Positions 1 through 64,000 of a stretch of 64,000 nucleotides of DNA are shown here, piece after piece (positions within the stretch are counted from its first letter, which is position 1; every line of letters starts with the position of its first letter). The translations under genes and the position numbers were made by a program. The notes beneath the pieces were generated by a model. It was given only the letters and a program-made list of their open reading frames with translations, was not told the DNA's origin and ran no database searches. Where the stretch lies: NCBI GenBank assembly GCA_025055755.1, contig JANWWF010000002.1, positions 199,628 to 263,627 on the forward strand, read 5' to 3'. The DNA is from Candidatus Kapaibacterium sp. (GTDB lineage: Bacteria > Bacteroidota > Ignavibacteria > Kapaibacteriales > NICIL-2).

Positions 1-727
1 CTGTTGCAACGCAGAGTAATCCCCCATGCTGATGTATGCGTTCAGCAAGCTCGCGGTAATCTTCGATAGCACCATAGCCATTCGGGTACTGGACTATTCC
101 CCCGATAAGCTGGTCATCGAATTTCCACTGCTGCCATGGTGCAATACGGAGTTCTATTCCTACGGCGTTACAGCGAGTTTGGAGAACTGCAATGGTCTGG
201 GGGAAAAGCGTGTCGTCGGCATAAACAACATTTCGCGTGCTGGTATGGCCCGCGATTGAAAACATCATATGGACAGCTTCGGCGACTGCTGTTGCTTCGT
301 CGAGCAGAGAGGCGTTAGAAATTTCCATACCAGTCAGATCGCTCACCATTGTCTGAAAGGTCAGTAAAGCCTCCAAGCGTCCCTGGGCGATTTCCGACTG
401 ATAAGGCGTGTATGGGGTGTACCAGCCCGGATTCTCGAGGATGTTCCGCTGGATGACTGGAGGAGTGATAGTTCCGTAGTACCCCATGCCGATAAATGAC
501 CGATAGAGCTTGTTGCGCCCGGCAAGATGGCGAAGTCGTGCAAGGACTTCGTGTTCACTCAGGGGAGGTGGAAGCTCAAGCTGAGCATTGAGCCGAATAT
601 CAGAAGGAACAACAGCACGAGTGAACTCCTCAAGAGAGCTGAAGCCGACGGTCGCGAGCATTTGGTCTATTTCGGCAGAGCGGGGACCAATATGACGTTG
701 GGCGAATGACTGGCAGGAATTGCTCAT
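1..727 (-). CDS. gcvP: Glycine dehydrogenase (decarboxylating) P-protein, N-terminal part (gene continues beyond window start)
   Basis: Manual translation of minus strand from ATG at 727 gives MSNSCQSFAQRHIGPRS...ILENPGWYTPYTPYQSEIAQGRLEALLTFQTMVSDLTGMEISNASLLDEATAVAEA, the conserved GcvP N-terminal motifs; open frame continues to position 1 (not in ORF track because no stop in window). Confidence 0.85.
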   Translation of the reverse strand, partial: MSNSCQSFAQRHIGPRSAEIDQMLATVGFSSLEEFTRAVVPSDIRLNAQLELPPPLSEHEVLARLRHLAGRNKLYRSFIGMGYYGTITPPVIQRNILENPGWYTPYTPYQSEIAQGRLEALLTFQTMVSDLTGMEISNASLLDEATAVAEAVHMMFSIAGHTSTRNVVYADDTLFPQTIAVLQTRCNAVGIELRIAPWQQWKFDDQLIGGIVQYPNGYGAIEDYRELAERIHQHGGLLCVAT

Positions 728-757
728 AGGTATGTTAAGGGTTGGTGCATGGTTCGG

Positions 758-797
758 ATAAAACAAAAGCCCACTTGGAACAGTAAGAGTGGGCTTT
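758..797 (-). terminator. Hairpin (aagcccact/agtgggctt, 9 bp) followed on the minus strand by U-run, immediately 3' of tRNA-Asp
   Basis: Inverted repeat 767-775/788-796 with A-run 761-766 on plus strand (U-run on minus). Confidence 0.4.
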
Positions 798-801
798 GGA
801 G

Positions 802-875
802 CGGAACCGACGGGACTCGAACCCGCGACCTCTGCCTTGACAGGGCAGCGCTCTAACCAGCTGAGCTACGATTCC
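802..875 (-). tRNA. tRNA-Asp (anticodon GTC)
   Basis: Reverse complement folds as cloverleaf: acceptor GGAATCG/CGGTTCC, D-arm GCTC..GAGC, anticodon stem-loop CTGCC-CTGTCAA-GGCAG, T-arm GCGGG-TTCGAGT-CCCGT, discriminator G; CCA not encoded. Confidence 0.85.
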
Positions 876-898
876 TCGGTAATACTTCTGATGCGGTG

Positions 899-971
<73 letters not shown>

Positions 972-1099
972 ACCGCAAAAATTCATGAGCATGCAAAAAT
1001 ACGGTATGGATGCTCTACGGCACAAGGGCAATTGGGAAAGGAGCTGGCAAGACCGCTCGAAAAAGCTTGCACTATGCATTTTTGTACTAACGTGTTCCT

Positions 1100-2242
1100 T
1101 TGTGCGCGCTTATGCTGTTAACCAAGGCGGAAGAGTTACTCTTCCATCTGTTTGAGGAGCACGCAGCCAATGTTCGTGCTCAGCAAGCAGAAGAACTCTG
1201 GCATGCGATTCTTCATGCCCGCGCCAATCCTATTACTCATGGCACACGTGCTCTCTTCCTCCACTGGGCAGAGGCAGAAATGGTGCAACTGGTTGGGGAT
1301 TGGACGTTTTGGCAACCAAGTGCACCGATGCATAAAGTAGCTGGAACAAAACTCCATTACATAGTGCTCGAGTTCCCCGATGATGCGCGTTTGCAATACA
1401 AGCTTGTTGTCGATGGTAACTGGCAGCTTGATCCTGCTAACGCACGAGTGGTAGAAGAAGGATTCGGGCAAAACAATGAATTTTGGATGCCTCGTTACCG
1501 CGATAGGTCTTATCTGGACATCGGGAGAAGTGTCCCTCAGGGCATTATTGAGCAGGAGTATGTGGAAAGTGCAGTACTCACTTCGCATCGCGAGGTGTAT
1601 TTCTATCGTCCCGTTCTTCCGACGAAAGAATTACCCCTGAACCTTCTTCTGGTGCATGATGGCGAAGAAGCAATCCGCCTGGGCAAATTTCCAACTATTC
1701 TCGACAATCTTCATGCTCTTGGGCTTATCCAGCCAACGGCGGCGTGCTTTCTTCCTCCCCGCGACCGGAATTGGGAATATGCCGTTAGCGATGCCTACAT
1801 TAGCTTTTGCGTCGAGGAGGTATTGCCGTTGGCTGTGCGTTGGTTTAGCGAGCAAGGCATACGCGTAGGTTCTTCGCCCGCCACAGTTGGTGTCGTGGGA
1901 GCTTCCTTAGGGGGGCTCCTTGCGACGAAGACAGCGTTGCTTTACCCTGATGCAGTTCGAAAGGTTCTGGCACAATCCCCCTCGTATTGGTGGAACAAAG
2001 GAGGTATTTTTCGCATGCCTGAATTGGTCAATGCACGCCGACTCCATGTCGTACTGCAAACGGGAACCATCTGTGACGCAAGAGAACTAAGCTCCCTAAT
2101 GGCACGACGACTACAGCTGCTTGGCGCTCGGGTAGATTACTTCGAATACTCCCAAGGGCATACGTGGGGCAATTGGCGAACAACCTTTGCCGATGGAGTC
2201 CGGGCGCTGTTTCCCCCTGAACAAACATTTGGTATCACATAA
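1100..2242 (+). CDS. Alpha/beta-hydrolase esterase (enterochelin-esterase/esterase-D-like) with N-terminal E-set/Ig-like domain
   Basis: 380-aa ORF; GASLGG nucleophile-elbow motif, overall resemblance to putative esterase (Fes/esterase D) family with N-terminal beta-sandwich domain. Confidence 0.55.
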   Translation: MCALMLLTKAEELLFHLFEEHAANVRAQQAEELWHAILHARANPITHGTRALFLHWAEAEMVQLVGDWTFWQPSAPMHKVAGTKLHYIVLEFPDDARLQYKLVVDGNWQLDPANARVVEEGFGQNNEFWMPRYRDRSYLDIGRSVPQGIIEQEYVESAVLTSHREVYFYRPVLPTKELPLNLLLVHDGEEAIRLGKFPTILDNLHALGLIQPTAACFLPPRDRNWEYAVSDAYISFCVEEVLPLAVRWFSEQGIRVGSSPATVGVVGASLGGLLATKTALLYPDAVRKVLAQSPSYWWNKGGIFRMPELVNARRLHVVLQTGTICDARELSSLMARRLQLLGARVDYFEYSQGHTWGNWRTTFADGVRALFPPEQTFGIT

Positions 2243-2253
2243 TTGCAACCTTT

Positions 2254-3441
2254 ATGGAACGAACTGTACTCTGCATTGCTGGTGCTCTCTTTGGTCGTCC
2301 CTTTTTGTTGGAAGCAAAGCGGTTAGGGTGGCGCGTGTTTTTGATGACGGAGGAAAAATACCTTCACGAGGCATGGCCCCGCGACCAGATAGATGAAATC
2401 TTTGCCGTGCCTGATCTCTACGATGAGAAGGTGGTCCGAAATGTTGTGACCTACCTTGCCCGCACAACTCGCTTTGACCGTATTGTTGGCTTGGGGGAGT
2501 TTGATATTGAGGTAGCAGCCGCACTGCGAGAGCACACCCGCATTGGGGGGATGGGTGAGACTACAGCGCGCTATTTCCGGGATAAACTTGCAATGCGCAT
2601 GAAGGCACGTGATGAGGGCATCCGCGTCCCAGAGTTTGTTCGTATTCTCTATCATCCCGATGTTGCTGAGTTCATGGAACGTGTAGAGCCGCCGTGGGTA
2701 CTCAAGCCCCGAATGGGTGCCTCCTCTGCACGAGTACGAAAGGTCTATCATCCCAATGAGGTATGGGAATGCCTTGAGCAGCTTGGCGATCGGCAGTCAT
2801 TCTACTTGCTCGAGCAGTACATTCCTGGGGATGTCTATCACGTGGATTCAATCGTGTGGCAGTATAAACCGGTTTTTGCGGTTGTCTCGCGCTACGGTAT
2901 GCCGATGCTGGATCTGAATACAAGCGGAGGAATCTTCACTACCCGTATGGTCCGCCGCAATAGCGAAGAGGAACGAGAACTTAAGAAGATGAATGCCCAG
3001 ATCATCAAAGCCTTCGGTCTCAAGCAAGGGGTTACGCACATCGAGTACATCCGCAGCAATGCTGATGGTCGGTTTTACTTTCTCGAAGCAGGAGCACGCG
3101 TAGGAGGGGCACGTATCCCCGATGTCATTTGGCATGCGACAGGGATTTGTTTGTGGCACGAGTGGGCACGATTGGAACTTCGAGATGACGATAACTACGC
3201 TCCCCCCAAACCAGAACGAAACTATGCGGGGGGAATCTTTACCCTTGCACGGCAGGAGTGGCCCGATATGAGTGCCTACACCGATCCGGAAATCTGCTGG
3301 GTGCAGCGTAAAAAGCACTATGCTGGACTCATCGTCAAATCACCTGACCCTCACCGCGTTGAAGAATTGCTCGCGCAGTACTATCCACGCTTTGTGCAAG
3401 ATTTTATGGCGCATGTGCCGCCAGACCACACAAAACTTTAG
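2254..3441 (+). CDS. ATP-grasp domain protein (carboxylate-amine ligase-like)
   Basis: 395-aa ORF; VLKPRMGASSARVRKV...LLEQYIPGDVYHVDSIV...FLEAGARVGG pattern typical of ATP-grasp fold. Confidence 0.5.
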   Translation: MERTVLCIAGALFGRPFLLEAKRLGWRVFLMTEEKYLHEAWPRDQIDEIFAVPDLYDEKVVRNVVTYLARTTRFDRIVGLGEFDIEVAAALREHTRIGGMGETTARYFRDKLAMRMKARDEGIRVPEFVRILYHPDVAEFMERVEPPWVLKPRMGASSARVRKVYHPNEVWECLEQLGDRQSFYLLEQYIPGDVYHVDSIVWQYKPVFAVVSRYGMPMLDLNTSGGIFTTRMVRRNSEEERELKKMNAQIIKAFGLKQGVTHIEYIRSNADGRFYFLEAGARVGGARIPDVIWHATGICLWHEWARLELRDDDNYAPPKPERNYAGGIFTLARQEWPDMSAYTDPEICWVQRKKHYAGLIVKSPDPHRVEELLAQYYPRFVQDFMAHVPPDHTKL

Positions 3442-3974
3442 TAATTTGACTCATCTCGCCACACTGCAATCTGCCATGGATCGGTGCTCCGGGAGCGAGT
3501 GAGGCGGAGATTTACCCGTCCCTGCACGCGGATAACGTCGCTGGGGGAGAAGGTGATTGTGAGTACAAAACCTCGGGCAATGTCGTAGGTGAGCGAATCT
3601 CCCGCTGAAAGAATTACGTCGTTCCACACCAGGTCTAAATTCTGCGCTGCTTGGAAAAGTCCATTCGTGGCAATCATTTCCTCATCGCGTCCCCATGACA
3701 GGTCAACACCGCGGTCGTAGTTACGGTAGAGAAATGTAAACGTCGGCGCTAAGAGTTTCCCGTATGTGAGGGTATCTTTTGTTTGATAGGCAATACGAAA
3801 GTTTTGGAATACACCTTCGGGAGTCCGCTGGTCACTGAGCCCTGCAATGGTTGCTGGTTCATCCATAAAGCGTGGTGCAAAAGGGTTAAGGCAGCCTACC
3901 AAGAAAAGGCTACATACTGCCGCCCAGGAAATACGAAATATCAATTTACCAGTAATGCTTTGAGCGTACTCCAT
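3438..3974 (-). CDS. Hypothetical lipoprotein
   Basis: 178-aa ORF with signal peptide and lipobox-like LVGC. Confidence 0.4.
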   Translation of the reverse strand: MEYAQSITGKLIFRISWAAVCSLFLVGCLNPFAPRFMDEPATIAGLSDQRTPEGVFQNFRIAYQTKDTLTYGKLLAPTFTFLYRNYDRGVDLSWGRDEEMIATNGLFQAAQNLDLVWNDVILSAGDSLTYDIARGFVLTITFSPSDVIRVQGRVNLRLTRSRSTDPWQIAVWRDESNY

Positions 3975-4555
3975 GTGTATGGAATCGAATCACTAGCAGG
4001 GGATGGAGCATCACGCCACCGGGATATTGCCCACAGACCAACACGGTTGGGAACGATTGTCCACCGTAATGTGCCCGCAACACGGGTTGGGACCGAAGGA
4101 AGCGCAATCGGAAGTTCGAGAGTATATAATGCCACATACACCGCTGAATCAGGGAGCCGAACGTCGAAACGCGCGTCGCTAAGCGTTAGCTTCGGGGCTT
4201 GGTCAGGGCCGAGTCTGCTTATCAATGCCAAAAAGGCTTGACGCTCTTCAGTGCGAGACCACAAAGCAAATTTATCACCAAAGCGGGCACCGGCTTCTGC
4301 CGATGGCTCATAGCGGTATTGTTGCTGGGATGAGTACCCTTGTGCCGTGTCAGCCAGACAGAGCATAAATGCTTCCGTGTTTTTTTGTGCGATAGCATTA
4401 AGGATATTCTGAACAACAATCAGTTCGCTGGTTGGTTGGTCAAACTGGAGTGAACCGCTACCCGGTGGTTCCGGCGTGCGTGTTGTAAATGCTTCGCATC
4501 CGCTTAAGGATAGGAAGCCGGCAAGAAGCATCCTCCATACCAACCTACTAAACAT
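3941..4555 (-). CDS. Hypothetical lipoprotein
   Basis: ORF with signal peptide + LSGC lipobox (start chosen at MFSRLVWRMLLAGFLSLSGC); overlaps recR stop by a few nt. Confidence 0.4.
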   Translation of the reverse strand: MFSRLVWRMLLAGFLSLSGCEAFTTRTPEPPGSGSLQFDQPTSELIVVQNILNAIAQKNTEAFMLCLADTAQGYSSQQQYRYEPSAEAGARFGDKFALWSRTEERQAFLALISRLGPDQAPKLTLSDARFDVRLPDSAVYVALYTLELPIALPSVPTRVAGTLRWTIVPNRVGLWAISRWRDAPSPASDSIPYTWSTLKALLVN

Positions 4556-5141
4556 TGCTTCGTCCCGCCAGTGCTCTTGAAAGTGTGGCTTCGTCTGCAA
4601 ATTCTAAGTCCATGCCTACGGGGACACCACGAGCAATCCGAGTTAGTCGTATGCCAAGCGGTGCGATAAGCTTAGCAAGGTAGTGCGTGGTTACTTCGCC
4701 CTCGACCGTTGGATTGAGCGCAAGAATGACTTCCACGAAGGTACCCCTTTGGAGGCGCTCCATCAAGGGTGCTATCTTGAGCTGTTCAGCTGTGATACCT
4801 TGCAACGGGTCCAGGGCTCCATGGAGAACATGATATAACCCGCGATATTCTCCTGTCCGTTCAATGGCGAAGACATCGCTTGGTTGCTCGACTACGCATA
4901 ATATATCGCGATCCCGATTCGGAGAGGTACACAGTGCGCAGGGATCTTGCTCGGTGAACGTGTAACACACAGAACAGTATTTGACACGCTCCTTGAGCTC
5001 TATCAATGCTTGAGCGAGAAGTTGCACCTGACTTTCCGGCTGCCGAAGCAGGTGAAACACTAAGCGTTGTGCCGATTTTCGTCCTATCGTTGGTAGCGAA
5101 CTAAGGGCTTCGATTGCACGCTCGATTGCAGGAGAATAGAC
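4548..5141 (-). CDS. recR: Recombination protein RecR
   Basis: MIVYSPAIERAIEALSSLPTIGRKSAQRLVFHLL..CSVCYTFTEQDPCALC (C4 zinc finger) followed by Toprim-like region; 197 aa. Upstream extension of the ORF to 5435 judged non-coding. Confidence 0.85.
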   Translation of the reverse strand, partial: VYSPAIERAIEALSSLPTIGRKSAQRLVFHLLRQPESQVQLLAQALIELKERVKYCSVCYTFTEQDPCALCTSPNRDRDILCVVEQPSDVFAIERTGEYRGLYHVLHGALDPLQGITAEQLKIAPLMERLQRGTFVEVILALNPTVEGEVTTHYLAKLIAPLGIRLTRIARGVPVGMDLEFADEATLSRALAGRSNV

Positions 5142-5264
5142 TATCATCGAGATACCGCAAAGTTTTGCTTGCGAAACTACAGTGAGCTTTGTTGGTGTTT
5201 GTGTCAATAAACGCCGCAAGTGGCGTTGTATTTTCGTGCCAACATTCTGCCCCCTGGATGTACT

Positions 5265-6551
5265 ATGAACGAGACAATTCAAATTAGTCCGCTGGCGACA
5301 CTTGAACGCGTCCGCAAAGTACGTCAAGAAAAAATTTACAAAGAGCTCCTCGATCGCGACACAATGGTGTTGTTTGAGGACCCGCTGGAAAATGACATGG
5401 TTCTCAATATGGGTCCTCAACATCCAGCGACGCATGGAGTGCTGCGCGTGCTTCTCCGGCTTGATGGCGAGACGGTTGTCAAGTGTGTGCCAGAGCTAGG
5501 TTACCTTCACCGCGGATATGAAAAGCTTGCCGAAAACTGTACCTATGTGGAGTTTATACCTCACACCGACCGGCTTGACTATTTAGCGCCAATGTCGAAC
5601 AATGTGGGAATTGCGTTGGCCATTGAAAATGCAATGGGGATTGAGGCACCGCCGCGGGCACAATGGATACGGACACTTGTCTGTGAACTTGCGCGGATTT
5701 CCTCGCATCTCCTTGCTACTGGCGCCACTGCAATGGATGTTGGGGCATTGACCGTCTTTTTGTGGACCTTTGCCGAGCGCGAAAAGCTCTACGACATTTT
5801 TGAGTTGATCTGCGGAGCACGGTTCACTACAAGTTACACCCGTATCGGGGGAGTGGCAAACGATATTCCTGACTGGGTACTCCGAAAGATACGTGACTGG
5901 GCCGATCAATTCATTGGGCAGCTGGAGGATGTCGAGAAGATCTTATCCCGCAACCGTATCTTCATTGATCGAATGGCAGGAGTTGGGTATTGCTCTGCAG
6001 AGAAAGCGATTGCGTTGGGGTTGACGGGCCCAGTTCTTCGCGCTTCGGGGGTCGAGCGAGACTTGCGACGCGATCAGCCGTATTTGCTCTATGACCAGTT
6101 GGAGTTCGATGTCATCGTCGAGCATGACTGCGATTGTTATGCACGGTTTATGGTGCGATTACGCGAGATGCGCGAGTCAATTCGCATGATTTATCAGCTC
6201 CTGGATAAGCCAGTACCCGGGGAGGTACGGCTCAACGACCCAATTCATGTTACTCCACGCAAATACGAGATTTACACGAAGATGGAGGAGCTCATTGCCG
6301 ATTTCATGATAATCAATTTTGGTCCACCTGCTCCGCCGGGAGAGACATACACGGCGATTGAGTCCCCCAAAGGAGAGCTTGGATTTTTCATCGTGGCAGA
6401 TGGTACTGGGTATCCGTGGAAATTGAAGATTCGCTCTCCTTCAGCTGCGAACTTGCAGGCAATGTCGCACATGGCGGAAGGTTCGATGGTCGCCGATATC
6501 GTGGCGATCATTGGAGGCATCGATCCAGTAATGGGCGAAGCAGATAAATGA
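5265..6551 (+). CDS. nuoD: NADH-quinone oxidoreductase subunit D (49-kDa subunit) homolog
   Basis: MVLNMGPQHPATHGVLRVLLRLDGETVVKCVPELGYLHRGYEKLAE... strongly conserved NuoD/Nqo4 motifs; no other nuo genes flank it. Confidence 0.8.
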   Translation: MNETIQISPLATLERVRKVRQEKIYKELLDRDTMVLFEDPLENDMVLNMGPQHPATHGVLRVLLRLDGETVVKCVPELGYLHRGYEKLAENCTYVEFIPHTDRLDYLAPMSNNVGIALAIENAMGIEAPPRAQWIRTLVCELARISSHLLATGATAMDVGALTVFLWTFAEREKLYDIFELICGARFTTSYTRIGGVANDIPDWVLRKIRDWADQFIGQLEDVEKILSRNRIFIDRMAGVGYCSAEKAIALGLTGPVLRASGVERDLRRDQPYLLYDQLEFDVIVEHDCDCYARFMVRLREMRESIRMIYQLLDKPVPGEVRLNDPIHVTPRKYEIYTKMEELIADFMIINFGPPAPPGETYTAIESPKGELGFFIVADGTGYPWKLKIRSPSAANLQAMSHMAEGSMVADIVAIIGGIDPVMGEADK

Positions 6552-7180
6552 TGCCTGCCATCTGTGGCGACAATGGCAAACAGCTGCAGTCCTATCCAGG
6601 CACACCCGAGCGCCAAGCGAAAATTCTCCGCATGCTCGAACGCCGACAGCCGACACTTACAATTATTCTGGAAAATGTGCATGATCCGCACAATGTATCG
6701 GCAGTGATTCGCTCATGCGATGCAGTGGGGGTGCTTGACGTCCATTTGGTGTACACAGGCGGACAGCAATTCCCTGAACTGGGGGAGCGATCCAGTGCCA
6801 GCGCGCGAAAATGGGTGCGCCTGGTGAAGCATCGAAGCATAAGTGAATGTTACGCGGCTCTTCGTGCAAAAGGGATGCAGATTATTTCAACCTGCTTAGG
6901 GCGCCCTGCGGTGAGTCTGTATGCATTAGACATGACACGGCCGGTAGCAATTGCCTTTGGTAACGAGCACAGTGGGTTGAGCGAAGAAGCATGCCAGGGG
7001 GCAGATGTTAACATGGTCATCCCTCAAATGGGTATGGTCCAGAGTCTCAACATATCGGTTGCATGCGCGGTTACCCTTTTCGAAGCTATGCGCCAACGTC
7101 TGCAGCAGGGTATGTATGATGTTCCTCAGCTAAGCCCTGCAGAACTCGATGCATTGCTGACATATTTTCTGGCCCTATGA
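6548..7180 (+). CDS. SpoU/TrmH-family RNA 2'-O-methyltransferase
   Basis: 210 aa; ILENVHDPHNVSAVIRSCDAVGV ... AFGNEHSGLS ... SLNISVACAV motifs of SpoU class MTases; start ATG overlaps nuoD stop (ATGA). Confidence 0.75.
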   Translation: MMPAICGDNGKQLQSYPGTPERQAKILRMLERRQPTLTIILENVHDPHNVSAVIRSCDAVGVLDVHLVYTGGQQFPELGERSSASARKWVRLVKHRSISECYAALRAKGMQIISTCLGRPAVSLYALDMTRPVAIAFGNEHSGLSEEACQGADVNMVIPQMGMVQSLNISVACAVTLFEAMRQRLQQGMYDVPQLSPAELDALLTYFLAL

Positions 7181-8169
7181 ATAGACAGTGGTCTGGAGGG
7201 GCTGCCGCTGAACGTGTCCTGTGGCAGGTGTTCATCGCAAGCATGTTGATTGCAATGGTGAGCGGAGCAGTGGTGGCTTTGCACTATCAACCCTCATTTC
7301 ATCCACTCCAGGGGAAGGTGTATGTGGCTACAACCCCAATCGTTGACGGAGTAGGCGATACCCTCCTTCGTTCCCAAGAGCTTGTCCTGCTCGATAGCAT
7401 TCCTCAGCATCACGGCACTTTGGTTCCTGTTGGTGATACACTGCTCAAATGGAATGAAGCCCTTTTGTCCCATGCCTCTATAGTGCGTGCTGAAGCAGGG
7501 GCAATACTGGTTGCAACTCACCAGGTGGCAACATCAGTGGTCATAAGTGCAATTCTACTGCTTGTGCTACTACACATTCTCTGGGGCTACCAGAAACGAC
7601 TTCCTGTAGGGCTACTGCTTGTCTTGCTTGTTCTACTTGAAACCACTTCCTGGCTGGGAACTGTACTTCCCGGAGATCAGCGTGCGTTTGATGCATATAG
7701 CATTGGGCGCTCACTTATTGTGGACAATCTGCCGATTGTGGGCGATGTTGTTGCCCCGCTTCTTCCAACGGATGCAAACGCAGCGCGCGTATTTGCTCTC
7801 CACGCGCTGTGGCTCCCAGCAGTAGTTGGTGGGCTAATCTACGGCCTTAGCACTTTGTGGCAACGTCCTATTGAGCATGGAATAATGGCGGCCACAGCGG
7901 TAGGCATCTGTGGAATAGGAATCTGGAGTGGGCTTAGTACCCCCCCTGTCCTGGTGCACACGACAAGCGCGCCAGTATGGCATCTTGCGGTACCCTATGC
8001 TCTGTTCCACGTTTTGCCAGCAGATGCAACGATGCTCATGTGTGTAGGATGGTGGTCCTTAGCTGTCATGTGTGGGGCAAGTAGAATACTGCTTGTCCGA
8101 GTCGTAGGTGCTTTGTTGGTAGCAATATGGCTTGTGGGGAGTGGTGTCATCAGTATTGCATGGCAATAG
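7177..8169 (+). CDS. Polytopic membrane protein with cytochrome b N-terminal-domain-like sequence (divergent)
   Basis: 330 aa, ~7 TM helices; segments VVALHYQPS, SWLGTVLPGDQRAF, NLPIVGDVVAPLL...RVFALHALWLP resemble cytochrome b helices A-D, but His spacing is not the canonical 13-14 residues; ATGA overlap with upstream gene. Confidence 0.4.
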   Translation: MNRQWSGGAAAERVLWQVFIASMLIAMVSGAVVALHYQPSFHPLQGKVYVATTPIVDGVGDTLLRSQELVLLDSIPQHHGTLVPVGDTLLKWNEALLSHASIVRAEAGAILVATHQVATSVVISAILLLVLLHILWGYQKRLPVGLLLVLLVLLETTSWLGTVLPGDQRAFDAYSIGRSLIVDNLPIVGDVVAPLLPTDANAARVFALHALWLPAVVGGLIYGLSTLWQRPIEHGIMAATAVGICGIGIWSGLSTPPVLVHTTSAPVWHLAVPYALFHVLPADATMLMCVGWWSLAVMCGASRILLVRVVGALLVAIWLVGSGVISIAWQ

Positions 8170-8180
8170 GAGGAAAGTGA

Positions 8181-10100
8181 ATGTGCGGGATTGTAGGGAT
8201 TGTTGAGTACGCTGCCCAGGAACCGAGCATCACAGAAGAATTGCTTGAGGGGATGAGTTCCCTGCTGGCGCACCGTGGTCCTGATGATGCAGGAGTGTGG
8301 GTATCGCCTTCCCGTCGCTGTGGGTTTGGTTTTCGGCGCCTTGCAATTATTGACCTCACCCCTGCAGGACATCAACCAATGAGTACTCCTGATGGGCGGT
8401 TTACCATTGTATTCAATGGGGAAATTTACAATCATGCCGAGATTCGGCAAGAGCTCGAGGCACTCGGCTACCGCTACCGTTCACGGACAGATACGGAGAC
8501 TATCCTTTACGGTTACCAGCAATGGGGGAAAGATATTTTCCATCGCATGCACGGAATGTGGGCAGTGGCGATTTGGGATGAACAAAGCCAGGAACTCATT
8601 TGCGCTCGTGATCGCATTGGCAAAAAGCCCTTGTACTGGTGGCATCGTGATGGTCGTTTCCTGTTTGCATCAGAGATCAAGGCACTTTTCCAGCATCCCG
8701 CTGTTGAACGAGAGGTTGAATGGGAAGAATTGCCGATTTACTTATGTTTCTCGATGACTAGTCATCGCCGAACGCTCTTCCGCGATGTTTTTAAGCTCCC
8801 GGCTGCGCATCTTCTCCATGTAGATAAACGGGGGAATGTAACGTGCGAACGATACTGGTCTCCGCGCTACCGTCCAGAGTTACAACGCATATCAGTTGCC
8901 GATGCACAAACTGAAATTCTCCGTCTCCTGCGCCAGTCTGTAGCGGACCGCATGATGAGTGATGTGCCGTTTGGAGTTTTTCTCAGCGGTGGGCTTGATT
9001 CGAGCATCAATGTAGCTCTTATGGCTGAGCTAATGGATCGTCCTGTGGAGACCTTCACTGTAGGTTTCCGCGACTTGGATAGGTACAACGAGCATGAGTA
9101 CGCACGCCAGGTCAGCAAACTCTTCGGCACCAATCATCACGAAATACTCATCACTGATCAAGATGCCCTGCCACTTCTGGAAGAAATGGTCTGGCATGAG
9201 GACGAGCCGAATGGGGATCCGGTCTGCATTCCGTTGTATTTCCTGGCTCAGTTAACGCGCTCATCGGGCACGACAGTGATACAAGTCGGTGAGGGCAGTG
9301 ATGAGCAGTTTATTGGCTATCCCTGGATGGTGCGGGAATGGAGATTTGCACAAACAGGGTGGCGCTATTACCACTGGCTTCCCCAAGCACTGCGACAAGC
9401 GCTGTATATTATTGCGAAGCCATTTTTTCAGCAACGGGGCGCCTATCGCGCACTTGATTACATCCGGCGTGCCGCCGCGGGCGATCCGCTCTATTGGGGC
9501 GGTGCAGTTGACATTGTGCCAGTGTATCAGGAACTGTTGTTTACGCGGCGGTGGGCTGATGCCCCAACACAAACAAGGAGCTATGCGCGCTGGCTCAATG
9601 AGAGTGCTGCCTCGGTGATTCCGCATCCTTCGACGCTGCAACAGATGATGTGGCTGGAGTTCCAGCATCGGTTACCCGAGCTTCTTCTCATGCGTGTTGA
9701 CAAAATCACAATGGCGCACTCCATTGAGGCACGAGTTCCGTTTTTAGACTATCGGCTTGTTGAATTTACGCTGAACTTGCCCGATCAGGTGCGGATGCCG
9801 GATGGCAAAACTCCTAAGCTCTTGCTCAAAAAGACAGCAGAACGCATTTTACCCAAGCAAATCATCTACCGTAAAAAGCAGGGTTTTGCCGCACCTGTAG
9901 ATGAATGGATGCGGACGGTATGGTACGATTACGCAAAGCGTGTTATTCTCGATTCCTACTTTGTCCGAAGCGGAGTGTTTAGTCGTTTCGCTGTGCAGCA
10001 TCTTTTTTACCTGCACAAGCAGCAGCGCCAGCGACTGGGCAAAAGTCTGTATGCATTATTGAATCTTGCTTTGTGGCACCGACGGTTTTTTAATGGTTGA
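8181..10100 (+). CDS. asnB: Asparagine synthase (glutamine-hydrolysing)
   Basis: MCGIVGIV N-terminal Cys nucleophile, SGGLDSS PP-loop motif, 639 aa; GGAGG RBS upstream. Confidence 0.85.
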   Translation: MCGIVGIVEYAAQEPSITEELLEGMSSLLAHRGPDDAGVWVSPSRRCGFGFRRLAIIDLTPAGHQPMSTPDGRFTIVFNGEIYNHAEIRQELEALGYRYRSRTDTETILYGYQQWGKDIFHRMHGMWAVAIWDEQSQELICARDRIGKKPLYWWHRDGRFLFASEIKALFQHPAVEREVEWEELPIYLCFSMTSHRRTLFRDVFKLPAAHLLHVDKRGNVTCERYWSPRYRPELQRISVADAQTEILRLLRQSVADRMMSDVPFGVFLSGGLDSSINVALMAELMDRPVETFTVGFRDLDRYNEHEYARQVSKLFGTNHHEILITDQDALPLLEEMVWHEDEPNGDPVCIPLYFLAQLTRSSGTTVIQVGEGSDEQFIGYPWMVREWRFAQTGWRYYHWLPQALRQALYIIAKPFFQQRGAYRALDYIRRAAAGDPLYWGGAVDIVPVYQELLFTRRWADAPTQTRSYARWLNESAASVIPHPSTLQQMMWLEFQHRLPELLLMRVDKITMAHSIEARVPFLDYRLVEFTLNLPDQVRMPDGKTPKLLLKKTAERILPKQIIYRKKQGFAAPVDEWMRTVWYDYAKRVILDSYFVRSGVFSRFAVQHLFYLHKQQRQRLGKSLYALLNLALWHRRFFNG

Positions 10101-11929
10101 ACATAGCGCGAACTACCATGTACACAATTGAGCAGCGGGATGAGCAGCTACTCGGCACGCAAGCGAAAATTCGCTACCATTGCTTTTTTGATCGGGCGGC
10201 AGAGCATCTTCTCCGCGTGCGGATGGAGATAGACCTTGATGGAGGGGAAGACGACGTGCGATGTACCCTGCCTGCCTGGGCACCGGGAAGCTATAAAATT
10301 CGTGACTTTATTACGCATGTAGGGAATCTCCACGTGTATAACGACAGTGGGATGCTTCTCCCAGTTGAATGGATAGCCAAAAGTACATTTTGTTTCTATC
10401 CGCGTGGGGCGAAGATGGCTGCAGTGGAGTATGTCTTCTATGCAAATGAGCGTACTGTGCGGACAATGCACATTACGCGGTGGCGTGCCTTCCTTTTCCC
10501 TGTCAATTGTTTCTTCTACGTTGAAGGGCGGCAGCAGGAAGTCCACCACGTTATCCTTCACTTCGATCGCAGTCGTTGGCAGTCTCTGACGACTGCTCTG
10601 TCTCCTGTGACTGCGCTAAATGAGTCAGGAGGCCCCGTCATTCTTGGTGCACTCAACTACGATATTCTTGCTGACTCACCAACAGAGATTGGCAATCACC
10701 TTGTGCGATCATTCACTGCATGGGGCGCACGCCACGAGGTAGCTCTTGTTGCACCATATGCATTCGATATTGACTGGCTTGCAGAGCAGTGCCGGATTAT
10801 AGTTGAGACGGAGGCTGCAGTCTTTGGAGGGGTGCCATATGATCGCTATGTGTTTTTCGTGTATGCAGGGACAAACATAAGCGGCGGTTTAGAGCATGCT
10901 CGTTGTTCTGTGAATATGTGCGATGTGCAGGCACTGCATGATCCACAGAAGGCGAAATCCCTTCTTGCGCTCCTGTGTCATGAGTACTTCCATGTGTGGA
11001 ACATCAAACGCATTCGTCCACGGGAGTATGGACCATTTGACTACACAAAAGAAGTGCATTCACCGATGTTATGGCTTGCTGAAGGGTTCACGTCGTATTA
11101 TGATGACCTATTCGCATATCGCGCAGGTTTCTACACGCGAGAGGAGTATCTTGACTTGCTTGCACGTGACCATATAGGCAAGTTGCTCCAGGTACCAGGA
11201 CGCCGTGCAATGAGTGTGCGCCAATCCAGTTATTTAGCATGGGTGAAGCTTTATGCTCAGTCGCCAGATGGACAGAACCGATTTCCGTCATACTATCTCA
11301 AGGGGGGCGTTGTAGCTCTTCTTCTCGACTTAGCGATTATCGAAAGCACCGAAGGGCGCCGCCGCCTTGATGATGTGATGCGCGTGCTTTGGCAGCATTA
11401 TTGCCAGCGCCCAGAGATTGGTCTTACCGAGGAGGAAGTGCTTCAGGCAATTGAAGAGGTTTCGACAGCTGAAGTTCGGAAGAAGTTTTGGCAATGGATC
11501 GACAGCACTGACGAGCTTGACATCGCTTCTGCATTTGCACCGTTTGGCATTGATTGGCTAGAGCAACCGAAAGATACTCCGCAGGCTGGCAACACAACGC
11601 CTTACCTTGGGCTTCAGTTAAGGACAGAGGGAGGGCGACTCATAGTGAGTAGTGTTATGGAAGGATCCCCAGCTTCGAAGGCAGGCATTGCAGTGGATGA
11701 TGAATTGATAGCAGTCAATGGCAAACGTATCACTACTGAAGAAGAACTCCTTCGGGCATTTTCCTGGGGGGACAAGGTAACTGAAATCACCGCAAGCTGC
11801 GACGATCAATTGTACACGACAACGATTGAGTACATGCCAGCTATGGACTATCAATTGCGTGTGCGGCCAGTCTTAGGTGAGCGTCAACAAAAGCTCTTTC
11901 AGAGGTGGCTTGAACGCTCATTTGCATAA
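10097..11929 (+). CDS. M61-family glycyl aminopeptidase with C-terminal PDZ domain
   Basis: 610 aa; HEYFHVWN (HExxH) zinc motif in M61 context, C-terminal GLQL...GSPASKAGI..DDELIAVNG PDZ-like segment; ATGA overlap with asnB. Confidence 0.65.
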   Translation: MNIARTTMYTIEQRDEQLLGTQAKIRYHCFFDRAAEHLLRVRMEIDLDGGEDDVRCTLPAWAPGSYKIRDFITHVGNLHVYNDSGMLLPVEWIAKSTFCFYPRGAKMAAVEYVFYANERTVRTMHITRWRAFLFPVNCFFYVEGRQQEVHHVILHFDRSRWQSLTTALSPVTALNESGGPVILGALNYDILADSPTEIGNHLVRSFTAWGARHEVALVAPYAFDIDWLAEQCRIIVETEAAVFGGVPYDRYVFFVYAGTNISGGLEHARCSVNMCDVQALHDPQKAKSLLALLCHEYFHVWNIKRIRPREYGPFDYTKEVHSPMLWLAEGFTSYYDDLFAYRAGFYTREEYLDLLARDHIGKLLQVPGRRAMSVRQSSYLAWVKLYAQSPDGQNRFPSYYLKGGVVALLLDLAIIESTEGRRRLDDVMRVLWQHYCQRPEIGLTEEEVLQAIEEVSTAEVRKKFWQWIDSTDELDIASAFAPFGIDWLEQPKDTPQAGNTTPYLGLQLRTEGGRLIVSSVMEGSPASKAGIAVDDELIAVNGKRITTEEELLRAFSWGDKVTEITASCDDQLYTTTIEYMPAMDYQLRVRPVLGERQQKLFQRWLERSFA

Positions 11930-12002
11930 CCGATTGTAATTATCGCGCGGGAAGTGATATATTGCGATTAGCATGTGAAAACATTATTTCTGGAGTGCTA
12001 CC

Positions 12003-14039
12003 ATGATGCGAAGTCTGCGTGTGCTCAGCGTGGTTGTGTTTGTTCTCCCCTTTTGTGCATGGGCGACAACCAATGGTGAGCTACGGCTTATTCCACCACA
12101 GGAAAAACAGTTCTTTCGTGAAATCATTCATCCCTTACAACAGCATATTCCTCTGGTCCATCCGTTGGACAATACCGATGGAGTTGCATACAAAGTTTTT
12201 GATTCTCTTTTCAATGCATTCTCCTACTATGGCAGCAATCAAACGTGTGTGATGTGGGACCCTCAAACAAACGCATTCATTACTATTAAGCGGGGAGCGC
12301 TTGTCTCTCGTCCAGATAATCCCAGCCCAGATAAGAGCAACAACATTTTCATCGTGTGGACCACTGATAACGGTCAGTCATGGCAGCGTGTCGGTCCAGT
12401 TGTGGTGGGGAATCCCAGTGATGGATACCCACGCTATCCCGCGATAGCCTTAATTCGTTCTGATGTTAGTATTAACACATTGGATAATTCAATTTTCAAT
12501 TTCTATTGCCCACTCACCGATGGTAGCAGTTGGGCTGGAATGGTTGCGGGGTACCATATCAATGCACCAGGATCTGCACCGACAACAGTTGTGCTAAGGA
12601 ACCACATTGATCAGTCAACAGGCTATCGCTATACATTTGGCACAACATATTCAACTGCGTCGATTACTCGAGATGCCGAAAATGCTTTTGGTTTCGCTCT
12701 CAGCGGCTTAAGTGTCTCAGATGCCTCCGCGCCATATAGGGAAAACAATAATAATGCGATCATCAAAACAGATCTAAGCGCCACCGCTGTTGAAGTTTTC
12801 ACCTCGGAAATTCCCCCGCCCTTGCGAGCGGAGAATTTTGTTGACCCTCAGCAAGCAAATAGCCGGACAAACACGGAAGTTGCCTTCGACTTAGATTCCG
12901 AGGACAATCTCTATGCAGGTGTATTTGGATTATTTGCAGCGGCTGAAAATACTTCTCTTTTGACATTTGGTGTGACAAAATCCTCGGATAACGGGAAAAC
13001 ATGGAGTGATTGGAATATCCTTCCAACCTCAATCATTGAGGCATATGTGGCGGCAAACGGAGGCGATCCCACACAGTCAGGTTTCCGTTTCTCATGGGGC
13101 TGGTTGGGAGATGCCTCTGGCAACACTCGAGTGACTTCTGCAAAAGACTTCGTGGTTACTGGAAAAGATGAGTATAGTTTTGCTGCCCAGTTGGTTCTTA
13201 TTAGCGGACAATCTATCGTAGGGGTCCATTACGTTGAGGTGTACTACGAAAGAGGGCAATGGGGAATCCGCAAGATTGCTGATGCATCGCTGTTTGAAAC
13301 CAGTGAGCAAATGCGGTTCAACAATGGAGATAACTATGGCCCATCACAACTGGGATGTGAGTTACAGCTTGCACGAACGGCGGACTACAACGTGCTTTTG
13401 TTTAAAACATTAGAGGCTCGCTTTATAGTGTGGGGAGGAGATACGCTGTTGACGACAGATGTTGTTGTTAGCGTCCGGCCGAAAAATGGGAGCACATGGG
13501 AGCCACTTCGAAACGTGACGAGGAGTCGTATACTCGATCGTATTACCTGGATTCCTAAAGTCATCCCCTCGACAGCAGAGAATATTCCACTGCTTACAGT
13601 TCAATCTGCTTATCGCGGTTCTTCAGATCGCGAATATTACTGGGATAATCAATTTCTCCTGGCCGCGGCTTCTCAAGATCCAAGCCCAGAAGAGATTCTC
13701 CGCTATCGCCAGTATGTGACGTATTCGACATTCAACTACGAAGACCTACCGGAATGGAACCCTGCAACCTCGGTAGAAAAGCAGAGCAACAACGCTGCAG
13801 ACATAATGCTTCTCCCTAATCCTGCCAGCAACGATGTGACTTTTTACCGTTCGATTGCTTCGATGGATGCAACAATTGAAATTGTCAATTCGCTTGGCCA
13901 AGTGGTGTATCGCGCTGTTATCCCAGCAGGCGTATCCTACCATACATTCGATGTAACAGCAATGGCGCCTGGTGTCTATCATTGCCGCCTGCTGTATGGA
14001 CCCACGGTTAAAGTAGAACCGCTAAGTATTGTGCGTTAG
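12003..14039 (+). CDS. Secreted BNR/Asp-box repeat protein with T9SS C-terminal sorting domain (CTD)
   Basis: Signal peptide; Asp-box motifs TTDNGQSW, SSDNGKTW; C-terminus LLPNPASNDVTF...IEIVNSLGQVVYRAV...GVYHCRL matches Por_Secre_tail pattern. Confidence 0.7.
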   Translation: MMRSLRVLSVVVFVLPFCAWATTNGELRLIPPQEKQFFREIIHPLQQHIPLVHPLDNTDGVAYKVFDSLFNAFSYYGSNQTCVMWDPQTNAFITIKRGALVSRPDNPSPDKSNNIFIVWTTDNGQSWQRVGPVVVGNPSDGYPRYPAIALIRSDVSINTLDNSIFNFYCPLTDGSSWAGMVAGYHINAPGSAPTTVVLRNHIDQSTGYRYTFGTTYSTASITRDAENAFGFALSGLSVSDASAPYRENNNNAIIKTDLSATAVEVFTSEIPPPLRAENFVDPQQANSRTNTEVAFDLDSEDNLYAGVFGLFAAAENTSLLTFGVTKSSDNGKTWSDWNILPTSIIEAYVAANGGDPTQSGFRFSWGWLGDASGNTRVTSAKDFVVTGKDEYSFAAQLVLISGQSIVGVHYVEVYYERGQWGIRKIADASLFETSEQMRFNNGDNYGPSQLGCELQLARTADYNVLLFKTLEARFIVWGGDTLLTTDVVVSVRPKNGSTWEPLRNVTRSRILDRITWIPKVIPSTAENIPLLTVQSAYRGSSDREYYWDNQFLLAAASQDPSPEEILRYRQYVTYSTFNYEDLPEWNPATSVEKQSNNAADIMLLPNPASNDVTFYRSIASMDATIEIVNSLGQVVYRAVIPAGVSYHTFDVTAMAPGVYHCRLLYGPTVKVEPLSIVR

Positions 14040-14072
14040 AAATCAGCTTGTATCACTACCGAAAGAGATACA

Positions 14073-17000
14073 ATGAAAGTGCTTTCCATAGTGGTTGGAA
14101 TTGCTCTTGTCTTGAGTGCTGCATGGGCAGGAACTAATGGTAATCTTACAGGAACGGTAAAGGATAAAGACGGTAAACCAATTCAGGGCGCCACAATTCG
14201 TGTCATGGGGACCGTTCGTGGCGCTAAGGCTAAGAGTAATGGTGAATACCTCATCATCAACATACCAGCGGGGACCTACACGATCAAAGTCACAGCGGTC
14301 GGCTACAAAGAAAAGAATGTCGAGGCAACAATCCGTGCGGATCAAACAACTACCTTAAACATAGTTCTCGAGAGTGCTGAAGTCATGGGGAAAGAGGTAG
14401 TTGTTGAGTCTGCACGGCTCAAAATGGTGGACGACAAAGCAGTGGGAATAACAAGAGAGGTCTCTGGTGAACAAATACAACGCACCACTCGTGAAACTGC
14501 TCAACAAATAGCCCTCACGCAGGCGGGTGTGCTTGCAGCAGGCGGCGGTTTAGCAATCCGCGGAAGCCGTCCTTCGGACACACAAATCCGTATTGATGGA
14601 CAAGACGTTTCCGACCAAATTTCGGGGGGATTTGGTGTTGCCGCAGCAAAAGCAGGGATCGCATATGCTCCTACTGCCTCTGCGTTTGCAACAGAAGAGG
14701 TGCAGGTGCTCACGGGTAACTTCAGTGCTCAATATGGTAACGCGATGGGAGGAGTGGTCAATCAGGTAGTGAAAACTGGAAAAATTGATCGATATGAGGG
14801 ATTTCTCCGATGGAGAAGTGATGTCCCGTTTTTATTTGGGAAAGCAGGCAATGGTGTCCAAGCACTTGCTCCTTTGCAAAACACTTACGAGTTTGGAGTA
14901 GGAGGACCTATACCACTCTTAGATCGGTCGACGTTCTTTCTCACTACTCGTTATGTGACTGAGAAGTATCGGAGTTTTGGGCTTGATGTTCGTGATCGCG
15001 CCGGGAATTCAATAGGACAACTGCCAGATAATACATCTTCTATTCGCAACATCACAGGGCGCTTGGCATTCCAGTTTACCGATGACATCAAGCTAATCCT
15101 GGGAGGAACGTGGGGGCTCACGTCCTTGGCAATGGGGAACTGGGCCTGGTTGTATGCAAGAACTCCGGCGATGCTGTTACAGCCCAATCCAAACACTGGA
15201 CTAAATGACACACTCCTACTTTCCACTGTACCAGAAAATGTCGCAAAGGTTAATGCAGTCAACAATTTCATATACAGCTACTTTGCAAGAATCAACCATA
15301 TTCTCACCGAAACCAGCTTTTATGAGCTGACAGTGTCGTTCAACAATAATGTTGCGGAAGATGGGCGTCGTCGTATAGAGTTAGGGGAAGGATCGCTTCT
15401 TCGGAATGGTCAGCCTCTTGACCCATCGAAGGTCTCAACAGTAATGCCAAAAGATAACTTTTTCACAGGGTGGGATATTCTCAAACCAGTTGATGATTAT
15501 GTTCTGGATCGGACAAGCGGTCAGCAGGTACGTAAGACTGGTCCCCAGGGTGATAAGATCGTTGATTTCTACGCGGAAACGTATGGGAATGTGTATTTAG
15601 ACAATGACCCACGCCGCCCATTTTACACAACTGTCCCTAGTAACTTGACCGGATACGTTGAAGGTTCATCTGATGCTCTAAGCACACGGAATCCATATGG
15701 ACTACTGGGTATGTTTTATGCACGAGGTAACGATGAGGGAAGTAGTGGTACTCGAGGCTTTGAATTTACGAGTGCCAATTTCTGGCAAATTGATGGGAAC
15801 TATCAACTCAACCTTTTTGCGGGAGAGGTTCGTCACCTTCTGAAGGCGGGCATTGATGCTCGATTTTACACTGTTCGGCGTTATTACAACAGTCTTCCGT
15901 GGCTTGGCAATCCCTTTTACGATGTGTTTACTGACCAATGGGGCGGCGATATCTACAGCTTGACTCCTGAGGAACGGGCAGAGGGAAGCAAGCCAAAGCA
16001 TGCTGTTATCAGCGCTTTATACGTTGAAGATCAAATCTCCTACAAGGGAATCAATATCAATCCCGGGATGCGGATTGATGTGTTCAACCCCAGTACGACC
16101 TACCGTACCAATCCTGCCGATGCAGCATCACCGGACCGCAAGACTGCATCCATCAAAGTGCAGTTAAATCCGCGCATCTACATTTCTTACCCGATTGGTG
16201 AACGTTCATTTTTCTCAATCGCGTACGGGTGGTACACACAAATACCACGTTTTGAGTTGGTGTACAATAACACAGTCTCTGCTCTAACGCGGGGTAATAA
16301 CATCGTTGGTAATCCTGATCTCCGTCCAGAGAATGCCAAGCAGTATAACGTAGCATACAATGTTCAGCTCTCCGACGACTATGCGTTGGACGTCCAGGCA
16401 TTTTACAAGGACATTTATGGCTTGACAGGATTGGCATACGTACCCGATAATCGCTTCCCGTATGCGATAACATCGAATGGTGAATATGGTAATGCCCGTG
16501 GAATTGAAGTGACCTTCCGCAAGCGTCTGAGTGGGAATTTTGGTTTCAATGTGAACTATACTCTCTCCTTTGCACAAGGGACATCCTCGTCCTCTGGAGC
16601 AAACTATAATGTCATCATCAGCGGCGCTGATCCATATACCGGCAATCGTCTCTTTCCTCTTACTGAATATCCGCTTGATTATGATCGCCGCCATCGTTTC
16701 AACTACATTATTGATTTTGTCTGGGGTAAGGGGGAAGGCCCCTCGATTGGGGGAATTCATTTCTTAGAAAATGTTACGCTGAACTTTACAGGACTGTTCC
16801 AGACTGGGACTCCGTACACGAAACTCGATTTGCGCGGCAATCAGGTGGGGGACTTTAATGCAGAGCGTCGTCCGTCGGTCTGGACAATGGATATGCGCCT
16901 GCAGCGGGCAATACCACTTCGTGATCTCTTCGGCGAATCAATGGGGAATTCTGAACTCATTTTGTTCCTGGATGTCCTAAACTTACCCAATTTGACAGGT

Positions 17001-17315
17001 CCGATAAATGTTTATCCTCGTACAAGTGACCCAGATAATGATGGGGTAAGCCTGTATCGTCAAATTGGTGATTTCCCTCGCGGTCCATGGTATGCACGTC
17101 CCGATCCAACGAATCCGTCGACCATTGCGCAAAGTCAATATGACCGTGCTGGCAATCGCTTCTACACAAAAGAAGCAGATTTCAACAATGATGGTATTGT
17201 GACCCAGGAAGAACAATATCAATCATATATGCAATATGTGCGTGACGCAATGGCACGACGTCCGAATTATCAATTCCCGCGGCAAGTGTATTTCGGCGTC
17301 ATGCTTCGTTTTTAG
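14073..17315 (+). CDS. TonB-dependent outer-membrane receptor with N-terminal carboxypeptidase-regulatory-like domain
   Basis: 1080 aa; signal peptide, GTVKDKDGKPIQGATIRV...YTIKVTAVGYK CarbopepD_reg-like start, C-terminal beta-barrel ending in aromatic residue (MLRF). Confidence 0.65.
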   Translation: MKVLSIVVGIALVLSAAWAGTNGNLTGTVKDKDGKPIQGATIRVMGTVRGAKAKSNGEYLIINIPAGTYTIKVTAVGYKEKNVEATIRADQTTTLNIVLESAEVMGKEVVVESARLKMVDDKAVGITREVSGEQIQRTTRETAQQIALTQAGVLAAGGGLAIRGSRPSDTQIRIDGQDVSDQISGGFGVAAAKAGIAYAPTASAFATEEVQVLTGNFSAQYGNAMGGVVNQVVKTGKIDRYEGFLRWRSDVPFLFGKAGNGVQALAPLQNTYEFGVGGPIPLLDRSTFFLTTRYVTEKYRSFGLDVRDRAGNSIGQLPDNTSSIRNITGRLAFQFTDDIKLILGGTWGLTSLAMGNWAWLYARTPAMLLQPNPNTGLNDTLLLSTVPENVAKVNAVNNFIYSYFARINHILTETSFYELTVSFNNNVAEDGRRRIELGEGSLLRNGQPLDPSKVSTVMPKDNFFTGWDILKPVDDYVLDRTSGQQVRKTGPQGDKIVDFYAETYGNVYLDNDPRRPFYTTVPSNLTGYVEGSSDALSTRNPYGLLGMFYARGNDEGSSGTRGFEFTSANFWQIDGNYQLNLFAGEVRHLLKAGIDARFYTVRRYYNSLPWLGNPFYDVFTDQWGGDIYSLTPEERAEGSKPKHAVISALYVEDQISYKGININPGMRIDVFNPSTTYRTNPADAASPDRKTASIKVQLNPRIYISYPIGERSFFSIAYGWYTQIPRFELVYNNTVSALTRGNNIVGNPDLRPENAKQYNVAYNVQLSDDYALDVQAFYKDIYGLTGLAYVPDNRFPYAITSNGEYGNARGIEVTFRKRLSGNFGFNVNYTLSFAQGTSSSSGANYNVIISGADPYTGNRLFPLTEYPLDYDRRHRFNYIIDFVWGKGEGPSIGGIHFLENVTLNFTGLFQTGTPYTKLDLRGNQVGDFNAERRPSVWTMDMRLQRAIPLRDLFGESMGNSELILFLDVLNLPNLTGPINVYPRTSDPDNDGVSLYRQIGDFPRGPWYARPDPTNPSTIAQSQYDRAGNRFYTKEADFNNDGIVTQEEQYQSYMQYVRDAMARRPNYQFPRQVYFGVMLRF

Positions 17316-17351
17316 CGGGTTCATTATTGTAATGAATGTCCAACAAAATTT

Positions 17352-20300
17352 GTGATGGAGCCAATGAAAATGCATGCTTATGTAGTGAGCGCTATCCTAT
17401 TGCTGTTTGGCATATCCTCATGGGCACGCGACATAGATCGAGCGAAGTATGGCAAAAAACTTGTACAGCCTCAAGCAGCGCAGTTCAATGACCTACGGCA
17501 AAACACCGTTAGCCGGGTACGATTTATGATCACCAATTATGGTATTTTTGGTCTCGACGTAGCACGCAATCAGGGGGGAGGATTTTGGCCACGTGGCTCA
17601 ACAAATGAGTACATTTTTGGTGGGGGGATATGGTTCGGAGCAATCAAGACGAAGGATGGGTTACCTCGGAAGATGAGTGTAATCTCCTATAATCCAAACT
17701 CAGGTGCCTCATGGATGACACCGGGATCGATTGATGATGGGGACGAAGCAGATCGATCGCCAGAAGCAGTGTTGAAAAACCGTGTGTACCTTAGTACGGA
17801 TTTTGTTCGCGCAAATGGTCTGCCACGTAATCCTGCGGATGGCCCTAACTGGCCAATCTGGGATAGCAATCCCAATGACACGTTAGCAAATCGTTCCGTT
17901 ATCAAGGATAGAACGCGTTACCTCGGCTTCTACATTAATGATGTAGATAAACGAAATATTGCGACCTTCCCTAAGGGTCCAGCGTTTATTTCGCAGGAGG
18001 ATATCTTCACCGTTTATAAGGACACTGACCTTCGAGTGTATGAGATCGGGGAAGATGCTGCAAAGGCGGAGGGATATCCGCTCCGCATCCAGGTAGAGCA
18101 AACTGTGTACACATGGGGATTTGGTGAATACGCAAACTTCTACTTTATTCGTTACAACATTATCAACCGTTCGACAGATACACTCTATGAGTGCTGGATG
18201 GCTCCAGCATTTGATTTCGACTTAGCGGCAGCACCCAATTTTGCAGCTGGTGCGGGTAATGATCGCGTAAGCTACTATTTCCAGGATACCACACTCAACT
18301 TGGCATACCAATGGACCAATACTGATCGGGGAGAGCGAGGACGCCGCTTTGGGTATGTTGGTATGACATTTCTAGAAAGCCCTGCAGTCGATGAAAATGG
18401 CTTTATTCGTCGCGATAAACTCTATTATCCTCTCAGCGAGCAACTGGGATTGCGGACATTCCGAAACTGGGTTATTGACATTGACCCGAAGACTACAATT
18501 GAGCGATATGACTTTATGGCGTCGGGGGCGCGAGATGGGGATACTGGGCCGGGGGATAAACGCTTCCTCATGGCCACAGGACCATTCAATATGCGGCCAG
18601 GGGATACGGCTCGTGTGGTTGTAGGGACGATTTTTGCCCTTCCTGTAAAGGAAGAAGCAGATGGGACGGTAGAGGATTTAGTGAATCTTGTGCGTCGGAC
18701 TCAGTTTGCCCAAAGAGTGTATGATAATGGCTTTGCAGCTCCTGAACCTCCTGAACCCCCAAGAGTAACTACCCAACCGCTCAACCACGCGATTATTGTC
18801 AGCTGGGACACTACAAGCTACGCCTCTTACGACCGCGAGGAAAAGGGAATGGATATCATGGGATTCCGCATCTTCCGTTCGCGTGTTCCCACCCAGGATA
18901 CTTTTGACGTTGACTTTCGCTCACCAAGTGCTGAATATCCTGGCGGCCGTGGACCGTTCGGGTGGAAGCAAATAGCTGAGTGGATAACGCCATCGCCCTT
19001 CGTAATGACTGCAATTATGTCGGATAGCTCGAACATGTTAAGTGCGCGTTATCCATGGATACGCATCTTTCCTCGCGCATCCAAATCCAGCTATCGAACC
19101 TTGTATCCAGGATTTCTTAGCTCATCGGATGTGACAAATGACAGTGTTATTTTGATTCGGCGTCTTCCGAATACCACCAGCGAACCATGGAGAAGTTTTT
19201 GGCAGCCTCTTGTGCCTCAGCAGACGTATTCGAATCCGATACGGTATGATACGCTGACGCTCGGTATCATTCGTATTTTGCCGGGGGGAACACTTCCTCC
19301 ACTTCCTACTACTACCACCGATACAGCCACTATGAACCGTGCGATGCTGGTTCTCTGGCCTCAGATTACCTCAGGATTAGCACGCCTTCAATGGTTCCAA
19401 GATGACTGGGTTGATCTTCCATGGGCACGAGCGATAATCCGTAACTACCTCGATAGCGTTACAAACAATCGCACCTTCCTCGATTTGGGAGATGATAATG
19501 GAGATGGTGTTATCAATCGTGATGAAGATCTCCGTCGCCGTGAGGAAATTTTGAATAACGTCGAGTATTACTACAAAGTTGTTGCCTTGGACGAAGGGGA
19601 CTATGTCCAAGCCACGCCTATCAAAACCAGTATCTCTGTTGATTTACTCAATGTTGTTCAAGGGTTTGCTTTAGCGCCGGGACCATATCGGCAGCCTTCT
19701 ATTGAAACCACCTATGATCCAAATCAGCTCGGTGGACTTTATAACTTTCGTCTTATTCCCAAAGACCCCGATCGTTTTGCTCAATTGTTTGGGGGGCATG
19801 AAATTGAGCTCGAGTTTCAACCTTCGGTATCTGGATTCAGCGGATACAATTGCCTCGATACACTGTGGAATAACAATGCCACCTTTTACAAGGGCATTTA
19901 TGGCAATGAATTGATTGTGCGGGACAAGACAACGGGGAAGGAGCTTAACCGATACAATGTCCTCTATGAACCTGCCGATTGCTTGTTTGATAACTTTTAC
20001 TCGGATGTTGCAATGCTCTATGTATCGCCGCAGACGGGGCAATACCTATCGTTCTGTGAGGACATGCTACGGGGAGCAAATGATACCACGCTGTTTGTGC
20101 ATCCGTTTAATACCAGCGTTACTGCCCGTGGTGGATCGTGGACCACAGATAAGCCTTGCTTGGGAGGTGATCGCACGATTGCGGGGACTTTCGGAATAGC
20201 ATTTGACTACTACATTCAGCAGTTTGGAGGGATTTTCCGTCCCTACCGTATCGCGAAACTCAGTGGTAATGCGAACACCTTTTTAGAATTTCGTCCGCGT

Positions 20301-21455
20301 CGTGCTGAACTAATTCCTAAGGCAGAACCAGTCCAGGTGAATTATCGAACACTCCGCTTCCAGCGTTTCAATAATGGAGCAGGTATCTATGAAGTGGAGT
20401 TTCTTCCTGGAGGAGTTGAGACCATCACTACAACTTTCCTTCGACGGCGAGGTATTGGACAATTCGATACGATAAGACGGACATTTGATGCGTCCTATCT
20501 TAATGTTCGAGTGCGGAACATACGTACTTACAAACGACCTCTCCCGAACGGAGACTCCGTTCTCGTTCAATACGGTGACGATGTTCCCCATGTTAGCCAG
20601 GCATTACCAGCCAATCTAAGCGATTACAATCAAGATGGCTCGGTGAGCACCGTCCCATACCCCCACCCGCGTCTTGTTCCCATAGGATCGTTCAACCTGT
20701 CAGCCTATGCATGGAAAAATGGTCGTTACACCCCAGCGACGTGGAGTATTCGCGATGCGGTGACAGCGCGTGATACTCAAGCAGCTGCTAATAACAGTGG
20801 TGCTCCAGTTGGTACTCAAGGGAGGTACTACCTTTCGACGGTTACCCCCGAGGGAGACACGATTGATTTTACCCATGCACTTCTGATCGATGGAGCTACA
20901 TTCTGGCTAGATTTTGCAGGGAAGGGAGGACGCAATGGAACCGCAGCAGGACGGCAAACACCTCTGCCACCAGACACTGCAACGGCAACAGTGGACTTCA
21001 GGCCAGGAGATAAGATTATCATTGAAACGATAGGTGGTCCGTTTGGCTTACCACTTCCTGGAGCGAAGGTAACGTTCAAGGTGTCTGATGTACAAGTCCC
21101 CCAAGATCGCCTGACAGATGCAGATTTGGACAACATTGTTATTGTTCCTAATCCCTATGTCATCACCCACGTGGGGCAAAAGTCTTCCTATGATGCTAAG
21201 ATTTATTTCACTCGATTACCAAAGGAATGCACCATCAAAATCTACACAGTCGCTGGTGATCTTATACGAACAATTCGGCATGTCGATCAAGATGGCACAT
21301 TCCGCGTGGGTATGGACGTGTGGGATTTGCTCAGTGACAATCGCCAGCGAGCAGCATCACAAGGCTTGATTGCAGTAATTGAAACGCCAAATGGTGCGCA
21401 AACGGTCAAGAAGTTTGCTGTCGTTGTTGGCGGTGCACGTATTCTGGGACGATAG
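17352..21455 (+). CDS. porU: Large secreted protein with T9SS CTD; candidate PorU-like C-terminal signal peptidase
   Basis: 1367 aa, signal peptide; C-terminus NIVIVPNPYVITHV...KIYTVAGDLIRTI...VWDLLSDN...GLIAVIETPNG is a Por-type sorting domain; gene ends 2 nt before the PorV-like gene (porU-porV synteny). Peptidase C25 domain not verified. Confidence 0.4.
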   Translation: MMEPMKMHAYVVSAILLLFGISSWARDIDRAKYGKKLVQPQAAQFNDLRQNTVSRVRFMITNYGIFGLDVARNQGGGFWPRGSTNEYIFGGGIWFGAIKTKDGLPRKMSVISYNPNSGASWMTPGSIDDGDEADRSPEAVLKNRVYLSTDFVRANGLPRNPADGPNWPIWDSNPNDTLANRSVIKDRTRYLGFYINDVDKRNIATFPKGPAFISQEDIFTVYKDTDLRVYEIGEDAAKAEGYPLRIQVEQTVYTWGFGEYANFYFIRYNIINRSTDTLYECWMAPAFDFDLAAAPNFAAGAGNDRVSYYFQDTTLNLAYQWTNTDRGERGRRFGYVGMTFLESPAVDENGFIRRDKLYYPLSEQLGLRTFRNWVIDIDPKTTIERYDFMASGARDGDTGPGDKRFLMATGPFNMRPGDTARVVVGTIFALPVKEEADGTVEDLVNLVRRTQFAQRVYDNGFAAPEPPEPPRVTTQPLNHAIIVSWDTTSYASYDREEKGMDIMGFRIFRSRVPTQDTFDVDFRSPSAEYPGGRGPFGWKQIAEWITPSPFVMTAIMSDSSNMLSARYPWIRIFPRASKSSYRTLYPGFLSSSDVTNDSVILIRRLPNTTSEPWRSFWQPLVPQQTYSNPIRYDTLTLGIIRILPGGTLPPLPTTTTDTATMNRAMLVLWPQITSGLARLQWFQDDWVDLPWARAIIRNYLDSVTNNRTFLDLGDDNGDGVINRDEDLRRREEILNNVEYYYKVVALDEGDYVQATPIKTSISVDLLNVVQGFALAPGPYRQPSIETTYDPNQLGGLYNFRLIPKDPDRFAQLFGGHEIELEFQPSVSGFSGYNCLDTLWNNNATFYKGIYGNELIVRDKTTGKELNRYNVLYEPADCLFDNFYSDVAMLYVSPQTGQYLSFCEDMLRGANDTTLFVHPFNTSVTARGGSWTTDKPCLGGDRTIAGTFGIAFDYYIQQFGGIFRPYRIAKLSGNANTFLEFRPRRAELIPKAEPVQVNYRTLRFQRFNNGAGIYEVEFLPGGVETITTTFLRRRGIGQFDTIRRTFDASYLNVRVRNIRTYKRPLPNGDSVLVQYGDDVPHVSQALPANLSDYNQDGSVSTVPYPHPRLVPIGSFNLSAYAWKNGRYTPATWSIRDAVTARDTQAAANNSGAPVGTQGRYYLSTVTPEGDTIDFTHALLIDGATFWLDFAGKGGRNGTAAGRQTPLPPDTATATVDFRPGDKIIIETIGGPFGLPLPGAKVTFKVSDVQVPQDRLTDADLDNIVIVPNPYVITHVGQKSSYDAKIYFTRLPKECTIKIYTVAGDLIRTIRHVDQDGTFRVGMDVWDLLSDNRQRAASQGLIAVIETPNGAQTVKKFAVVVGGARILGR

Positions 21456-21457
21456 TA

Positions 21458-22561
21458 TTGCAACTACGGAGAATTAAAGCTATGCAAGTAGTATTTGTGA
21501 TTACTGTTGTTTATTCGCTTTTGAGTGTTTGCAGCAGTGTCATTGCTCAGCCTCCACAAGCGCAAGGCTCGTCGGCAGGAGAGTTCCGTAAGGTTGGTGC
21601 TGCTGGAGCCCAATTTTTGAAGATCGGTGTTGGGGCACGCGCCAACGGCATGGCTGGAGCATTTACTGCTATCGCGAATGACCCCTCGGCCCTCTTTTAC
21701 AACAATGCTGGCATTGTAGATATCAAAGGTTATATGGGCTCGTTCTCCTACATTCAGTGGTTTGGCGGCTATTCCCACAATTTTATCGCAGGGATTGTGC
21801 CGATGGGAGAGAATTACCGTGCTGCTTTATCTGTCACTTCGTTTACAAGCGGTCCTATACCGTTTGCCACTATTCAAGATGAAAACCGACTCAATACGAC
21901 GTATAGCATCACAGACGTAGCAATCGGTGGGACCTTTGCTGCCCAGCTTACTGACCAGTTTTCGTTTGGTGTAACTCTAAAGTACATCCAGAACGGCATT
22001 GGGGGCATGAGTGCCAGCGGAATTCTAGCAGATGTTGGCACTATGTACCGTTTTCGAGGAGTGCGATTAGGATTTTCCATTAGCAATTTAGGTCCGCCTC
22101 TCCAATTTTCGGGGGGAGATTTGAACTTCCGCACCGACTTGCTACGCGAGCTCCAATATCAACAAATAGATGCCTCCTACTTGGTGAATCCATTCAATGC
22201 ACCAATTTCGTTGAAGGCAGGATTAGCAGCAGACTTGACGACGGAACTATTGGGATTGTATGATTCCGATCCGAATCTTGCGATTAACCAATCACGAGAG
22301 CATCGGTGGCTTATGGCCCTTGAATTTGAAACACTTTCCGATGTCCCAGAACAGCTTGCAATAGGAACAGAGTATACCTGGAATGATTTGCTATCCATTC
22401 GAGCAGGCTATCGCTATAACCAAAGCGTGTTTGGCTTTAGTGGTGGTATAGGGATTCGCTACATAGGCAGCGGCTTCGAGGGTATGCTTGATTACTCAAT
22501 TCATCCCAGCTCAACCCTTGGCATAGTTAATCGTTTTTCCTTGACAGTTCGTCTTGATTGA
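21458..22561 (+). CDS. porV: PorV/LptO-like T9SS outer-membrane beta-barrel (FadL/OmpP1-like)
   Basis: 367 aa; signal peptide then GAAGAQFLKIGVGARANGMAGAFTAIANDPSALFYNNAGI, matching the conserved PorV N-terminal motif. Confidence 0.65.
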   Translation: MQLRRIKAMQVVFVITVVYSLLSVCSSVIAQPPQAQGSSAGEFRKVGAAGAQFLKIGVGARANGMAGAFTAIANDPSALFYNNAGIVDIKGYMGSFSYIQWFGGYSHNFIAGIVPMGENYRAALSVTSFTSGPIPFATIQDENRLNTTYSITDVAIGGTFAAQLTDQFSFGVTLKYIQNGIGGMSASGILADVGTMYRFRGVRLGFSISNLGPPLQFSGGDLNFRTDLLRELQYQQIDASYLVNPFNAPISLKAGLAADLTTELLGLYDSDPNLAINQSREHRWLMALEFETLSDVPEQLAIGTEYTWNDLLSIRAGYRYNQSVFGFSGGIGIRYIGSGFEGMLDYSIHPSSTLGIVNRFSLTVRLD

Positions 22562-22586
22562 TCCACTGTGTCGCACCTTGATTGTT

Positions 22587-22640
22587 CGAGTTCTCTTTGA
22601 TGTAGAACTCACAGCGCAGAGCAAAGCTTTTTTCCCCTTA
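22587..22640 (+). terminator. Possible intrinsic terminator after porV (gagttct/agaactc hairpin, downstream T-run)
   Basis: 7-bp stem 22588-22594/22604-22610, T6 at 22628-22633; spacing is loose. Confidence 0.3.
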
Positions 22641-22651
22641 ATGTAAGTGCC

Positions 22652-24085
22652 ATGATGAGGCACAAGTGGTGGCTTACGGTGATTGCGCTGTTGGCAATAC
22701 AGCTATCGGTTATTGGCCAGCAGACGTTTCCTCTGTCTCTTTCAATATCTCAGTTCCGGGCAGATTCGATACGAACACGCGTAGAAGTAGCGTACTCGAT
22801 TGCGGATACACATCTAGTCCACCAAATACATAGCAGCCATCCCGACTATGCTGTTGTTGCGGCAGAAATTCAATTTTTCATTAGTAGCCCTGCTTATTCC
22901 GATTCTCTAACGGTGGTTTTGGAAAGTACAAAGTCTATTAGGGATACAACTTGTGCACTGCTGGTCGGTAAGCGGGTTTTCCTCCTCCTGCCTGATCAAT
23001 ATACCTTGACTGTTCGTATACGCGATGCGCTCCGCCAACGGAGTGCAGTTTTGGAACGTAAAATACCATTAGTGGTGCGTAGCTTAAGTGAACGCTCTGT
23101 GCTTAGTGCAAGCAGCATCGAGTTAGCACAATTTATTCGCTATCACAATACTGATGATGTAGAGCAGAAAAATCCCTCATTTGTCAAGAATGGGTTTTAC
23201 GTTGTTCCTCTGCCATCTCACACGTATGAAGGTACAGCTCCAATACTCTATGCCTACACGGAGCTATATGGACTTGAGCAATGCCGGTGTGACAGTATCC
23301 AGCTTCATTATCGTATCCTGGATGCTGCCCACAACGAAGTGTTTGACCTACGATACGTGAGACCGGTTGTTGGAGAGGCCCAGGCAGAGATTATATCTAC
23401 TTCGCTGGATGGTTTAGCAAGTGGCGTGTACTACCTTACATTAGCGGTCGAGCGCTCAACAAAAGAAGAACTATTGCTGGGACGACAACAGTTTTTTCTT
23501 CTCAATCCCGAGCTACCTCCCCAACAGCCAACAGTCTTGAGCGAAGACGAGCTTTTTCTCCAAAGTCCCTTTGCTACTATGGATAATGCCCAGCTGGAAG
23601 TTGAGATTGCCTCCGCGCGTTTTATTGCACGTGCTACTGAATTAGATCCATACTTTCAGCTCACAGACATCGCTGCAAAACGGCGCTTTGTGTTCCGCTT
23701 CTGGCTGCAGCGTGATCCTGATCCATCAACTCCAGTTAATGAGCGGTATGAAGAATTCCGTCGTGCACGGGAGTATGCCGCAAAATTTTACAGGACTCCC
23801 CGCTTCCCAGAGGGCTGGAATAGTGACCGAGGACGTGTACTTCTAAAGTACGGTTTCCCCACACAAATCGATCGAGCATACTTCAACATGGACGGAGCGC
23901 ATCCCCATGAAATCTGGCGTTACGATAATGTGCAAGGAGGGGTAATATTCGTGTTTGTTGATCAACAGGGGACAGAAAACTTTGTCCTCGTGCATTCGAC
24001 GGCGCTTAATGAAATTCGAAATGAAAACTGGTATCGGCAATTTGCCATGCCGAATTACCTTGATCCAAACGCTCGGGTTCGATAA
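22652..24085 (+). CDS. GWxTD-domain protein (secreted)
   Basis: 477 aa, signal peptide; C-terminal region ...FPEGWNSDRGRVLLKYGFPTQ...EIWRYDN... contains the GWxTD-type core motif. Confidence 0.55.
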   Translation: MMRHKWWLTVIALLAIQLSVIGQQTFPLSLSISQFRADSIRTRVEVAYSIADTHLVHQIHSSHPDYAVVAAEIQFFISSPAYSDSLTVVLESTKSIRDTTCALLVGKRVFLLLPDQYTLTVRIRDALRQRSAVLERKIPLVVRSLSERSVLSASSIELAQFIRYHNTDDVEQKNPSFVKNGFYVVPLPSHTYEGTAPILYAYTELYGLEQCRCDSIQLHYRILDAAHNEVFDLRYVRPVVGEAQAEIISTSLDGLASGVYYLTLAVERSTKEELLLGRQQFFLLNPELPPQQPTVLSEDELFLQSPFATMDNAQLEVEIASARFIARATELDPYFQLTDIAAKRRFVFRFWLQRDPDPSTPVNERYEEFRRAREYAAKFYRTPRFPEGWNSDRGRVLLKYGFPTQIDRAYFNMDGAHPHEIWRYDNVQGGVIFVFVDQQGTENFVLVHSTALNEIRNENWYRQFAMPNYLDPNARVR

Positions 24086-24092
24086 GCGCCGT

Positions 24093-24956
24093 TCCATGCG
24101 ATTGCATATTTTGAAAGCGCTGGGATGGATAGCTTCCAAGACGGGGAAACGCGGAAGAAAAATACTGGCATTGGGAATTGGATTGGCACTGTATTACTTG
24201 CTGCCAGAGCGACGACGCCTAACTGTTGAGAACTTGCGCTATGCATTTCCTGCGACAACAAAAGCACAGATACTGAGATTAGCACGGCGATGCTTTATCA
24301 ATTTAGCGCTTGTGTTTTTAGAACTTCTTGCAACGCCCTATCTTTCAATTGCTATCCTTCGCAGCTATTTCCATTTTGTAAATCCAGAAGTCATTCGCCA
24401 GACAAAGACACAAGGACAGGGAGTAGTCCTGCTCAGTGCCCATTTGGCAAACTGGGAATGGTCTGCTATTGTTGCGGCTCTTGAATTCGGCGAGCCGCTA
24501 CTGGTCGTAGTAAAACAACAGCGAGACTATGTGATCAATCAGTGGCTTGATAGGGTGCGGCAGCGGACAGGGAATATCCTTGTTCCCATGCACCGAGCTG
24601 CTAAATCTATGCTTCAGTGGTTAGAGAAAGGAGGCATCGTTGCACTATTAGTGGATCAAGCTGCAGAGCCAACCAGCGATGTGTTTGTTCCTTTTTTCGG
24701 GCGCCCTGCAATCACGTACAAGGCTCCAGTTTTACTTGCTCGCCGAATGAATGCACTTTTAGTTGTTGGTTACAGCCTTCGAGATAAAGATGGTAGGTAT
24801 GTCGTACAATTTGTGCCAATACCTCGTGCAAATGATCCATCTGTGCCTGTCGAAGATGTCGTGGCTGAGTATACGCACGTATTAGAGTCAGTGATTCGTC
24901 AGGTACCAGAGCAGTGGGTGTGGCAACATAATCGCTGGAAATATCTCCAACACTGA
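24093..24956 (+). CDS. Lipid A biosynthesis (LpxL/HtrB-family) late acyltransferase
   Basis: Start chosen at MRLHIL (the annotated longer ORF overlaps the upstream gene); typical lauroyl/myristoyl acyltransferase layout with N-terminal TM and HX4D-like region. Confidence 0.6.
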   Translation, partial: SMRLHILKALGWIASKTGKRGRKILALGIGLALYYLLPERRRLTVENLRYAFPATTKAQILRLARRCFINLALVFLELLATPYLSIAILRSYFHFVNPEVIRQTKTQGQGVVLLSAHLANWEWSAIVAALEFGEPLLVVVKQQRDYVINQWLDRVRQRTGNILVPMHRAAKSMLQWLEKGGIVALLVDQAAEPTSDVFVPFFGRPAITYKAPVLLARRMNALLVVGYSLRDKDGRYVVQFVPIPRANDPSVPVEDVVAEYTHVLESVIRQVPEQWVWQHNRWKYLQH

Positions 24957-24965
24957 TCGTTCGGT

Positions 24966-25754
24966 ATGGTTATTGAACTGCATGAGCGTGTTGCCCTGGT
25001 AGGAGGGGCCACCCAAGGTATCGGATGGGCTATTGCGATAGCACTTGCTCGAGCAGGAGCAACAGTAATTCTGCTTGGGCGGCGCCAGCATGTATTGGCG
25101 CAACGTCTCGAAGAGCTTGAGAACATCACAGGGAAAAAACATAGAGCTATTGTCGTCGATTATAATTCTCCCACTGCAGGTACCGACATTATCGCGGCTC
25201 TCCAACAGCAGCAACTAAGTCCCGATATTCTGATCAACAACGTAGGTGGTCCCCCGCCCGGCGCTATTATTGATGCAACTCCAGAATCTTTTCACCAAGC
25301 ACTTCATCAGCTTATTCTCGTAATGCACGAGGTTCTGCAATACGTGCTTCCCATGATGAAGCATCAGCAATGGGGAAGGATTGTCAACATTATTTCTACT
25401 TCGGTGCGACAACCTCTCGAGGGATTGGGGGTATCGAATACGATTCGAGCAGCAACAGCAGCATGGGCGAAGACACTGTCGCTGGAAGTAGCCCAGTATG
25501 GAATTACTGTAAACAACATTCTCCCTGGTGCAACACGTACAGAACGCTTGCAGCAATTGATAGTGGCAAAAGCGCATCAGCGAAACATGCTAGAAAGTGA
25601 TGTTGAGCAAGAAATGCTTGCAGAAATTCCTATGCGACGCTTTGCACAACCCGAAGAGATTGCAGCTCTGGCAGTCTTTCTATGCTCGAACTTTGCAAGT
25701 TACATTACTGGCGAGTCTATCCGGGTCGATGGGGGGCGCAGTCGATGCTTGTAG
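24966..25754 (+). CDS. Short-chain dehydrogenase/reductase (FabG-like)
   Basis: 262 aa; N-terminal VGGATQGIGWAIA Rossmann motif, SDR catalytic region. Confidence 0.7.
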   Translation: MVIELHERVALVGGATQGIGWAIAIALARAGATVILLGRRQHVLAQRLEELENITGKKHRAIVVDYNSPTAGTDIIAALQQQQLSPDILINNVGGPPPGAIIDATPESFHQALHQLILVMHEVLQYVLPMMKHQQWGRIVNIISTSVRQPLEGLGVSNTIRAATAAWAKTLSLEVAQYGITVNNILPGATRTERLQQLIVAKAHQRNMLESDVEQEMLAEIPMRRFAQPEEIAALAVFLCSNFASYITGESIRVDGGRSRCL

Positions 25755-25760
25755 GAAGGT

Positions 25761-25795
25761 ACAAAAAAAGAAGGCGGCATTACTTGCGCCGCCGA
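25761..25795 (-). terminator. Intrinsic terminator for minus-strand initiator tRNA (ggcggc/gccgcc hairpin + U-run on minus strand)
   Basis: Stem 25773-25778/25788-25793; A7 run 25763-25769 on plus = U-run after hairpin on minus strand. Confidence 0.5.
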
Positions 25796-25809
25796 CCATA
25801 GAAATTAAG

Positions 25810-25882
<73 letters not shown>

Positions 25883-25981
25883 ATCACGCAACGCAAAAAT
25901 ACGAACTTTCAGCTCAATCATGCAAATGATTGTGAGATTTACAAGCTAATTTTGTGCATGCATCATAACTTTTCCTGAGGA

Positions 25982-28390
25982 ATGCGTATTGTCCTTTCTT
26001 GGTTGCAAGAACTTGTCGAGTGGCGCGGTACGGTATCTGAACTTTCCTCGCTATTAGTAAATGAAGGTATCGAAGTCGAGGCTATTGAGGAGGTAGGGAT
26101 ACACACAGAGGCAATTGTTACAGCGCAAGTTATCGAAGTAATGCCCCATCCCGCTGCAGATCATCTTGCGGTGTGTACGGTGTATGATGGTAGCTCAAGG
26201 CGCCAAGTCGTATGTGGGGCACCTAATGTTCAAGTTGGACAACTTGTTGCACTTGCTCTTCCCGGTGCTCGGTTGCCGAATGGACAAGTGCTTGACAGCC
26301 GAAAAATTCGGGGTATTGATTCGCAAGGAATGCTTTGCTCCGAGTCGGAATTAGGTATCGGGGAAGACCATAGTGGAATTGTTGTACTCGATGAAAAAAT
26401 TGGGGTTGGGGTTCCATTGTATAAGGTGTATCCACCAGATGTTGTTTTGGAAATAGGAATCACACCCAATCGTGCCGATGCGCTGTCCCATTATGGTGTT
26501 GCGCGGATTATTGCCGCCGCTTCGGGATGTACAGCTCGTCTACCTGCAGTGGAAGAGATACAGGCGCAACAAGTCATTCCAATCGAGATCGTAGAGCCTG
26601 ATCTGTGTCCACGGTATGCAGGTGCTTTATTGGAGGGAGTCCATCCGTATCCATCGCCCCCCTGGTTAGCGCGTCGGTTGCAGCTTGCCGGAGTCCGCTC
26701 CCGGAATCTGATTGTTGATGTAACCAACTATGTTATGCTTGAATGCGGACAACCACTTCATGCATTTGATTATGAACGGCTTGCCCAGGGGCGTATCGTA
26801 GTTCGCCGCGCGATTCAAAATGAACGGATAACAACTCTGGACGGAGTGGAACGGACGCTTGACAGTGAAACGCTCTGTATTTGTGATGCTGAGCGTCCGC
26901 AAGCTGTGGCGGGCATCATGGGCGGATTAGAGTCTGCAATCAGTAGTGAGACCAGGCAAGTATTGATCGAGTCTGCATATTTTGCACCTCGCAATATTCG
27001 TCGAACGGCGAAAACATTGGGGCTGCACACAGATGCAGCATATCGCTTCGAGCGAGGTACAGACGTCGAAATGGTGCCATACGCCTTACGCCGCGCAGCA
27101 ACCTTAATTGCTCGTTTGAGCAATGCTCAGATAACCCATTGGGCTGACTGTTATCCTCGTCCATGGAAAGAACCTACTGTGGAGTTCCGCTTCGACCATG
27201 CACGTCGAGTGTTAGGAATGGATATTAGCCGATCAACTTTCATATCAGCGATAGCAGGACGTGGCTTCAATATCATCTCAGAGGGGGAGAAAGGCCTCAC
27301 TGTGAGGGTGCCATCATTTCGGCATGATGTTCGTTCCGAAATTGACCTTATCGAAGAGGTAGCTATTGGGGTCGGTTATGACACAGTTCCTCCTTCGCCA
27401 TCTGTAACCCTTTCTTTGTCCCTGGATACAGTTCCAGCGCCACTTGAGGTGTCTCCCGTGCGGCAGGATGTACGGCAGTACTTAGCAGCAATTGGCTTCC
27501 ACGAAGCATTGAGTTATAATCTCAGTGATCCTGCAACCCTCTTGGAAGCGGAAAAGGCGGTGGAAATCGCTAATGCGTTGGGACGAGAACGGAGTGTGCT
27601 GCGGCAGTGGCTTTTGCCAACTATGGTGGAAATTCTCTCGCGGAATGCACGCTGTGGAGTGCGAATTATTCGGGTTTTTGAAATAGGCAAGGTTTTCCGC
27701 CAAGAGCACACTATCACAAGCACAGGCATTCCGGTGACAGAGGAAGAGCACTTGTGCATTGCATTAGCAGGGATATATCGCGAGCGCCATTGGCTTGAGC
27801 CATCGAGACCAGTGGATTTTTTCGATCTCAAAAGTGCAGTTGAGGGGCTAACGAGACGGTTTAGAATGCTCTGTCAATGGCGAGTTGCATCAAGGATGTC
27901 CCATCTTCATCAATGGTTGCAAGACCCGGTCGTGGAGATTCTTCTCGATGGTCAAGTGATCGGTTATGCAGGATCTATTTCCCCTCGACTGTTGCGTCAA
28001 TACGACATTGCCGACGGTGCTGTGGTTGCAGAACTTTCAATGAAGCCTTTCTACGAACGTCGGATACAGTGGGATCATTATCAGCCTCCGTCGCCATTTC
28101 CAACAGTGGTGCGAGATATCGCAGTAGTAGTGGATAGTACAATTCCCAGTGCTGCTCTTGAGGCAACAATTCGAGACGCTATTGGTGAGCTTGTGTCCGA
28201 TGTGGCGCCATTTGATGTCTTTGAGCATCCGGGGCTTGGCGAAGGCAAAAAAAGTATTGCATTTACTCTTACCTTTAGCTCTTCTGAGCGAACATTAACA
28301 GATGAAGAGGTTAACATGGCCGTCGAACAAGCAGTGAAGGCACTTGCGTCTGCTTATGGTGCTGTGCTACGATCGTCAACCACTCAGTGA
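25982..28390 (+). CDS. pheT: Phenylalanine--tRNA ligase beta subunit
   Basis: 802 aa; MRIVLSWLQELVEW start, tRNA-binding, B3/4, B5 and FDX-ACB layout typical of PheT; no pheS adjacent. Confidence 0.9.
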   Translation: MRIVLSWLQELVEWRGTVSELSSLLVNEGIEVEAIEEVGIHTEAIVTAQVIEVMPHPAADHLAVCTVYDGSSRRQVVCGAPNVQVGQLVALALPGARLPNGQVLDSRKIRGIDSQGMLCSESELGIGEDHSGIVVLDEKIGVGVPLYKVYPPDVVLEIGITPNRADALSHYGVARIIAAASGCTARLPAVEEIQAQQVIPIEIVEPDLCPRYAGALLEGVHPYPSPPWLARRLQLAGVRSRNLIVDVTNYVMLECGQPLHAFDYERLAQGRIVVRRAIQNERITTLDGVERTLDSETLCICDAERPQAVAGIMGGLESAISSETRQVLIESAYFAPRNIRRTAKTLGLHTDAAYRFERGTDVEMVPYALRRAATLIARLSNAQITHWADCYPRPWKEPTVEFRFDHARRVLGMDISRSTFISAIAGRGFNIISEGEKGLTVRVPSFRHDVRSEIDLIEEVAIGVGYDTVPPSPSVTLSLSLDTVPAPLEVSPVRQDVRQYLAAIGFHEALSYNLSDPATLLEAEKAVEIANALGRERSVLRQWLLPTMVEILSRNARCGVRIIRVFEIGKVFRQEHTITSTGIPVTEEEHLCIALAGIYRERHWLEPSRPVDFFDLKSAVEGLTRRFRMLCQWRVASRMSHLHQWLQDPVVEILLDGQVIGYAGSISPRLLRQYDIADGAVVAELSMKPFYERRIQWDHYQPPSPFPTVVRDIAVVVDSTIPSAALEATIRDAIGELVSDVAPFDVFEHPGLGEGKKSIAFTLTFSSSERTLTDEEVNMAVEQAVKALASAYGAVLRSSTTQ

Positions 28391-28394
28391 ATGC

Positions 28395-29987
28395 ATGCTG
28401 ATGGAAGAAAATGTTGCAACTGTTAAAGCGGAGATAGAGCGTTTGTGGAAACAGCTCTACAACATTGGCGCGATGCTACAAACAACAGCCGAGCAGTACC
28501 GTGCAGCTCGTGAGACAAACAGGAAACTTGAAGCGCAAGTTCAGGGGCTATCAGAGCAACTTAAGTACTACGAGCACCAGCAGGAGGAGATAAGCCACCT
28601 TCGTTCCGCACTCCAATCGGCTGAAGATCGGCTTAGACAAGCTAATGAGGCAATTGCTCTTTTAGAGCAGCAGCGGCAGCAATTAGAGCAGGTGCTCAAT
28701 GCCCAACAGTTAGAATTTGAAAGCTATGAGCAGCTTCGTTCGGAACTTACTACGCTGCAACAGTTATATGGGCAGCTGACCGAAGACTATCGTGCTGTCC
28801 AGCAACAAGTTGCACAGGTGGAAACCCTGGAAAAAGAAAACCTCCAGTTACGAGATATTATCGCACAATACGAGCATGAACACCTACGCGCAGTTGCGCA
28901 GCAAGAAGAGCTCGACTATCTCCGGCAGCTTGTTGAACAACTCCGAAGAGAGAAGGAGGACTTGGCTGGCCAATTGGCGGCAGAGAAAGAAACTCAACAA
29001 TTGCTTCAGCAGAAGATTGTGCAAGGAGAAGCTCTTCGCCTCGAATTAGAAAAAGCAAATGCAACTGTTGCAGATCTTCGTACCCAATTGCGGCAGAAAG
29101 AGACTGAGATAGCACAGCTTCGCCAGCATGTTGATTATGCAGAACAGGTACTGGCGAATTCACTACCCAACGAGATGTTTGAACAATGGAAACGTCAACT
29201 GCAACAAGAATTGGAAAGCAGTGCTGCACATGCAGCAGAACTTGCTGAACAACTACACCGTGTCGGAGCAGAGCGAGATGACCTACTGGAGACACTCAAA
29301 CAGAAACAAACTGAGTTGGAACAACTGCAATCTCAATATGACACCTTACGCAAGCAGTACGATGAACTGGTGCAAAGTCATTCCCAGATCAATAGCAATG
29401 ATTCAAGTGAAAGGGAGCAAGTGAGCAAGTTATTGCAACAACTTGAACTGAGCGAAAAGGCAGCTCAACAGCACCAGCAACGATTAGTAGAGCTAACCGA
29501 GCAAATAGCAAATCTCCAAAGTCTTGTGGCACAGTATCAGCAACAGCAGCAGAGCATCGAACAGCAAATAGCCGATGCTCTTTCTCCCTTTCAAATTAAA
29601 CTAGAAGCTGCAGAGCGGGAACGCAAGCACTTACAAGAGCAGATTTTGCATCAGCGGCAGCGCATTGTACAGCTTGAAGATGAGCTTCGAAAGGAGTTAG
29701 AAAGAAACATCCTTCTCAAACGCCGAATCCGGCAGCTGGAAGGTTTTCCTTCCTCCGTGCAGATAACTCAAGTTTTAGAAGCAATTCGTCACCTTCATGA
29801 GCAATTGGTTGCTAATGTTCATTCCGATCAAGAGGGTGGTTACTCATCTGTGTCTCCGGAGCTGAGGGAAGTAATAGCACAGGTAACACAATTGGTAAAC
29901 CACCGACTAAATTTGGTATTTGAGGAGGACCTCCGTCGAGCAGTTACTGAATGTCGGTGCTTACTGGAGGAGTACTTGCGTCGATAA
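28395..29987 (+). CDS. Long coiled-coil protein (Q/E/L-rich), function unknown
   Basis: ~530 aa of heptad-like low-complexity sequence (LEQQRQQLEQVLNAQQLEFES...); start immediately after pheT stop; directly upstream of zapA. Confidence 0.5.
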   Translation: MLMEENVATVKAEIERLWKQLYNIGAMLQTTAEQYRAARETNRKLEAQVQGLSEQLKYYEHQQEEISHLRSALQSAEDRLRQANEAIALLEQQRQQLEQVLNAQQLEFESYEQLRSELTTLQQLYGQLTEDYRAVQQQVAQVETLEKENLQLRDIIAQYEHEHLRAVAQQEELDYLRQLVEQLRREKEDLAGQLAAEKETQQLLQQKIVQGEALRLELEKANATVADLRTQLRQKETEIAQLRQHVDYAEQVLANSLPNEMFEQWKRQLQQELESSAAHAAELAEQLHRVGAERDDLLETLKQKQTELEQLQSQYDTLRKQYDELVQSHSQINSNDSSEREQVSKLLQQLELSEKAAQQHQQRLVELTEQIANLQSLVAQYQQQQQSIEQQIADALSPFQIKLEAAERERKHLQEQILHQRQRIVQLEDELRKELERNILLKRRIRQLEGFPSSVQITQVLEAIRHLHEQLVANVHSDQEGGYSSVSPELREVIAQVTQLVNHRLNLVFEEDLRRAVTECRCLLEEYLRR

Positions 29988-30087
29988 TGCGCATAAGTGG
30001 CGAATTCTACAACAAAGTTTATTGATTTCCGTTTTTTCAAGCGGTCGAGTTTGTAAATTCGACCAGTGCAACGATGATGGAAGCCAA

Positions 30088-30387
30088 ATGACGACGGTGA
30101 CGGTTACTATTGGTGGACGTCAGCTTCGGCTACGATGTGAAGATGAGCAGCGCACGCTCAAAGCAGCTGCAGAGGTCGAAAACGTTTTTCGTGCCTTACA
30201 ACACGAGTCAAGCGATCAATCAACACCAATACTGACACTTCTTGCTGCCCTTAACATAGCTGAACGGCATGATGCCGCAAGAGAACAGTACAAGGCTACC
30301 CTTGAGTATGTTCTGGAACAGCTTCGTGCAATGAGCATATACGCTGATGATATTATACGCCAAACGGTAGAGTTAGCAGCAGGATAG
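30088..30387 (+). CDS. zapA: Cell division protein ZapA
   Basis: MTTVTVTIGGRQLRLRCEDEQRTLKAAAEVENVFRAL... matches ZapA N-terminal pattern; ~100 aa (upstream part of listed ORF judged non-coding). Confidence 0.7.
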   Translation: MTTVTVTIGGRQLRLRCEDEQRTLKAAAEVENVFRALQHESSDQSTPILTLLAALNIAERHDAAREQYKATLEYVLEQLRAMSIYADDIIRQTVELAAG

Positions 30388-30444
30388 TGGGGAACATCAA
30401 TGGTGACCAGATGCGTAGCGTCGTTGTTCTTTGGAAAAAATCCT

Positions 30445-30692
30445 GACAAATGCGAGCCGTACTTCATCATCGTTGCACACGCGTAGCGCAGAACCGATAG
30501 GGTAAAAGCAGGGAAATAGGCTCCGCATCCCAATGGCAGACTGCACCGCACCTTGTGCGGCCAGACTTTCTGGCAGCAGGAGCCAGCGGCATGCGGGCTA
30601 TTACCCACTGTGTGCTTGGAGGGTTCTTGCGATACCCCGTGCTGCCACTGCTCTCAGTGGCGCAGGATGTATGGAGTACGGCTCGTGTTTTT
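30445..30692 (+). ncRNA. Candidate structured small RNA, possibly 6S RNA (ssrS)
   Basis: Perfect 11-bp long-range complement cgagccgtact (30453-30463) / agtacggctcg (30674-30684) closing a ~220-nt region with several internal hairpins (ccgcac/gtgcgg; gccactg/cagtggc; ggcagca/tgctgcc), followed by TTTTTT at 30687-30692; located right after zapA as ssrS is in E. coli. Confidence 0.45.
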
Positions 30693-30731
30693 TCTTCGGT
30701 AATGTTTCACTATACCCCTACAGGATGAACA

Positions 30732-32294
30732 ATGGAGTACATGACAATACTGATTTTGAGTGTCGTAGGATTAGTATTAGGCTTCGGGGTTGCGTACTTT
30801 GCTGGTAGTCGCGCGGCGGCTAATCGAATCGCAGATGCCCAGGAAAAAGCGAAAGCGATCTTAGAGGAAGCCGAAAAAGAGGCTCGGACGATCAAAAAAG
30901 AACGCTTGCTCGAGGTTAAGGAAGAACTTCACAAGAAGCGCCAGGAGCTCGAGAAAGAATATGCTGCACGCCGAGCAAAATTGCAAAGTCAAGAAAAGCA
31001 GCTTGTTAGTCGTGAAGAGGCTATCGAAAGCAAGCTTGAGCTGATTGCTCGAAAAGAAAAACAGATCCAACAAGCCGATCAGGAGCTCCAACGTAAGCAG
31101 CGACTTATTGAGCAAAAACTTAAAGAAGCAGAAGCGCTTGTGGCAGAACAGAACAAGCGCTTAGAGCGTATTACGGGCATGTCACAAGAAGAGGCAAAGC
31201 GCTATCTTATCGAGAACATGGTAAATGAAGCACGAGCGGAGGCTGCGCTCCTTGTCAAGCAGATTCGTGATGAAGCTAAACAACAAGCCCAGCGGGAAGC
31301 GCAGAAACTTGTTATTGAAGCAATTCAGCGGACAGCCTCGGACCATTGCGTCGAAACAACAGTCTCTGTTGTCAATCTCGCTAGCGAGGAGCTCAAAGGA
31401 CGTATCATTGGAAAGGAAGGGAGAAATATTCGAGCCTTTGAATCGGCAACAGGTGTTGATTTGATCATCGATGATACACCGGAGGCGGTAGCAATTTCAG
31501 CGTTCGATCCTTATCGTCGGGAAATAGCGCGCATTGCGCTTGAGCGATTGTTAGCAGATGGACGTATCCACCCTGCACGTATCGAGGAGGTGGTGGAAAA
31601 AGCCCGCAAGGAGGTAGATGAGGAGATAGTCCGTGCAGGCGAGCAGGCAGTTATCGAGCTTGGCATTCACAATATGCACCCCGAGCTGATTCGCCATGTG
31701 GGCAAAATGAAGTACCGATCCAGTTACGGACAGAATCTACTTGCGCATTCGATCGAGGTGGCGTTTCTTGCGGGGATTATGGCTGCAGAGTTAGGACTTG
31801 ATGTTCAACATGCGAAACGCGCGGGCTTGCTCCATGACATTGGCAAGGTGCTTGACCGTAATACTGACGGTCCACACGCTATCCTGGGTATGGAGCTCGC
31901 TAAGCGCTATCGTGAACATCACGTCGTTTGCAATGCCATCGGTGCTCACCATGAGGATATCGAAATGGAAACGCCAATTGCAGTATTGGTGCAAGCAGCT
32001 GATTCAATTAGTGGTGCGCGCCCCGGTGCCCGCCGTGAGTCGCTCGAGCAATATATCAAGCGCCTGGAGAAGCTCGAAGAAATTGCTATGAGTTTCGACG
32101 GAGTACAGAAAACGTTTGCTATTCAAGCAGGAAGGGAAGTTCGTGTTATTGTCGAACCGGAAAAAGTAGATGATCTAACAGCAGACCAGCTTGCAACTGA
32201 CATTGCCAAGCGAATAGAAGAAGAAATGGATTATCCCGGACAGATTAAAGTTACCGTTATTCGAGAACGGCGCAGCTACGCCATAGCAAAGTGA
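30732..32294 (+). CDS. rny: Ribonuclease Y
   Basis: 520 aa; N-terminal TM helix, coiled-coil, KH ([13 protein letters not shown]) and HD ([19 protein letters not shown]...LLHDIGK) domains. Confidence 0.9.
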
Positions 32295-32409
32295 TGCCTA
32301 TAGCAGGATAATAAATAGTTGCAGGAGGATAGAAAGTTGCCCTTTGGGGCGATGGAGATGATGGATTATTCTTGATGGCGGAAGCGTTTGACGGAAAAGT
32401 GGACATCTA

Positions 32410-33261
32410 TTATCCCTTCCTTTGCGGTGAGGCTTGTTCTGCTTCGTACTGCTGCAGCTTTTTTCGCAGGTCATTACAAATTTGCGTATGAATTTGGCAT
32501 ATGCGACTTTCTGTTAGCCCAAGAATTTCACCTATTTCCTTGAAGGTGAGCTCTTCATAGTAGTACAGTGTCATTACTAATCGCTTGCGCTCGGGAAGCT
32601 GTTGAAGGTACTCTCGTACAAAGTTGACTCGCTCCTCTCGTACGAGTCTTGAAAATGGAGTCTCTGCATCAAAGTCGGGTAACTCTTCTATCGTGTCATG
32701 CTCATTGCCTTCATCATCATAAGTAACCTCCGAATTCATCATCGAAAACGTGGCGTTCGCAGCTGCCATCGCACTTAGGTATGACTGGTACTCTTCCGGT
32801 GATATACCCAGTCGTGCTTGAATTTCCTCTGGTGAGGCTTCGCGTCCAAGTTCACTCCGGAGACGGTCACTTATTTCCGTTAGCTCGTGAACTTTTTGAC
32901 GGGCTGATCGTGAAAGCCAATCTAGTTTACGCATTTCATCAAGAATGATGCCGCGAACGCGAGGTACTGCAAAGGTTTCGAACTTGATACCTCGCTCGGG
33001 CTCGAAGCGCTCAATTGCGTCGTGCAATCCAAGAATTCCTACATGGAGGAAATCTTCCTCATTCAGCAGCGCGTTTGAAGGTATGTTCATGTTGTAGAGC
33101 GTGTATCGCACGATCCAGAGGTAGTGCAGGAGTAATTGTCGTTTGATCTCATTTTTTCGTGCTTTTGAGATACGGCGCGAGCGCAACTCTTGCCAGAGTT
33201 CTGCAAAAGCTATCTCTCCTGTTGTTCCCTGCTGAGAAGGGGATATTTTTTGCATGGCCAT
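32410..33261 (-). CDS. fliA: RNA polymerase sigma factor FliA/WhiG family (sigma-28)
   Basis: 283 aa; regions 2-4 of sigma-70 family with FliA-like conservation (LWQEL...YLWIVRY...GILGLHDAIERFEPERGIKFETFAVPRVRGIILDEMR). Confidence 0.7.
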   Translation of the reverse strand: MAMQKISPSQQGTTGEIAFAELWQELRSRRISKARKNEIKRQLLLHYLWIVRYTLYNMNIPSNALLNEEDFLHVGILGLHDAIERFEPERGIKFETFAVPRVRGIILDEMRKLDWLSRSARQKVHELTEISDRLRSELGREASPEEIQARLGISPEEYQSYLSAMAAANATFSMMNSEVTYDDEGNEHDTIEELPDFDAETPFSRLVREERVNFVREYLQQLPERKRLVMTLYYYEELTFKEIGEILGLTESRICQIHTQICNDLRKKLQQYEAEQASPQRKG

Positions 33262-33269
33262 AATCTACG

Positions 33270-33653
33270 CTATTGTTGGACAGACTGCTCTATAGGAGGA
33301 GGCGCTTGCTGTGTCGGCGGAGTAGAAGAGCGCAGGTGACCGCTTGGGAATGTCGAGAGGAGTGCGGCCATCTGTTCCTCTTCCGCAAGTCGCTGCTTTT
33401 CTTGTAGTTCTTGTTGCTTTATAGCATGGAGCACAGCAACAACTGTGACCATAACAATACTTCCTGCAACTGAAAAGCCAAGAAATATCAGCATGGCACG
33501 CAGGAGTATTCGGTAAATGTCGTTGTCACCTGCAGCCAATTGAATTAGAACGCTAATAGAGGTCGCAAGGGTACTTACGTTGAAGACTAAACCAATAGGA
33601 TAGCGCAAAGTATATTTTTCTTCAGTCCGTTTGGAGGATTTACGTTTGCCCAT
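33270..33653 (-). CDS. Small membrane protein, unknown function
   Basis: 127 aa, two predicted TM helices, Q/E-rich C-terminus; sits where flhG normally lies between flhF and fliA. Confidence 0.35.
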   Translation of the reverse strand: MGKRKSSKRTEEKYTLRYPIGLVFNVSTLATSISVLIQLAAGDNDIYRILLRAMLIFLGFSVAGSIVMVTVVAVLHAIKQQELQEKQRLAEEEQMAALLSTFPSGHLRSSTPPTQQAPPPIEQSVQQ

Positions 33654-33663
33654 GGTTGTAGAA

Positions 33664-34845
33664 TCAGGTTGCTAATGAACGGTTACCAGATGCTCCGAAT
33701 AATGATTTCATCAGATAATCAATGCTTGGCTCGACGAGATCATTGTTTAATCGCGTGCCTGCAGTTAGTAATGAGATGGGGATATCACGATCCCACAGCA
33801 ATGACAGAATATGACCAAGCCGCTGAGCCTCATCGAGTTTCGTCAGCACTAAGCGTATAGCAGAATATCGGTGGTATTGTTCAAGAATTGCTTGGGCAGT
33901 GTTTTGGTCTGAAGTTGCGGGAATCGTGAGAAATACTACGCCGCCATTGTCTTGAACGCAACCCACCACTGACTCAATGAGTGGTAAAGTGCGTTCGGAT
34001 GGTGCAGGTAGATCTACAAGTGTAAAGTGTCGTTCAGCTGTGCACGCTTGTTGAAGCTCTATAGTATTGTGTATAACAGAAAATCCAACCTTGAGGAGGG
34101 AAGCAAATGAACGCAGCTGATCACTTGCCCCCATGCGTTCGTTGTCAGCGTTGAGTATTTGTAAGCTCGAACGGGGATAGCTTTGTTGCAGCCGGATAGC
34201 TGTTTTCATCAATGTCGTTGTTTTGCCACTCCCACTGGGACCAGCAAAAGCAATGATAGGGGGAATTGCGCCGCTAAAGGGAGAGCGTACTCGGAGAAGT
34301 TGGCTCAATATCACACGAAGGCGATCAAGGCATCCGTCAAATGTTACTGCTTTGCCCTCTTCTATGACAGAACTTATTAGATGACCCGCATGGGTCTCAC
34401 TAAATCCCGCATCGCGGAGCATACTGTATAACTGACGGTATGGGTGGGGCAAAACATTGCTATAGCGATAGGCAACTGCGTAGGTGAGTTCTGTGAGTTT
34501 CGCGGAAAGATGGTGAATTTCTTGTTCTAATTTTTCTATATCATTGTTTGCTCGAGAGGTGCCTTCTATAAAGTATCGCAATGGAACAGGTTCCCCTTTG
34601 TCGAGAGCTGGTGTGCGGCTATGAAATGAGGGAGCACCCGCCGCATGAATTACCGTTTGGCTTGGGAATGCGGATGTATTAGTAGCCATCCCGACAACTT
34701 CTGCAAATGGTTGGCCACTGCTATCTATCCCCGATTGAGTTGCCAGAAGCAATGCATCCTCTCCCAATTCGCGACGCATGGCTTCGAGTGCTTGTCGCAG
34801 TGTAGGGGCTATAAATTTTTTTGTTCGTGTTGCCATGAAATGCAT
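33664..34845 (-). CDS. flhF: Flagellar biosynthesis GTPase FlhF (SRP-type)
   Basis: 393 aa; N-terminal MHFMATRTKKFIAPTLRQALEAMRRELGEDALLLAT (FlhF B-domain pattern), GPSGSGKTTTLMK P-loop, LTKLDEA motif. Confidence 0.7.
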   Translation of the reverse strand: MHFMATRTKKFIAPTLRQALEAMRRELGEDALLLATQSGIDSSGQPFAEVVGMATNTSAFPSQTVIHAAGAPSFHSRTPALDKGEPVPLRYFIEGTSRANNDIEKLEQEIHHLSAKLTELTYAVAYRYSNVLPHPYRQLYSMLRDAGFSETHAGHLISSVIEEGKAVTFDGCLDRLRVILSQLLRVRSPFSGAIPPIIAFAGPSGSGKTTTLMKTAIRLQQSYPRSSLQILNADNERMGASDQLRSFASLLKVGFSVIHNTIELQQACTAERHFTLVDLPAPSERTLPLIESVVGCVQDNGGVVFLTIPATSDQNTAQAILEQYHRYSAIRLVLTKLDEAQRLGHILSLLWDRDIPISLLTAGTRLNNDLVEPSIDYLMKSLFGASGNRSLAT

Positions 34846-35043
34846 CCTTGCAGAGGGGACTTCTCTCCACTAACCGTAAAAACTGTGCCAGATTTCCCTT
34901 CCGCAGCTTTTCCGTTTAGCTTTATATTGCAAAAGACAATAAGCGTCAGCAATGTTGGGGGGAAAGAGCGACATTGAGCTTTACACCACCCCGAGCAAGC
35001 GACGCTGATGCAGGGTCATCGTTTCTCAACTACCTGTTCAAAA

Positions 35044-36102
35044 ATGTCCTCTCAGACTTCTGGCGGTCAGCTGTACGTTGTCTCGACTCCTATTGGTAAT
35101 CCTGATGACATCACTCTTCGTGCCCTTGCTGTGCTTCGCACTGTTGACATAGTTGCGTGTGAAGAAAGAAAGGTAGCGGAAAAGTTGCTCCGACAGTATC
35201 ACATCGAAAAAGAATTAATAGAGCTTAATGAACACACTGATATTGAAGCAACTGTAGAATGCATTAAACTCTTAGCTTCTGGAAAGAACATAGCCCTGAT
35301 TAGTGATGCAGGAACTCCCCTTGTTGCTGATCCAGGCGATGCGCTTGTTGCTGCTGCACTTAGGTATGGGTATGCTGTTCATGTTATACCAGGAGCCTCC
35401 AGCATCCTTGTTGCCTTAGTGCGGTCAGGATTCTCCACAGAACAATTCCTCTACGCTGGCTTTCTCAGCAGAAAGCATGAACAGAGAAAAAAACAAATTC
35501 AGCTGCTATCCCACGAACCTCGGACAGTCATCCTTTTAGATACACCATACCGATTAGTTCCATTGCTAAATGCCCTCGCAGAAGTAATGCCGGATCGTCG
35601 GGCATATATCGGATGCAACCTCACAATGCCAAACGAAGTTCATTACTATGGGACCTTTGCTGAACTACTGGCAGAATTTGCCCAAAAGCATTTCCGGGGG
35701 GAATACGTGATTGTCTTCGAAGGTAATCCTAATAAGCAGCAATGGTACCAGGAGCTTGTTCAGGGCAGTAAAGAGCAAGCGGATCAATGCTTCGCTACGG
35801 AAAGCAATCTGAATACTGTTGGGAGCGATCGTTGTAGAGGAACTGTTCAAAGTGCCACAGGTGTAGAAGCAACACCAACTACTGTTGCGCCGATGGTGAA
35901 GGAGAGTCAGAAGCAAACCCTGCATCGTTTGCGACAACGCAATAAGCATAAGCGACAAGGAAAGAGACAAAAAGGAAACTGCCGCTCTCTTGAGCAGCGT
36001 ACTGTCAACTACACGCTAAGCAGTTCTCACCGCTTGCATCGGCAATCCATGCAAGAGGAGCACGGCGGTTTTAGACTAAACCGTAAGCGGCGACGAAGAT
36101 AG
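35044..36102 (+). CDS. rsmI: 16S rRNA 2'-O-methyltransferase RsmI with ~110-aa basic C-terminal extension
   Basis: LYVVSTPIGNPDDITLRALAVLRTVDIVACE tetrapyrrole-methylase start; canonical domain ends near YVIVFEGNPN, then Lys/Arg/Gln-rich tail to 36102. Confidence 0.7.
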   Translation: MSSQTSGGQLYVVSTPIGNPDDITLRALAVLRTVDIVACEERKVAEKLLRQYHIEKELIELNEHTDIEATVECIKLLASGKNIALISDAGTPLVADPGDALVAAALRYGYAVHVIPGASSILVALVRSGFSTEQFLYAGFLSRKHEQRKKQIQLLSHEPRTVILLDTPYRLVPLLNALAEVMPDRRAYIGCNLTMPNEVHYYGTFAELLAEFAQKHFRGEYVIVFEGNPNKQQWYQELVQGSKEQADQCFATESNLNTVGSDRCRGTVQSATGVEATPTTVAPMVKESQKQTLHRLRQRNKHKRQGKRQKGNCRSLEQRTVNYTLSSSHRLHRQSMQEEHGGFRLNRKRRRR

Positions 36103-36115
36103 AGACACTTGTTGC

Positions 36116-36367
36116 TTATGTGCGTTTTTGGCGGTACAGTAGTGCAAAGGGGATCACAATTGCATATCCGATTACTAACAGGATCGGGGAAATCGTTACT
36201 GCTAAAGGTGAATTCCATACCTGCTGATGCTTGACAGGGTCATCAGTAATAGCTGGAAGCATCAGAAGGTAGCCTACGATGATGATGCCTATCCCGATAG
36301 TAAGGAGAATCAGATTTAATCGGCTCAGAGGGAATGACCATCGGGGCTTCTGAGGTGGTACGGCCAT
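36116..36367 (-). CDS. Small two-TM membrane protein (DUF3098-like)
   Basis: 83 aa, two hydrophobic helices. Confidence 0.35.
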   Translation of the reverse strand: MAVPPQKPRWSFPLSRLNLILLTIGIGIIIVGYLLMLPAITDDPVKHQQVWNSPLAVTISPILLVIGYAIVIPFALLYRQKRT

Positions 36368-36490
36368 AGCTCATCAGTGTACTATGATTGGCGCACAGTA
36401 AAAACATAGTGCAATATACATTCATACCATCGTCACCATGGTACAGGAATGTTGCTGTAATTTGCATTGAAGCAATGACATGTATCTCCT

Positions 36491-38248
36491 ATGCAAATAG
36501 GCTGGACACTGATTATTCTCTCTTGTGCGATACTATTAGGGGCATGCCGACGACATTCCCCTGCAGCTGCACAGTATAGGTGTGCGGCCGAGCCTGTAAT
36601 TGGAGACGTTGTGTTCTTTCATCTTCTCTCAGATCCTGAGGGGCTGAATCCCTACACGTCCAATGATAATACTGCTTCGACTCTCAACCGGTTAGTGTTT
36701 GATGCGCTATTAGAGCAGAATCCAGAAACCCTTGAATTAGAGCCCAGCGTAGCGCGGTCGCTCCCAACCATCTCTCCTGACCATTTGCAATACACATTCA
36801 TTTTACGCAATGATGTATGGTTTTCCGATGGTGTTCCACTTCGTGCACGAGATGTGGTATTTAGTTTCAAGGCGGTTAAAAATCCATTCATACTCGAAGC
36901 TGCCGCTCTGCGGAATTACTACGATGATATTGCCGACGTCCGGGCTCCCGACGACACGACAGTTATTATTACGATGACAAAGCCATATTTCCTTGCGCTC
37001 TACTTTCTGGGAGATTTGCGGATATTACCGAAGCACATTCTTGATCCCGAACACTTGACCGACCAGTACACGTTCGCAGAGCTGAATAATCCATCGGTAG
37101 CCACCAGAAATCCCGCCATAGAGCGCTTTGCACGCTGGTTCTCTCGCGCGGAGCTGCGGCGAGAAGCTCGTTATCTTATTGGATCTGGCCCCTATGTTTT
37201 CCGAGAGTGGAGCACGGGAAAACGCATAGTACTGGTTCGGAATCAGCGCCCATGGAATACTCCACTATGGTGGCGTCGGGCATTTCCATCCGCTGTGGTT
37301 GGTGTCGTCATCAACGATCGTACTGCTGCGATCTCTGCTCTCAAGACAGAAGAAGTTGACTTTGTCGATGCCATTCCACCGGCATTGTACGATGAGCAGT
37401 TAGACACAGCACGCTTAACCTATCTGCGTAAAGGTAAATATCAACAATCCATCTATACCTACATTGGATGGAACCTGCGCAAGCCGATATTTCAAGATCG
37501 GCGTGTTCGGCAGGCTTTGTCATATCTTGCCGATCGCAGAACCTGGCTTAGTGTCGTTCTTCGGGGTTATGGACAATTGGTCAATGGACCAATTTATCGT
37601 AATCGTCCGGAGTATGACACGACGTTGCCCAGCTATGAGTATAATCCTTCTCGAGCATTGGCTCTTTTAGCCCAGGCGGGATGGAAAGATCGCAATGGTG
37701 ATGGCATTCTCGATAACATCATCGGTGGTAAGACGGTAAATTTTGAATTTTCAATTAGCTTCAATGCTGGAAATGAAATACGGGAAAATATTGCGATATT
37801 GTACGCGACTGAACTACGGAAATACGGTATCGTGTGCACAGTGCAGAAGCTAGAGTGGTCGGTATTTCTACGGCAACTAAGCGCCCATCAGTTCGATGCC
37901 TACATTGGAGCATGGGTCAACGATAACATCCCAAGTGACCCATATCAACTGTGGCATTCCTCTCAGGCTGACTACGGTTCCAATTACGTTGGTTTTCGCA
38001 ATCACGATGTCGATTCGTTGTTAGAGCGCAATCGCATTGAGTTTGATCCCCTGGTTCGCATGCAATTGATGCAGGATTTCCAACGTATTGTGCACCGAGA
38101 GGCACCCTATACGTTCTTGTGGACGCCAGAAATTCTTACTGCCTATAACCGGCGACTATGTAATGTACGTTTTTATACGGTACGTCCGCCATACGTAATT
38201 CCTAATTGGTATATTCCAGCACATCTTCATAAGCACATCGTACAGTAA
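36491..38248 (+). CDS. ABC transporter substrate-binding protein, family 5 (peptide/nickel type)
   Basis: 585 aa, signal peptide/lipobox LLGAC, family-5 SBP architecture; no permease/ATPase genes nearby. Confidence 0.65.
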   Translation: MQIGWTLIILSCAILLGACRRHSPAAAQYRCAAEPVIGDVVFFHLLSDPEGLNPYTSNDNTASTLNRLVFDALLEQNPETLELEPSVARSLPTISPDHLQYTFILRNDVWFSDGVPLRARDVVFSFKAVKNPFILEAAALRNYYDDIADVRAPDDTTVIITMTKPYFLALYFLGDLRILPKHILDPEHLTDQYTFAELNNPSVATRNPAIERFARWFSRAELRREARYLIGSGPYVFREWSTGKRIVLVRNQRPWNTPLWWRRAFPSAVVGVVINDRTAAISALKTEEVDFVDAIPPALYDEQLDTARLTYLRKGKYQQSIYTYIGWNLRKPIFQDRRVRQALSYLADRRTWLSVVLRGYGQLVNGPIYRNRPEYDTTLPSYEYNPSRALALLAQAGWKDRNGDGILDNIIGGKTVNFEFSISFNAGNEIRENIAILYATELRKYGIVCTVQKLEWSVFLRQLSAHQFDAYIGAWVNDNIPSDPYQLWHSSQADYGSNYVGFRNHDVDSLLERNRIEFDPLVRMQLMQDFQRIVHREAPYTFLWTPEILTAYNRRLCNVRFYTVRPPYVIPNWYIPAHLHKHIVQ

Positions 38249-38253
38249 TCTCG

Positions 38254-38925
38254 ATGAAGCGTCACGAGCTTCGCCAGGTTATCAGCGAAGGCGAAAATTC
38301 CCGTGTCGAGTTCAAGCGGCGTTTTACTTCACCAGAAAAAATTGCAAAAGAGCTCTGCGCGTTTGCTAATACCCACGGGGGGTACTTGTTACTGGGTGTT
38401 GATGATGATGGAAAAATTGTTGGGGTAGAAAGCGAAAAAGAACAGGTTGAACAAATTCTGCTTGCTGCGCAGTTTTACATCGAGCCGCCATTGACCGTTG
38501 AAATTGAGATCGTGGAAATTGAGTGGAAAGACGTGGTCGTTGTGCATATTCCTCCAAGTCCCCACCGTCCGCACTGGGTAGTAGAGCAGACGCGGAACAG
38601 CCGACGGCGCGGGACGGTTTACGTGCGAAGCCGCTCAGAGTCAGTACAGGCAAGCCGTGAGATGGTTCGCCTGATGCGCGAGCAGCGTCCGGATTCACCT
38701 CCCCTTCGGTTATACATTGGTGAGCGAGAGCGACGATTGTTTGAATACTTGGAAAAAAATGGTTCAATCACTGTGGCGGAGTTTGCTCGCTTAGTCAATA
38801 TTTCCCGACGACGGGCATTACAAGTACTGATCCGTTTAGTGCGTGCACAGGTGCTTGTCCTTCACAGCGATGCCCCTACGAACTACTTCACTCTTGTTGA
38901 AGACCCTGGCAACGTCATGCCGTGA
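38254..38925 (+). CDS. AlbA_2 (Schlafen-like) putative DNA-binding domain protein with C-terminal HTH
   Basis: RVEFKRRFTSPEKIAKELCAFANTHGGYLLLGVDDDGKIVGVE matches AlbA_2/divergent-AAA DNA-binding domain; C-terminal winged-helix-like segment. Confidence 0.55.
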   Translation: MKRHELRQVISEGENSRVEFKRRFTSPEKIAKELCAFANTHGGYLLLGVDDDGKIVGVESEKEQVEQILLAAQFYIEPPLTVEIEIVEIEWKDVVVVHIPPSPHRPHWVVEQTRNSRRRGTVYVRSRSESVQASREMVRLMREQRPDSPPLRLYIGERERRLFEYLEKNGSITVAEFARLVNISRRRALQVLIRLVRAQVLVLHSDAPTNYFTLVEDPGNVMP

Positions 38926-39082
38926 GGGAAACTTAAAGCTTGAGTCAGTGTGTACACAAGCAACTTGTGGATAGATCACCAGGATGTAAACTCTGGTTGA
39001 TGGGAGCAAGTGGTAGCATACCTTTTCTTTCTGTGCTATTGAATGTTTCAGCTTTGTACTGAGGCGACAGATGGGAAAATTG

Positions 39083-39628
39083 TTATCCCCTACGCTTTTT
39101 AGGTTGTAAGCTGTTAGGTGGCTGATAAATCTGCAGCAATCCTTCGGGCGGGGAGACAACAAGGGCAGAAGAAGTGTCGTCGTGGGAAACGATAAATGCT
39201 TCCACGTATGGGAGAAGAAGCTCCGCTCCATCTTGCGCCGTGATATGCAGAATTGGGTGTGCAGGTGATTGCTCAACAGCGGTAATAGTGCCTAAAATCT
39301 CTCCGGAAGTGGTTCGAACCTGGTGTCCCAGCAATAAGTGGGCGTGAAGAGCACGAGGGTTTTGGATTGCTGAGGGCTCGACAAAAATTCCTTGTTCTCG
39401 TAGCAACTCGGCTGCTGGACGTGTTGTTATCCCTTTTAGTCGTATGATCGCGGCTCGATGGACAGTGCGGAAGGACTCGAGGATGTACGGCTTACTATAC
39501 AAGGAGCTATAGCCAACCCACACGGTGGTGGAGGGATAAAGCGAGAGACTCTCTCTAAGCTCTACGCGCAACTCACCATTGAGACTATGCGCTCGGACTA
39601 TCGTTCCAATATGCACGCGATTCTCCAT
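39083..39628 (-). CDS. rimM: Ribosome maturation factor RimM
   Basis: 181 aa; IGTIVRAHSLNGELRVEL N-terminal beta-barrel and C-terminal PRC barrel pattern. Confidence 0.7.
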   Translation of the reverse strand: MENRVHIGTIVRAHSLNGELRVELRESLSLYPSTTVWVGYSSLYSKPYILESFRTVHRAAIIRLKGITTRPAAELLREQGIFVEPSAIQNPRALHAHLLLGHQVRTTSGEILGTITAVEQSPAHPILHITAQDGAELLLPYVEAFIVSHDDTSSALVVSPPEGLLQIYQPPNSLQPKKRRG

Positions 39629-39642
39629 AATGCACAGGATGA

Positions 39643-40308
39643 ATGACGATTTTTGCTACGAGTATGACGATTGAACCAACCAATATCATGGAGGCAATTG
39701 CACGTCAGCACCTGCGCGAGTCCATTGAAACTAAGCAGCGGTTATTACTAACGGCTATTTCAGCAATTGTTCGGACAGGCGATCGAATTGCAGATGCTCT
39801 TTCTCGGGGGGGTAAAGTGTTGCTCTGCGGTAATGGGGGATCTGCAGCAGATGCACAGCATATTGCAGCAGAGTTAGTCATTCGCTATCGGAGTCAGGTA
39901 GTGCGACCTGCTCTCCCTGCAATAGCTTTGACAGTAGATCCATCGTTGATGACTGCTGGTGGAAATGATATCGGATTCGACAATGTTTTTGCACGCGCGG
40001 TCGAAGCGTTAGGGGTGAAGGGGGATGTACTTATCGGGATTAGTACCAGTGGCAAATCGGAAAATGTTCGTCGAGCAATTGAAGTTGCTAAAGGTAAGGG
40101 CATAGTGTGTATTGGACTTCTTGGAGGTGATGGAGGTCCGATCGCTCCATTATGCGATGATGTCGTGATCGTTCCCAGTTCGATTACTGCGCACATTCAA
40201 GAGTGCCACATTACAGTTGGTCACATTTGGTGTAGCATCATTGAAGCGCGGCTTTATCCAGATCTTGTATCCCAGGCAGGTTTGACGGTGAAGGAATCGG
40301 AATTGTAA
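39643..40308 (+). CDS. gmhA: SIS-domain phosphoheptose isomerase (GmhA/DiaA-like)
   Basis: 221 aa; LLCGNGGSAADAQHIAAEL and GISTSGKSENV SIS motifs. Confidence 0.65.
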   Translation: MTIFATSMTIEPTNIMEAIARQHLRESIETKQRLLLTAISAIVRTGDRIADALSRGGKVLLCGNGGSAADAQHIAAELVIRYRSQVVRPALPAIALTVDPSLMTAGGNDIGFDNVFARAVEALGVKGDVLIGISTSGKSENVRRAIEVAKGKGIVCIGLLGGDGGPIAPLCDDVVIVPSSITAHIQECHITVGHIWCSIIEARLYPDLVSQAGLTVKESEL

Positions 40309-40322
40309 TTTTGCATCGCATT

Positions 40323-40395
40323 GCCACTTTAGCTCAGTTGGTAGAGCAGCTGACTTGTAATCAGCAGGTCGCCGGTTCGAGTCCGGCAGGTGGCT
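40323..40395 (+). tRNA. tRNA-Thr (anticodon TGT)
   Basis: GCCACTTTAGCTCAGTTGGTAGAGCAGCTGACTTGTAATCAGCAGGTCGCCGGTTCGAGTCCGGCAGGTGGCT; anticodon loop CTTGTAA. Confidence 0.85.
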
Positions 40396-40582
40396 CAACA
40401 GCAAGCGTGGATGCAAGAGACCTTCCCCCCTCCGAAAGGGCTTCAATGACAAGCAGGTGAAGAGAGGAGTAGTGCCTAAATACAGGCAGCAGTAGCACAA
40501 AAATCATTATGCAAGGGTATAACGGGGTAATACCTCAAGCAGAAGTGGGGCTCTTTATTTCTCCCAAGAGTTTTCATGCTGA

Positions 40583-42106
40583 ATGCGTAGTTCTACGGAT
40601 ACAATCAACGTAAGAGAACGTAGTAAGTTCGCTGCTGTAGCGTGGATATGGTGTGTGAGAGCTATGTATGACTTTGATGATGCTAACGAATTGTCATGGC
40701 TTCCTTCAGGCGTGGATATTGAGGAAGTGCTCCAACAATGTGCACGGGCATGTGCAAGTGGTTCGCTCGAGCACATAGTTGCCGAGTTCCGAACCCCTGA
40801 TCAGTTAGAGCAATTGACCAATTACTGCATTGAGCATTCCCGATGGAATGAAGCAGTGACGGTAAGTAAGCTGTGGACAATCGTTGCTCCCTATAGTGCA
40901 GATGCGTGGCATCGTCGGGGCTGGGCAGAGCTTAACAGTGGGAATGTACAGGGTGCCATAGAAGCGCTGCATCGTGCGTTAACGTGCAACCCAACGGATG
41001 TAGAGATCATTGTTCATCTTGCAACTGCATACCGAGAGGCAGGGGACCATAGCGAGGCAACGAGGTGGTTAGAATACTCTCTCATGCTTGATCCATGTTG
41101 CGAAGATGCTTTATATCAGCTAGCAGCTTCTTTCCAGCGACAAGGTAAATTCAAAGAATCTATCGAGTATTACGAGCGACTTGCTGATTCTCCTACGTAT
41201 GCAAAAGAAGCACTCTTTGAATTAGGTTTCTGTTATGATTGCTGCCAGCGCTATGAAGATGCACTTCATGCGTATGAGCGCTGCATTGAGTTGGATCCCT
41301 ATTGCGCGGATGCATGGTACAATCGTGCTGTCGTGCTTTCTCGCATGTCTTCCTACATAGAGGCACTCAACAGCTACGACTTTGCATTAGCTATCAATCC
41401 TAACCATACTGGAGCGCTCTATAATAAAGGCAACTTGCTTGCACTGATAGGTAAGCTCGAAGCAGCCCTTGAATGTTACCAGGAAGCTCTACGGCTTGAA
41501 CCAAACGATGTTGCCATATGGCATAATTACGCAAGTACGTTGGGAGAGTTAGGGCGGTACACCGAAGCAATACAAGCTTTCACTCAGGCAATTGCGAAGG
41601 ACGGACGTCACTTTGAGTCCTACTTTGGGCGAGGAACCTGCTACGATGCTCTACAACAATATGAACAAGCATTACGTGATTATGATACCGCGTTAGAGAT
41701 TCAGCCAGCATATCCCGAGGCATGGTATGCACGCGCTGAGGCACTACTTCGATTGGGAAAGACAGAAGAAGCACTCAATGCGTATCAGGTAGCACTTGAG
41801 CTTGATCCGAAAAATGCTCTATGTTGGTATGACTATGCCAATGCTCTCCTCCAGCAGCACCGATATCAAGAAGCTATCGCTGCTTTCGGACGTGCAGCGG
41901 AGCTTTCACCATCCTGGGCAGACCCGTACTTTGCTCTTGTAAAAGCATATCTTTTGTGCGCAGATATTGCTGCTGCTCAAGCATCGCTTGCGCGAGCTAT
42001 TGCGTTAGATCCTTCTCGCCGTATAGCATTTGAAACAGAGCTTATCAGTATTCTTCCTGAGCAACTACTCCAACTTTTGGAGGGGCGATCGCCTTCCCGC
42101 CAGTAA
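40583..42106 (+). CDS. Tetratricopeptide-repeat protein
   Basis: ~13 TPR units (recurrent W-Y-G-A-Y-A-P 34-aa pattern); true start may be the internal Met at 40664. Confidence 0.65.
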   Translation: MRSSTDTINVRERSKFAAVAWIWCVRAMYDFDDANELSWLPSGVDIEEVLQQCARACASGSLEHIVAEFRTPDQLEQLTNYCIEHSRWNEAVTVSKLWTIVAPYSADAWHRRGWAELNSGNVQGAIEALHRALTCNPTDVEIIVHLATAYREAGDHSEATRWLEYSLMLDPCCEDALYQLAASFQRQGKFKESIEYYERLADSPTYAKEALFELGFCYDCCQRYEDALHAYERCIELDPYCADAWYNRAVVLSRMSSYIEALNSYDFALAINPNHTGALYNKGNLLALIGKLEAALECYQEALRLEPNDVAIWHNYASTLGELGRYTEAIQAFTQAIAKDGRHFESYFGRGTCYDALQQYEQALRDYDTALEIQPAYPEAWYARAEALLRLGKTEEALNAYQVALELDPKNALCWYDYANALLQQHRYQEAIAAFGRAAELSPSWADPYFALVKAYLLCADIAAAQASLARAIALDPSRRIAFETELISILPEQLLQLLEGRSPSRQ

Positions 42107-42184
42107 ATTTAGCGCCACTTAGTACAGAAATAGGTGAGCAGTGTGACGTAAGTTTGTACTTGGTTTAATTATGCCGCTTTCGGA

Positions 42185-42475
42185 ATGGTCGCTCTGAATG
42201 CAGTTCCGGTGGGCCAGCCATTTCGAGTCGAAAAGATTTGTGGTCCAGAAAGTTTTGTGGAGCGGATGTACGAGCTTGGGCTTGTACCTGGCACTGTAGC
42301 AACAGTCTTACGGCATTCCCTCCTAGGGGGTACTGTTCAGTTACGTACCGGTACCACGACATTTGCTATCCGCTTGCCTGCTGCAGCCGCGATAATGGTA
42401 ACCCCATTGCGTGAACAACCGATTCCTCATTCATGCCAAAAGTCTGGTGAAATGACCGCTTCCTCCAGCTCATGA
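42185..42475 (+). CDS. feoA: Ferrous iron transport protein A
   Basis: SH3-like FeoA pattern (GQPFRVEKI...RMYELGLVPGTVATVLR); overlaps feoB start. Confidence 0.7.
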   Translation: MVALNAVPVGQPFRVEKICGPESFVERMYELGLVPGTVATVLRHSLLGGTVQLRTGTTTFAIRLPAAAAIMVTPLREQPIPHSCQKSGEMTASSSS

Positions 42476-44343
42476 TAAAGGAAGGTGCTGTGCATGTAGC
42501 AGTGGTTGGCGTACCAAATTCTGGCAAGACAACGCTTTATAATGCGCTGACTGGTCTGCGGAAGAAAGTGGCTAATTATCCTGGGGTGACAGTAGAGCCT
42601 TCTATCGGGGCAGTTCGGGGAGTGGATTCATCGGTCGTATTAGTGGATCTGCCAGGGATATACAGCCTTTCGCCGAAGTCAGTAGATGAAAGTGTGACAA
42701 GAGCAGTACTTGGTGGTACTGCTTCTTCACTACCACCGATTAAGGGGATTCTTCTTGTATTGGATGCCACTAACTTGGAGCGGGGGCTTTTTCTATTTTC
42801 TCAACTTGCTGAGCTTGGGAAGCCAATGGTTGTTGCATTGACGATGGTTGATGAAATCAAACGCCGAGGTTCGATCCTCGATGACATCCTACTCGAAAGT
42901 CTGCTTGGTGTTGATGTTTACCCTATAGTTGGGACAAAAGGACTTGGAATAGAACGACTACGAAACGCCTTAGCAACGGTTACTCAATGGCGTGTACCGT
43001 CGGTTCCTCTGGTGCCAGGCGTATCGGTTGCTGAACGTGTTGCTTGGGCGCGGGGGATAGTTGCACAAGTGCTTCGAAAGGATGCTGTTGACGAGCGCAC
43101 TGAGCGTATCGATCAGATTGCCCTACATCCGATATGGGGAACTCTCCTGTTTGTCCTGATTATGGGGATTATTTTTCAATCCATCTTCACGTGGTCAGCA
43201 CCAATGATGGATTGGATTGACTATGCGTTCAATCAACTTCGCACATGGATGGTAGGCGACACCTTAGTACCACCGCTCTGGATAGATTTTCTTGCAAACG
43301 GTGTCATTGCTGGAGTTGGTAGCGTTCTGGTGTTCGCACCACAAATATTTGTGCTCATGCTTCTTGTTACCTTCTTAGAGGACTCTGGCTATTTAGCACG
43401 CGCGACATTTTTGGTTGATCGCCTGCTTGGGATCTTCGGCTTACAGGGGCGTTCATTTATTCCGCTGTTGAGTTCTTATGCCTGTGCAATTCCAGGAATT
43501 CTATCGGCGCGGATAATCCCTTCCCATGCCGAGCGAATGGCAACAATTCTTGTTGCACCACTTATGACGTGCTCTGCTCGGTTACCGGTTTACACACTCT
43601 TGATCGGAGCATTTGTACCATCCGTTATGGTTGGTGGGCTTATTTCCCTTCAGGCACTTGTTTTGGCTGCGCTTTACGTAGGAGCAGGTGTTATAGGGTT
43701 AGTCATTGCGTGGCTACTCCGAAAGACAGTATTTGTGGGAGAACAAGCAACATTCTTTATCGAGTTTCCACCCTATCGCATGCCTTATTGGAGGAATCTT
43801 CTTACACGGGCATTTCTCCGGATGCAGGATTTTATTCAGACAGCCGGAACAGTCATCTTAGCAATCTCAATTGTCTTGTGGGCACTTGGTGCTTTTCCCC
43901 GTCTTCAACCCCAGCCAACTATGGAGCCCCAGCAATATCGCCGAGCGCAATTGGAGCAATCCTATGCTGCGCAACTGGGGAAAGTGATCGCGCCTTTGTT
44001 TGCTCCGATGCATTTTGATTGGCGCATCACGCTCGGAATTATCGGCTCGTTTGCTGCAAGGGAGGTCTTTGTTTCAGTGATGGGGCAACTGGTGTCTGGC
44101 ACCGACGACGATCCTTCGAATGCACATCTTCGTCAAGCACTCCAGCAGTCAATGGATCCAGCAGTTGCATTCGCAGTAATAGCGTTTTACATGTTCGCGC
44201 TCCAGTGTATGTCCACGATTGCTGTCCTTCGTCGTGAGACGGGATCATGGGGATGGGCTGCTTTTGCCTTTCTGTACATGCTGGCACTTGCTTACGTGGC
44301 GGCAGCGGGAACGTACAATATTGCCCGCCTGTTTTTGTCCTAA
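42472..44343 (+). CDS. feoB: Ferrous iron transporter B
   Basis: 623 aa; N-terminal G-domain VAVVGVPNSGKTTLYNALTG, followed by polytopic membrane domain. Confidence 0.9.
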   Translation: MIKEGAVHVAVVGVPNSGKTTLYNALTGLRKKVANYPGVTVEPSIGAVRGVDSSVVLVDLPGIYSLSPKSVDESVTRAVLGGTASSLPPIKGILLVLDATNLERGLFLFSQLAELGKPMVVALTMVDEIKRRGSILDDILLESLLGVDVYPIVGTKGLGIERLRNALATVTQWRVPSVPLVPGVSVAERVAWARGIVAQVLRKDAVDERTERIDQIALHPIWGTLLFVLIMGIIFQSIFTWSAPMMDWIDYAFNQLRTWMVGDTLVPPLWIDFLANGVIAGVGSVLVFAPQIFVLMLLVTFLEDSGYLARATFLVDRLLGIFGLQGRSFIPLLSSYACAIPGILSARIIPSHAERMATILVAPLMTCSARLPVYTLLIGAFVPSVMVGGLISLQALVLAALYVGAGVIGLVIAWLLRKTVFVGEQATFFIEFPPYRMPYWRNLLTRAFLRMQDFIQTAGTVILAISIVLWALGAFPRLQPQPTMEPQQYRRAQLEQSYAAQLGKVIAPLFAPMHFDWRITLGIIGSFAAREVFVSVMGQLVSGTDDDPSNAHLRQALQQSMDPAVAFAVIAFYMFALQCMSTIAVLRRETGSWGWAAFAFLYMLALAYVAAAGTYNIARLFLS

Positions 44344-44346
44344 TGG

Positions 44347-44736
44347 GTGGAACGTATTTTCTGTTGGCCTATGGAGCACAGTGTTGTAACAGACAAATTC
44401 ATAGTCATTGGCGATCGGCTGCTTATAAAGCCCTTGCGGGGTGATACGCAAACGCCGGGTGGACTTTATCTGCCACCGACGGTGCAGGAGAACCAAAAGA
44501 CCCAAAGCGGATATGTCCTTAAAACAGGTCCCGGCTATCCGATTCCCACTGCTATAGATAGTGATGAGCCATGGAAGGAACCTTCAGAGCAGGTGCATTA
44601 CATTCCACTTCAAGCGCAAGTTGGCGACTTAGCCATCTATCTCCAGCGGGAGGCAATCGAGATCGAGTACGAAGGCGAACGGTATGTCATCGTTCCACAA
44701 TCCGCTGTTCTTTTGCTTATTCGCGAGGAGTTTTAG
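44347..44736 (+). CDS. GroES (Cpn10)-fold protein, orphan
   Basis: 129 aa; IVIGDRLLIKP...TPGGLYLPP...GYVLKTGPG...VGDLAIY matches co-chaperonin GroES pattern with an insertion; no groEL adjacent. Confidence 0.45.
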   Translation: MERIFCWPMEHSVVTDKFIVIGDRLLIKPLRGDTQTPGGLYLPPTVQENQKTQSGYVLKTGPGYPIPTAIDSDEPWKEPSEQVHYIPLQAQVGDLAIYLQREAIEIEYEGERYVIVPQSAVLLLIREEF

Positions 44737-45649
44737 GGGAGTTCTGTAGTGCTATGGTGCCTGGCGCGGATGTTACACCGAACTGGGTAAGTAAGCGGCT
44801 AATTTTTTCTTTCGATACACCAGACATCGGGACAAGAGGAAGACGGTAAACTTCCTCGATAAAACCCATTTGTGCAAGAATGTATTTCACAGGTAGAGGG
44901 TTCGGTTCAAGAAAGTTTGCCTGCATCAGGGGCAAAAGATCAAGAAGTACATTGCGGGCAGCGGAATAGTCCCCTCGCAGTGCAAGCCGCACACCTTCAC
45001 CAAAGCGACGAGGAAGGTAATTTGAGATCACCGATATAACACCCTGTCCGCCGCATGCAATGATGGGAAGAGTAAGACTGTCATCGCCACTATAGACAGC
45101 AAAATGCGGTGGTGCATCACGAATAATCGCCTGTATTTGTTCGAGATTCCCTGAGGCTTCTTTTGTGCCAATGATGCGTTCTGATAGGACCGCTACTTCC
45201 AATTGGGTTTCCGCTGTCATGTTGACCCCTGTTCGACCAGGGACGTTGTACAGAATGATTCGAGCATCTGTTTCGCGAATGAGTGCACGGTAGTGCTCTA
45301 TCAGTCCTTTCTGGGATGGCTTATTGTAGTAAGGAGTAACAACGAGAACAGCATCAGCACCGATTTCAACCGCGCGGTTTGTGAGCTCAATCGTTGTCCG
45401 TGTGTCGTTTGTTCCTGTCCCTGCGATGACAGGGACCCGTCGCTGGGCAAATTCTACCGTTCGCTCGATCACCTCGAGTCGCTCAGCCATAGTGAGCGTT
45501 GCTGATTCCCCCGTAGAGCCACAGGGAACAAGCGCTTCGATGCCTTCGCTGATCTGAAGCTCTACCAGGCGGGCAAGGGCGGGAACGTCGATATTGCCGT
45601 CTTTTTGAAAGGGAGTTACAAGGGCAGTGGCAGTTCCTCGAAAAAGCAT
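44717..45649 (-). CDS. dapA: 4-hydroxy-tetrahydrodipicolinate synthase
   Basis: 310 aa; TALVTPF...ALVPCGSTGESATLT motif, class I aldolase. Confidence 0.85.
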   Translation of the reverse strand: MLFRGTATALVTPFQKDGNIDVPALARLVELQISEGIEALVPCGSTGESATLTMAERLEVIERTVEFAQRRVPVIAGTGTNDTRTTIELTNRAVEIGADAVLVVTPYYNKPSQKGLIEHYRALIRETDARIILYNVPGRTGVNMTAETQLEVAVLSERIIGTKEASGNLEQIQAIIRDAPPHFAVYSGDDSLTLPIIACGGQGVISVISNYLPRRFGEGVRLALRGDYSAARNVLLDLLPLMQANFLEPNPLPVKYILAQMGFIEEVYRLPLVPMSGVSKEKISRLLTQFGVTSAPGTIALQNSPKTPRE

Positions 45650-45678
45650 ACAGCATTGGCAGCAATAGTGAAACGATC

Positions 45679-47514
45679 TTACAGAGAACCACTCCGCAAT
45701 TGAATTCGCAGCTTATGTAATCGGTCGATTTGCCGGAGAAGCTCAAGATTGTCTGGCTGATGCTTGAGCTGTTGACTAAGCTGGTCGATCTGATGCGTAA
45801 GGCGTCGCTCTTCCAGGCGGGTTATTGCATCGTCAAGTATTTTGCGGTACATTTGTTCAACATTAAGCTCTTGGTCAAATTCTGCCCACCTCTCGCTTGG
45901 GGATTCATAGCTAAATACAAGCCATTCTGCCAGTTGACGAGTCTGGTCATCCAAAGCCAGCGCTGGCAGAGCGTGGCCTGGTGGGAGTGCAGCACTATGT
46001 TCCTGGACATACGTTGCTAAGGCAGTCATCAGCCGTTGTGCCTGCTCGCTTACCATCGATGTGGGATCAAAAAGGTAATCCTCGAATAGTAACCTTGCAG
46101 CATCGTGGGAATAAAGCACTATTTGCAGCAGCGCAACTTCCTCAGGGTAAATGGGTAGCGCAGTACTTGTTCCTTTTGGCAAAGGAATATGCTCATTGAC
46201 ATGTTCGGCTGCTAACCGCCGCATCGGTAGATTTGGCTGCGTGGACGTGCTCGCTACAGTGCCTAACAACTCTGTACGCACTCCAACGCGGTCCGATAGT
46301 TCACGCATCAAGAGCTCTCGATAAATTGGGTCAGCTGCAGTTGAAATTGTTTCAGCAATATAGCGGATTTGACGCGCTGCAACGGCGTGATTAGACCAAT
46401 CATATTGTTGCTTGCTCCACGTAAGGAGAAATTCAACTGGCGAAAGTCGGCGGCTGAGTATCTCGCGCATTTTCTCCGTACCACGGCTGCGCACAATGCT
46501 GTCAGGATCTTCGCCAGAGGGCAGGAGAACAATTTCGACACTAAACCCACCTTCCAAGGCAATCCTCACTGCTCGGTATGCAGCATTGATGCCTGCGGAG
46601 TCACCATCGAAGACGAGAATGATGGTGTCGGCAAGCCGGCGAAGTACCTCCAGGTGGCGTTGAGTTAGTGCTGTACCACATGTCGCAACACTATGTTCGA
46701 TGCCCGCTTTGTGAAGAGCAATTGCATCGGTATATCCCTCGACAATCACAGCCTGCCTCTGGCGCAAGATAGCATGCTTTGCGAAGTGAATTGCATACAG
46801 CACTGAGCTTTTGTCGTAGAGAGTTGTTTGAGGCGTATTGATGTACTTTGGCTCATCGGCATCGGTGGAAAGGGTGCGTCCTGCGAATGCAATAACCTCG
46901 CCGCTCATATTCCAGATGGGAAACATAATGCGGTTACGGAAGCGATCATAGCTGCTGCCGTCGTCCCGTGGGACAACAACACCTGCCTCTATCAACTGCT
47001 CGGCAGTGTAGCCCTGGGCAAGTAAAGTATCGCGAAGAGCTGTCCATAGTGGAGGGGCATAGCCAAGTTGGAATCGCTCAACAGTCGAGGCTTCGAATTC
47101 TCGTTCCAAGAAAAATGATTGTGCTTCCTTGCTGATAGTAAGGGTATGCCGATAGAAGTCTCGTGCTGCAGCGAGGACGGCTATAAGTGTCCGCCGATGG
47201 TCAAGAGTGGCTGAGTGTTGCTGTTCAGGAAGAGATATGCCAAGCTGGCTAGCGATTTGTTGAACAGCTTCCACAAATGTCCATCCAGCATACTCGCGGA
47301 GAAACGTAAATACATCCCCACTTTTTCCACAACCGAAGCATTTATAGATTCCCAGCTGTGGGCTGACATTGAACGAGGGGGTTTTCTCAGCGTGGAATGG
47401 ACAAAGACCAACGTAGTTTTTCCCACGTGGTCGGAGTTGCACATATTGCCCAATGATGCTCACGATGTCTGCTCGCTGGCGAATTTCCTCAATAATTTCT
47501 GGCGGAATTGCCAT
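45679..47514 (-). CDS. dnaG: DNA primase
   Basis: 611 aa; zinc-binding CPFHAEKTPSFNVSPQLGIYKCFGCGKSGD, Toprim domain. Confidence 0.9.
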   Translation of the reverse strand: MAIPPEIIEEIRQRADIVSIIGQYVQLRPRGKNYVGLCPFHAEKTPSFNVSPQLGIYKCFGCGKSGDVFTFLREYAGWTFVEAVQQIASQLGISLPEQQHSATLDHRRTLIAVLAAARDFYRHTLTISKEAQSFFLEREFEASTVERFQLGYAPPLWTALRDTLLAQGYTAEQLIEAGVVVPRDDGSSYDRFRNRIMFPIWNMSGEVIAFAGRTLSTDADEPKYINTPQTTLYDKSSVLYAIHFAKHAILRQRQAVIVEGYTDAIALHKAGIEHSVATCGTALTQRHLEVLRRLADTIILVFDGDSAGINAAYRAVRIALEGGFSVEIVLLPSGEDPDSIVRSRGTEKMREILSRRLSPVEFLLTWSKQQYDWSNHAVAARQIRYIAETISTAADPIYRELLMRELSDRVGVRTELLGTVASTSTQPNLPMRRLAAEHVNEHIPLPKGTSTALPIYPEEVALLQIVLYSHDAARLLFEDYLFDPTSMVSEQAQRLMTALATYVQEHSAALPPGHALPALALDDQTRQLAEWLVFSYESPSERWAEFDQELNVEQMYRKILDDAITRLEERRLTHQIDQLSQQLKHQPDNLELLRQIDRLHKLRIQLRSGSL

Positions 47515-47520
47515 AGACTG

Positions 47521-48048
47521 CTAATAAAGTTTGATGCAAAATTCCGTCTTACGGACCTGGTCAGTATGCCGATAAGGAGTTGCTAATTCGCCAATTGTCT
47601 TGCCGGTAAGTGGATGAATCCAATCAGCTGCAATGTCACAGGCGGGGAGGAGCACAAACGCCCGTTCTGTTGCTGATGGATGTGGAATTGTCAATGCCGC
47701 GCTATGAAGAACGTATCTGCCATAGAGGATAATGTCCAAGTCAATCTCTCGTTCGTGCCAGCGTGGTCGGGAACGACGCCCAAGCTCCTGCTCGATGTGC
47801 TTGAGGCAGCTGTGAAGTGCAATTGGATCAAGGAGGGTACTGCCGATGATACAGCAATTCAAAAAACGTGGCTGATTTGTATAACCAACAGGTTCTGTTT
47901 CGTAGATAGGGGAAGAGCGAATGTTTTCGATGCATCTGGTTGCTGCAATCATCTGCACCGCGGCATTAAGGTAGCCAACTCGATCACCAAGATTGCTCCC
48001 GAGGGCTACTAAAACGGGGGTTGATGCTTGGTACGCTCGCTGCACCAT
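47521..48048 (-). CDS. folK: 2-amino-4-hydroxy-6-hydroxymethyldihydropteridine pyrophosphokinase
   Basis: VALGSNLGDR...SPIYETEPVGY HPPK motifs. Confidence 0.85.
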   Translation of the reverse strand: MVQRAYQASTPVLVALGSNLGDRVGYLNAAVQMIAATRCIENIRSSPIYETEPVGYTNQPRFLNCCIIGSTLLDPIALHSCLKHIEQELGRRSRPRWHEREIDLDIILYGRYVLHSAALTIPHPSATERAFVLLPACDIAADWIHPLTGKTIGELATPYRHTDQVRKTEFCIKLY

Positions 48049-48398
48049 TCTACCTCGACGTAATCAACCACCATTCCAACAGGAACGCTTCGTTTGCGCA
48101 CTCGAATGAGAACTTTCACAACAGGTGGGAATCGCTCCATGATAGCTTTGGCAAGATCATGGGCAAGAGTCTCTAATAAGCGACGCTGACCGCTATCGAC
48201 GACCTGATTTATGCATTCAACCACCTCTGCATAATTGACCGCTAATCCAAGGTCGTCTTTTTCGACAGCAGGACGGGGGTCGTAGTAAAATTCGACATCG
48301 AACTCATAACGTCCTCCGAGCCGCTGTTCCTCGCTCGACACGCCATGGTACGAATACAGATGAAGATTTGCAATGACAACTTTGGCAAAGTGCTGCAT
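48009..48398 (-). CDS. folB: Dihydroneopterin aldolase
   Basis: 129 aa, tunnel-fold FolB pattern; overlaps folK. Confidence 0.7.
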   Translation of the reverse strand: MQHFAKVVIANLHLYSYHGVSSEEQRLGGRYEFDVEFYYDPRPAVEKDDLGLAVNYAEVVECINQVVDSGQRRLLETLAHDLAKAIMERFPPVVKVLIRVRKRSVPVGMVVDYVEVEWCSERTKHQPPF

Positions 48399-50164
48399 TA
48401 GAGCTTCTGGGATTGATGGCTACTGCGTTGACTGTGCTGCTCCAGCAAGGCATGAACCTCAGCAGAATGACTTTTTTGCAGTGCTTGTTCTACGAGCGAT
48501 AGCGCATGGTTATAGCGTATTGTGCGAATGCGCTCTTTGAGCGCAGGAATATAGCTTGGAGCAACACTGAACGCGCCTATCCCTATTCCTATGAGTAAGT
48601 CTGTTGCCATAAGAAATGTTGCCAGGTCCCCACATAGCTCAAGCTCAACACCGCGGCTACGGGCGGCACTGGCGGCATATTGCAGGAGCCGAAGTACCGC
48701 AGGGTTGAGCTGGTCAAAAATATGTGCAACTAAGTCGCTGGTTCGGTCTGCAGCAAGGGTGTATTGAGTAAGGTCATTTGTGCCGATGCTAAAGAAGCGA
48801 ACGTTTTCCGCAAAATGTTCAGCTAAAAGCGCCGCTGCTGGTGTTTCAATCATGATGCCAACAGGGACGTGCTCGTCGTAGGGTATTTGTTCGGCATTTA
48901 ACTCAGCTTTGACCGCTTCAATGAGGTCTCGGGTGGCGGTCAGTTCATCAACCGAGGTAACCATTGGCAGCAGAATACGTACATTCCGGTGAACAGATGC
49001 TCGGAGGATCGCCCGAAGTTGTGTACGAAAGAGGTCCTTCCGATGCAGCAAAAAGCGTAGCCCACGGAGCCCTAATGCGGGATTTGCTTCATCAGGCATG
49101 CCATGAATGATTTTGTCACTGCCAACGTCGAACACACGTAGGGTTACAACTTTAGGGTAAGCCCGTTCTGCGATGGCACTGTACCACAGAAACTGCTCCT
49201 GTTCGCTTGGAAAGTGCTGTACCCGAACCAGCAGCATCTCCGTGCGTACAAGCCCGATGCCATCGGCGCCATGGCTAAGGGCAACAGGAATGTCATCAGG
49301 GGTGTCAACCGAAGCATAAACGGCAATGGGAAGTCCATCGGCGGTTGTGACCGGCTGGCTGATAGTCGGAGGTGCTATTTGCTGCTCCTGCTGCAGTGTG
49401 GTATAGTGTACTCGTGTAGGTGCATCTGGTTCGACAATGACAATGCCTCGAGAGCCATCCACGATAACCTCTGCACCATCGGGGATAATAGTTGTTGCGC
49501 TTCGCACCCCAATGACTGCTGGCAGCCCAAGAGTGCGGGCAACAATGCAGGCATGACTGGTAATCCCACCGATTTCGGTGATAAAACCTTGTACTCCTCT
49601 GCTGTGGTAGTGAAGCACGTCTGAGGCTAGCAGTGATGGTGCTACGATGATTGCATTACGGACTTCTGGCAATGCGGATTTATCGGAGCTGAGAAGGAGT
49701 GCAACCAACTTGCGCCGCAAGTTTTCCAACTCAAAGCGCCGTTCGCGCAGAAAGGGGTCGTTCGATTCTGCCAGTGCATGGATGTGAGCGTCGTATGCAG
49801 TGCTTACCGCAACTTCTGCCGGCATACCTTCTGTGGCTATGCGAGCAATAATGCTATCAACAATCAAAGGATCGGTTGCAATCATCTCGTAGGACTCAAT
49901 AATGGCGTGCGTATCGCCAATTGTTGGGGCAGAAGCAAGACTTGCGCGAATAGACTCGAGCAATTGTCTTTGCGCGTCCTGGTATCGCTTTATTTCGTGA
50001 TCTCGTTCAGCAGGCGCAATGGAGCGCCAGTGCAACAGTCGCACATGAGGGGCGCTCAGTACGACAGCTTTCCCTATAGCGATACCCCGCGATGCGGCGC
50101 TTCCTTGGAGCCGCAGTTGGAAGGGAAGCAAGCGATATGCGGAGCCCCCGGGATCGCTTTCCAT
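48398..50164 (-). CDS. ptsI: Phosphoenolpyruvate-protein phosphotransferase (PTS enzyme I)
   Basis: 588 aa; GGITSHACIVARTLGLPAV phospho-His region and PEP-utilizers C-terminal domain. Confidence 0.85.
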   Translation of the reverse strand: MESDPGGSAYRLLPFQLRLQGSAASRGIAIGKAVVLSAPHVRLLHWRSIAPAERDHEIKRYQDAQRQLLESIRASLASAPTIGDTHAIIESYEMIATDPLIVDSIIARIATEGMPAEVAVSTAYDAHIHALAESNDPFLRERRFELENLRRKLVALLLSSDKSALPEVRNAIIVAPSLLASDVLHYHSRGVQGFITEIGGITSHACIVARTLGLPAVIGVRSATTIIPDGAEVIVDGSRGIVIVEPDAPTRVHYTTLQQEQQIAPPTISQPVTTADGLPIAVYASVDTPDDIPVALSHGADGIGLVRTEMLLVRVQHFPSEQEQFLWYSAIAERAYPKVVTLRVFDVGSDKIIHGMPDEANPALGLRGLRFLLHRKDLFRTQLRAILRASVHRNVRILLPMVTSVDELTATRDLIEAVKAELNAEQIPYDEHVPVGIMIETPAAALLAEHFAENVRFFSIGTNDLTQYTLAADRTSDLVAHIFDQLNPAVLRLLQYAASAARSRGVELELCGDLATFLMATDLLIGIGIGAFSVAPSYIPALKERIRTIRYNHALSLVEQALQKSHSAEVHALLEQHSQRSSHQSQKL

Positions 50165-50179
50165 GTGTATGCGCGGATG

Positions 50180-50452
50180 TTAGATTGGTTCACCAAAACC
50201 ACTATCGAAAAGCTCTGCTAATGCCTGTGCGGCATCCTCTTCATCCGGACCAGAAACTATGAGCTTGAGCACGGTGCCCTGGGCTGCTGCTAATGTCATC
50301 ACTCCGATGATGCTTTTTGCATTAATACGCGTGTGGTCCTCGCTTTCCAGGTAGATGTCGGACTTATACTGCGCAGCCAACTTTACAATCATTGCAGCTG
50401 GACGGGTGTGAATCCCTGCCCGATTGCGCACAACAACAGGACGTTCAATCAT
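50180..50452 (-). CDS. ptsH: Phosphocarrier protein HPr
   Basis: GIHTRPA (His15) and AKSIIGVM (Ser46) motifs; start likely MIERPVVV. Confidence 0.8.
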   Translation of the reverse strand: MIERPVVVRNRAGIHTRPAAMIVKLAAQYKSDIYLESEDHTRINAKSIIGVMTLAAAQGTVLKLIVSGPDEEDAAQALAELFDSGFGEPI

Positions 50453-50493
50453 GGTGCATTCGGTCATTGGCAACATGGAGAATTAGTGGACAT

Positions 50494-51465
50494 TCAGACA
50501 CGATGAGAAACATCGGACGTTGCAGAAGGTGCTGCTGCTTTTTGGAGTCTATTCATCAAAGCAACATCTTTGCGAACATCGGGGGTAAGAAGAACATAAA
50601 TTGCTTGTCGTTGCTGCCGTTCTGCACGGCGGAATTCATCGTAAACCGTTGCGCGGTGCAATGGACGCCAATTGTATGTTTCCGGGAGGGGTTGAGTGGA
50701 TAACACGACAGATGTATTCTGCATCACTGATGGAAGTGCATCAAGAGACTCAATCAAAATTACGGGAATGCTTGGAGCATAGTGTCGGTACTTCATCCCG
50801 GGGGCAATCGGTGTATGTGAAGAAACATCCATCAGGGGGGGAGGAAATCCGAGCACGGAAGCTAAATCTTCTGCCGTGATTGCCCCAGGTCGGGCAATAG
50901 CGATATCCCCCACGAGATTCAGCACTGTTGATTCGATGCCAATCGTACAGGGACCTGCATCGAGTACAGCCGCAATCATTCCATCCAGGTCTTCGAGCAC
51001 ATGAGCAACGCATGTTGGGCTTGGACGCCCTGAACGGTTTGCAGAGGGTGCAACGACGGGTTCTCCCACGCGCGCAATGACCTCGCGCGTGACATCGAGA
51101 GCTGGAATGCGCACTGCAACCGTCGGTAGTCCAGCGCTTATTATGGCAGGAACGACTTCTTTTCGCTCCAGAACAAGTGTGAGGGGACCAGGTGCAAAGC
51201 GCTCCAGTAGTTGCCAGGCTATAGGGGGAATGCGCGTGGCAACTTGGGAGATATCGTCAATGCGAGCACAGTGCACAATCAAGGGATTGTCTGGTGGGCG
51301 TCCCTTGACCTGAAAAATTGTTCGAATCGCATTTTCATCGCCAAGACGGGCTGCTAAGCCATAGACCGTCTCTGTCGGGATAGCCACCAGCTGGCCACTC
51401 TGCAAGAGCGCAGCGGCAAGCGCAACATCTTCCTCCGATGATGCACGCAGGTGAAGAGTTTTCAC
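50494..51465 (-). CDS. tsaC: L-threonylcarbamoyladenylate synthase (YrdC + Sua5 domains)
   Basis: 323 aa; IPTETVYGLAA YrdC motif plus C-terminal Sua5 domain. Confidence 0.8.
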   Translation of the reverse strand: MKTLHLRASSEEDVALAAALLQSGQLVAIPTETVYGLAARLGDENAIRTIFQVKGRPPDNPLIVHCARIDDISQVATRIPPIAWQLLERFAPGPLTLVLERKEVVPAIISAGLPTVAVRIPALDVTREVIARVGEPVVAPSANRSGRPSPTCVAHVLEDLDGMIAAVLDAGPCTIGIESTVLNLVGDIAIARPGAITAEDLASVLGFPPPLMDVSSHTPIAPGMKYRHYAPSIPVILIESLDALPSVMQNTSVVLSTQPLPETYNWRPLHRATVYDEFRRAERQQRQAIYVLLTPDVRKDVALMNRLQKAAAPSATSDVSHRV

Positions 51466-51471
51466 CGGTAC

Positions 51472-53217
51472 CTACCAGGAGAACCACACATGCTTGAGCA
51501 ATGGACGAGCCATGGCATCCAAGGGGTAGTTTCGCACATACTGCTGGATAAGGCGGTAGTGGTTTTCATAAAACAGCATAGCGGCGGGAGCATCGCGGAG
51601 AACCACCTGCTCTGCTTTCAGGTAGAGCGACAGTCGTGTGGCAGAGTCTCTGGTTGCTGTAGCAAGTGCAAGTATCGCAGATACAGTGTCGTTACGATAG
51701 CGAGTGCTATTGGGGTAGCTCGGGGCTGTTGGATCAGAGGGCACATAGCTTCCATCGAAAAGGCTTAAGTAATTTTCAACATCTGGGTAATCGCCATACC
51801 ATCGAGTGCCCCACATGCGAAACTCGCCCCGTTCTGCCATGTCGAGAAACTGTGCAAGTTGAACCGTTTCGATGCGCAGATTTAATCCAAGATGTTCCGC
51901 CAGCATGCCTTGAAGGGCTTCTGCAACCTGTTGCAAGCGAGGTTCTGGGTAGATGTGGAGGGTTAACTCACGACCACCACTTTGGTAAAAGTGAGTTTGA
52001 GCAAGCAATTGTCGAGCGTGCTGTGGATCGAAAGCATATCCATTGATGCGAGTAATGTCATAGCCAGGCAGCACTGGCGGAGTGACGCCATGATGGGCAG
52101 GCGCATAAGGTGTATTGCGCAGGACAAATTGGACAAGCCGCCTGCGGTCAATCGCCCAGCAGATTGCTTGGCGTAGTCGGGCTTCCGAAAAGGGATGAAC
52201 TGCGCAGTTGAAATCCACAAACCACGTCAGAAGGGCTGGGCATACTTGCAAACTGCATCGGTAAGAAGGGCGAAGCTTTTTCGTTTGCGGATCAACAAGA
52301 ACGTCGAACAACTCCGTTGGAATTGAGTACGATTCGTCGAGCTGACCATCGAGAAATTGCCGAAGCTGAATCTTGTCGTCTTTGACAAACGTAATGAGTA
52401 CAGAGTCCAGATAGGGCAACCGATTCCCCCACCGGTCGTATTGCCAATAATGCTCATTGCGGACAAGGAGCATGCCGTAGTCGTCCTTCCACCATGCAAG
52501 GCGAAAAGGCCCTGTTCCTACTGGATGGCGGAAGAAATTCTCTCCGTAGTACTCCACAGCTTCGCGGGGCACTACACAGCTAAAAGCATTAGCAAGTTGA
52601 AGGAGAAAGGGAGTGTAAGGTCGTTCCAATTCGATGATTAGAGTTGAGTCGTTTAGCGCATAAATGCCCTCAACCTTAGAAGGAGTGCTATCTCCCTGCA
52701 TGCGAGCAGTGTAATATGCTGTAGCCCCGCGTACCTTGTCTTTGAACACCCAAAATGCAGTGGTCCGTGCTTGAGGGTCACAGGCGCGGGTAAGAGAGTA
52801 AACGACATCCTGTGCAGTCATCTTTCGCCCCTTGCCCTGCGAAAAGCAGGGGTCATCGTGAAAACGCACGTCTGTACGAAGATGAAAGGTATAGCGCAGT
52901 CCATCTGGGGAAATCTCCCAAAAGCGAGCCAATTCTGGCTGTGGTTGAAGGAGTGAATCGAACGTAATAAGCCGGTCGTATAGCTGTAAAGCGATATCGT
53001 CAGCGAGCTTGCTGGTAATCAAGATTGGATCGAGAGCATTGGGGTTACCGCGAAGCATGTTGATACGATAAGTTCCTCCATACCGTGGCTCACCGCGAGC
53101 AGGGCGAAGGCTGTGGCGTATATCCTGCACTTTACAGCCGTCTAATATCATGCTTACGCCAACGATAATAACAGTACCAACTATGACTCTGGTGATGCGT
53201 TGGCTGAGGTAATCCAT
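51472..53217 (-). CDS. ABC transporter substrate-binding protein, family 5
   Basis: 581 aa; family-5 SBP architecture; second orphan copy in the window. Confidence 0.65.
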   Translation of the reverse strand: MDYLSQRITRVIVGTVIIVGVSMILDGCKVQDIRHSLRPARGEPRYGGTYRINMLRGNPNALDPILITSKLADDIALQLYDRLITFDSLLQPQPELARFWEISPDGLRYTFHLRTDVRFHDDPCFSQGKGRKMTAQDVVYSLTRACDPQARTTAFWVFKDKVRGATAYYTARMQGDSTPSKVEGIYALNDSTLIIELERPYTPFLLQLANAFSCVVPREAVEYYGENFFRHPVGTGPFRLAWWKDDYGMLLVRNEHYWQYDRWGNRLPYLDSVLITFVKDDKIQLRQFLDGQLDESYSIPTELFDVLVDPQTKKLRPSYRCSLQVCPALLTWFVDFNCAVHPFSEARLRQAICWAIDRRRLVQFVLRNTPYAPAHHGVTPPVLPGYDITRINGYAFDPQHARQLLAQTHFYQSGGRELTLHIYPEPRLQQVAEALQGMLAEHLGLNLRIETVQLAQFLDMAERGEFRMWGTRWYGDYPDVENYLSLFDGSYVPSDPTAPSYPNSTRYRNDTVSAILALATATRDSATRLSLYLKAEQVVLRDAPAAMLFYENHYRLIQQYVRNYPLDAMARPLLKHVWFSW

Positions 53218-54623
53218 TGTTCCAGATCACGTGCTATTCGGAGGAGAAGCTCATCTGCATTGAATGGTGCTTGGAGTTGTACCCCTATTGGTAAGCCGTT
53301 TGTAGTTCGTCCCACCGGGAGGCTAATCGCAGGAATCCCAGCCAGATTAGCGGAGACAGTGAGGATGTCATTGAGATACATCGCCAGGGGATCATTGATT
53401 TTTTCCCCGATGCGGAATGCAGGCGTTGGAGTAGTTGGCAGGAGAATAGCATCACACTGTGCGAATATTTGGCGATAGTTGTCAACAATCCACCGCCGTG
53501 CTTTCTGTGCCTTGCGATAGTAGGCATCATAGTACCCCGCCGAGAGAACATATGTCCCCAGCATAATACGGCGTTTCACCTCGCTGCCGAAGCAAGCAGT
53601 GCGCGTTGCAGTCATAATGTCAGCGGGATCGTCAATTCGTGTGCCATAGCGCACGCCGTCGTACCGAGCAAGATTCGATGATGCCTCAGCAGTAGCAAGG
53701 ATGTAATATGTGGGGATCCATGCTTCAACGGAGTAGAAGTCCACTTCTATTGTTGCGTATCCTACCTCTTTCAAAAGAGCAATGGTATAGTCATACCATT
53801 GGCGAACCTCTGGACTGACCCCCTCAAGAAATGTGCCACCGACAATACCGATCGTAGGTCGTTGTTCACCGTTTTGGAATGGGGAAAGATCAGGGGAAAT
53901 AGGAGGCAGCATGCTGCTGGTACTATCATTCGAATCGTGTCCCGACATGACCTGAAGAACAAGAGCAACGTCCTCGACCGTGTGCGCAAGAGGTCCAATT
54001 TGATCGAGCGAAGAAGCAAAAGCTACTAAACCGTAGCGACTTACTCTTCCGTAAGTAGGCTTATACCCTACAAGACCGCAGAATGCCGCAGGCTGCCGAA
54101 TAGAACCGCCAGTGTCAGAGCCTAATGCAACGTGTGCCATTCGAGCCGCAACTGCGACCGCAGAGCCGCCAGATGAACCCCCTGGTACGTAGTGTTCATT
54201 GTGGGGATTTCGTGCTGGACCAAACCATGAGTTTTCGTTCGAGGACCCCATGGCGAATTCATCGAGATTTGTCTTGCCGATGATAATTGCGCCTGCATCC
54301 ACCAAACGTTCAACGACTGTTGCGTTGTAAACCGGCACAAAGTTTTCCAATATGCGTGAAGCACAGGTTGTCCGGATACCACGGGTTGAAATGTTATCCT
54401 TAACCGCGACGATGAGTCCTTCTAACGGACGTGGTTTTCCTTGGCGGAAGCGAATGTCAGCTTGCTCTGCTGCAGTACGTGCACTGTCCGCACATACTGT
54501 GATGAATGCTCCCAACCTCTGATGCTTTTCGATCTGCGTAAGAGCGCGATCTACTTCATCACGGCAGTTTGTTGTTCCAGTAAGAACGTTAGCGCGAAAA
54601 TCACGGTAACTGTGGTGAACCAT
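53181..54623 (-). CDS. gatA: Glutamyl-tRNA(Gln) amidotransferase subunit A
   Basis: 480 aa; amidase signature GGSSGGSAVAVAA. Confidence 0.9.
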   Translation of the reverse strand: MVHHSYRDFRANVLTGTTNCRDEVDRALTQIEKHQRLGAFITVCADSARTAAEQADIRFRQGKPRPLEGLIVAVKDNISTRGIRTTCASRILENFVPVYNATVVERLVDAGAIIIGKTNLDEFAMGSSNENSWFGPARNPHNEHYVPGGSSGGSAVAVAARMAHVALGSDTGGSIRQPAAFCGLVGYKPTYGRVSRYGLVAFASSLDQIGPLAHTVEDVALVLQVMSGHDSNDSTSSMLPPISPDLSPFQNGEQRPTIGIVGGTFLEGVSPEVRQWYDYTIALLKEVGYATIEVDFYSVEAWIPTYYILATAEASSNLARYDGVRYGTRIDDPADIMTATRTACFGSEVKRRIMLGTYVLSAGYYDAYYRKAQKARRWIVDNYRQIFAQCDAILLPTTPTPAFRIGEKINDPLAMYLNDILTVSANLAGIPAISLPVGRTTNGLPIGVQLQAPFNADELLLRIARDLEQWITSANASPES

Positions 54624-54688
54624 CTGCTTTGCTATTTGGGAAATAACACATTACCATCGCAACAAACATGACTTTACCAGTAGGAGAG

Positions 54689-54997
54689 CTAAGGGGATGG
54701 GGAGGCGTTGGAATTACCCGTTGTAAAGTTACTCATGCTTTCTTCCGACCGGGGTGCAGGAGAGAACCGAGCAAGAGTGTCCTGCACAGTCCGGGTTTCT
54801 TCCGCCAGTGGTTTGACTTCCTCGCTAATTGCAGTATTGATAAAGCGCACTTGTTCGACAAGCTCTTCTTGTGCACGTCGTATCTTTTGCACACCTTTTC
54901 CGATGAGCTGCGCGACTTCTGGAATTTTCTTTGGACCAAACAGCAGTAAGACCACCAACAGAATTAACAGCAGCTCACCGCCGCCGATATCGAACAT
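54689..54997 (-). CDS. TatA/TatB-family Sec-independent translocase component (longer paralog)
   Basis: MFDIGGGELLLILLVVLLLFGPKKIPEVAQLIGKGV... TM helix + amphipathic helix, 102 aa. Confidence 0.7.
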   Translation of the reverse strand: MFDIGGGELLLILLVVLLLFGPKKIPEVAQLIGKGVQKIRRAQEELVEQVRFINTAISEEVKPLAEETRTVQDTLARFSPAPRSEESMSNFTTGNSNASPSP

Positions 54998-55000
54998 CGT

Positions 55001-55180
55001 TTACTGCTGCTCAGATTTTTCATTAGAAGGAGTCGATGGCTGACCACTTGCTGCTTGTTTGAACTCACGGATGCCAGCACCCAGCCCCCGCATCAATTCG
55101 GGAATCTTTCGCCCGCCGAAGATTAGCAGGGCAACCAGCAGAATCACCAACCATTCCATTCCACCTGGTAAGCCAAACAT
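55001..55180 (-). CDS. tatA: Sec-independent protein translocase TatA (59 aa; below ORF-track length cutoff)
   Basis: Manual translation of minus strand: [59 protein letters not shown]; 3 nt upstream of the other tat paralog. Confidence 0.7.
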
Positions 55181-55218
55181 CGCCTACACCTCAAGTGTTG
55201 TGGATAATATTCGTGGTA

Positions 55219-55923
55219 TTAGACACCGACCTCTTCAAAATAGTGCATCAGGGAGTAGAAAATGCCTTTACCGTCTTCACTGCCAAGAAGCGCCTCGATA
55301 GCACGTTCCGGATGTGGCATAAGGCCAAGCACATTGCGTTTTCGATTGCAGATACCCGCAATGTTGTCCACAGAGCCATTGGGGTTACTCGATGGTGTGG
55401 AAATTCCGTTGCTGTCAGTGTAACGGAAAACGATTTGTTCATCTTGGTGGAGCTGGTCTAAGACTTCGGGAGGAGCGTAGTAACGTCCTTCACCGTGAGC
55501 AATTGGTAATTGGAGTACTTGTCCTCTTGTGTAAGAAGTCGTAAAGGGCGTTGAGCTGTTTTCGACTCGAACATGAACAGTTCGGCAAATAAATCGCTCA
55601 TTTGCATTTCGGAGGAGGGCACCAGGGAGCAAACCTGCCTCAGTGAGAATTTGGAAACCATTGCAAATGCCAAGGACCAATCCGCCCTGCTGTGCAAAGC
55701 GCACAACATCGCGCATGATAGGAGAAAAGCGGGCAATCGCACCGCTGCGAAGATAGTCCCCGTAAGAAAAGCCTCCGGGCAAAATCACGCATTGAACATC
55801 GGAGGGAATGCTGCCGTCCTTGTGCCACAGAAATTGTACGTCTATCCCGCACACTTGTTGGACTGCATAGTATGTGTCTCGGTCACAGTTCGAGCCGGGA
55901 AAAACAACAATTCCCACCTTCAT
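55219..55923 (-). CDS. purQ: Phosphoribosylformylglycinamidine synthase subunit PurQ
   Basis: [16 protein letters not shown] glutamine amidotransferase start. Confidence 0.85.
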
Positions 55924-56180
55924 CGATGAAGTTGTTCGATGGTGACTGTGTAATCTTCGATAACCGGATTAGCGAGCAATTGTTCGCTCATTTGGTTGCA
56001 CAAGGACAGTGCCTCTGTGCTATCGGTTGCTTCCAGTTCCAGGGTGATGTATTTGCCAATGCGGACATGCTGGACAGTCGTAAAGCCAAGGGCATGGAGG
56101 GCATGCTCGACGGTTTTTCCTTGAACATCGAGAATTGCTGAACGAAGTGTTATGGTTATTGTTGCTTGAAATAATGCCAT
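55920..56180 (-). CDS. purS: Phosphoribosylformylglycinamidine synthase subunit PurS
   Basis: [28 protein letters not shown]...; start chosen at internal Met. Confidence 0.75.
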
Positions 56181-56193
56181 AGTGCTCTGCGCA

Positions 56194-56961
56194 TTAGTCT
56201 TCAAAGTCCTCAAATGTAAGTCGTTCTTTTTTCCATTCCTGCAATTGTAGCACTGCATGGCGGATTGCGCCGAACGCAATGTAAGCGACCATCAACGGGA
56301 AGGCAAGTTGTCCCCTGCTCAGGATGACCGCTGCTATAGCCAAAACAAAGACACTGGTAAACACAGGTCGCTGACGAATTGCGGCACGGCTGGGACGCGG
56401 GATGTTGTCGTACCGTACCGTGCTCACCATTGCCAATGCAGTAGCAATCGTTACAAAATTAGTAGCAATTTCTTGCCATGCAGGGGGAATCTGCCCGGTG
56501 TAAAGGTAGAAAAGACAATAAGACACAATCGTCAATGCACCAGCCGGTATAGGTAAGCCGCGGAAATATTGCTTGTCTTCTAAGGAAGTCAACTGTACAT
56601 TGAATCGAGCTAAACGGTACGCACCTGCCATTGCCGGAAGTGCAGCAATGAGCATGCCTGCAGGACCATGCCCATGATAATGCAGAACGTAAAGCAAAAC
56701 AGAGGGGGCCACACCAAAAGAGACAATGTCGCAGAGGGAATCGAGCTCTACGCCTAATTCACTTGCAGCACGAGCAAGGCGAGCAACAATTCCATCGAGC
56801 ATGTCGAAGATAGCAGCTGCAAGAACATAGTACGCGCCCACAATCACATAGGGGGGCTCTTTCAATGCATGCGCAAAATGGACGACGGCCAAAAATCCGC
56901 TGAAAAGATTCGCCAGCGTGAACAAGTTCGGGATGATCGAACGTGTAATGCGGAGCACCAT
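56194..56961 (-). CDS. pssA: CDP-diacylglycerol--serine O-phosphatidyltransferase
   Basis: CDP-alcohol phosphatidyltransferase motif DMLDGIVAR...G...D..D; polytopic. Confidence 0.8.
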   Translation of the reverse strand: MVLRITRSIIPNLFTLANLFSGFLAVVHFAHALKEPPYVIVGAYYVLAAAIFDMLDGIVARLARAASELGVELDSLCDIVSFGVAPSVLLYVLHYHGHGPAGMLIAALPAMAGAYRLARFNVQLTSLEDKQYFRGLPIPAGALTIVSYCLFYLYTGQIPPAWQEIATNFVTIATALAMVSTVRYDNIPRPSRAAIRQRPVFTSVFVLAIAAVILSRGQLAFPLMVAYIAFGAIRHAVLQLQEWKKERLTFEDFED

Positions 56962-56985
56962 GTCCGTGCTACAAGGAAGAGGCTT

Positions 56986-57651
56986 TCACGGCAACTCAGC
57001 GATTATCGTTTCGCCAGCACGGACACGGTCGCCAATGCGGACTTTGATCGTGCTGGCAGGAGGGATGAACACATCCATCCGAGAGCCGAATTTCATCATG
57101 CCAAATCGTGCGCCGGCGCAAATGGTATCGCCTACTTTAGTCTCAAAAACAATCCGTCGCGCTAAGACACCGGTGATTTGGCGAAAAAGCACCTTGCCAT
57201 AAGCAGTACGTACACCGATCGAAGAACGCTCATTGAGCTCAGAACTTTTGGGGTGCCATGCTACCAAATATTGACCGGGATGGTAGTGCACATATTCGAC
57301 CACCCCACTGACAGGATATCGGTTTACATGGACGTCAAGAGGGGAGAGAAAAATGCTAAGTCGGATCGTGGGGCTGTCGAGATACTCCTTTTCGTGCGTT
57401 TCGACAATTTCCACAATCCGTCCATCCGCCGGAGCAAGTACTGCTCGACTGCTGTTATGGCATGATGGCACACTCCGTTCGGGATCACGAAAGAACCAGA
57501 AAGCAAAAAGAACAATCAACCCTGCTCCTACACCGAGCACAATGCTAATGAGACCACTATGCCGTAGGGCATAAGCGCTGATGCCTAAGAGAACACCGAT
57601 TCCAATTAGTACCAGGAAATTGTCGTATCCGTAGCGAGAAATGACACTCAC
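56986..57651 (-). CDS. psd: Phosphatidylserine decarboxylase proenzyme
   Basis: 221 aa; C-terminal MMKFGSRMDV (GS self-cleavage site) pattern. Confidence 0.8.
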   Translation of the reverse strand: MSVISRYGYDNFLVLIGIGVLLGISAYALRHSGLISIVLGVGAGLIVLFAFWFFRDPERSVPSCHNSSRAVLAPADGRIVEIVETHEKEYLDSPTIRLSIFLSPLDVHVNRYPVSGVVEYVHYHPGQYLVAWHPKSSELNERSSIGVRTAYGKVLFRQITGVLARRIVFETKVGDTICAGARFGMMKFGSRMDVFIPPASTIKVRIGDRVRAGETIIAELP

Positions 57652-57822
57652 AGCTTACACACAGCACACAGTGGAGCAATTCGTATTTTGCACGCCGCTT
57701 GAGTGCGGAGTCGTGCACAAGGGCCGCCAATCGGAGGACCGATCGCAGCTGAGGCATTGGACGCTCAAAACTACGGTCTGGTGCACGCATGCAGTGTTGT
57801 TCAACTTTCTATTGAAGAATTC

Positions 57823-58923
57823 ATGCATATTGCGCATACGACAATTGCAGATCTCGTTACTGCATTGGGACGGATAATTCCAGCAATTCCCCCAAAGTCA
57901 ACGATTTTCGTGTTAGAGCATGCCTTGCTCAGTGCTGATAGTGATCAGGTCGAATTAACGGCGACCGATACGGAGCTTGCAATTACAACACATATTCCCG
58001 CCCATGTTGCGACAAGCGGGACAATCTTAGTGCCTGCTCGTAAGCTATACGATGTAGTGCGGGCATTGCCAGATGATTTGTCGTGCGAGGTGAACGTCGA
58101 GGGGGAAAAGTTGATCATCAAGACCAACATCGGGCGCTACGAATTTCCTGCTCTCAATGCTGCGGAATTTCCTGAGCTCCCGAGAGTTGACCACGCTACC
58201 ACTGTAGTGCTTTCTGAATCTGATGCCCGTACGATTGCAGAAGCGGTAACGTATGCTGCCTCGAGCGAACAATATCGCCCTGCAATGACGGGGGTAAAGT
58301 TTGAGATAGGAAACACCTTAGTGGCAGTTGCAACTGATGGTTACCGTCTTGCGACGATGACAATCCCTCTTGAACAGACATTCCATGACATAGTAGAGGC
58401 AATAGTCCCAGCCCGGGTGGTCGAGCTGTTGGCAAAGGTCGAAGGCGAGGTTATGCTCGGCTTTACAAAAACTCACGCGCTTATTTCAGATAGCCGAGAG
58501 CGTATCGTTGCTCGATTGATTGATGAATCGTATCCCCAATGGCGGAATGTAATTCCGAACGATAACGACAAAGTAGCAACAGTTAACCGCACAGAGTTCC
58601 TTAAGGCAATTCGGCGAGTGGCGCTGTTTACCAGCGCAGCAAGCCAAATGGTTCGATTCCGTTTTGCCGATGATACCGTGACCCTTACCGTTGTTGACCC
58701 CGACACCGGCGCACGTGCCGAGGAGCACCTGGCATGCCAGTATGCTTCTGAGCCACTTGAGATCGGTTTCAACCACAAATACATTGCTGAAGCGCTTGCA
58801 CATTTGCCAGGAGAACAAGTACAGTTAGCGTTTTCTGCCCCTTCGAGAGCTGCTCTTTTGACACCAGTGGAGGGTAATGAGTATAGCATCACAACACTGG
58901 TTATGCCTATGCGTTTAGGCTAA
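57823..58923 (+). CDS. dnaN: DNA polymerase III beta sliding clamp
   Basis: Aligns to E. coli DnaN from LLKPL.../LTGTDLE (here LVTAL.../LTATDTE) through C-terminal MPMRL; start chosen at MHIAHTT. Confidence 0.85.
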   Translation: MHIAHTTIADLVTALGRIIPAIPPKSTIFVLEHALLSADSDQVELTATDTELAITTHIPAHVATSGTILVPARKLYDVVRALPDDLSCEVNVEGEKLIIKTNIGRYEFPALNAAEFPELPRVDHATTVVLSESDARTIAEAVTYAASSEQYRPAMTGVKFEIGNTLVAVATDGYRLATMTIPLEQTFHDIVEAIVPARVVELLAKVEGEVMLGFTKTHALISDSRERIVARLIDESYPQWRNVIPNDNDKVATVNRTEFLKAIRRVALFTSAASQMVRFRFADDTVTLTVVDPDTGARAEEHLACQYASEPLEIGFNHKYIAEALAHLPGEQVQLAFSAPSRAALLTPVEGNEYSITTLVMPMRLG

Positions 58924-58941
58924 TCAATCTTCACGCATCAA

Positions 58942-59919
58942 ATGCTCTCCGGAGAGTGGTGGAGTGTAGGATTTGATGTTGGTGGTACAACCGTCAAAGC
59001 AGCGGTAGTACGCTGCAAGAGCCGTGAAGTAACCGTTGTCACAACTGCTGCCTATCCCACCATAGCAATAGCAACGGTCGAGGATTTTATCAACCTGTTG
59101 GCAGAGCAATATGCCGCGTTTGTAAAAGCATATCCAGAGATTGGTGGACTTGGGATTGGCTTTCCTGCGTGTGTTCATTGGAAGGAGGGAATCGTCACTA
59201 CACCACCGAATATTGGGTGGTGGGATAAGGAGGAATACCCTCTGCGCACTGTTCTTGAGAAGCAATTGCAGGTTCCGGTTGCGCTCGACAATGATGCTAA
59301 TGCTGCCGCTCTTGCCGAAATGATAATGGGTGCTGGTAGGCAGTTGAATTCGTTTCTCTTTGTAACGTTAGGGACCGGAGTAGGAGGAGCGATTGTTCTC
59401 AATCGGCAGATTATTCGTGGTGAGCGGGGATGCGCTGGTGAAATTGGACACATGATTATTGATGCACACGAGGAATCAGTGCAGCCCTCATGGCGGAGAG
59501 GGGTGTTGGAGCGGTTTGTCGGTCGCGAGGCTATCTGTCAGCGTGCATACGCCGCGATTGAGCGGTATCCCCATTCGATCTTGAGCCAATACGGAAACAA
59601 TCTCGATGTAATTCACGTGAGCTCAGCAGCAGAAGCTGGTGATAATGCCGCCCTGGATGTTCTACGGGAGACTGCACGTTTCTTTGGCATTGGTCTTGCA
59701 TCCGCCCTTGCAATTTTAGGGATTGAACATGTGGTCGTAGCTGGTGGTATCAGTCAGCTTCCGCCCTTGTTCTACGACGTTGTCCATCAAACCATTCTCG
59801 AACGCGCGCTGCCTGCGATAAGTACACACGTGGTTATCCATCGCTCTACAATAGGGAGCTATGCTGGGGTAATTGGGGCAGCATTGCTTACACAGGGCGA
59901 AGAGGCGAACTTCAGCTAA
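58942..59919 (+). CDS. ROK-family sugar kinase (glucokinase-like)
   Basis: 325 aa; GFDVGGT N-terminal and ROK CxCGxxGCxE zinc motif (CAGEIGH). Confidence 0.7.
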   Translation: MLSGEWWSVGFDVGGTTVKAAVVRCKSREVTVVTTAAYPTIAIATVEDFINLLAEQYAAFVKAYPEIGGLGIGFPACVHWKEGIVTTPPNIGWWDKEEYPLRTVLEKQLQVPVALDNDANAAALAEMIMGAGRQLNSFLFVTLGTGVGGAIVLNRQIIRGERGCAGEIGHMIIDAHEESVQPSWRRGVLERFVGREAICQRAYAAIERYPHSILSQYGNNLDVIHVSSAAEAGDNAALDVLRETARFFGIGLASALAILGIEHVVVAGGISQLPPLFYDVVHQTILERALPAISTHVVIHRSTIGSYAGVIGAALLTQGEEANFS

Positions 59920-59958
59920 GGTAATTTTGTTGTTTGCTACATTCACAGTCGCGATCTG

Positions 59959-62898
59959 TTGCGTTGGCGCATGATTACTGACCAGTTGGTATTGCTCGAA
60001 CCTCTGGAGACTATCCGGATTGTTGGTGCACGGGAGCATAACCTCAAAAACGTTGCCTTGGAGTTGCCCCGCAATCAGCTGATTGTCATCACGGGTGTTT
60101 CTGGGTCTGGCAAATCCTCCCTTGCATTCGACACACTATATGCCGAAGGACAGCGGCGATATGTCATGTGTCTGTCGCCTTACGCACGGCAGTTCCTCGG
60201 GGTATTGCGCAAACCTGATGTAGACAGTATCGAGGGTATATCGCCAGCTATCAGCATTGACCAAAAGACCAGTAGCTTTACTCCTCGCTCGACAGTTGGT
60301 ACTGTTACGGAGATCTACGACTACCTGCGGCTGCTTTATGCAAAAGTTGGAACTCAATACTGCCCTGATTGCGGGGTTGCTGTTGAACAGACAAGCGCCG
60401 ATGAGATTTTCGCTCAGATTATGCAGCTGGTATCAGGAACATTAGTGGAAATCTTGGCTCCATTGGTCGTTGGGCGTAAGGGGCATTACCGCGAGCTGTT
60501 TGCCTCTCTTCTCCGCGCTGGATTTACCCGGGTTCGCATCGATGGACAAATTCAGGAGCTCCACGAGGGCATGATGGTTGACCGTTACAAGGTCCACACC
60601 ATCGAGTTAGTCGTCGATCGTGTCGTCGTTGGTCCGACGATCGAGCGCCGATTACGAGAAAGTATTGAGCTTGCTCTTCGGATGGGACAGGGACGTGTCC
60701 TTGTAGTTATGGAAGGGGGAAAAAAGGAGCGCACATTTAGTTCAGTGCTGGCATGTCCTTCGTGTGGGCGTGGCTTTGAGCCACTTGCACCGAATTCGTT
60801 TTCGTTCAACTCTCCATATGGCTGGTGTCCAGGCTGTGAAGGGATGGGGGTGCGCGATGATTTTCTTATGGAGCGTATTATTCCTGATCCAGGACGCACC
60901 ATTGAAGAAGGAGGAATTGCTCTTTTAGGGCAAAGACGGCGAACGCTTTTATGGGAGCAAGTTGCTGCTTTCTGCAAGCGCGAGCGGATTCCCCTTGATG
61001 TTCCGATTAGTGCTCTACCACCGGATAAACTCCAGGAATTACTGGAGGGACCATCTCGACCGCACCGCCTTACTGTTGAATTCGAGAGCAAGGACGGGCA
61101 CTTTGCTATCGAACAAGAATACCACGGCATCTTGCCCGTCATTCGGCATCAGTTTGCGACGACAACATCGCCCAAGGTACGGTCGTGGATTGCCTCATTT
61201 ATGGGAACAAAGGTATGTGACCAATGCAACGGGGAGCGTCTCCGCCCAGAGAGTAGAATGGTGCGCGTTGGGGGATACCGGCTACCGGAAATTGTCCAGT
61301 GGGATATCCTTGAGCTCCAGGTATGGATTGAACAACTGCAACACCAGCTAACCCCACAGCAACAACGTATCGCAGAGCCTATAGTGGCTGAAATCCGCCG
61401 GCGTTTGGAATTTCTGGTTAATGTGGGGTTAGAGTATCTGATTCTTGATCGTCCTGCACGAACGTTGAGTGGCGGGGAGTCACAGCGAATTCGTCTTGCA
61501 TCACAGCTTGGCTCGCAGCTTGTTGGAGTGCTTTACGTTCTTGACGAACCGAGTGTCGGGCTCCATCCACACGACAATCATGCCCTTCTTGAATCACTTA
61601 AAAACTTGCGAGATATGGGGAATACGGTAGTGGTTGTTGAACATGATCGCGATACGATGCAAGCGGCCGATGTGCTCGTTGATCTGGGTCCGAGAGCAGG
61701 GGTTCATGGCGGTGAAGTGCTTTTTGTCGAGTCGCCGAAAAAACTCCGTCAGTTGCCCGCTCACGTGCGGAAGCAATCTTTGACAGCACAATACCTGCTG
61801 GGAGAACGCACTATAGCGGTGCCGGCAAATCGTCGGCATGGTTCGGGGGCATGGCTTGTGGTCGAAGGTGCCAGTGGTAATAATCTTCGGGAGGTGACCT
61901 TGCGGATACCGCTTGGAACATTCGTGTGTGTGACAGGCGTCTCTGGATCGGGGAAATCCTCACTCATTCTTGATACGCTGTATCCACTATTGAGCAATGC
62001 ATTGCACAAGACATCACTTCCCGTGCTCCCATATCGTAGTGTCCATGGCATCGAGCACCTGGATAAAGTCATTGAAATTGACCAAAGTCCTATTGGGCGG
62101 ACACCACGGTCGAATCCTGCAACCTACACGGGGGTGTTTACTCTGATTCGCCAACATTTTGCGCTGCTTCCTGAGGCACGCATACGTGGCTACACGCAAG
62201 GGCGGTTTTCCTTCAATGTTCCGGGGGGGAGGTGCGAAGCGTGCGAGGGTGCAGGAGTGCGAACAATCGAAATGAATTTCTTGCCTGAGGTGTATGTTGT
62301 CTGTGACGAATGCGGCGGAAAGCGCTATAATCCTGAAACGTTGAACGTAACCTACCGAGGCAAGTCCATTGCTGATGTCTTGGCAATGACTGTAGAAGAG
62401 GCACTGGAGTTTTTTGCTGACATACCACAAATTCGGCGCAAGCTCTCCTTGCTAAACGAGGTAGGCTTGGGCTATATCACTCTTGGCCAGCAAGCACCCA
62501 CTCTCAGTGGGGGAGAGGCACAGCGCTTGAAGCTGGCGACCGAGCTTGCTCGTGTCAGTACCGGCAGAACGTTGTACCTTCTCGACGAGCCAACAACAGG
62601 ACTGCACTTTGAAGATATCCGCATTTTGCTGGAGCTTCTCCAGCGATTGGTGGATCGTGGCAACACGGTGGTGGTTATCGAGCATAATCTCGATGTGATA
62701 AAGTGCGCAGACTGGGTCATTGATCTTGGTCCGGGCGCTGGAAGACATGGTGGCACAATAGTCGCAGAAGGTACACCAGAGCAGATAGCGGCAAATCCGC
62801 AGTCGCGGACTGGTGTTTATCTTCAGCGTGAATTGCTACCACCGCAAAGGCCTTATCGCAAAAGCAGAACAACAGCAAAGAACTCGCTTGCAGCGTAG
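59959..62898 (+). CDS. uvrA: Excinuclease ABC subunit A
   Basis: 979 aa; two ABC ATPase modules (GVSGSGKSSL x2) with zinc-finger insertions. Confidence 0.95.
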   Translation: MRWRMITDQLVLLEPLETIRIVGAREHNLKNVALELPRNQLIVITGVSGSGKSSLAFDTLYAEGQRRYVMCLSPYARQFLGVLRKPDVDSIEGISPAISIDQKTSSFTPRSTVGTVTEIYDYLRLLYAKVGTQYCPDCGVAVEQTSADEIFAQIMQLVSGTLVEILAPLVVGRKGHYRELFASLLRAGFTRVRIDGQIQELHEGMMVDRYKVHTIELVVDRVVVGPTIERRLRESIELALRMGQGRVLVVMEGGKKERTFSSVLACPSCGRGFEPLAPNSFSFNSPYGWCPGCEGMGVRDDFLMERIIPDPGRTIEEGGIALLGQRRRTLLWEQVAAFCKRERIPLDVPISALPPDKLQELLEGPSRPHRLTVEFESKDGHFAIEQEYHGILPVIRHQFATTTSPKVRSWIASFMGTKVCDQCNGERLRPESRMVRVGGYRLPEIVQWDILELQVWIEQLQHQLTPQQQRIAEPIVAEIRRRLEFLVNVGLEYLILDRPARTLSGGESQRIRLASQLGSQLVGVLYVLDEPSVGLHPHDNHALLESLKNLRDMGNTVVVVEHDRDTMQAADVLVDLGPRAGVHGGEVLFVESPKKLRQLPAHVRKQSLTAQYLLGERTIAVPANRRHGSGAWLVVEGASGNNLREVTLRIPLGTFVCVTGVSGSGKSSLILDTLYPLLSNALHKTSLPVLPYRSVHGIEHLDKVIEIDQSPIGRTPRSNPATYTGVFTLIRQHFALLPEARIRGYTQGRFSFNVPGGRCEACEGAGVRTIEMNFLPEVYVVCDECGGKRYNPETLNVTYRGKSIADVLAMTVEEALEFFADIPQIRRKLSLLNEVGLGYITLGQQAPTLSGGEAQRLKLATELARVSTGRTLYLLDEPTTGLHFEDIRILLELLQRLVDRGNTVVVIEHNLDVIKCADWVIDLGPGAGRHGGTIVAEGTPEQIAANPQSRTGVYLQRELLPPQRPYRKSRTTAKNSLAA

Positions 62899-62932
62899 TT
62901 TTGCAATGATTTGTTGAACGCAAACAACATTT

Positions 62933-63685
62933 ATGCATCCAATGACCATTCTTGTTTGCATTTCTTATGTTCCTGATACTGCTGCGAAGATTGGAGTCAC
63001 TCCGGAGGGTACAGGGTTAGTGCTCGACGGAGTCAAGTACATTCTCAATCCTTACGATGAATTTGCCATCGAAGAGGCGTTGCAACAACGTGAAAAACAT
63101 GGCGGAAAAGTCATAGCGCTTACGGTTGGCCCGGAATCAGCTAAGGAGATACTCCGTACTGCGCTTGCTATGGGAGTCGATAGTGCAACGATCATTCCTT
63201 CTACCTCGCTTGATTCCTTCGGGGTTGCTTACAATATTGCCGCCTATGCTCGCTCGATTGGTGCCGACCTTATTCTTCTGGGCAGACAGAGCATTGACCA
63301 CGATTCTTTTCAAATGGCAAGCACAGTAGGAGCAATGTTGGGGATACCCTCCATTTCGGTGGTGTCTAAACTTGAAATCGAGGGAGCAACCGTCCGTGCG
63401 GAGCGGGACATCGAAGGAGGGAAGGAGATTCTTACCTCCTCGCTTCCGATTGTCATCAGTGTTCAGAAAGGGATCAACACCCCGCGTTATCCAAAGCTGC
63501 CGGACATTATGAAAGCCAAATCAAAGCCTATCGACACAGTAGAGCCTCAATCGGTCCAGCCACGAGTTGCAATGGTACGCTACGCTACGCCTCAGCTCAA
63601 GCGCAGAGGAATTATTCTTGGCGATAGTGATGCTGATATTGCTGAATTTGTTCGTCTCCTGCACGAGGAGGCAAAAGTCATCTGA
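62933..63685 (+). CDS. etfB: Electron transfer flavoprotein beta subunit
   Basis: MTILVCISYVPDT...KVIALTVGP typical EtfB. Confidence 0.85.
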   Translation: MHPMTILVCISYVPDTAAKIGVTPEGTGLVLDGVKYILNPYDEFAIEEALQQREKHGGKVIALTVGPESAKEILRTALAMGVDSATIIPSTSLDSFGVAYNIAAYARSIGADLILLGRQSIDHDSFQMASTVGAMLGIPSISVVSKLEIEGATVRAERDIEGGKEILTSSLPIVISVQKGINTPRYPKLPDIMKAKSKPIDTVEPQSVQPRVAMVRYATPQLKRRGIILGDSDADIAEFVRLLHEEAKVI

Positions 63686-63712
63686 GTAGTTGAACACACC
63701 AATTGCACTTCT

Positions 63713-64000
63713 ATGTCAACTGTTGCAGTGTACATTGAGCAGCGAGAAGGTATCGTCAAACGTCCATCGCTGGAGGCGCTTACCGCAGCACGCCAGCTTT
63801 CACCCCATGTTGTTGCCGTATGCATTAGTGCTCCTGGGGATGCTTCGCTTCTGGCGCGGTATGGTGCAGCAGAGGTCGTGACGATTGAGCATCCCCTCTT
63901 GCAACAGTATTCGTCACAAGCGGTAGCAGTAGCGCTAGCCCAGTATGTGCGATCAGCAGAAGTGACCACGATTCTCATCGCTGGAACCGCCCAGGGCAAA
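63713..64000 (+). CDS. etfA: Electron transfer flavoprotein alpha subunit, N-terminal part (continues beyond window end)
   Basis: Manual translation MSTVAVYIEQREGIVKRPSLEALTAARQL...; open to window end. Confidence 0.7.
   Translation, partial: MSTVAVYIEQREGIVKRPSLEALTAARQLSPHVVAVCISAPGDASLLARYGAAEVVTIEHPLLQQYSSQAVAVALAQYVRSAEVTTILIAGTAQGK

Follow-up and report, generated by a model that had tools for sequence, protein, structure and literature searches.

A lone nuoD beside a compact run of unrelated genes in a hot-spring Kapabacterium, very probably belonging to a dispersed complex I

Dispersed complex I genes and an isolated nuoD

In cyanobacteria the ndh genes are scattered, with ndhH standing apart from the others, and the nuo genes of Aquifex are scattered as well. 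Complex I family genes occupy many loci there, with single genes amid unrelated ones, a likeness to the locus described here that holds across different lineages. Within the same class-level lineage as our locus, a dispersed 14-subunit nuo set has been reported both in Kapabacteria ('Ca. Thermonerobacter thiotrophicus', PMC6338057) and in Ignavibacteria (PMC3362086; Ch128a, PMC7509429), where nuoD is likewise separate from the other nuo genes. In Ignavibacterium album the 14-gene set is split into three clusters (PMC3362086), and both this species (PMC3362086) and the published Kapabacteria metagenome-assembled genomes (MAGs; PMC6338057) carry a separate 11-gene nuo operon besides the dispersed set. 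The papers on the dispersed set are silent on which genes adjoin nuoD, and the supplements of PMC6338057 hold no nuo gene identifiers; for the pairing of nuoD with trmH and for the local five-gene string, the present analysis is the only documentation.

We analyzed a 64-kb stretch of DNA (hereafter the window) that matches hot-spring MAGs of Kapabacteria/Chlorobiota, and whose source organism is a hot-spring Kapabacterium (Bacteroidota/Chlorobiota). An initial annotation had described its nuoD (5265-6551, + strand, 428 aa), encoding the 49-kDa/Nqo4 quinone-binding subunit of respiratory complex I, as standing alone, with no nuoB/C upstream or nuoE/H downstream, and this holds across the 64 kb, in which nuoD is the only nuo gene. 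No nuoB-N genes were found elsewhere in the window by tblastn with E. coli NuoB-N queries, no nuoE, nuoJ or nuoK by tblastn with Kapabacteria seeds, no further nuo genes by Pfam among the other window ORFs of at least 150 aa, and no second nuoD by tblastn. The nuoB/C or nuoE/H flanks of the canonical E. coli nuoA-N and T. thermophilus nqo1-14 operons are thus absent at this locus, where the opposite-strand recR (4548-5147, - strand; RecR Pfam domains were recorded in sister assemblies) lies divergently upstream, forming the left boundary of the string as outside context, and trmH lies downstream.

The same isolation is seen in related species. A genome scan with peptide patterns specific to the window NuoD yielded a sample of the best 80 loci, all orthologues, and across 80 other species of the class (NuoD 68-96% identical to ours) we found no gene for NuoA, B, C, H, I, L, M or N within 10 kb of nuoD. 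A protein search with NuoD likewise gave only orthologues among its best 120 matches (all at least 69% identical), with paralogous nuoD genes lying outside the reach of both searches. The nuoD (L042) of the closed Kapabacteria genome Ch6, which is reported to be probably conspecific with the published Kapabacteria MAGs (PMC7509429), encodes a protein 72% identical to the window NuoD and is also isolated. In related species, nuoJ and nuoK additionally occur as a pair by themselves at three loci, and at three loci a nuoE-like gene is present at a distance from nuoD. Matches to nuoE and nuoF at one further locus (L065) were considered as evidence of the 14-subunit type and rejected: the 'NuoE' ORF there is 280 aa, the NuoF-like frame is over-long, and the two may belong to a hydrogenase-type cluster.

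An isolated nuoD is the usual, already published Kapabacteria layout. Of the two explanations offered initially, a scattered nuo system is already known and agrees with nuoD standing alone in every one of the 80 related species and with the split set of I. album (PMC3362086), while there is no sign of a repurposed NuoD. The remaining nuo genes of the window's own genome would, judging from related genomes and the literature, be present at other loci. A lone nuoD in Kapabacteria or Ignavibacteria-like genomes is accordingly best read as a member of a dispersed complex I and not as an orphan or neofunctionalised paralogue, a point of small importance beyond annotation.

The NuoD protein and the four genes that follow it

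The strong NuoD motifs noted at the outset are matched by profile scores. NuoD lies above the cut-offs of both TIGR01962 (511.0 bits, cut-off 459.35) and NF004739 (499.2 bits, cut-off 360) and matches Pfam Complex1_49kDa at E=8.8e-107, whereas it falls under the cut-off in the NdhH, FpoD and FrhA models; in comparison with cyanobacterial NdhH, it fits the NuoD model better (511 bits vs. 374 for the NdhH model, whose cut-off is 583). The His/Tyr quinone head-group ligands, H224 and Y273 in E. coli NuoCD and H38 and Y87 in T. thermophilus, are matched in the alignment with E. coli by H57 (within GPQHPATHG, the His belonging to the beta1-beta2 loop) and Y106 (within RLDYL). The CxxC motif, a NiFe-binding mark of hydrogenase large subunits, is absent from all 428 residues. 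Among solved structures, NDUFS2 of mitochondria (E=1e-118) is closest, followed by Nqo4 of T. thermophilus (E=2e-104), with a Pyrococcus MBS-type chain (6u8y_L, E=1e-66) far behind these complex I 49-kDa subunits. The D part of E. coli NuoCD is 36% identical to the window protein and shares its Q-site His and Tyr, but in E. coli the C and D parts are fused, whereas the window NuoD is not fused to NuoC; compared with Nqo4, its N-terminal extension is about 20 residues longer (the match begins at query residue 44 vs. chain residue 25). Judged by its sequence, the window nuoD is a genuine complex I gene of the NuoD/Nqo4 type.

ORFs and domains confirm that five genes follow one another on the + strand in the order first given. 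The nuoD/trmH junction reads ATGATG, with an ATGA overlap at 6548-6551, and the SpoU/TrmH-like gene (6548-7180, + strand) encodes a SpoU-class RNA 2'-O-methyltransferase of 210 aa, or of 209 aa from ATG 6551. A second ATGA overlap, at 7177-7180, leads into the cytochrome b-like gene (7177-8169, + strand, 330 aa), a divergent cytochrome b homologue, and asnB (8181-10100, + strand, 639 aa) follows after an 11-nt spacer with a Shine-Dalgarno-like GGAGG (8169-8173, + strand), read from the sequence 7 nt before the asnB ATG. These three junctions are as originally described. The fourth had been reported as another ATGA overlap, wrongly: the M61+PDZ gene (10118-11929, + strand, 603 aa) starts at ATG 10118, 17 nt past the asnB stop, leaving stop/start overlap at two of the four junctions. 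Complete translational coupling was thus overstated because this last junction has no overlap, although the two overlaps and the 11-nt spacer are tight. The sole overlapping start for the M61 gene, TTG 10097 (TTGA), was rejected since a 2-nt indel in the asnB/M61 spacer of four same-species sister assemblies (GCA_033581215.1, GCA_033578815.1, GCA_026416635.1 and GCA_025062405.1; 99.0-99.6% nt identity) puts it out of the M61 frame, and gene callers place the start at the ATG (window 10118) in these four assemblies.

By its spacing, the five-gene string would form one transcript; the genes are probably co-transcribed simply because the genome is about 90% coding and neighbours are packed end to end. 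A scan of positions 4400-14200 returned promoter-like and terminator-like sites at chance level (15 vs. 10.6 expected, and 13 vs. 9.2, respectively).

NuoD's neighbours would share no function with it. The TrmH-like protein matches Pfam SpoU_methylase (117 bits, E=7.8e-34) and the TrmH model NF008295 at 200.6 bits, below the 227 cut-off, with T. thermophilus tRNA Gm18 methyltransferase (1v2x, E=8e-49) as the closest solved structure; the 6548-7180 product is a putative tRNA Gm18-type methyltransferase. AsnB, of the glutamine-hydrolysing asparagine synthase family, scores 487.8 bits against TIGR01536 (cut-off 267.1), matches Pfam GATase_7 and Asn_synthase, begins with MCGI and so has the Cys2 nucleophile, and stays below cut-off in specialised models (PEP-CTERM amidotransferase, lasso cyclase). 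The last product is an M61 metallopeptidase with a C-terminal PDZ domain (Pfam Peptidase_M61_N 110 bits, Peptidase_M61 133 bits, PDZ_6 42 bits), whose translation contains HEYFH, an HExxH zinc motif, and whose closest solved structure is 4fgm (E=1e-67).

Gene order in relatives and readings of the locus

Across related species the gene order is only weakly conserved. Of 69 informative species, 30-31 have trmH after nuoD on the same strand and 4 have it convergently on the opposite strand; a cytochrome b-like gene comes after these in 7-9 of 62, asnB is a same-strand downstream gene in 5 of 43, and recR lies upstream in only 3 of 75. Contiguous five-gene order recurs only at two loci (L005 and L006), from other species that are close relatives. 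Conservation of the operon, which the initial annotation had proposed to check, therefore extends to nuoD-trmH in about half of the species and, for the complete order, to the two close relatives. That annotation had itself allowed that the other nuo genes might simply be split among several loci and the order not kept elsewhere; what we find is largely this, with nuo split over several loci and the five-gene order confined to close relatives. The persistence of nuoD-trmH in about half of the class-level sample while other neighbours change may reflect a degree of selection for linkage, for example through a common promoter or because the overlap locks the two genes together.

Within the window, 17 of 35 same-strand neighbour pairs are at most 20 nt apart or overlap, and tight pairs outside the string join unrelated genes (e.g., dnaN-ROK kinase-uvrA-ETF). 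The tightness of the five-gene string is no more than the background of the source genome, and tight overlaps in so compact a genome are no evidence of shared function. With nuoD packed beside unrelated housekeeping genes, the arrangement is an ordinary one, contrary to the initial description of it as not standard, given that isolated nuoD is usual in Kapabacteria and tight unrelated neighbours are common in the window.

We consider it highly likely that this is a normal NuoD of a dispersed complex I, lying beside a compact run of unrelated housekeeping genes. It would form the normal quinone-binding 49-kDa subunit of a proton-pumping complex I, whose structural genes, in Kapabacteria as in adjoining Ignavibacteria-like lineages, are spread round the chromosome, and would assemble with NuoB, NuoC and other subunits encoded elsewhere in the genome; nuoD would have come to head a compact run of a Gm18-type methyltransferase, a lineage-specific cytochrome b relic, an asparagine synthase and an M61-PDZ peptidase. 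A compatible variant, in which this is the sole nuoD of the genome with no second nuoABCDHIJKLMN operon, would fit the lack of a second nuoD in the 64-kb window, the absence from our data of any paralogue in this genome, and the variable gene content among Kapabacteria. We regard it as rather unlikely, since both nuo sets are present in published Kapabacteria MAGs and in I. album and our searches (NuoD-specific patterns, best 80 loci; best 120 proteins) are blind to paralogues. That NuoD has instead left complex I for a new quinone-reactive module with the cytochrome b-like membrane protein is very unlikely, even though both proteins come from quinone-handling families and the nuoD-trmH-cytochrome b-like string is kept in one Kapabacteria subclade (L001-L006, L009-L015, L090). 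NuoD scores above the equivalog cut-offs (511 bits for TIGR01962) and retains the His and Tyr of its Q site, and its sequence is strongly constrained (68-96% identity) in many species whose nuoD has no cytochrome b-like gene in its vicinity. In complex I the quinone site is formed at the interface of NuoD and NuoB with cluster N2, and the string contains no NuoB-like gene to supply that interface. The cytochrome b-like gene, moreover, is separated from nuoD by a tRNA methyltransferase gene and occurs without nuoD in other loci, either after trmH (L086) or without trmH as well (L087/L088).

A functional operon, with all five genes serving one process such as respiratory-chain biogenesis or quality control with the M61-PDZ peptidase, seems to us no less improbable than a repurposed NuoD. 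The two 4-nt overlaps and the 11-nt spacer would suit it, but spacing just as tight is seen between unrelated genes all along the window, the complete order is found only in the two close relatives, and in four species nuoD and trmH converge. Two minus-strand genes break the string between the cytochrome b-like gene and asnB in three loci (L010, L012 and L013). An M61-family gene does lie near nuoD-trmH in two different subclades, but in the other subclade it is an opposite-strand paralogue of 22-24% identity. An assembly or binning artefact joining a nuoD fragment to foreign genes deserves almost no weight: the source genomes are MAGs, but the five-gene order is identical in the four independent same-species assemblies (contigs 79 kb to 1.1 Mb) and is the same in the two other species, and G+C runs smoothly through the region.

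The cytochrome b-like protein

Of the genes at this locus, only the cytochrome b-like one is mildly out of the ordinary. An AlphaFold model of its product, based on 6 sequences, reached a mean pLDDT of 63.7, too low for a fold search, so we compared a sequence profile of the family with the PDB instead. This profile matches bc1 cytochrome b chains (E=3.7e-28), with homology spanning helix A, helices B-D and the PEWY region, and its C-terminal part matches b6f subunit IV (E=1e-5); the window protein itself scores 34.7 bits against Pfam Cytochrom_B_N_2. In canonical cytochrome b, four His residues, 14 apart in helices B and D, ligate hemes bL and bH. The only invariant His residues of the family, H115 and H209, align with the first His of each pair, i.e., the heme bL ligands, whereas the bH ligands are absent: Leu and Gly occupy the +14 positions in the window protein, and the family has no His there.

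The window protein thus shares a homologous helical core and the bL ligand pair with bc1/b6f cytochrome b, but differs from it in lacking the bH ligands, the PEWY motif (here PVWH, with PEWY, the quinol-oxidation motif, kept in distant members and in most of the family) and any Rieske homologue in the window; a search of all loci gave no Rieske partner either, and a Rieske gene overlaps the cytochrome b-like gene in one distant member only (L089). The loop between helices A and B carries a beta-rich insert of about 60 residues. It is conceivable, though in our judgement quite unlikely, that this is an undescribed single-heme quinol-reactive membrane protein, either a still working remnant of a Rieske/cytochrome b complex that has been lost or an accessory of the dispersed complex I; its linkage to nuoD would then have a functional, not a historical, basis. 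Tiny and fast-evolving, the family numbers no more than 17 clusters (50% identity) in a set of 1.84 billion proteins, and a cytochrome b-like family with the bL pair only may interest studies of Rieske/cytochrome b evolution in lineages with alternative complex III.

Identity and isolation of nuoD

The plus strand at 5265-11929 carries five ORFs that Pfam and NCBIfam assign, in the order initially proposed, to nuoD (5265-6551; TIGR01962, 511 bits, cut-off 459), a TrmH-like SpoU-class methyltransferase (trmH, 6548-7180; NF008295, 200.6 bits, slightly under the 227 cut-off, with the Thermus Gm18 methyltransferase as top solved relative, E=8e-49), a 330-aa cytochrome b-like membrane protein (7177-8169; weak Cytochrom_B_N_2 match), the glutamine-hydrolysing asparagine synthase asnB (8181-10100; TIGR01536, 488 bits, cut-off 267) and an M61 peptidase with a PDZ domain (ATG 10118 to 11929), with recR lying 5' of nuoD on the opposite strand. 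This nuoD, placed within a compact run of unrelated genes, is an instance of the known dispersed complex I organization of its lineage, whose partner genes we infer from related genomes and the literature; the finding is an ordinary one, as this nuo layout has already been described for the lineage.

Searching the 64-kb window by tblastn with E. coli NuoB-N returned nuoD as the sole match, in line with the initial annotation, which had seen no nuoB/C upstream or nuoE/H downstream, and NuoE, NuoJ and NuoK queries from Kapabacteria relatives likewise found no match there. By Pfam, the remaining large ORFs of the window are ordinary housekeeping genes, among them pheT, rny, dnaG, dnaN, uvrA, a gatA-like gene, psd and ETF. 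We then queried the best 80 loci from other species (NuoD 68-96% identical, with flanks of up to 10 kb) using the E. coli Nuo proteins together with those of the window; in none of the 80 did NuoA, B, C, H, I, L, M or N lie close to nuoD, indicating that a lone nuoD is the rule across the clade. A nuoE-like gene lies several kb from nuoD in 3/80 loci. In three loci, nuoJ and nuoK also form an isolated pair, lying a few kb upstream of nuoD and on the other strand (L017, 4719-5562; L045, 2971-3816; L057, 7273-8101), surrounded by unrelated genes and with no nuoI or nuoL beside it, providing further evidence for dispersed nuo genes in the clade.

The isolation of nuoD across the 80 loci agrees with published dispersed nuo sets: the 14-gene set of I. 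album lies in three clusters (Liu et al., PMC3362086), and an Ignavibacteria genome has many separate ndh loci (Kadnikov et al., PMC7509429). Kadnikov et al. (PMC7509429) also report that Ch6, a closed Kapabacteria genome, is probably conspecific with Thiel's organism, 'Ca. Thermonerobacter thiotrophicus'; the Ch6 nuoD (locus L042; 72% identical to that of the window) is isolated as well. Of the two readings first offered for the lone gene, these data thus support a scattered nuo system.

Nothing suggests the other reading, a repurposed NuoD-like protein: the protein clears the cut-offs of two equivalog models and stays below those of the NdhH, FpoD and FrhA models, its H57 and Y106 are aligned with H224 and Y273 in the quinone site of E. 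coli NuoCD, and the CxxC motif is absent from the window NuoD. Among solved structures, the nearest are mitochondrial NDUFS2 (E=1e-118) and then Thermus Nqo4 (E=2e-104), with the Pyrococcus MBS-type chain 6u8y_L (E=1e-66) distant. The best protein matches listed are named NADH-quinone oxidoreductase subunit D from Candidatus Kapabacteria, and the nearest species representatives by NuoD are MAGs labelled Chlorobiota, Candidatus Kapaibacterium or Ignavibacteria.

Gene spacing and conservation of order

Two proposed ATGA overlaps can be read directly in the sequence, at the nuoD/trmH junction (AAATGATGCC; ATG 6548 overlapping TGA 6549-6551) and at the trmH/cytochrome b-like junction (7177-7180), as can the 11-nt spacer before asnB with its GGAGG (8169-8173). 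A second in-frame trmH ATG lies at 6551, and the choice between 6548 and 6551 varies by gene caller. The further overlap claimed between asnB and the M61 gene does not exist. The sole start overlapping the asnB stop is TTG 10097, which we ruled out because a 2-nt indel between the window strain (spacer 10101-10117) and four sister assemblies of the same species (L001-L004, 14837-14855; 99.0-99.6% identical to the window) puts it out of the M61 frame in the latter, so that the conserved start is ATG 10118, 17 nt past the asnB stop. Since 17/35 same-strand neighbor pairs in the window are equally close (≤20 nt apart or overlapping), at a coding density of ~90%, the spacing of the five genes is the genomic norm.

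Four NCBI MAG contigs, the longest of 1.1 Mb, carry the exact window NuoD sequence in an identical gene order. Across informative species, trmH directly follows nuoD on the same strand in 30-31/69 (at distances of -4 to ~430 nt) and on the opposite strand in 4/69, the cytochrome b-like gene comes next in 7-9/62, asnB is downstream on the same strand in 5/43, an orthologous M61 gene (53-71% identical) is on the same strand in 7/43, and recR is upstream in 3/75. Among relatives, the contiguous five-gene order is found only in L005 and L006 (NuoD 96% and 92% identical). In three other loci (L010, L012 and L013), two minus-strand genes separate asnB from the cytochrome b-like gene, ruling out a conserved single transcript. 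Genes upstream of nuoD vary almost everywhere among related loci.

A different Kapabacteria subclade has an M61-family gene just 3' of nuoD-trmH on the opposite strand (L034, L043, L051, L053, L059, L064, L067, L069, L078-L080 and L084); given this orientation and its 22-24% identity to the window M61, nuoD has an M61 gene nearby in two arrangements that are not orthologous. Several related loci have a spurious ORF directly 5' of nuoD (families F4/F104; peptide ...WASAEIGRQAGLRSPCSQGRVGSSPTSPT), probably a frame running through a structured RNA gene. In the window, the recR/nuoD spacer holds a GC-rich hairpin of 7 bp (AACGCCGCAAGTGGCGTT) and then a T-rich run (5210-5237, plus strand), 38 nt ahead of the nuoD ATG, which may be part of the nuoD leader because there is no plus-strand gene 5' to terminate.

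The cytochrome b-like family

The cytochrome b-like family is restricted to Kapabacteria and tiny, with 17 clusters at 50% identity among 1.84 billion proteins and 6 at 90% among 5.8 billion. Its 21-member profile matches bc1 cytochrome b (E=3.7e-28) over helix A, helices B-D and the PEWY region, its C-terminal part also matching b6f subunit IV. The only invariant His residues, H115 and H209, align with the first His in helices B and D of cytochrome b, the heme bL ligands, whereas the heme bH ligand positions, 14 residues on, are non-His. Between helices A and B lies a beta-rich insert of ~60 residues in which D57 is invariant and G60-D61 (Gly-Asp) nearly so; PEWY is retained by distant members, and the window protein has PVWH instead. 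The gene is nearly always 3' of trmH (L001-L006, L009-L015, L086, L090 and L091), in L086 with no nuoD upstream, and has neither neighbor in L087 and L088. In L089, a distant member, it overlaps a Rieske gene; none was found in the window. We infer that the protein is what remains of a Rieske/cytochrome b module and may have kept the ability to bind one heme.

Other features of the window

Downstream of the M61 gene, 12003-24085 encodes a series of proteins that are probably secreted or sited in the outer membrane: one of 678 aa that weakly matches Por_Secre_tail (T9SS), a 1080-aa TonB-receptor-like protein, a GWxTD-domain protein, and 1367-aa and 367-aa ORFs without Pfam match. A 547-aa Q/L/E-rich coiled-coil ORF (28344-29987; no Pfam match), flanked by pheT and zapA, explains the strong positive AT skew at 28-32 kb, and a tRNA-Asp(GTC) and tRNA-Ala(GGC) pair lies at 801-971 on the minus strand.

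Follow-up and report, generated by a model that had tools for sequence, protein, structure and literature searches.

A conserved envelope gene cluster encoding a giant protein between a TonB-dependent-transporter-like barrel and a PorV/PorQ-family barrel in non-Bacteroidia Bacteroidota

Background

Is a large protein with a C-terminal sorting domain (CTD), encoded directly upstream of a PorV-like gene, necessarily the C-terminal signal peptidase PorU? The question is raised by a block of genes on contig JANWWF010000002.1 of Candidatus Kapaibacterium sp., lying in a stretch of 64,000 nucleotides which we analyzed as a whole and refer to as the window. A sequence-only reading, made from the letters and their open reading frames, had proposed a porU-porV-like pair at this site and, as a fallback, a novel large cargo co-opting the porV neighbourhood. 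Knowledge of the T9SS comes nearly all from the Bacteroidia and Flavobacteriia, and the cluster offers a testable candidate in the Ignavibacteria, Kapabacteria and Rhodothermia.

Gene layout

Four ORFs are found at 12003–14039, 14073–17315, 17352–21455 and 21458–22561, all on the + strand, as had been reported. Together with the gene that follows them they specify five cluster proteins, each of which possesses a signal peptide. The remainder of the window is made up of housekeeping genes. The block is T9SS-related, and in this the earlier reading was right: it encodes a type-A CTD cargo, a barrel of the PorV/PorQ family and a large protein whose tail has the CTD fold. Nor is the pattern due to chance, since a search with the large (hereafter giant) protein found 410 homologues, the best at 3190 bits, and every assessable locus keeps the gene order.

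The first gene (12003–14039) codes for a secreted BNR/Asp-box protein of 678 amino acids, resembling a sialidase-like propeller and carrying a type-A T9SS CTD at residues ~605–678 (nt ~13815–14036). The Por_Secre_tail model TIGR04183 recognizes this tail (26.1 bits, cutoff 23), while PF18962 gives 26 versus 27 over the full length and 31 on the isolated tail. The BNR label given to it earlier is faint in the window protein itself, where BNR_2 reaches 19.5, under the 31.4 cutoff (PF13088/PF02012 test), and two Asp-boxes (TTDNGQSW and SSDNGKTW) are visible; at the family level it is supported, with BNR_2 in 15 and BNR in nine of 23 orthologues. Por_Secre_tail is present in 21 of the same 23. Compared with the PDB, the family profile retrieves sialidase/BNR structures at E 6e-8, chiefly via the Asp-boxes, and also the SprA-bound substrate CTDs 8glk_D and 8glj_D. 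A catalytic Arg triad of the sialidase kind is unsupported because R97 is the sole invariant Arg in the family. An orthologue lies immediately 5' of the transporter gene in 54/58 loci.

The second gene (14073–17315, + strand) specifies a TonB-dependent-receptor-like outer membrane barrel of 1080 amino acids, with an N-terminal CarboxypepD_reg domain (CarbopepD_reg_2, 72.4 bits), a TonB-box-like KEVVVES, a Plug domain (29.8 versus 23.9) and a C-terminal Phe (...MLRF), in agreement with the initial identification. Its PDB matches are to FepA/PirA-type plugs. With the SusC/RagA model TIGR04056 it scores 54, far under the cutoff of 368, and no SusD-like gene was found among the neighbours of its gene. 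It had been described as intervening between the two CTD proteins, and it belongs to the conserved core of the cluster.

The giant protein

The ORF at 17352–21455 opens on GTG and would give 1367 amino acids. The start is probably ATG 17364 (17364–21455, + strand; 1363 amino acids), because an invariant Met column falls there in the alignment and protein P0001 has 1363 amino acids. No Pfam model matches this secreted protein, and among NCBIfam models only the PorZ C-terminus does so (E 0.002). All of the 410 homologues found with the window protein are annotated as hypothetical, precomputed Pfam domains are absent from 119/120 of the homologues, and a search with the Rhodothermus homologue yielded more than 4000 matches. 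Members of the family range from 1130 to 1700 amino acids. AF2 models of the two halves have pLDDT 83.4 and 76.4. After the signal peptide the protein comprises, in order, a supersandwich N-domain, an FN3-like region carrying an insertion and the Ca-loop-like DLGDDNGDGVINRDED, a beta-rich body and a CTD-fold tail. The family is undescribed, and both the N-domain and the family as a whole deserve new family models.

The N-domain (residues ~45–462; 17484–18737, + strand) is a galactose-mutarotase-like beta-supersandwich and the most conserved part of the giant protein, with a variable insertion point at residues ~346–350. Beta-supersandwich folds are typical of carbohydrate-binding or carbohydrate-processing modules; the fold by itself is no proof of glycan binding. 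The domain is carried by 1475 sequence clusters and also occurs in T9SS cargo of 510–570 amino acids. In orthologue P0094 a Reg_prop propeller, a glycan-sensor-type module, is inserted into it, and this protein scores 91 bits with PorZ model NF052228, under the cutoff of 260.

The C-terminal beta-sandwich (residues ~1265–1363; 21144–21440, + strand) was the second of two Por-type CTDs claimed for the block. Unlike the tail of the 678-residue cargo, it is not matched by TIGR04183 or PF18962, either over the full-length protein or in its last 120 residues, at E<=10. It is by fold that the claim stands: the last ~100 residues are modelled by AF2 as an Ig-like 3+4 beta-sandwich like that of solved T9SS CTDs, with the retained CTD of PorZ the nearest. 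Weak HMM matches accord with it, the window protein scoring 16.5 versus 260 with the PorZ equivalog NF052228, in the tail only. Since the tail fails the Por_Secre_tail HMMs, it is the fold that points to export of the giant protein by the T9SS.

The tail is unusually conserved. Its conservation is 61% (0.61), level with the N-domain, as against 38% (0.38) for the body, and it is the best-conserved segment (37%) between the window protein and its Rhodothermus homologue. For the upstream cargo the type-A tail gives 27% (0.27). The difference is in keeping with a lasting and specific partner for the tail of the giant protein rather than with a signal that is discarded.

Two features of the giant protein do recall PorU, namely its own CTD-fold tail and its position directly 5' of a PorV-family gene (76/76 loci). 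The rest of the evidence speaks against a C25 C-terminal signal peptidase/sortase at 17352–21455 paired with PorV at 21458–22561. PorU model NF033707 and Peptidase_C25 (PF01364) gave no match to the window protein at E<=0.01, nor did the PorU/C25 models match six orthologues at E<=0.1 or the Rhodothermus homologue. The PorU model works in the library searched, where it matches the CTD of an FG-GAP protein. No caspase- or gingipain-like fold is seen in either AF2 half, the folds being the supersandwich and Ig-like sandwiches, and the PorU match is limited to 135 residues of Ig/CTD type. In 41-sequence alignments Cys is near-invariant outside the tail at C281 alone, and no invariant or near-invariant His was found there with which it could form a Cys/His dyad; C1293 and H1310 are near-invariant within the tail. 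HMMs, folds and conserved residues together lead us to reject the porU-porV reading as extremely improbable. The order of a large CTD protein followed by a PorV-family gene does not by itself define PorU, and annotation of the giant protein that suggests PorU is to be avoided.

The PorV/PorQ-family barrel

The barrel gene had been placed 2 nt after the giant gene, a spacing which is an artefact of a mechanical TTG start. Its start at ATG 21482 is preceded by GGAG 10 nt upstream and leaves a gap of 26 nt, and the deposited protein P0261, named "PorV/PorQ family protein" by PGAP, has the same 359 amino acids (100% identity). The product (21482–22561, + strand) is an outer membrane barrel which we propose as the cognate anchor of the giant protein. 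Family model NF033709 matches over residues 50–365 (161.8 versus 90), so the description "PorV-like" is correct at this level. It does not extend to the PorV equivalog NF033710, which scores 66.3 versus 250 and aligns with the N-terminal half only (query residues 39–220). PorQ (NF033711) gives 65.2 versus 220 over query residues 49–320, and PorV2 (NF052325) 53.7 versus 325. The counterpart in Rhodothermus scores 95.8 with PorQ, 81.1 with PorV (versus 250) and 62.9 with PorV2. From these model scores the barrel appears to form a third subfamily, belonging to none of the PorV, PorQ and PorV2 equivalogs.

Might the barrel nonetheless be the general PorV shuttle of the lineage, and the giant protein an ordinary large T9SS cargo or adhesin, with their adjacency an inherited operon rather than a dedicated one-to-one complex? 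The barrel passes NF033709 and has F. johnsoniae PorV as a PDB match (6h3i_F, E 1.5e-5; there is also a weak Toluene_X match), and the N-domain of the giant protein is a common cargo module. In Melioribacter and Ignavibacterium, the only T9SS proteins reported by a BLAST survey were PorV, SprA and Plug (PMC11705866), so that the barrel could be the sole PorV there. Against this are the low score and half-length alignment with the PorV equivalog. The Rhodothermales pair has Pfam PorV matches, with a barrel that is not nearer to PorV than to PorQ; a disposable tail would not keep 61% while that of the neighbouring cargo has 27%; and the giant protein and barrel are paired in all 76 loci and across classes. 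We regard a general shuttle as unlikely.

Distribution and gene order

For the transporter and the barrel, the linkage counts cover the assessable Ignavibacteria, Kapabacteria and Chlorobiota loci. The transporter gene lies directly 5' of the giant gene in 63/63 of these and the barrel gene directly 3' in every one of 76. The same order, with each of the three genes homologous but diverged, is found in the Rhodothermales (R. marinus pRMAR01, Roseithermus RA and a 4.6-Mb MAG), whose receptor is 26–32% identical to the 1080-residue protein. Among near relatives the transporter and barrel show 84–88% identity, and across the Rhodothermales the giant protein shows 61–78%. In several deep branches of the Bacteroidota, then, genes of this family invariably have a TonB-dependent-receptor-like gene on one side and the gene of their own PorV/PorQ-type barrel on the other. 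The fallback of a novel cargo co-opting the porV neighbourhood comes near to this evidence, but the linkage is much tighter and older than co-option. The high conservation of the trio, together with its apparently single copy, recalls core machinery more than a substrate-specific uptake locus.

The lineage-specific fifth gene (22652–24085, + strand) codes for a secreted GWxTD-domain protein of 477 amino acids (TIGR04514, 70.5 versus 28) and follows the barrel gene in 55/67 loci. No relative of this protein was found in the PDB, and no paper mentioning the domain was found in the literature. An LpxL-like lipid A acyltransferase (24096–24956, + strand; Lip_A_acyltrans 143 bits), for which the mechanical ORF begins at TTG 23955 and ATG 24096 is the probable start, is co-directional with the cluster and comes after the GWxTD gene in 52/64 loci. 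GWxTD, LpxL and GT9 genes follow the trio in most Ignavibacteria/Kapabacteria loci. Upstream, an ECF sigma factor gene and a gene for a ~450-amino acid protein form a pair in about 40 loci, as they do in Bacteroidota uptake loci. Weighing against an uptake role, the cluster contains no sugar-catabolic gene and no glycoside hydrolase whose active site is known.

This neighbourhood lends itself to a role in envelope assembly, in which the trio would be a T9SS-independent complex for outer membrane or LPS biogenesis and the link to GWxTD, LpxL and the heptosyltransferase would reflect that role. A FadL/PorV-type barrel would then hold a large extracellular protein beside another barrel, for which BamG-BamH provides a precedent outside the T9SS (PMC12578637), and the conservation and apparently single copy of the trio would be in keeping. 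What makes this quite unlikely is that the tail of the giant protein has the T9SS CTD fold, and that in both the Ignavibacteria-side and the Rhodothermales lineages the first gene encodes a canonical type-A CTD cargo. Moreover, the Rhodothermales version lacks the LPS genes; an Amidase_2 protein occupies the GWxTD position there, with Por_Secre_tail in the L088 MAG.

The adjoining LPS genes also bear on the idea that the giant protein and barrel are a non-C25 counterpart of the T9SS attachment complex (PorU/PorV/PorZ/PorQ), binding surface glycan or LPS via the supersandwich and aiding the processing or attachment of type-A cargo in lineages reported without PorU and PorZ. The tail is PorZ-like, and the barrel is at least as close to PorQ as to PorV. 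The BLAST survey reported no T9SS proteins beyond PorV, SprA and Plug in Melioribacter and Ignavibacterium (PMC11705866), yet type-A CTD proteins are numerous in these lineages. The giant protein, on the other hand, has no peptidase-like fold or conserved nucleophile/His pair, and such a function leaves the invariant transporter partner unexplained. The same module is also present in the Rhodothermales, which possess a standard T9SS. We consider this counterpart improbable.

Discussion

We infer, as about an even prospect, that the T9SS exports the giant protein to the cell surface, where its cognate PorV/PorQ-family barrel anchors it and where, next to the transporter, it probably binds glycans. 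The conserved envelope cluster has four core genes, for the type-A-tailed propeller protein, the CarboxypepD_reg-bearing TonB-dependent-transporter-like barrel, the giant protein and the PorV/PorQ-family barrel. The giant protein would cross the outer membrane by the T9SS via its CTD-fold domain, which would be kept rather than removed and would dock on the extracellular face of the barrel specified 26 nt downstream. This arrangement is modelled on PorZ-PorQ, PorU-PorV and the pairs of type-B CTD proteins with PorP/SprF-like barrels. So anchored, the protein would display its carbohydrate-binding-type supersandwich at the cell surface, probably to catch a glycan or a polymer of the cell-wall type. 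Processing of what is caught may fall to the secreted propeller protein, and uptake of the products to the adjacent transporter.

A broader proposal, which we advance tentatively and would put at less than even, is that the quartet is a previously unrecognised, ancient outer membrane machine of non-Bacteroidia Bacteroidota (Rhodothermia, Ignavibacteria, Kapabacteria and Chlorobiota-affiliated lineages). A T9SS-delivered protein would be permanently docked on a dedicated PorV/PorQ barrel of a third type, working with a TonB-energised, NTE-bearing barrel either in SusD-independent surface capture and import or as a substitute, particular to these lineages, for the PorU/PorZ attachment complex. 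If the docking model is true, it would add a third class of CTD-protein/barrel pair and connect TonB-dependent transport directly with proteins displayed by the T9SS. Cultured hosts are available in Rhodothermus marinus, Roseithermus sacchariphilus and Melioribacter roseus.

Among known systems, the PorZ-PorQ attachment complex of P. gingivalis is one to which the pair can be compared. PorZ has ~750 amino acids and two Reg_prop beta-propellers, whereas the giant protein has 1130–1700 and a supersandwich N-domain. The genes porZ and porQ are not known to be neighbours or to have a transporter partner, whereas the two genes described here lie side by side in every case, invariably after a gene for a TonB-dependent-receptor-like protein. 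With PorU-PorV it shares a large protein with a retained CTD encoded directly 5' of a PorV-family barrel; it differs in that the giant protein lacks the C25 domain and fold and any Cys/His dyad, while its barrel scores under the PorV equivalog cutoff.

Retained CTDs are held by cognate PorV-like barrels (PMC10202324), and type-B CTD proteins are reported to be anchored via PorP-like proteins (PMC9143113). The SprB-SprF type, in which a type-B CTD protein lies next to a PorP/SprF-like barrel, is alike in placing a cargo gene beside the gene of its cognate PorV-like surface anchor. In contrast, the tail of the giant protein is type-A/PorZ-like and not type B, its barrel is PorV/PorQ and not PorP/SprF, and a transporter belongs to the unit.

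SusC/SusD systems have a TonB-dependent transporter with a CarboxypepD_reg-type extension beside surface binding or processing proteins, a setting like that of the TonB-dependent-receptor-like barrel here, and the ECF sigma factor and ~450-amino acid gene upstream of many loci strengthen the likeness. The cluster has no SusD, however, and its transporter is far from the SusC/RagA cutoff. A barrel-bound CTD, not a lipid, would anchor its surface partner. The cluster is also apparently single-copy, and its conservation is far above that of typical substrate-specific loci.

In BamG-BamH of the Bacteroidota BAM complex, a 14-strand FadL/PorV-type barrel grips an extracellular protein via its loops and abuts another barrel (PMC12578637). 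That complex has BamA and surface lipoproteins as partners and involves no CTD, and no sequence relationship to the cluster was found. The cluster is a further form of a theme already known, that of a CTD protein with its cognate PorV-like barrel.

Gene content

The four open reading frames named by the sequence-only reading were all present on the + strand at its coordinates: those for a 678-aa propeller cargo (12003–14039), a 1080-aa TonB-dependent-receptor-like barrel (14073–17315; hereafter the transporter), a 1367-aa "giant" protein (17352–21455) and a PorV-like barrel of 367 codons ending at 22561. They belong to a co-directional run with short gaps (12003–25754), all five envelope proteins of which possess signal-peptide-like N-termini. 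The type-A T9SS sorting tail noted on the 678-aa protein was confirmed (TIGR04183, 26.1 bits; cutoff 23); the Pfam sorting-tail model gave 26 against 27 with the whole protein and 31 with the isolated tail. Its BNR label is faint in the window protein, but was borne out at the family level, with BNR_2 present in 15 of 23 orthologues and sialidase/BNR structures matched by the family profile at E 6e-8. The call of a TonB-dependent-receptor-like protein was confirmed for the 1080-aa product, which has a CarboxypepD_reg and a Plug domain and a C-terminal Phe. Likewise, the 367-codon frame scored 161.8 with the PorV/PorQ family model (cutoff 90). The reported 2-nt spacing between the giant gene and the barrel gene was incorrect; the real gap is 26 nt, from the preceding stop to ATG 21482, at which the 359-aa barrel begins (100% identical to the deposited protein). 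For the giant protein, ATG 17364 is the most likely start. The GWxTD protein (22652–24085; TIGR04514, 70.5 bits) has no solved relative.

A promoter and terminator scan of 11.8–26.1 kb returned no more sites than did shuffled sequence. Just 3' of the SDR gene lies a GC-rich hairpin (25773–25793; 7-bp stem, A/T runs on both flanks), the one site towards the end of the co-directional block that strongly resembles a terminator. No further T9SS gene was discovered in the rest of the window, which carries housekeeping genes (PheT, RNase Y, FeoB, DnaG, PtsI, UvrA, DnaN and others). Located 3' of pheT is an unannotated 547-aa ORF (28344–29987), with weak coiled-coil-type Pfam matches, all under cutoff; it probably codes for a structural protein unconnected with the T9SS cluster.

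The giant protein and its tail

The giant protein is not PorU, an identity that gene order had suggested for 17352–21455. The PorU model NF033707, which was in the searched library and matches the CTD of another protein, was unmatched by the window protein, six diverse orthologues and the Rhodothermus homolog. In 41-sequence alignments there is no conserved His outside the tail, and C281 is the only near-invariant Cys there. AlphaFold2 models were obtained for residues 1–690 (pLDDT 83.4) and 640–1367 (pLDDT 76.4), and neither half had a gingipain or caspase-like match in the PDB; residues ~700–775 are poorly modelled because the 640/690 split cuts an FN3-like domain. A PDB sequence search, using either the single sequence or the 41-sequence profile, gave no match even at E<=10. 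Pfam gave zero matches with the whole protein and with the isolated tail, and of the best 120 homologs, 119 lack a precomputed Pfam domain and every named one is "hypothetical". The sole NCBIfam match was weak (E 0.002), aligning residues 1254–1358 with the C-terminal 87 positions of the model for PorZ.

The last ~100 residues had been read by eye as CTD-like. This was right structurally, although the Por_Secre_tail HMMs miss the tail: the modelled tail is predicted to have the T9SS CTD fold, its single significant Foldseek match being PorZ (E 1.5e-4, probability 1.0). Judged from the models, it groups with the retained PorZ-type CTDs and not with standard type-A signals. The tail is conserved to an unusual degree: mean pairwise identity among giant-protein orthologues is 0.61 there, equal to that of the N-terminal domain, and 0.38 in the beta-rich body; for the 678-aa cargo, the type-A tail shows 0.27 versus 0.24 for its own body. 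We propose that the conservation of the giant-protein tail resembles that of an interaction surface rather than of a disposable signal.

N-terminal domain and internal features

Residues ~45–462 form a galactose-mutarotase-like supersandwich (N-domain) which no Pfam model covers. Its invariant acidic positions include D224/D226, D288/D290, N303/D304, E342, D378, D402 and D442. When 1.84 billion representatives were scanned in full with HMMER, 1475 clusters were returned at E<=1e-3, among them the 1300–1800-aa orthologues and many proteins of 510–570 aa. Ten shorter relatives (525–1076 aa) were scanned; all ten matched Por_Secre_tail, seven exceeding the Pfam cutoff, and in two the N-domain has a fusion partner, an SBBP propeller or a purple-acid-phosphatase N-domain. 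The named short relatives are from Kapabacteria and are annotated as "T9SS type A sorting domain-containing protein". The N-domain is thus a recurrent T9SS cargo module.

The N-domain contains an insertion hot spot at 18387–18401 (ORF residues ~346–350, between LESPAV and DENGF), at which the domain match is split in many orthologues of 1500–1800 aa. One of these, P0094 (1838 aa), carries a complete Reg_prop beta-propeller at this site (residues ~373–670), whose matches are structures of hybrid two-component sensors (3v9f, E 4e-29). A link to PorZ through P0094 (91 bits) was rejected; the score comes from the inserted propeller, and hybrid two-component sensors match it better.

Further along, the nearly invariant DLGDDNGDGVINRDED (19482–19529, residues ~711–726) resembles a calcium-binding loop; after it comes a strand motif of FN3 type, YYYKVVALDEGDY (19560–19601, residues ~737–750). 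The corresponding start of an FN3 domain, W..GF.IFR, is found ~220 residues earlier, which suggests an FN3-like domain interrupted by a large insertion.

Conservation of gene order

Homologs of the giant protein, encoded in at least 194 GTDB species representatives, are spread over Kapabacteria, Ignavibacteria (Melioribacter among them) and Chlorobiota-labelled MAGs (Chloroherpeton among them). Hot-spring Chlorobiota/Kapabacteria MAGs (70–81% identity) are closest to the window. Loci were counted by tblastn with the window proteins after removal of duplicates. A PorV-like barrel lies directly downstream of the giant gene in 76/76 loci and a transporter-like gene directly upstream in 63/63; the barrel is followed by a GWxTD gene in 55/67, and this in turn by LpxL in 52/64. 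An orthologue of the CTD propeller (640–725 aa) is found just upstream of the transporter in 54 of 58 loci.

Directly upstream of the cluster, approximately 40 of 85 related Ignavibacteria/Kapabacteria loci carry an ECF sigma gene together with a ~450-aa gene, possibly an anti-sigma factor (for example, 2563–4507 in locus L001 and 2585–4484 in L003). Neither the window nor its nearest relatives have this pair; in them asparagine synthase (AsnB) and an M61 peptidase take the position. The Ignavibacteria/Kapabacteria-type cluster, with 35–40% identity to the window protein, is also found in GTDB representatives from binchicken co-assemblies titled "uncultured Hyphomicrobiales bacterium" (loci L020, L027, L052, L058, L059, L065, L069 and L074–L076); these names are probably wrong.

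A counterpart in the Rhodothermales

Screening of plasmids with the barrel by tblastn gave one match, pRMAR01 of Rhodothermus marinus DSM 4252. Here five genes encode, in order, an FG-GAP propeller with a FlgD_ig/Por_Secre_tail tail, a CarboxypepD_reg/Plug TonB-dependent receptor, a 1132-aa hypothetical protein, a PorV/PorQ family protein and an Amidase_2 protein. Of these, the 1132-aa product is distantly homologous to the window giant protein, being best conserved in the tail (37% across 107 residues, E 7e-14) and next best across the second half of the N-domain and the FN3-like start (24% over 346 residues). The plasmid barrel scored 215.9 with PorV_fam, 95.8 with PorQ and 81.1 with PorV, under the equivalog cutoffs throughout. 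The Rhodothermales giant family had 4179 matches among the scored candidates; members of 1085–1166 aa show 61–78% identity, leaving aside a 99%-identical copy of the query. In other genomes the gene is chromosomal, and both Roseithermus sacchariphilus RA and a 4.6-Mb MAG have the five genes in the identical order.

Each member of the window trio (transporter, giant protein and barrel) matches its counterpart in the Rhodothermales with the order kept, and the Rhodothermales cluster is a further, diverged version of this design. The conserved core is accordingly a quartet: propeller cargo with a type-A tail, transporter-like barrel, giant protein and PorV/PorQ-type barrel. The fifth gene is lineage-specific, Amidase_2 holding the GWxTD position in the Rhodothermales and, in at least one genome, bearing a T9SS tail. 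Elsewhere in the Rhodothermales the cluster sits on Mb-scale contigs, of which one or more is a chromosome (CP020382.1); pRMAR01 may therefore act as a chromid. A type I-U CRISPR-Cas set (cas7u, csb2, cas3u) is located ~6 kb downstream of the plasmid cluster (18630–24102 of that locus).

Proposed function and comparison with known systems

Two papers describe CTD-retaining T9SS proteins as seated on cognate PorV-like barrels, PorU on PorV and PorZ on PorQ, and type-B CTD proteins as held by PorP/SprF-like barrels encoded next door (PMC10202324; PMC9143113). Based upon the CTD fold, the interaction-surface-like conservation of the tail, the invariable downstream barrel and the finding that this barrel is neither PorV, PorQ nor PorV2, we propose that the T9SS would export the giant protein, which would then remain docked on its own barrel.

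What the displayed part would do is less certain. It may capture a glycan-type polymer feeding the adjacent transporter, as the following features point to: the supersandwich fold of the N-domain, its reuse in small T9SS cargo, the Reg_prop propeller that interrupts it in one orthologue, the BNR or FG-GAP propeller cargo of the same cluster, the ECF sigma pair at many loci and the CTD-bearing Amidase_2 of the Rhodothermales. On the other side, the trio is very highly conserved and apparently single-copy, neither SusD nor any recognizable hydrolase active site is present, and LPS genes lie downstream, all of which argues against a simple nutrient locus. Perhaps its role is in envelope biogenesis, or is like that of an attachment complex in lineages reported to be without other T9SS proteins (PMC11705866).

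In the searched literature we found no paper describing the giant protein family, the cluster or the GWxTD domain, the last not being mentioned at all, none joining Ignavibacteria with PorU, and nothing useful on Kapabacteria and the T9SS or on pRMAR01. With porU-porV the window pair shares gene order only. The transporter is like SusC in its N-terminal extension, but falls short of the SusC/RagA model and lacks a SusD partner. As an exported protein docked on its barrel, the giant protein would work most like PorZ on PorQ, although the two proteins fall outside both families since both equivalog tests fail. We classify them as a third type of CTD-protein/PorV-family-barrel pair, from an undescribed protein family and coupled to a TonB-dependent-receptor-like barrel.

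Follow-up and report, generated by a model that had tools for sequence, protein, structure and literature searches.

6S RNA is a global brake on RNA polymerase. The locus considered here, in a 64,000-nt stretch of a contig of Candidatus Kapaibacterium sp. (the window), raises the question of whether the gap between zapA and rny, the gene for RNase Y, encodes such an RNA. The initial annotation, which was made from the sequence alone, proposed a 6S RNA homolog in this gap and named a structured 5′ leader controlling rny as the alternative. The gap was confirmed to be 344 nt long and non-coding, with the zapA stop at 30387 and the rny start at 30732. The 6S proposal is supported by a 6S-like fold, by covariation, and by family-level homology to Bacteroidales-1 (RF01693) and the 6S RNA of Bacteroides thetaiotaomicron, and the element is very probably the 6S RNA gene (the ssrS equivalent) of this Kapaibacteria/Ignavibacteria-group bacterium.

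The features of the locus are listed in Table 1. The RNase Y encoded in the window is 92% identical to that of Kapabacteria MAGs and 60-75% identical to those of Ignavibacteria and Melioribacter, and by this measure the window belongs to the Kapaibacteria/Ignavibacteria group. A search with the RNase Y protein, aimed at Bacteroidota/Chlorobiota loci, reached no relative below 66% identity. Two neighboring genes may also be mentioned. Directly 5′ of zapA, and overlapping its extended reading frame, is a 547-aa Q/E/L-rich coiled-coil ORF (28344-29987, plus strand) with recognizable conservation in the six closest relatives only. A gene for a sigma-70-family factor (regions 2, 3, and 4; 283 aa; 32410-33261, minus strand) is convergent with the 3′ end of rny.

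Table 1. Features of the zapA-rny locus and related promoters, in window coordinates.
Feature	Position	Strand	Remarks
zapA	30088-30387	+	99 aa; Pfam ZapA, E = 4.2e-11; direct 5′ neighbor, outside the RNA
Conserved upstream motif GTTCTTTGGA	30426-30435	+	Candidate variant -7 box; predicted start near 30439
Predicted 6S-like RNA transcript	30439-30693	+	5′ end predicted; structured core 30448-30690
P1 closing stem, 5′ strand	30452-30472	+	Pairs with 30665-30686
P2, 5′ strand (core AGAACC)	30479-30495	+	Pairs with 30622-30639
Central bubble, 5′ strand (GATAGGGTAAAAGCA)	30496-30510	+	Predicted pRNA template; putative start near T30498
P3, 5′ strand (starts GGG)	30511-30537	+	Pairs with 30582-30606
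Apical three-way junction	30538-30581	+	Helix 30541-44/30576-79; hairpin 1 30546-30560; hairpin 2 30561-30573
P3, 3′ strand (ends ACCC)	30582-30606	+	Covariation
Central bubble, 3′ strand (ACTGTGTGCTTGGAG)	30607-30621	+	ACYGTGT part highly conserved
P2, 3′ strand (GGTTCTTGCG...)	30622-30639	+	Covariation
Branch hairpin, 3′ side (GCCACTG ctct CAGTGGC)	30644-30661	+	Between P2 and P1; inverted-repeat search
P1 closing stem, 3′ strand	30665-30686	+	Covariation and inverted-repeat search
T6 run (U-tail, intrinsic-terminator-like 3′ end)	30688-30693	+	Read from the sequence
rny (RNase Y)	30732-32294	+	Pfam RNase_Y_N, KH, and HD domains; direct 3′ neighbor, outside the RNA
tRNA-gene promoters	40281-40284 and 40306-40313		Two more precede the tRNA genes 899-971 (-) and 25810-25882 (-)

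Structure and conservation of the element

The folding check gave a stable closed structure. The minimum free energy of positions 30448-30693 on the plus strand is -124.1 kcal/mol, versus -89.2 ± 4.6 kcal/mol in 200 dinucleotide shuffles (z = -7.6), none of which was as stable, while the minus strand folds less markedly (z = -5.4, dinucleotide shuffles). The strand can be assigned as plus from the many G-U pairs and from the U-run at the 3′ end.

Most of the pairings that the initial annotation had read from the letters were recovered, some of them slightly displaced. The perfect 11-bp pairing exists (cgagccgtact, 30453-30463, with agtacggctcg), its 3′ arm being located at 30675-30685 instead of 30674-30684. 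It can be extended with bulges, as had been suggested, to the 20-nt arms returned by an inverted-repeat search (30448-30467 and 30671-30690, 85% complementarity). The T6 run does follow the closing stem, at the position given in Table 1 and not at 30687-30692. Two of the local hairpins are present, namely ccgcac/gtgcgg (30546-51/30555-60) and gccactg/cagtggc (30644-50/30655-61). The complementarity of ggcagca and tgctgcc (30571-78/30640-47) also exists, but this pairing was rejected as part of the structure because it is incompatible with the conserved, covariation-supported fold.

The element is widely conserved. Intergenic sequence upstream of rny was found by nhmmer in 24 loci. A covariance model of the zapA-rny element built from ten sequences (R1), which matches positions 30447-30697 of the window at 233 bits, detects the element at E ≤ 1e-3 in 72 loci and in the window (73 sources), each time on the plus strand and shortly before rny. 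The match is weaker in locus L073, and L035 and L036 have weak matches at the expected position with the filters off. The element is thereby placed between zapA and rny in about 76 of the 77 Kapaibacteria/Ignavibacteria loci with enough upstream sequence. The only locus with full upstream sequence and no match is L020 (rny at ~3986, with a 4-kb upstream flank), in which R1 finds nothing at the expected position with the filters off. A ZapA homolog is encoded directly upstream in 71 of the 74 loci checked. Across loci, the element begins -9 to +217 nt from the zapA stop and lies 9 to 868 nt from rny, with no conserved ORF between the element and rny.

Some of the spacers toward rny have features of their own. 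That of L053 (1899-2765, 867 nt) carries tandem G/A-rich repeats (GGGGGAATAAAAAGGGAAGCCCTCC...) around an N run, which marks an assembly gap or a masked stretch. L030 (3690-3949) and L033 (3693-3949) share a GC-rich (~61%) spacer of ~260 nt from the RNA terminator to rny; it has no convincing ORF and may represent either a long leader of rny or a conserved element in its own right.

The complementarity is kept in the related genomes, with both sides changing at 50 of 53 pairs among the 73 homologs. In the 73-sequence alignment, which was fitted to the covariance model and therefore favors structure, 86.8% of cells pair, and sliding the 3′ partners by 1-3 columns lowers this to 39-45%; the slid controls have covariation scores of 0.06-0.09, the true register 0.47, and none of 500 shuffles reaches the observed values. 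Compensatory changes are already present in the MAFFT alignment, P2 having CGCA/UGCG (TGCG in the DNA) in the clade of the window versus AUGAA/UUCAU in the next clade. With regard to the individual helices, both sides change at all 20 pairs of P1 (85-88% of cells paired in the 73 homologs), the P2 region (helices 3-5 of the covariation analysis) is 81-89% paired, and the P3 region (helices 6-9) is 80-99% paired with many both-side changes. P3 was also recovered independently by RNAalifold. P1 and P2 are joined by 6 nt on the 5′ side.

The first RNAalifold consensus contained another arrangement, a GCACA/TGTGC pairing together with a local GGGU/ACCC hairpin. This was rejected because it is invariant in the aligned set and its 5′ partner is not conserved family-wide, and because the competing long-range P2 shows the compensatory changes.

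The central bubble flanked by long irregular stems, which had been named as the feature to look for, was found in all 73 homologs at 14-19 × 13-18 nt. Its 5′ strand (median 16 nt) is A/U-rich and variable in sequence, and its 3′ strand has a median of 15 nt. G-C-rich pairs border the bubble on both sides (GAACC/GGUUC and GGG/CCC). The closing stem, large central loop, and apical stem of a 6S rod thus correspond to P1, P2, and P3, all with covariation in the 73 homologs, and a size-constrained loop of ~15 × 15 nt with G-C-rich flanks in a long rod is the architecture of 6S RNA. The two apical hairpins occur in 65 of the 73 homologs, the junction of the window copy being flanked by AATGGCAGAC and CAGCAGGAGCC. 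The branch hairpin is found at its position in 37 of the 73, with variable sequence; this insertion between P2 and P1 is specific to the lineage and is missing from Bacteroidales-1.

The element is a genuine, widely conserved small-RNA gene. It could be argued that it is the 3′ UTR of zapA with a terminator and fortuitous extra structure, given its start close to the zapA stop and its terminal U-run. Nevertheless, covariation over ~240 nt in 73 genomes and homology to a small-RNA family exceed the needs of a terminator, and the extent of the covariation excludes a simple zapA terminator; we regard this explanation as barely credible.

Relationship to known 6S RNA families

No Rfam family reached its gathering threshold in the window region or in 15 related loci, and the permissive search (E ≤ 10) of 30300-30800 gave nothing relevant, with neither the canonical 6S model (RF00013) nor 6S-Flavo (RF01685) among the matches. 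RF00013, the model to which the initial annotation had pointed, therefore failed to recognize the element both at its gathering threshold and at E ≤ 10. R1 did not detect ssrS in the E. coli ssrS locus, where it found only terminator-like hairpins, and sequence profiles gave no link above shuffles between the element and either 6S-Flavo or E. coli 6S. The profile link from 6S-Flavo to Bacteroidales-1 is itself marginal.

A relationship was found with the Bacteroidales-1 family. It was reported from dRNA-seq that B. thetaiotaomicron has a 6S RNA with antisense pRNAs, BTnc017 (NC_004663.1:512924-513104), and a TSS was called for the pRNA (PMC7366714). This RNA is in the Bacteroidales-1 seed of Weinberg et al. 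2010 (NC_004663.1/512928-513105), and Rfam 15 describes RF01693 as "6S-Bacteroidales RNA suggested". An HMM of the element family scores 6.7 bits on the B. thetaiotaomicron 6S RNA, versus at most 0.4 in 1000 shuffles, and matches 12 of 18 Bacteroidales-1 sequences, the highest score being 16.9 bits (best of 900 shuffles, -3.8). In the reverse profile search, 22 of the 73 element sequences score at least 2.5 bits, versus 1 of 1460 shuffles.

A covariance model built from 13 Bacteroidales-1 sequences only (R2) was searched against 726 kb on both strands (1.45 Mb). Ten of its top 15 matches fall on the zapA-rny element, on the plus strand, including L007 (26.8 bits, E = 0.005), L054 (23.5), L063 (21.3), L057 (20.8), and L050 (20.4). 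The alignment is collinear, with P2, the bubble, P3, and the junction each aligned to their counterparts; the helix that corresponds to P2 in Bacteroidales-1 is GAAACUC/GGAGUUUC. Among 4227 Rfam families, RF01693 is the best on L007, the best family member, at 20 bits (E = 0.22), which does not reach its gathering score of 60 bits. L007, L054, and L063 are intermediate members that grade into Bacteroidales-1 sequence.

The two families share the order of their helices: P1, P2, an A/U-rich bubble of ~15-20 × 15 nt, P3, and a junction with two hairpins. In both, P1 has the form AGCCGYA.../...UGCGGCU followed by a U-run, and the ends of the closing stem match (AGCCGYAU...AUGCGGCU and Us). The apical three-way junction of the RF01693 type, with two hairpins and flanking motifs, is present in the element family. 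The flanks read AAUGGCGGGCC / CGGUGGAUUACAAA in Bacteroidales-1 and AAUnGCAGGCC / CAGUGGAAGCAAAA in the element family; those of the window copy are diverged (AAUGGCAGAC / CAGCAGGAGCC), and the alignment with Bacteroidales-1 holds at the family level.

On these sequence comparisons, the element family is homologous to Bacteroidales-1, including the validated 6S RNA of B. thetaiotaomicron. The homology was found at the level of the family, the window copy alone not being significant: with R2 it gives only 2.6 bits (E = 0.62) for a collinear match at the expected position, and it has no RF01693 match in the permissive Rfam search. Its link to 6S is therefore transitive via the family, and its assignment follows from its unambiguous R1 membership (233 bits) together with the family-level link to Bacteroidales-1. 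The element is very probably the 6S RNA of this lineage, a distant RF01693 relative with lineage-specific insertions that all current Rfam models miss at threshold.

A related small RNA need not have kept its function, and the element might act otherwise than by binding polymerase, e.g., as a protein sponge or as a scaffold for RNase Y or cell division. The extra domains (the 3′ branch hairpin and the lengthened P2) could be read in this way, as could the strong conservation of unpaired stretches (ACYGTGT, AAUnGCAGGCC, and CAGUGGAAG), a 3′ bubble strand unlike that of Bacteroidales-1, the strict zapA-rny context absent from Bacteroidales, and the lack of an RF00013 match. However, the features that define 6S RNA (bubble size, flanking helices, and apical junction) are conserved, the intermediate members connect the family to Bacteroidales-1, and the Rfam scan gave no other 6S candidate within the 64-kb window. 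A different function is accordingly given a small probability only, and a 6S RNA remains the preferred reading.

Transcription signals and predicted mode of action

A promoter, polymerase binding, pRNA synthesis, and a physiological role may be predicted for the element by analogy with known systems. A motif GTTCTTTG(G)AA (30426-30435 in the window, where it occurs once) is found 11-39 nt before the P1 core (mode 18-23) in 34 of the 73 loci. In these 34 loci, the 120 nt before P1 contain TTCTTT followed by G, C, or A, a pattern with a background of 0.26 per kb per strand. None of the 73 loci has the exact Bacteroidetes -7 box (TAnnTTTG) upstream of the element; only the TTCTTTG variant is conserved there, and it shares only TTTG with TAnnTTTG. 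Bacteroidetes-type promoters (-33 TTTG and -7 TAnnTTTG; e.g., TAATTTTG and TATTTTTG) are located just upstream of three tRNA genes of the window, and its lineage apparently uses the Bacteroidetes promoter grammar. By analogy, GTTCTTTGGA is probably a variant -7 box that would place the start near 30439.

Two complementarities in this region were observed. GTTCTTTGGA matches the 3′ strand of P2 (GGTTCTT) and is complementary to its 5′ strand, and it could compete for P2 pairing in a longer precursor. In addition, the A-run GAAAAAA (30434-30440) is complementary to the terminal T-run TTTTTTC (30688-30694); if the A-run is transcribed, the closing stem could become longer, or else the terminator could work in both directions.

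At the 3′ end, a run of at least five T within 16 nt after P1 is present in 55 of the 73 homologs. From the U-runs, the positioned upstream motif, and the variable distance to rny, the element looks like a separate gene. In the Melioribacter/Ignavibacteriaceae group, the U-run is weak or absent and the element ends 9-22 nt before the ribosome-binding site of rny. There, the element would be part of the rny 5′ UTR because of these two features, and read-through with processing is likely, by analogy with E. coli ssrS-fau.

It is at this point that a leader or attenuator of rny has to be weighed, which would set RNase Y levels by terminating or processing transcripts that run in from zapA or start at its own promoter, with no action in trans on polymerase. 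The element is always on the same strand as rny and directly upstream of it, its closing stem and U-run resemble an intrinsic terminator before rny, and in the Melioribacter/Ignavibacteriaceae group it adjoins the Shine-Dalgarno sequence with no clear U-run. Against this, the Bacteroidales homolog is a validated 6S RNA that follows rplT and is unrelated to rny, the spacing to rny varies from 9 to 868 nt, and no conserved pairing that could act as an antiterminator was found (the only alternative hairpin looked at is not conserved). A covarying domain of 240 nt with a size-constrained 15 × 15 loop also exceeds what an attenuator needs, and co-transcription is itself compatible with 6S, since in E. 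coli ssrS and fau share a dicistronic transcript that is then processed (PMC7641849). The rny-unlinked Bacteroidales homologs, the variable spacing, and the lack of a conserved alternative pairing thus disfavor a dedicated leader, and the alternative named by the initial annotation is not favored as the primary function; we consider it quite improbable in that role, though the element may act on rny secondarily.

The predicted 6S RNA would act as follows. Transcription would probably start from its own promoter just after zapA and end at the closing stem and U-run, ~40 nt before rny. The resulting RNA of ~245 nt would form an irregular rod whose central loop of ~15 × 15 nt imitates an open promoter. 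By analogy with characterized 6S RNAs, it would sit in the active site of the housekeeping holoenzyme (sigma-A RNA polymerase) and lower transcription during slow growth; its release would come with the synthesis of a short pRNA by the polymerase on the 5′ bubble strand. The 6S gene of B. thetaiotaomicron contains an orphan TSS, 512957 (tabulated with no strand), at C34, 2 nt into the 5′ bubble strand beside P2. With the same geometry, pRNA synthesis in the window copy may start near T30498, read into P2, and unzip the structure. A CCC...GGG hairpin enclosing the 3′ bubble strand was considered as a pRNA-induced rearrangement and rejected, ~20 of the 73 homologs being without it.

Comparison with known 6S systems

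The position beside zapA was the starting point of the 6S proposal. In E. coli, the order is zapA, a 41-nt gap, ssrS (on the strand of zapA, as for the element), and fau, and the adjacency of ZapA and SsrS is conserved in beta- and gamma-proteobacteria (PMC7641849). The adjacency cited by the initial annotation is hence real. However, the argument is weak alone, because in B. thetaiotaomicron the 6S RNA, which is the nearest validated relative, follows rplT and not zapA. The latter RNA is located after BT_0423-0425 (BT_0423 being infC, for IF-3, and BT_0424-0425 presumably rpmI and rplT), beside neither zapA nor rny. A place downstream of rplT is in turn not shared by the element, which is between zapA and rny in nearly all loci. 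Synteny is thus suggestive, not decisive, as evidence for 6S. The order of coiled-coil protein, ZapA, and 6S in the window echoes the proteobacterial ZapB-ZapA-SsrS array.

The locus provides a second, phylogenetically distant linkage of zapA and 6S, so that the question of why 6S RNA adjoins a division gene can now be tested by comparison. One could imagine an ancient or repeatedly selected coupling of 6S to cell division, with the RNA also forming the 5′ part of the rny transcript and its maturation tied to RNase Y expression in a zapA-6S-rny growth-state module, an idea that we hold to be rather unlikely.

For annotation, the element fills a gap, as the genomes of Kapaibacteria, Ignavibacteria, and Melioribacter otherwise seem to be without 6S RNA because no Rfam model reaches threshold on it. 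With it, the Bacteroides-type 6S family (RF01693) also reaches beyond Bacteroidales, and the ~75 diverse sequences with a covariation-supported structure are a basis for a better model. With regard to structure, 6S RNA would tolerate a side hairpin and a lengthened closing arm at a fixed bubble size.

In comparison with E. coli ssrS, both RNAs are rods with a large central bubble, whereas the element has a three-way apical junction and a side hairpin, unlike canonical 6S. The helix-bubble junction reads GAACC-GAUA in the element and GAGCC-GAUA in E. coli (the hyphen marking the boundary), opposite GGGUUC and GGGUUA, respectively. In E. coli, pRNA synthesis starts at the U of this junction. The likeness is suggestive and may be resemblance only. 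The 3′ ends differ, the element having an intrinsic-terminator-like U-run while E. coli 6S is processed from the dicistronic ssrS-fau transcript (PMC7641849), and the downstream gene is rny in one case and fau/ygfA in the other. The predicted RNA (~245-255 nt) is at the upper end of the 150-250 nt range for 6S transcripts and, with its branch hairpin, longer than typical 6S RNAs. 6S-Flavo (RF01685) is also a 6S variant of the same superphylum that RF00013 misses; it shares no significant profile similarity with the element and gives no Rfam match on it.

Bacteroidales-1 is the closest known system. The element RNA exceeds it in length by ~60 nt and has an additional branch hairpin on the 3′ side and a longer P2, and the 3′ bubble strand contains ACYGUGU where Bacteroidales-1 has CAAAUCUUGUCA. 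The two families also differ in taxon (Kapaibacteria/Ignavibacteria versus Bacteroidales) and in gene place, the element being found between zapA and rny and the B. thetaiotaomicron 6S RNA after infC-rpmI-rplT.

Follow-up and report, generated by a model that had tools for sequence, protein, structure and literature searches.

FlhF and FlhG are regarded as a conserved and usually co-transcribed switch that sets both the site and the number of flagella. The corresponding switch operon, flhF-flhG-fliA, is found in flagellates of the polar and the peritrichous type, including Vibrio, Shewanella, Pseudomonas, Campylobacter and Bacillus, and it is σ54-dependent in Vibrio and Pseudomonas. Published work describes the FID of FlhF as a domain that binds FliG, and a cycle of GTP hydrolysis by FlhF that is stimulated by FlhG has been reviewed. 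Small membrane proteins also belong to this setting. Type-1 FlgV is the family of B. burgdorferi BB0268 (Zamba-Campero et al. 2024, PMC10802407) and Type-2 FlgV is a ring protein of H. pylori and C. jejuni (PMC10655999); FlgV relatives have been reported in flagellar operons only, and members from the FCB group or Bacteroidota are absent from the FlgV list in PMC10802407. FipA (DUF2802) is a small membrane partner of FlhF in γ-proteobacteria (PMC11620751).

Here we analyse a 64-kb stretch of DNA, called the window, from the MAG of an uncultured hot-spring lineage that falls within the Candidatus Kapabacteria group including HR20 and NICIL-2, the latter growing in a laboratory consortium. The window contains an operon of three genes, flhF-like, flgV-like and fliA, located amid housekeeping genes and outside any flagellar superoperon (Table 1). 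As in the switch operon of the model organisms, an FlhF composed of FID, linker and NG domain is encoded just upstream of fliA, the FID is conserved and the promoter may be of the σ54 type. The window operon differs in that it is not attached to flhA/flhB, that it contains no flhG, with probably none in the genome either, and that in its FlhF the G3 motif DTxG has become DLPxxS and the G5 motif GQ has become GT; judging from these motifs the hydrolysis cycle probably cannot run. Our preferred interpretation, to which we assign a probability of roughly 0.6, is that the module is the flhF-flgV-fliA operon of a dispersed flagellar regulon that lacks FlhG and has an eroded FlhF.

Table 1. Features of the flhF-flgV-fliA module and their positions in the window
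Feature	Position	Strand	Description
flhF-like gene	33664-34845	minus	393-aa ORF; SRP-type GTPase with B domain (FID and disordered linker), N domain and G domain
flgV-like gene	33270-33653	minus	127 aa; small 2-TM protein with Q/E/P-rich tail
fliA (σ28, FliA/WhiG family)	32410-33261	minus	283 aa
FID-like N-terminal domain of FlhF	34684-34827	minus	residues 7-54
Degenerate G3 of FlhF	33997-34014	minus	D278-L-P-A-P-S283 replacing DTxGR
σ54-like promoter element (putative) TGGCACAGTTTTTAC	34876-34890	minus	TGGCAC-N5-TTAC

An earlier reading of this DNA, made from the sequence only, stated that flhG is missing between flhF and fliA. The intergenic gaps agree with this statement: 10 bp separate flhF from the small ORF and 8 bp separate the small ORF from fliA, therefore a remnant of flhG cannot fit. 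What the same reading said about the surroundings also held. The upstream neighbour of flhF is a divergent rsmI (TIGR00096, 200 bits) and not flhA/flhB, and when the plausible ORFs of at least 110 aa in the window were compared with Pfam and/or NCBIfam, no flagellar or chemotaxis gene was found besides the module. T9SS genes are present, namely a PorV/PorQ-family protein (21458-22561) and a protein with a T9SS sorting domain (12003-14039). Downstream, the module is followed by a convergent gene for RNase Y (Pfam). Scanning for generic σ70 promoters and terminators gave no signal beyond chance. An ORF at 3438-3974, considered as a candidate FliO by synteny with a related locus (L016), was ruled out (z = -0.2).

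The GTPase encoded by the first gene matches SRP54 (PF00448), and its best NCBIfam model is FlhF (TIGR03499) with 122.1 bits, compared with 46 bits for FtsY and 36 bits for Ffh. The score stays below the curated TIGR03499 cutoff of 174 bits and the NG fold is common to FlhF, FtsY and Ffh, which would leave room for a divergent FtsY or Ffh; we nevertheless consider this identity extremely improbable because FlhF models and structures lead by a wide margin. The best PDB sequence matches are the FlhF structures 2px0 and 8r9r (E=6e-18 for 2px0 versus 1e-6 for FtsY), and the three top Foldseek matches of the AlphaFold model (pLDDT 81) are all FlhF structures with TM scores of 0.84-0.85. Moreover, the protein has the N-terminal domain specific to FlhF and the TKLDE form of G4, has neither an M domain nor an A domain, and is encoded in one operon with fliA. 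The original assignment as FlhF is therefore retained, and the missed cutoff marks a divergent member. Translation probably starts from the ATG at 34836 (MATRTKKF...) and not at 34845, because the public record for the identical protein (P0001) has 390 aa.

The FID-like N-terminus is the most conserved region of this FlhF. Within the clade, residues 5-36 show 86% identity, and against canonical FCB FlhFs they show 49%; the corresponding values for the rest of the protein are 46-50% and 17-28%. The FlhF HMM aligns from residue 8, and the motif RTKKFxAPTLRQAL..ELGxDALLL is common to canonical FlhFs. AlphaFold predicts the FID-like segment (Table 1) to form β-α-β-β with a pLDDT of about 90 and residues 58-100 to be disordered. 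The predicted fold agrees with the published FID description, and the top PDB match of the clade profile is the solved FID 9EN1, at a marginal E value of 0.17.

The GTPase motifs present a different picture. All 14 clade representatives retain an intact G1 (GPSGSGKTTT) and an intact G4 (TKLDE); their G3 reads D[LF]P[AP][PST]S, and GT replaces GQ at their G5. Most members of the clade have DTER at G2, where the window protein has DNER. The window FlhF does not carry the complete G1-G5 set (GxxGxGKT, DTxR, DTxG, TKxD, GQ), while the canonical relatives in L009 (P0020), L014 and L015 keep DTxG and GQ. These motifs suggest that the window FlhF has lost hydrolysis. Desulfovibrio-type proteins annotated as FlhF likewise carry a non-canonical G3, so the erosion of G3 alone is no proof of lost function. 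The dN/dS of FlhF is about 0.2. Its NG domain changes at a much higher rate than FliA or RNase Y, and the FlhF of the window clade is 25-27% identical to those of L009 and L014, which are 37% identical to each other.

The product of the second gene has a basic N-terminus, a first TM segment at about residues 18-40 and a second from about residue 46 that runs into a long charged helix. The AlphaFold model is a hairpin of two helices (18-40 and 46-101) followed by a disordered polar tail of low confidence. This ORF has no curated Pfam or NCBIfam match and no consistent family across its relatives, and a word-index search returned the identical protein only. Aligning four of the small ORFs with gene X, located next to flhG in the operon of L009, by hhalign gave a weak partial match (probability of 47%), a result that was superseded by shuffle-controlled alignments and an exhaustive HMMER search. 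The alignments show the small ORF to be collinear with gene X of the flhG-containing operons (z = 8.8-13.8; none of 300 shuffles scored as high), and the HMMER search yielded 22 representatives of the family; a metagenome scan with a tighter subgroup gave one contig of 1.4 kb. The protein measures 118-127 aa in the window clade versus 247-271 aa for X in flhG-containing operons, and it is a shortened orthologue of X that consists of the 2-TM core and a short tail. It is kept in all 9 clade loci, with a dN/dS of 0.24-0.4.

The window protein also has the hallmarks of Type-1 FlgV, D45, R52 and H76. Of the 22 members of the family, 17 have R and 2 have K at the arginine position, and the residue that follows is S in 11 and A in 7; 18 have D/E at the acidic position and 14 have H, S or N at the polar one. 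In every locus seen the gene lies directly upstream of fliA and downstream of flhF or flhG. Taken by position, architecture and residue hallmarks, the small ORF appears to encode a FlgV-like flagellar membrane protein, which would extend the FlgV family to the Bacteroidota/FCB group. The window protein and Type-1 FlgV are both small 2-TM proteins encoded at the junction of the flhF(-flhG) and σ28 sub-modules, a likeness drawn from architecture, position and residues. The window gene differs in being part of a three-gene operon instead of a flagellar superoperon, and no hydrophobic and basic peptide like the one conserved at the FlgV C-terminus is apparent, the tails in the clade ending in ...E-x-S-V-x-Q or varying. 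FipA, another small membrane protein tied to FlhF, was rejected as the family of this ORF: none of the 22 members matches DUF2802 (PF10975) at E<=0.1, the 2-TM hairpin is a different topology, and the genomic position differs, fipA being located at the end of a flagellar/chemotaxis operon.

One suggestion made from the sequence was that this membrane protein might take over the role of FlhG in partnering or regulating FlhF. The ORF does fill the slot between flhF and fliA and accompanies flhF in all clade loci, and its product is membrane-bound, as FlhG is transiently. The same family, however, coexists with flhG in L009, L014 and L020/L021, therefore the small protein is older than the loss of flhG. 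The order flhF-flhG-hypothetical-sigma in Thermonerobacter fits this coexistence as far as gene order goes. The protein has neither a P-loop nor a DQAxxLR-like helix, and both its architecture and its hallmark residues match FlgV. We thus consider a replacement of FlhG by this protein very improbable.

Whether related genomes conserve the module had been named as a point to check. The module and its flanks are syntenic in nine related loci, with an identical arrangement in L001-L007 and L019, and no genome in the clade has a disrupted copy of any of the three ORFs, all of which evolve under purifying selection. Other related Kapabacteria carry flhF-flhG-X-fliA(-HDOD) not joined to flhA/B; the order flhF-flhG-X-fliA is found in L009, in the Kapabacteria MAG L014 and in Ca. 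Thermonerobacter (genes 19-22), in all cases detached from flhA/B. These operons share with the window orthologous flhF, X and fliA in the same order, the detachment from structural genes and a TGGCAC-type box upstream of flhF. The window clade differs from them by the missing flhG and HDOD genes, the shorter X and the eroded FlhF motifs. We take flhF-flhG-flgV(X)-fliA-HDOD, already separated from flhA/B, as the ancestral form of the operon among these members of the FCB group, from which the window lineage lost flhG and the HDOD gene; FlgV and fliA constitute the invariant core. Comparison of the operons indicates that flhG was deleted from that of the window.

The state of the FlhF motifs was compared between operons with and without flhG. 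All four flhG-containing operons examined (L009, L014, L010 and L012) have kept DTxG and GQ in FlhF, while the motifs are eroded in two of the three flhG-less lineages. The window clade has DLPxxS and GT; L016, from a sister lineage (L016-L018) that has the same flhG-less module with an isolated fliO 2 kb downstream, is eroded differently, with loss of G2, DDNS and GT. Erosion has occurred independently in the two lineages. The third lineage, L015, combines an flhG-less operon with canonical FlhF motifs and represents an intermediate.

One explanation for the missing flhG is that the operon is merely split and that the lineage, being flagellated, has a normal flhG elsewhere with the FlhF-FlhG pair working in trans. 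L020/L021 carry flhG-X-fliA-HDOD without an adjacent flhF, L008 has a solitary flhF and L016 a solitary fliO. The flhF and flhG genes can leave the operon without being lost, therefore flhG could sit elsewhere here, and the canonical FlhF motifs in the flhG-less operon of L015 fit such an arrangement. We addressed this question by looking at FlhG relatives of the FCB type. Among the best 120 of 410, a minority of which carry an organism name, none is attributed to a MAG of the window lineage. Likewise, none of these best 120 of 410 lies on the large contigs (1.1-2.2 Mb) of the lineage, even though a normal FlhG orthologue would be expected at about 54% identity, as for that of L014, which is inside the range of the matches listed. 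This search suggests that flhG is probably absent from the whole genome. The independent erosion of FlhF in two flhG-less lineages, seen in 0 of 4 flhG-containing operons, and the fast evolution of the NG domain relative to FliA and RNase Y also argue against a pair working in trans, which we regard as possible but rather unlikely.

The sigma factor passes the FliA/WhiG model TIGR02479 with 228.8 against a cutoff of 189.6, in line with its first identification as FliA, and carries sigma-70 regions 2, 3 and 4 (PF04542, PF04539 and PF04545). It is 51-54% identical to the FliAs of flhG-containing operons, which equals the distance among those, and its dN/dS is 0.05-0.07. The σ28 promoter TAAA-N15-GCCGATAA has no full match in the window, which holds no candidate target genes, and the -10 box alone occurs there at chance frequency.

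Flagellar gene sets in published Kapabacteria genomes are complete but scattered. Both Thermonerobacter and the closed Ch6 genome encode full sets of flagellar and chemotaxis genes in dispersed form, and some Kapabacteria MAGs are reported to be without flagellar assembly genes. In the literature other than the NICIL-2 genome paper (PMC4796922) we found no statement on the motility of the window lineage. The sequence-only reading had offered a dispersed flagellar regulon with a replacement for FlhG; the scattered sets in relatives and the fliO of L016 support the first part, and the occurrence of X beside flhG speaks against the second. Relatives and selection patterns suggest that the window clade is flagellated.

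Alternatively, flagella may have been lost in this lineage and flhF, flgV and fliA kept for a non-flagellar job, perhaps linked to the surface or to the T9SS, or as a decaying relic. Non-flagellar factors of the σ28/WhiG family exist, such as Chlamydia σ28 and Streptomyces WhiG, and the window resembles these cases in having a FliA/WhiG-family sigma in a region without structural flagellar genes. Indeed, the clade DNA covered, which consists of the 64 kb and a further eight loci (about 6-21 kb each) from the same chromosomal region, contains no structural flagellar gene. The flagella reported absent from some Kapabacteria MAGs, the degenerate motifs and accelerated evolution of the FlhF GTPase and the window without σ28 consensus sites point in the same direction, as does the ORF beside the orthologous ATP-grasp gene, which is not FliO in the window and is fliO in L016. 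NICIL-2/HR20-type Kapabacteria would then be bacteria without a flagellum that bear a T9SS and have repurposed the trio as a hydrolysis-dead GTPase, a membrane sensor and a σ28. We find this unlikely. Every genome in the clade has kept the three genes intact, with purifying selection acting on each of them, the strongest constraint on FlhF falls on the FID that binds FliG, and the evolution of FliA is not accelerated. FlgV relatives are reported solely from flagellar operons and their hallmark residues are kept here, fliO is present in the nearest lineage that shares the module, and the operons of flhG-containing relatives also carry the σ54-like box. Different from the Chlamydia and Streptomyces factors, the window σ28 is still linked to FlhF and FlgV, both specific to the flagellum, flagellar genes occur in close relatives of the lineage, and there is no positive sign of a non-flagellar regulon. 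A dispersed flagellar regulon is therefore better supported than non-flagellar retention; if the latter were true, the locus would be a fresh example of flagellar regulators outliving the flagellum.

In a dispersed flagellar regulon, the σ54-like promoter would drive flhF, flgV and fliA as a single transcript. FlhF would retain guanine-nucleotide binding because G1 and G4 are intact, and FliG binding via its highly conserved N-terminal FID. It would no longer run the FlhG-stimulated GTP-hydrolysis cycle because G3 and G5 are eroded and the FlhG activator is missing, and may instead recruit or place the MS/C-ring constitutively, without working as a switch. The FlgV-like protein would be a membrane protein associated with the flagellar basal body, and FliA would transcribe late flagellar genes sited elsewhere. 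The lineage thus appears to have dropped FlhG and then let the catalytic site of FlhF erode while the FliG-binding domain stayed nearly invariant. If confirmed, this would be a natural separation-of-function case in which the recruiting role of FlhF is kept without the GTPase cycle. It would also provide a dated series of operons, from flhG with a canonical FlhF, to flhG-less with a canonical FlhF, to flhG-less with an eroded FlhF, the last reached twice independently.

The putative promoter was compared with a σ54 consensus of -24 TGGCAC and -12 TTGC(A/T), with GG and GC 10 nt apart. The box lies 39 nt upstream of the probable flhF start and has a perfect -24 TGGCAC and the exact N5 spacing, with TTAC instead of TTGC at -12. 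Across loci the -12 element is TT[A/T/C]C, without the G of the canonical GC, and the spacing and TGGCAC are conserved. In seven loci the box is the sole near-invariant block of an otherwise unalignable rsmI-flhF intergenic region, and it may work as a promoter. It could serve to locate the dispersed flagellar regulon of these uncultured organisms. The pattern TGGCAC-N5-TT[GAT]C occurs a single time in the 64-kb window, upstream of flhF, and once each in L001-L005, L007, L019, L016 and L017, always upstream of flhF. Variants are found in L006 (TGGCAT), L014 (TGGCACAATATTTCC) and L009 (TGGCACGCTTTTTTA). Besides the flhF box, the only intergenic TGGCAC in the window is at 42289, just upstream of feoB in an unannotated stretch.

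The most plausible reading of the minus-strand genes flhF, small ORF and fliA is a known system in variant form, namely a flagellar flhF-flgV-fliA operon without flhG. All three ORFs are found where the sequence-only reading had placed them (see table), with intergenic gaps of 10 bp (flhF/small ORF) and 8 bp (small ORF/fliA). Since a public protein identical to the flhF product is 390 aa long, the real flhF start is probably 34836. The sigma factor scores 228.8 against the FliA/WhiG subfamily cutoff of 189.6 and passes as FliA, and the middle ORF matched no curated family. The best curated match of the GTPase is the FlhF model TIGR03499 with 122 bits, under the cutoff of 174, compared to 46 bits for FtsY and 36 bits for Ffh. 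Among solved structures, the FlhF proteins of B. subtilis and S. putrefaciens are matched far better than FtsY, and the three best Foldseek matches of the AlphaFold model (pLDDT 81) are FlhF structures (TM 0.84-0.85). The GTPase is thus FlhF as had been proposed, and not FtsY or Ffh. A divergent rsmI lies upstream of the module and a convergent RNase Y gene downstream. The annotated remainder of the 64-kb window consists of housekeeping genes and T9SS components, with no flagellar or chemotaxis gene elsewhere, in agreement with the isolation and the T9SS context described from the sequence alone.

Coordinates of the features discussed, in the window and in the related loci (L-numbers) compared with it
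Locus	Feature	Position	Strand	Remarks
Window	T9SS-related block	12003-24085		
Window	T9SS sorting-domain protein	12003-14039		
Window	CarboxypepD_reg/Plug TonB-type outer-membrane protein	14073-17315		part of block
Window	1367-aa protein	17352-21455		no family match; directly upstream of PorV/PorQ-family gene
Window	PorV/PorQ-family protein	21458-22561		T9SS component
Window	GWxTD-domain protein	22652-24085		part of block
Window	coiled-coil protein and ZapA-like gene	28344-30387		coiled-coil protein 547 aa
Window	ZapA-like gene	29920-30387		
Window	fliA	32410-33261	minus	283 aa; sigma regions 2, 3, 4
Window	small ORF	33270-33653	minus	127 aa
Window	flhF-like ORF	33664-34845	minus	393 aa; SRP54-type GTPase domain
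Window	rsmI	35008-36102		364 aa
Window	rimM to Schlafen/AlbA_2 gene	38254-39628		
L001	region with RecQ-like helicase	3303-6348		800 aa; DEAD, Helicase_C, RecQ_Zn_bind, HTH_40
L009	flhG	5840-6655		
L009	HDOD gene	8489-9451		
L010	flhG	11116-11937		
L012	flhG	6378-7277		
L014	flhG	10001-10792		
L014	HDOD gene	12445-13332		
L016	σ28-like site upstream of fliO	13330-13400		
L016	fliO	13424-13921		
L017	fliO	5471-5968		
L018	fliO	4970-5467		
L020	flhG-flgV-fliA-HDOD	9169-12202		FlgV 112 aa
L020	flhG	9169-9984		
L020	HDOD gene	11204-12202		
L021	flhG-flgV-fliA-HDOD	8781-11814		FlgV 112 aa

An identical FlhF-like protein is found in MAGs named Candidatus Kapabacteria bacterium, and the FlhF orthologue cluster (about 50 % identity) takes in bacterium HR20, Chlorobi bacterium NICIL-2 and Ca. 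Kapaibacterium sp. KatS3mg038/040. Conservation of the three-gene module, a check suggested by the sequence-only reading, extends to eight further loci from different assemblies, which share the gene order DUF3098 - rsmI / flhF - small ORF - fliA / RNase Y - ZapA - pheT. The module ORFs are intact in all of them, one small ORF having been under-called. We computed dN/dS between close pairs and found 0.036 for RNase Y, 0.05-0.07 for fliA, about 0.2 for flhF and 0.24-0.4 for the small ORF, the identities between the window and its relatives being about 90 %, 75 %, 50 % and 45 % respectively. Intact ORFs together with low dN/dS argue that all three module genes are functional. For FlhF and the small protein, the rate of evolution is several times that of the neighbouring gene products.

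The small ORF had been proposed to replace FlhG. Published gene tables of Ca. Thermonerobacter (Kapabacteria) list consecutive FlhF, MinD-like FlhG, a hypothetical protein and a FliA-type sigma factor. The same arrangement is seen in L009 as flhF-flhG-X(247 aa)-fliA-HDOD and, with an X of 271 aa, in L014 from another Kapabacteria MAG; neither operon is linked to flhA/B, and both have T9SS cargo genes as neighbours. Each small ORF of the window's clade is collinear with X (basic N-terminus, LR[YF]P motif, TM1, TM2, charged helix), and the alignments reach Z 8.8-13.8, with the observed score attained by 0/300 composition-preserving shuffles. The small-protein family comprises 22 representatives of 82-225 aa in an exhaustive HMMER search, X aligning with the long forms. 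We reject the replacement of FlhG by the 127-aa protein because the same family co-occurs with flhG in L009 and L014.

The family instead fits the published definition of FlgV (PMC10802407), a flagellar two-TM membrane protein whose Type 1 is the B. burgdorferi BB0268 family. The hallmark residues in the window are D45, R52 and H76; the family has R (17 members) or K (2 members) at the Arg position, D/E at the acidic one in 18/22 and H, S or N at the polar one in 14/22. AlphaFold predicts a hairpin plus tail, as expected for FlgV. The window's protein differs from FlgV in lacking the conserved C-terminal peptide, and its gene in lying outside a flagellar superoperon; FCB/Bacteroidota are not among the phyla listed with FlgV (PMC10802407). 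We consider the small ORF FlgV-like and not an FlhG substitute.

The predicted structure of the window FlhF consists of an N-terminal β-α-β-β domain (7-54), a disordered linker (58-100) and an NG domain, the same layout as the published FlhF architecture, where a FliG-interaction domain (FID) that binds FliG is followed by linker and NG. The FID structure 9EN1 is the top PDB match with the clade profile, at a marginal E=0.17. Conservation within FlhF is by far highest in the FID-like segment (residues 5-36), with 86 % identity within the clade and 49 % to canonical FCB FlhFs, compared to 46-50 % and 17-28 % for the linker, N and G domains. The window's clade retains G1 (GPSGSGKTTT) and G4 (TKLDE), and G2 of the window protein reads DNER. 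In 14/14 clade representatives G3 is D[LF]P[AP][PST]S, not DTxG, and G5 is GT, not GQ. The G3 glycine contacts the γ-phosphate in SRP GTPases, from which we infer that hydrolysis and state-sensing are impaired with nucleotide binding kept. Desulfovibrio/Desulfobaculum-type proteins annotated as FlhF (P0055, P0064, P0072) also have non-canonical G2 and G3 (DLPG, DMPA, DLPA) and no GQ at G5, so erosion of the catalytic site is not unique to Kapabacteria.

The operon occurs in several states: (i) flhF-flhG-X(long)-fliA-HDOD in L009, L014 and Thermonerobacter, (ii) flhG-X-fliA-HDOD with no adjacent flhF in L020/L021, (iii) a solitary flhF in L008, (iv) flhF-X(147-150 aa)-fliA without flhG in L015 and in the sister lineage L016-L018, and (v) flhF-X(118-127 aa)-fliA with eroded FlhF motifs in the window's clade. 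X and fliA are the invariant core. L015 has the small protein closest to the window's (40 %) and is flhG-less, yet the C-terminus of its FlhF keeps the canonical motifs (IDTVGR, NGQ) and is 40 % identical to that of L014 versus 23 % to the window's; flhG therefore left the operon before FlhF eroded. The L016 FlhF has eroded differently (G2 gone, G3 DDNS, G5 GT), and the FlhFs encoded next to flhG (L009, L014, L010, L012) are all canonical. Two independent erosions, only in flhG-less operons, argue against a simple relocation of FlhG and for its true absence or the end of its action on FlhF. An FCB-type FlhG query retrieved many relatives in Ignavibacteria and Kapabacteria; no FlhG of the window's lineage is among the best 120 of 410 matches, by name or on its 1.1-2.2-Mb contigs, which is weak evidence. 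The best reading is a flagellar operon that has lost flhG and whose FlhF retains the recruiting domain as the catalytic site deteriorates. This series of FlhG-less, motif-eroded FlhFs and an FCB FlgV should be useful to flagellar-assembly specialists; nothing here falls outside known categories.

The HDOD gene overlaps or abuts the fliA 3' end in all flhG-containing operons and is absent from the flhG-less operons of the window's clade and L016; its product may be another co-lost partner. The DQAxxLR enhancer-helix motif is not recognisable in the FlhGs of L009, L014, L020, L010 and L012, and their N-termini are short, so that even where present FlhG may not stimulate FlhF canonically in these lineages. 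The L020/L021 operon adjoins a divergent gene for a 768-aa unknown protein, followed by SusC/SusD, with another gene of the sigma-70 family about 5 kb downstream.

Between rsmI and flhF only a single block can be aligned across loci, CTGGCACAGTTTTTACGG, located 39 nt upstream of the probable flhF start. The 64-kb window has a single copy of the pattern TGGCAC-N5-TT[GAT]C, as does each of eight related loci, L016/L017 of the sister lineage among them; it invariably lies upstream of flhF at the same position. L006, L014 and L009 carry close variants. Compared with the σ54 -24/-12 consensus, the -24 box and the spacing agree but the -12 GC does not. The flhF-flhG-fliA genes are σ54-dependent in Vibrio and Pseudomonas. 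The block is a plausible candidate for a σ54-type promoter upstream of flhF. By eye only, TAAAGCAT-N11-ACGATGCT upstream of fliO in L016 looks like a weak promoter of the σ28 type, with a TAAA...CGAT core.

We estimate at roughly 80-85 % the probability that the window's lineage is flagellated. Those Kapabacteria genomes that have been analysed carry complete sets of flagellar and chemotaxis genes in scattered positions. A stand-alone fliO (PF04347, 165 aa) lies 2 kb from the flhG-less module in L016-L018, among housekeeping genes (PAP2, CN-hydrolase, ATP-grasp) and away from fliP/fliQ/fliR, which shows how extremely scattered flagellar genes are in this group. Also counting for flagella, the strongest constraint on FlhF falls on its FliG-binding domain, the window FliA shares 51-54 % identity with FliAs from operons that contain flhG, as much as those share with one another, and relatives of FlgV are known only from flagellar operons (PMC10802407). 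Counting against, no structural flagellar gene is present in any DNA examined from the window's clade, no σ28 consensus site occurs within the window, and some Kapabacteria MAGs are reported to have no flagellar genes; a window ORF beside the orthologous ATP-grasp gene was rejected as FliO on comparison with L016. On balance we find it improbable that flhF and fliA are kept for a non-flagellar function. Of the earlier proposal of a dispersed flagellar regulon with an FlhG replacement, the first half is favoured by the scattered genes in relatives and the L016 fliO, and only the second falls.

Other features of the window concern genes around the module. In all relatives a gene for an 800-aa RecQ-like helicase separates rimM from the Schlafen/AlbA_2 gene; the window has just about 160 bp between the latter two, and the helicase is therefore missing at that position. 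The coiled-coil protein has SMC/Rad50-like matches only, at a low level; its gene overlaps the start of the ZapA-like gene, and the pair adjoins RNase Y in all relatives. At its C-terminus the window RsmI (364 aa) is extended by about 120 aa of low-complexity, strongly basic sequence with the end ...RLNRKRRRR; RsmI is 366-404 aa long in relatives, with a 282-aa version in L006.
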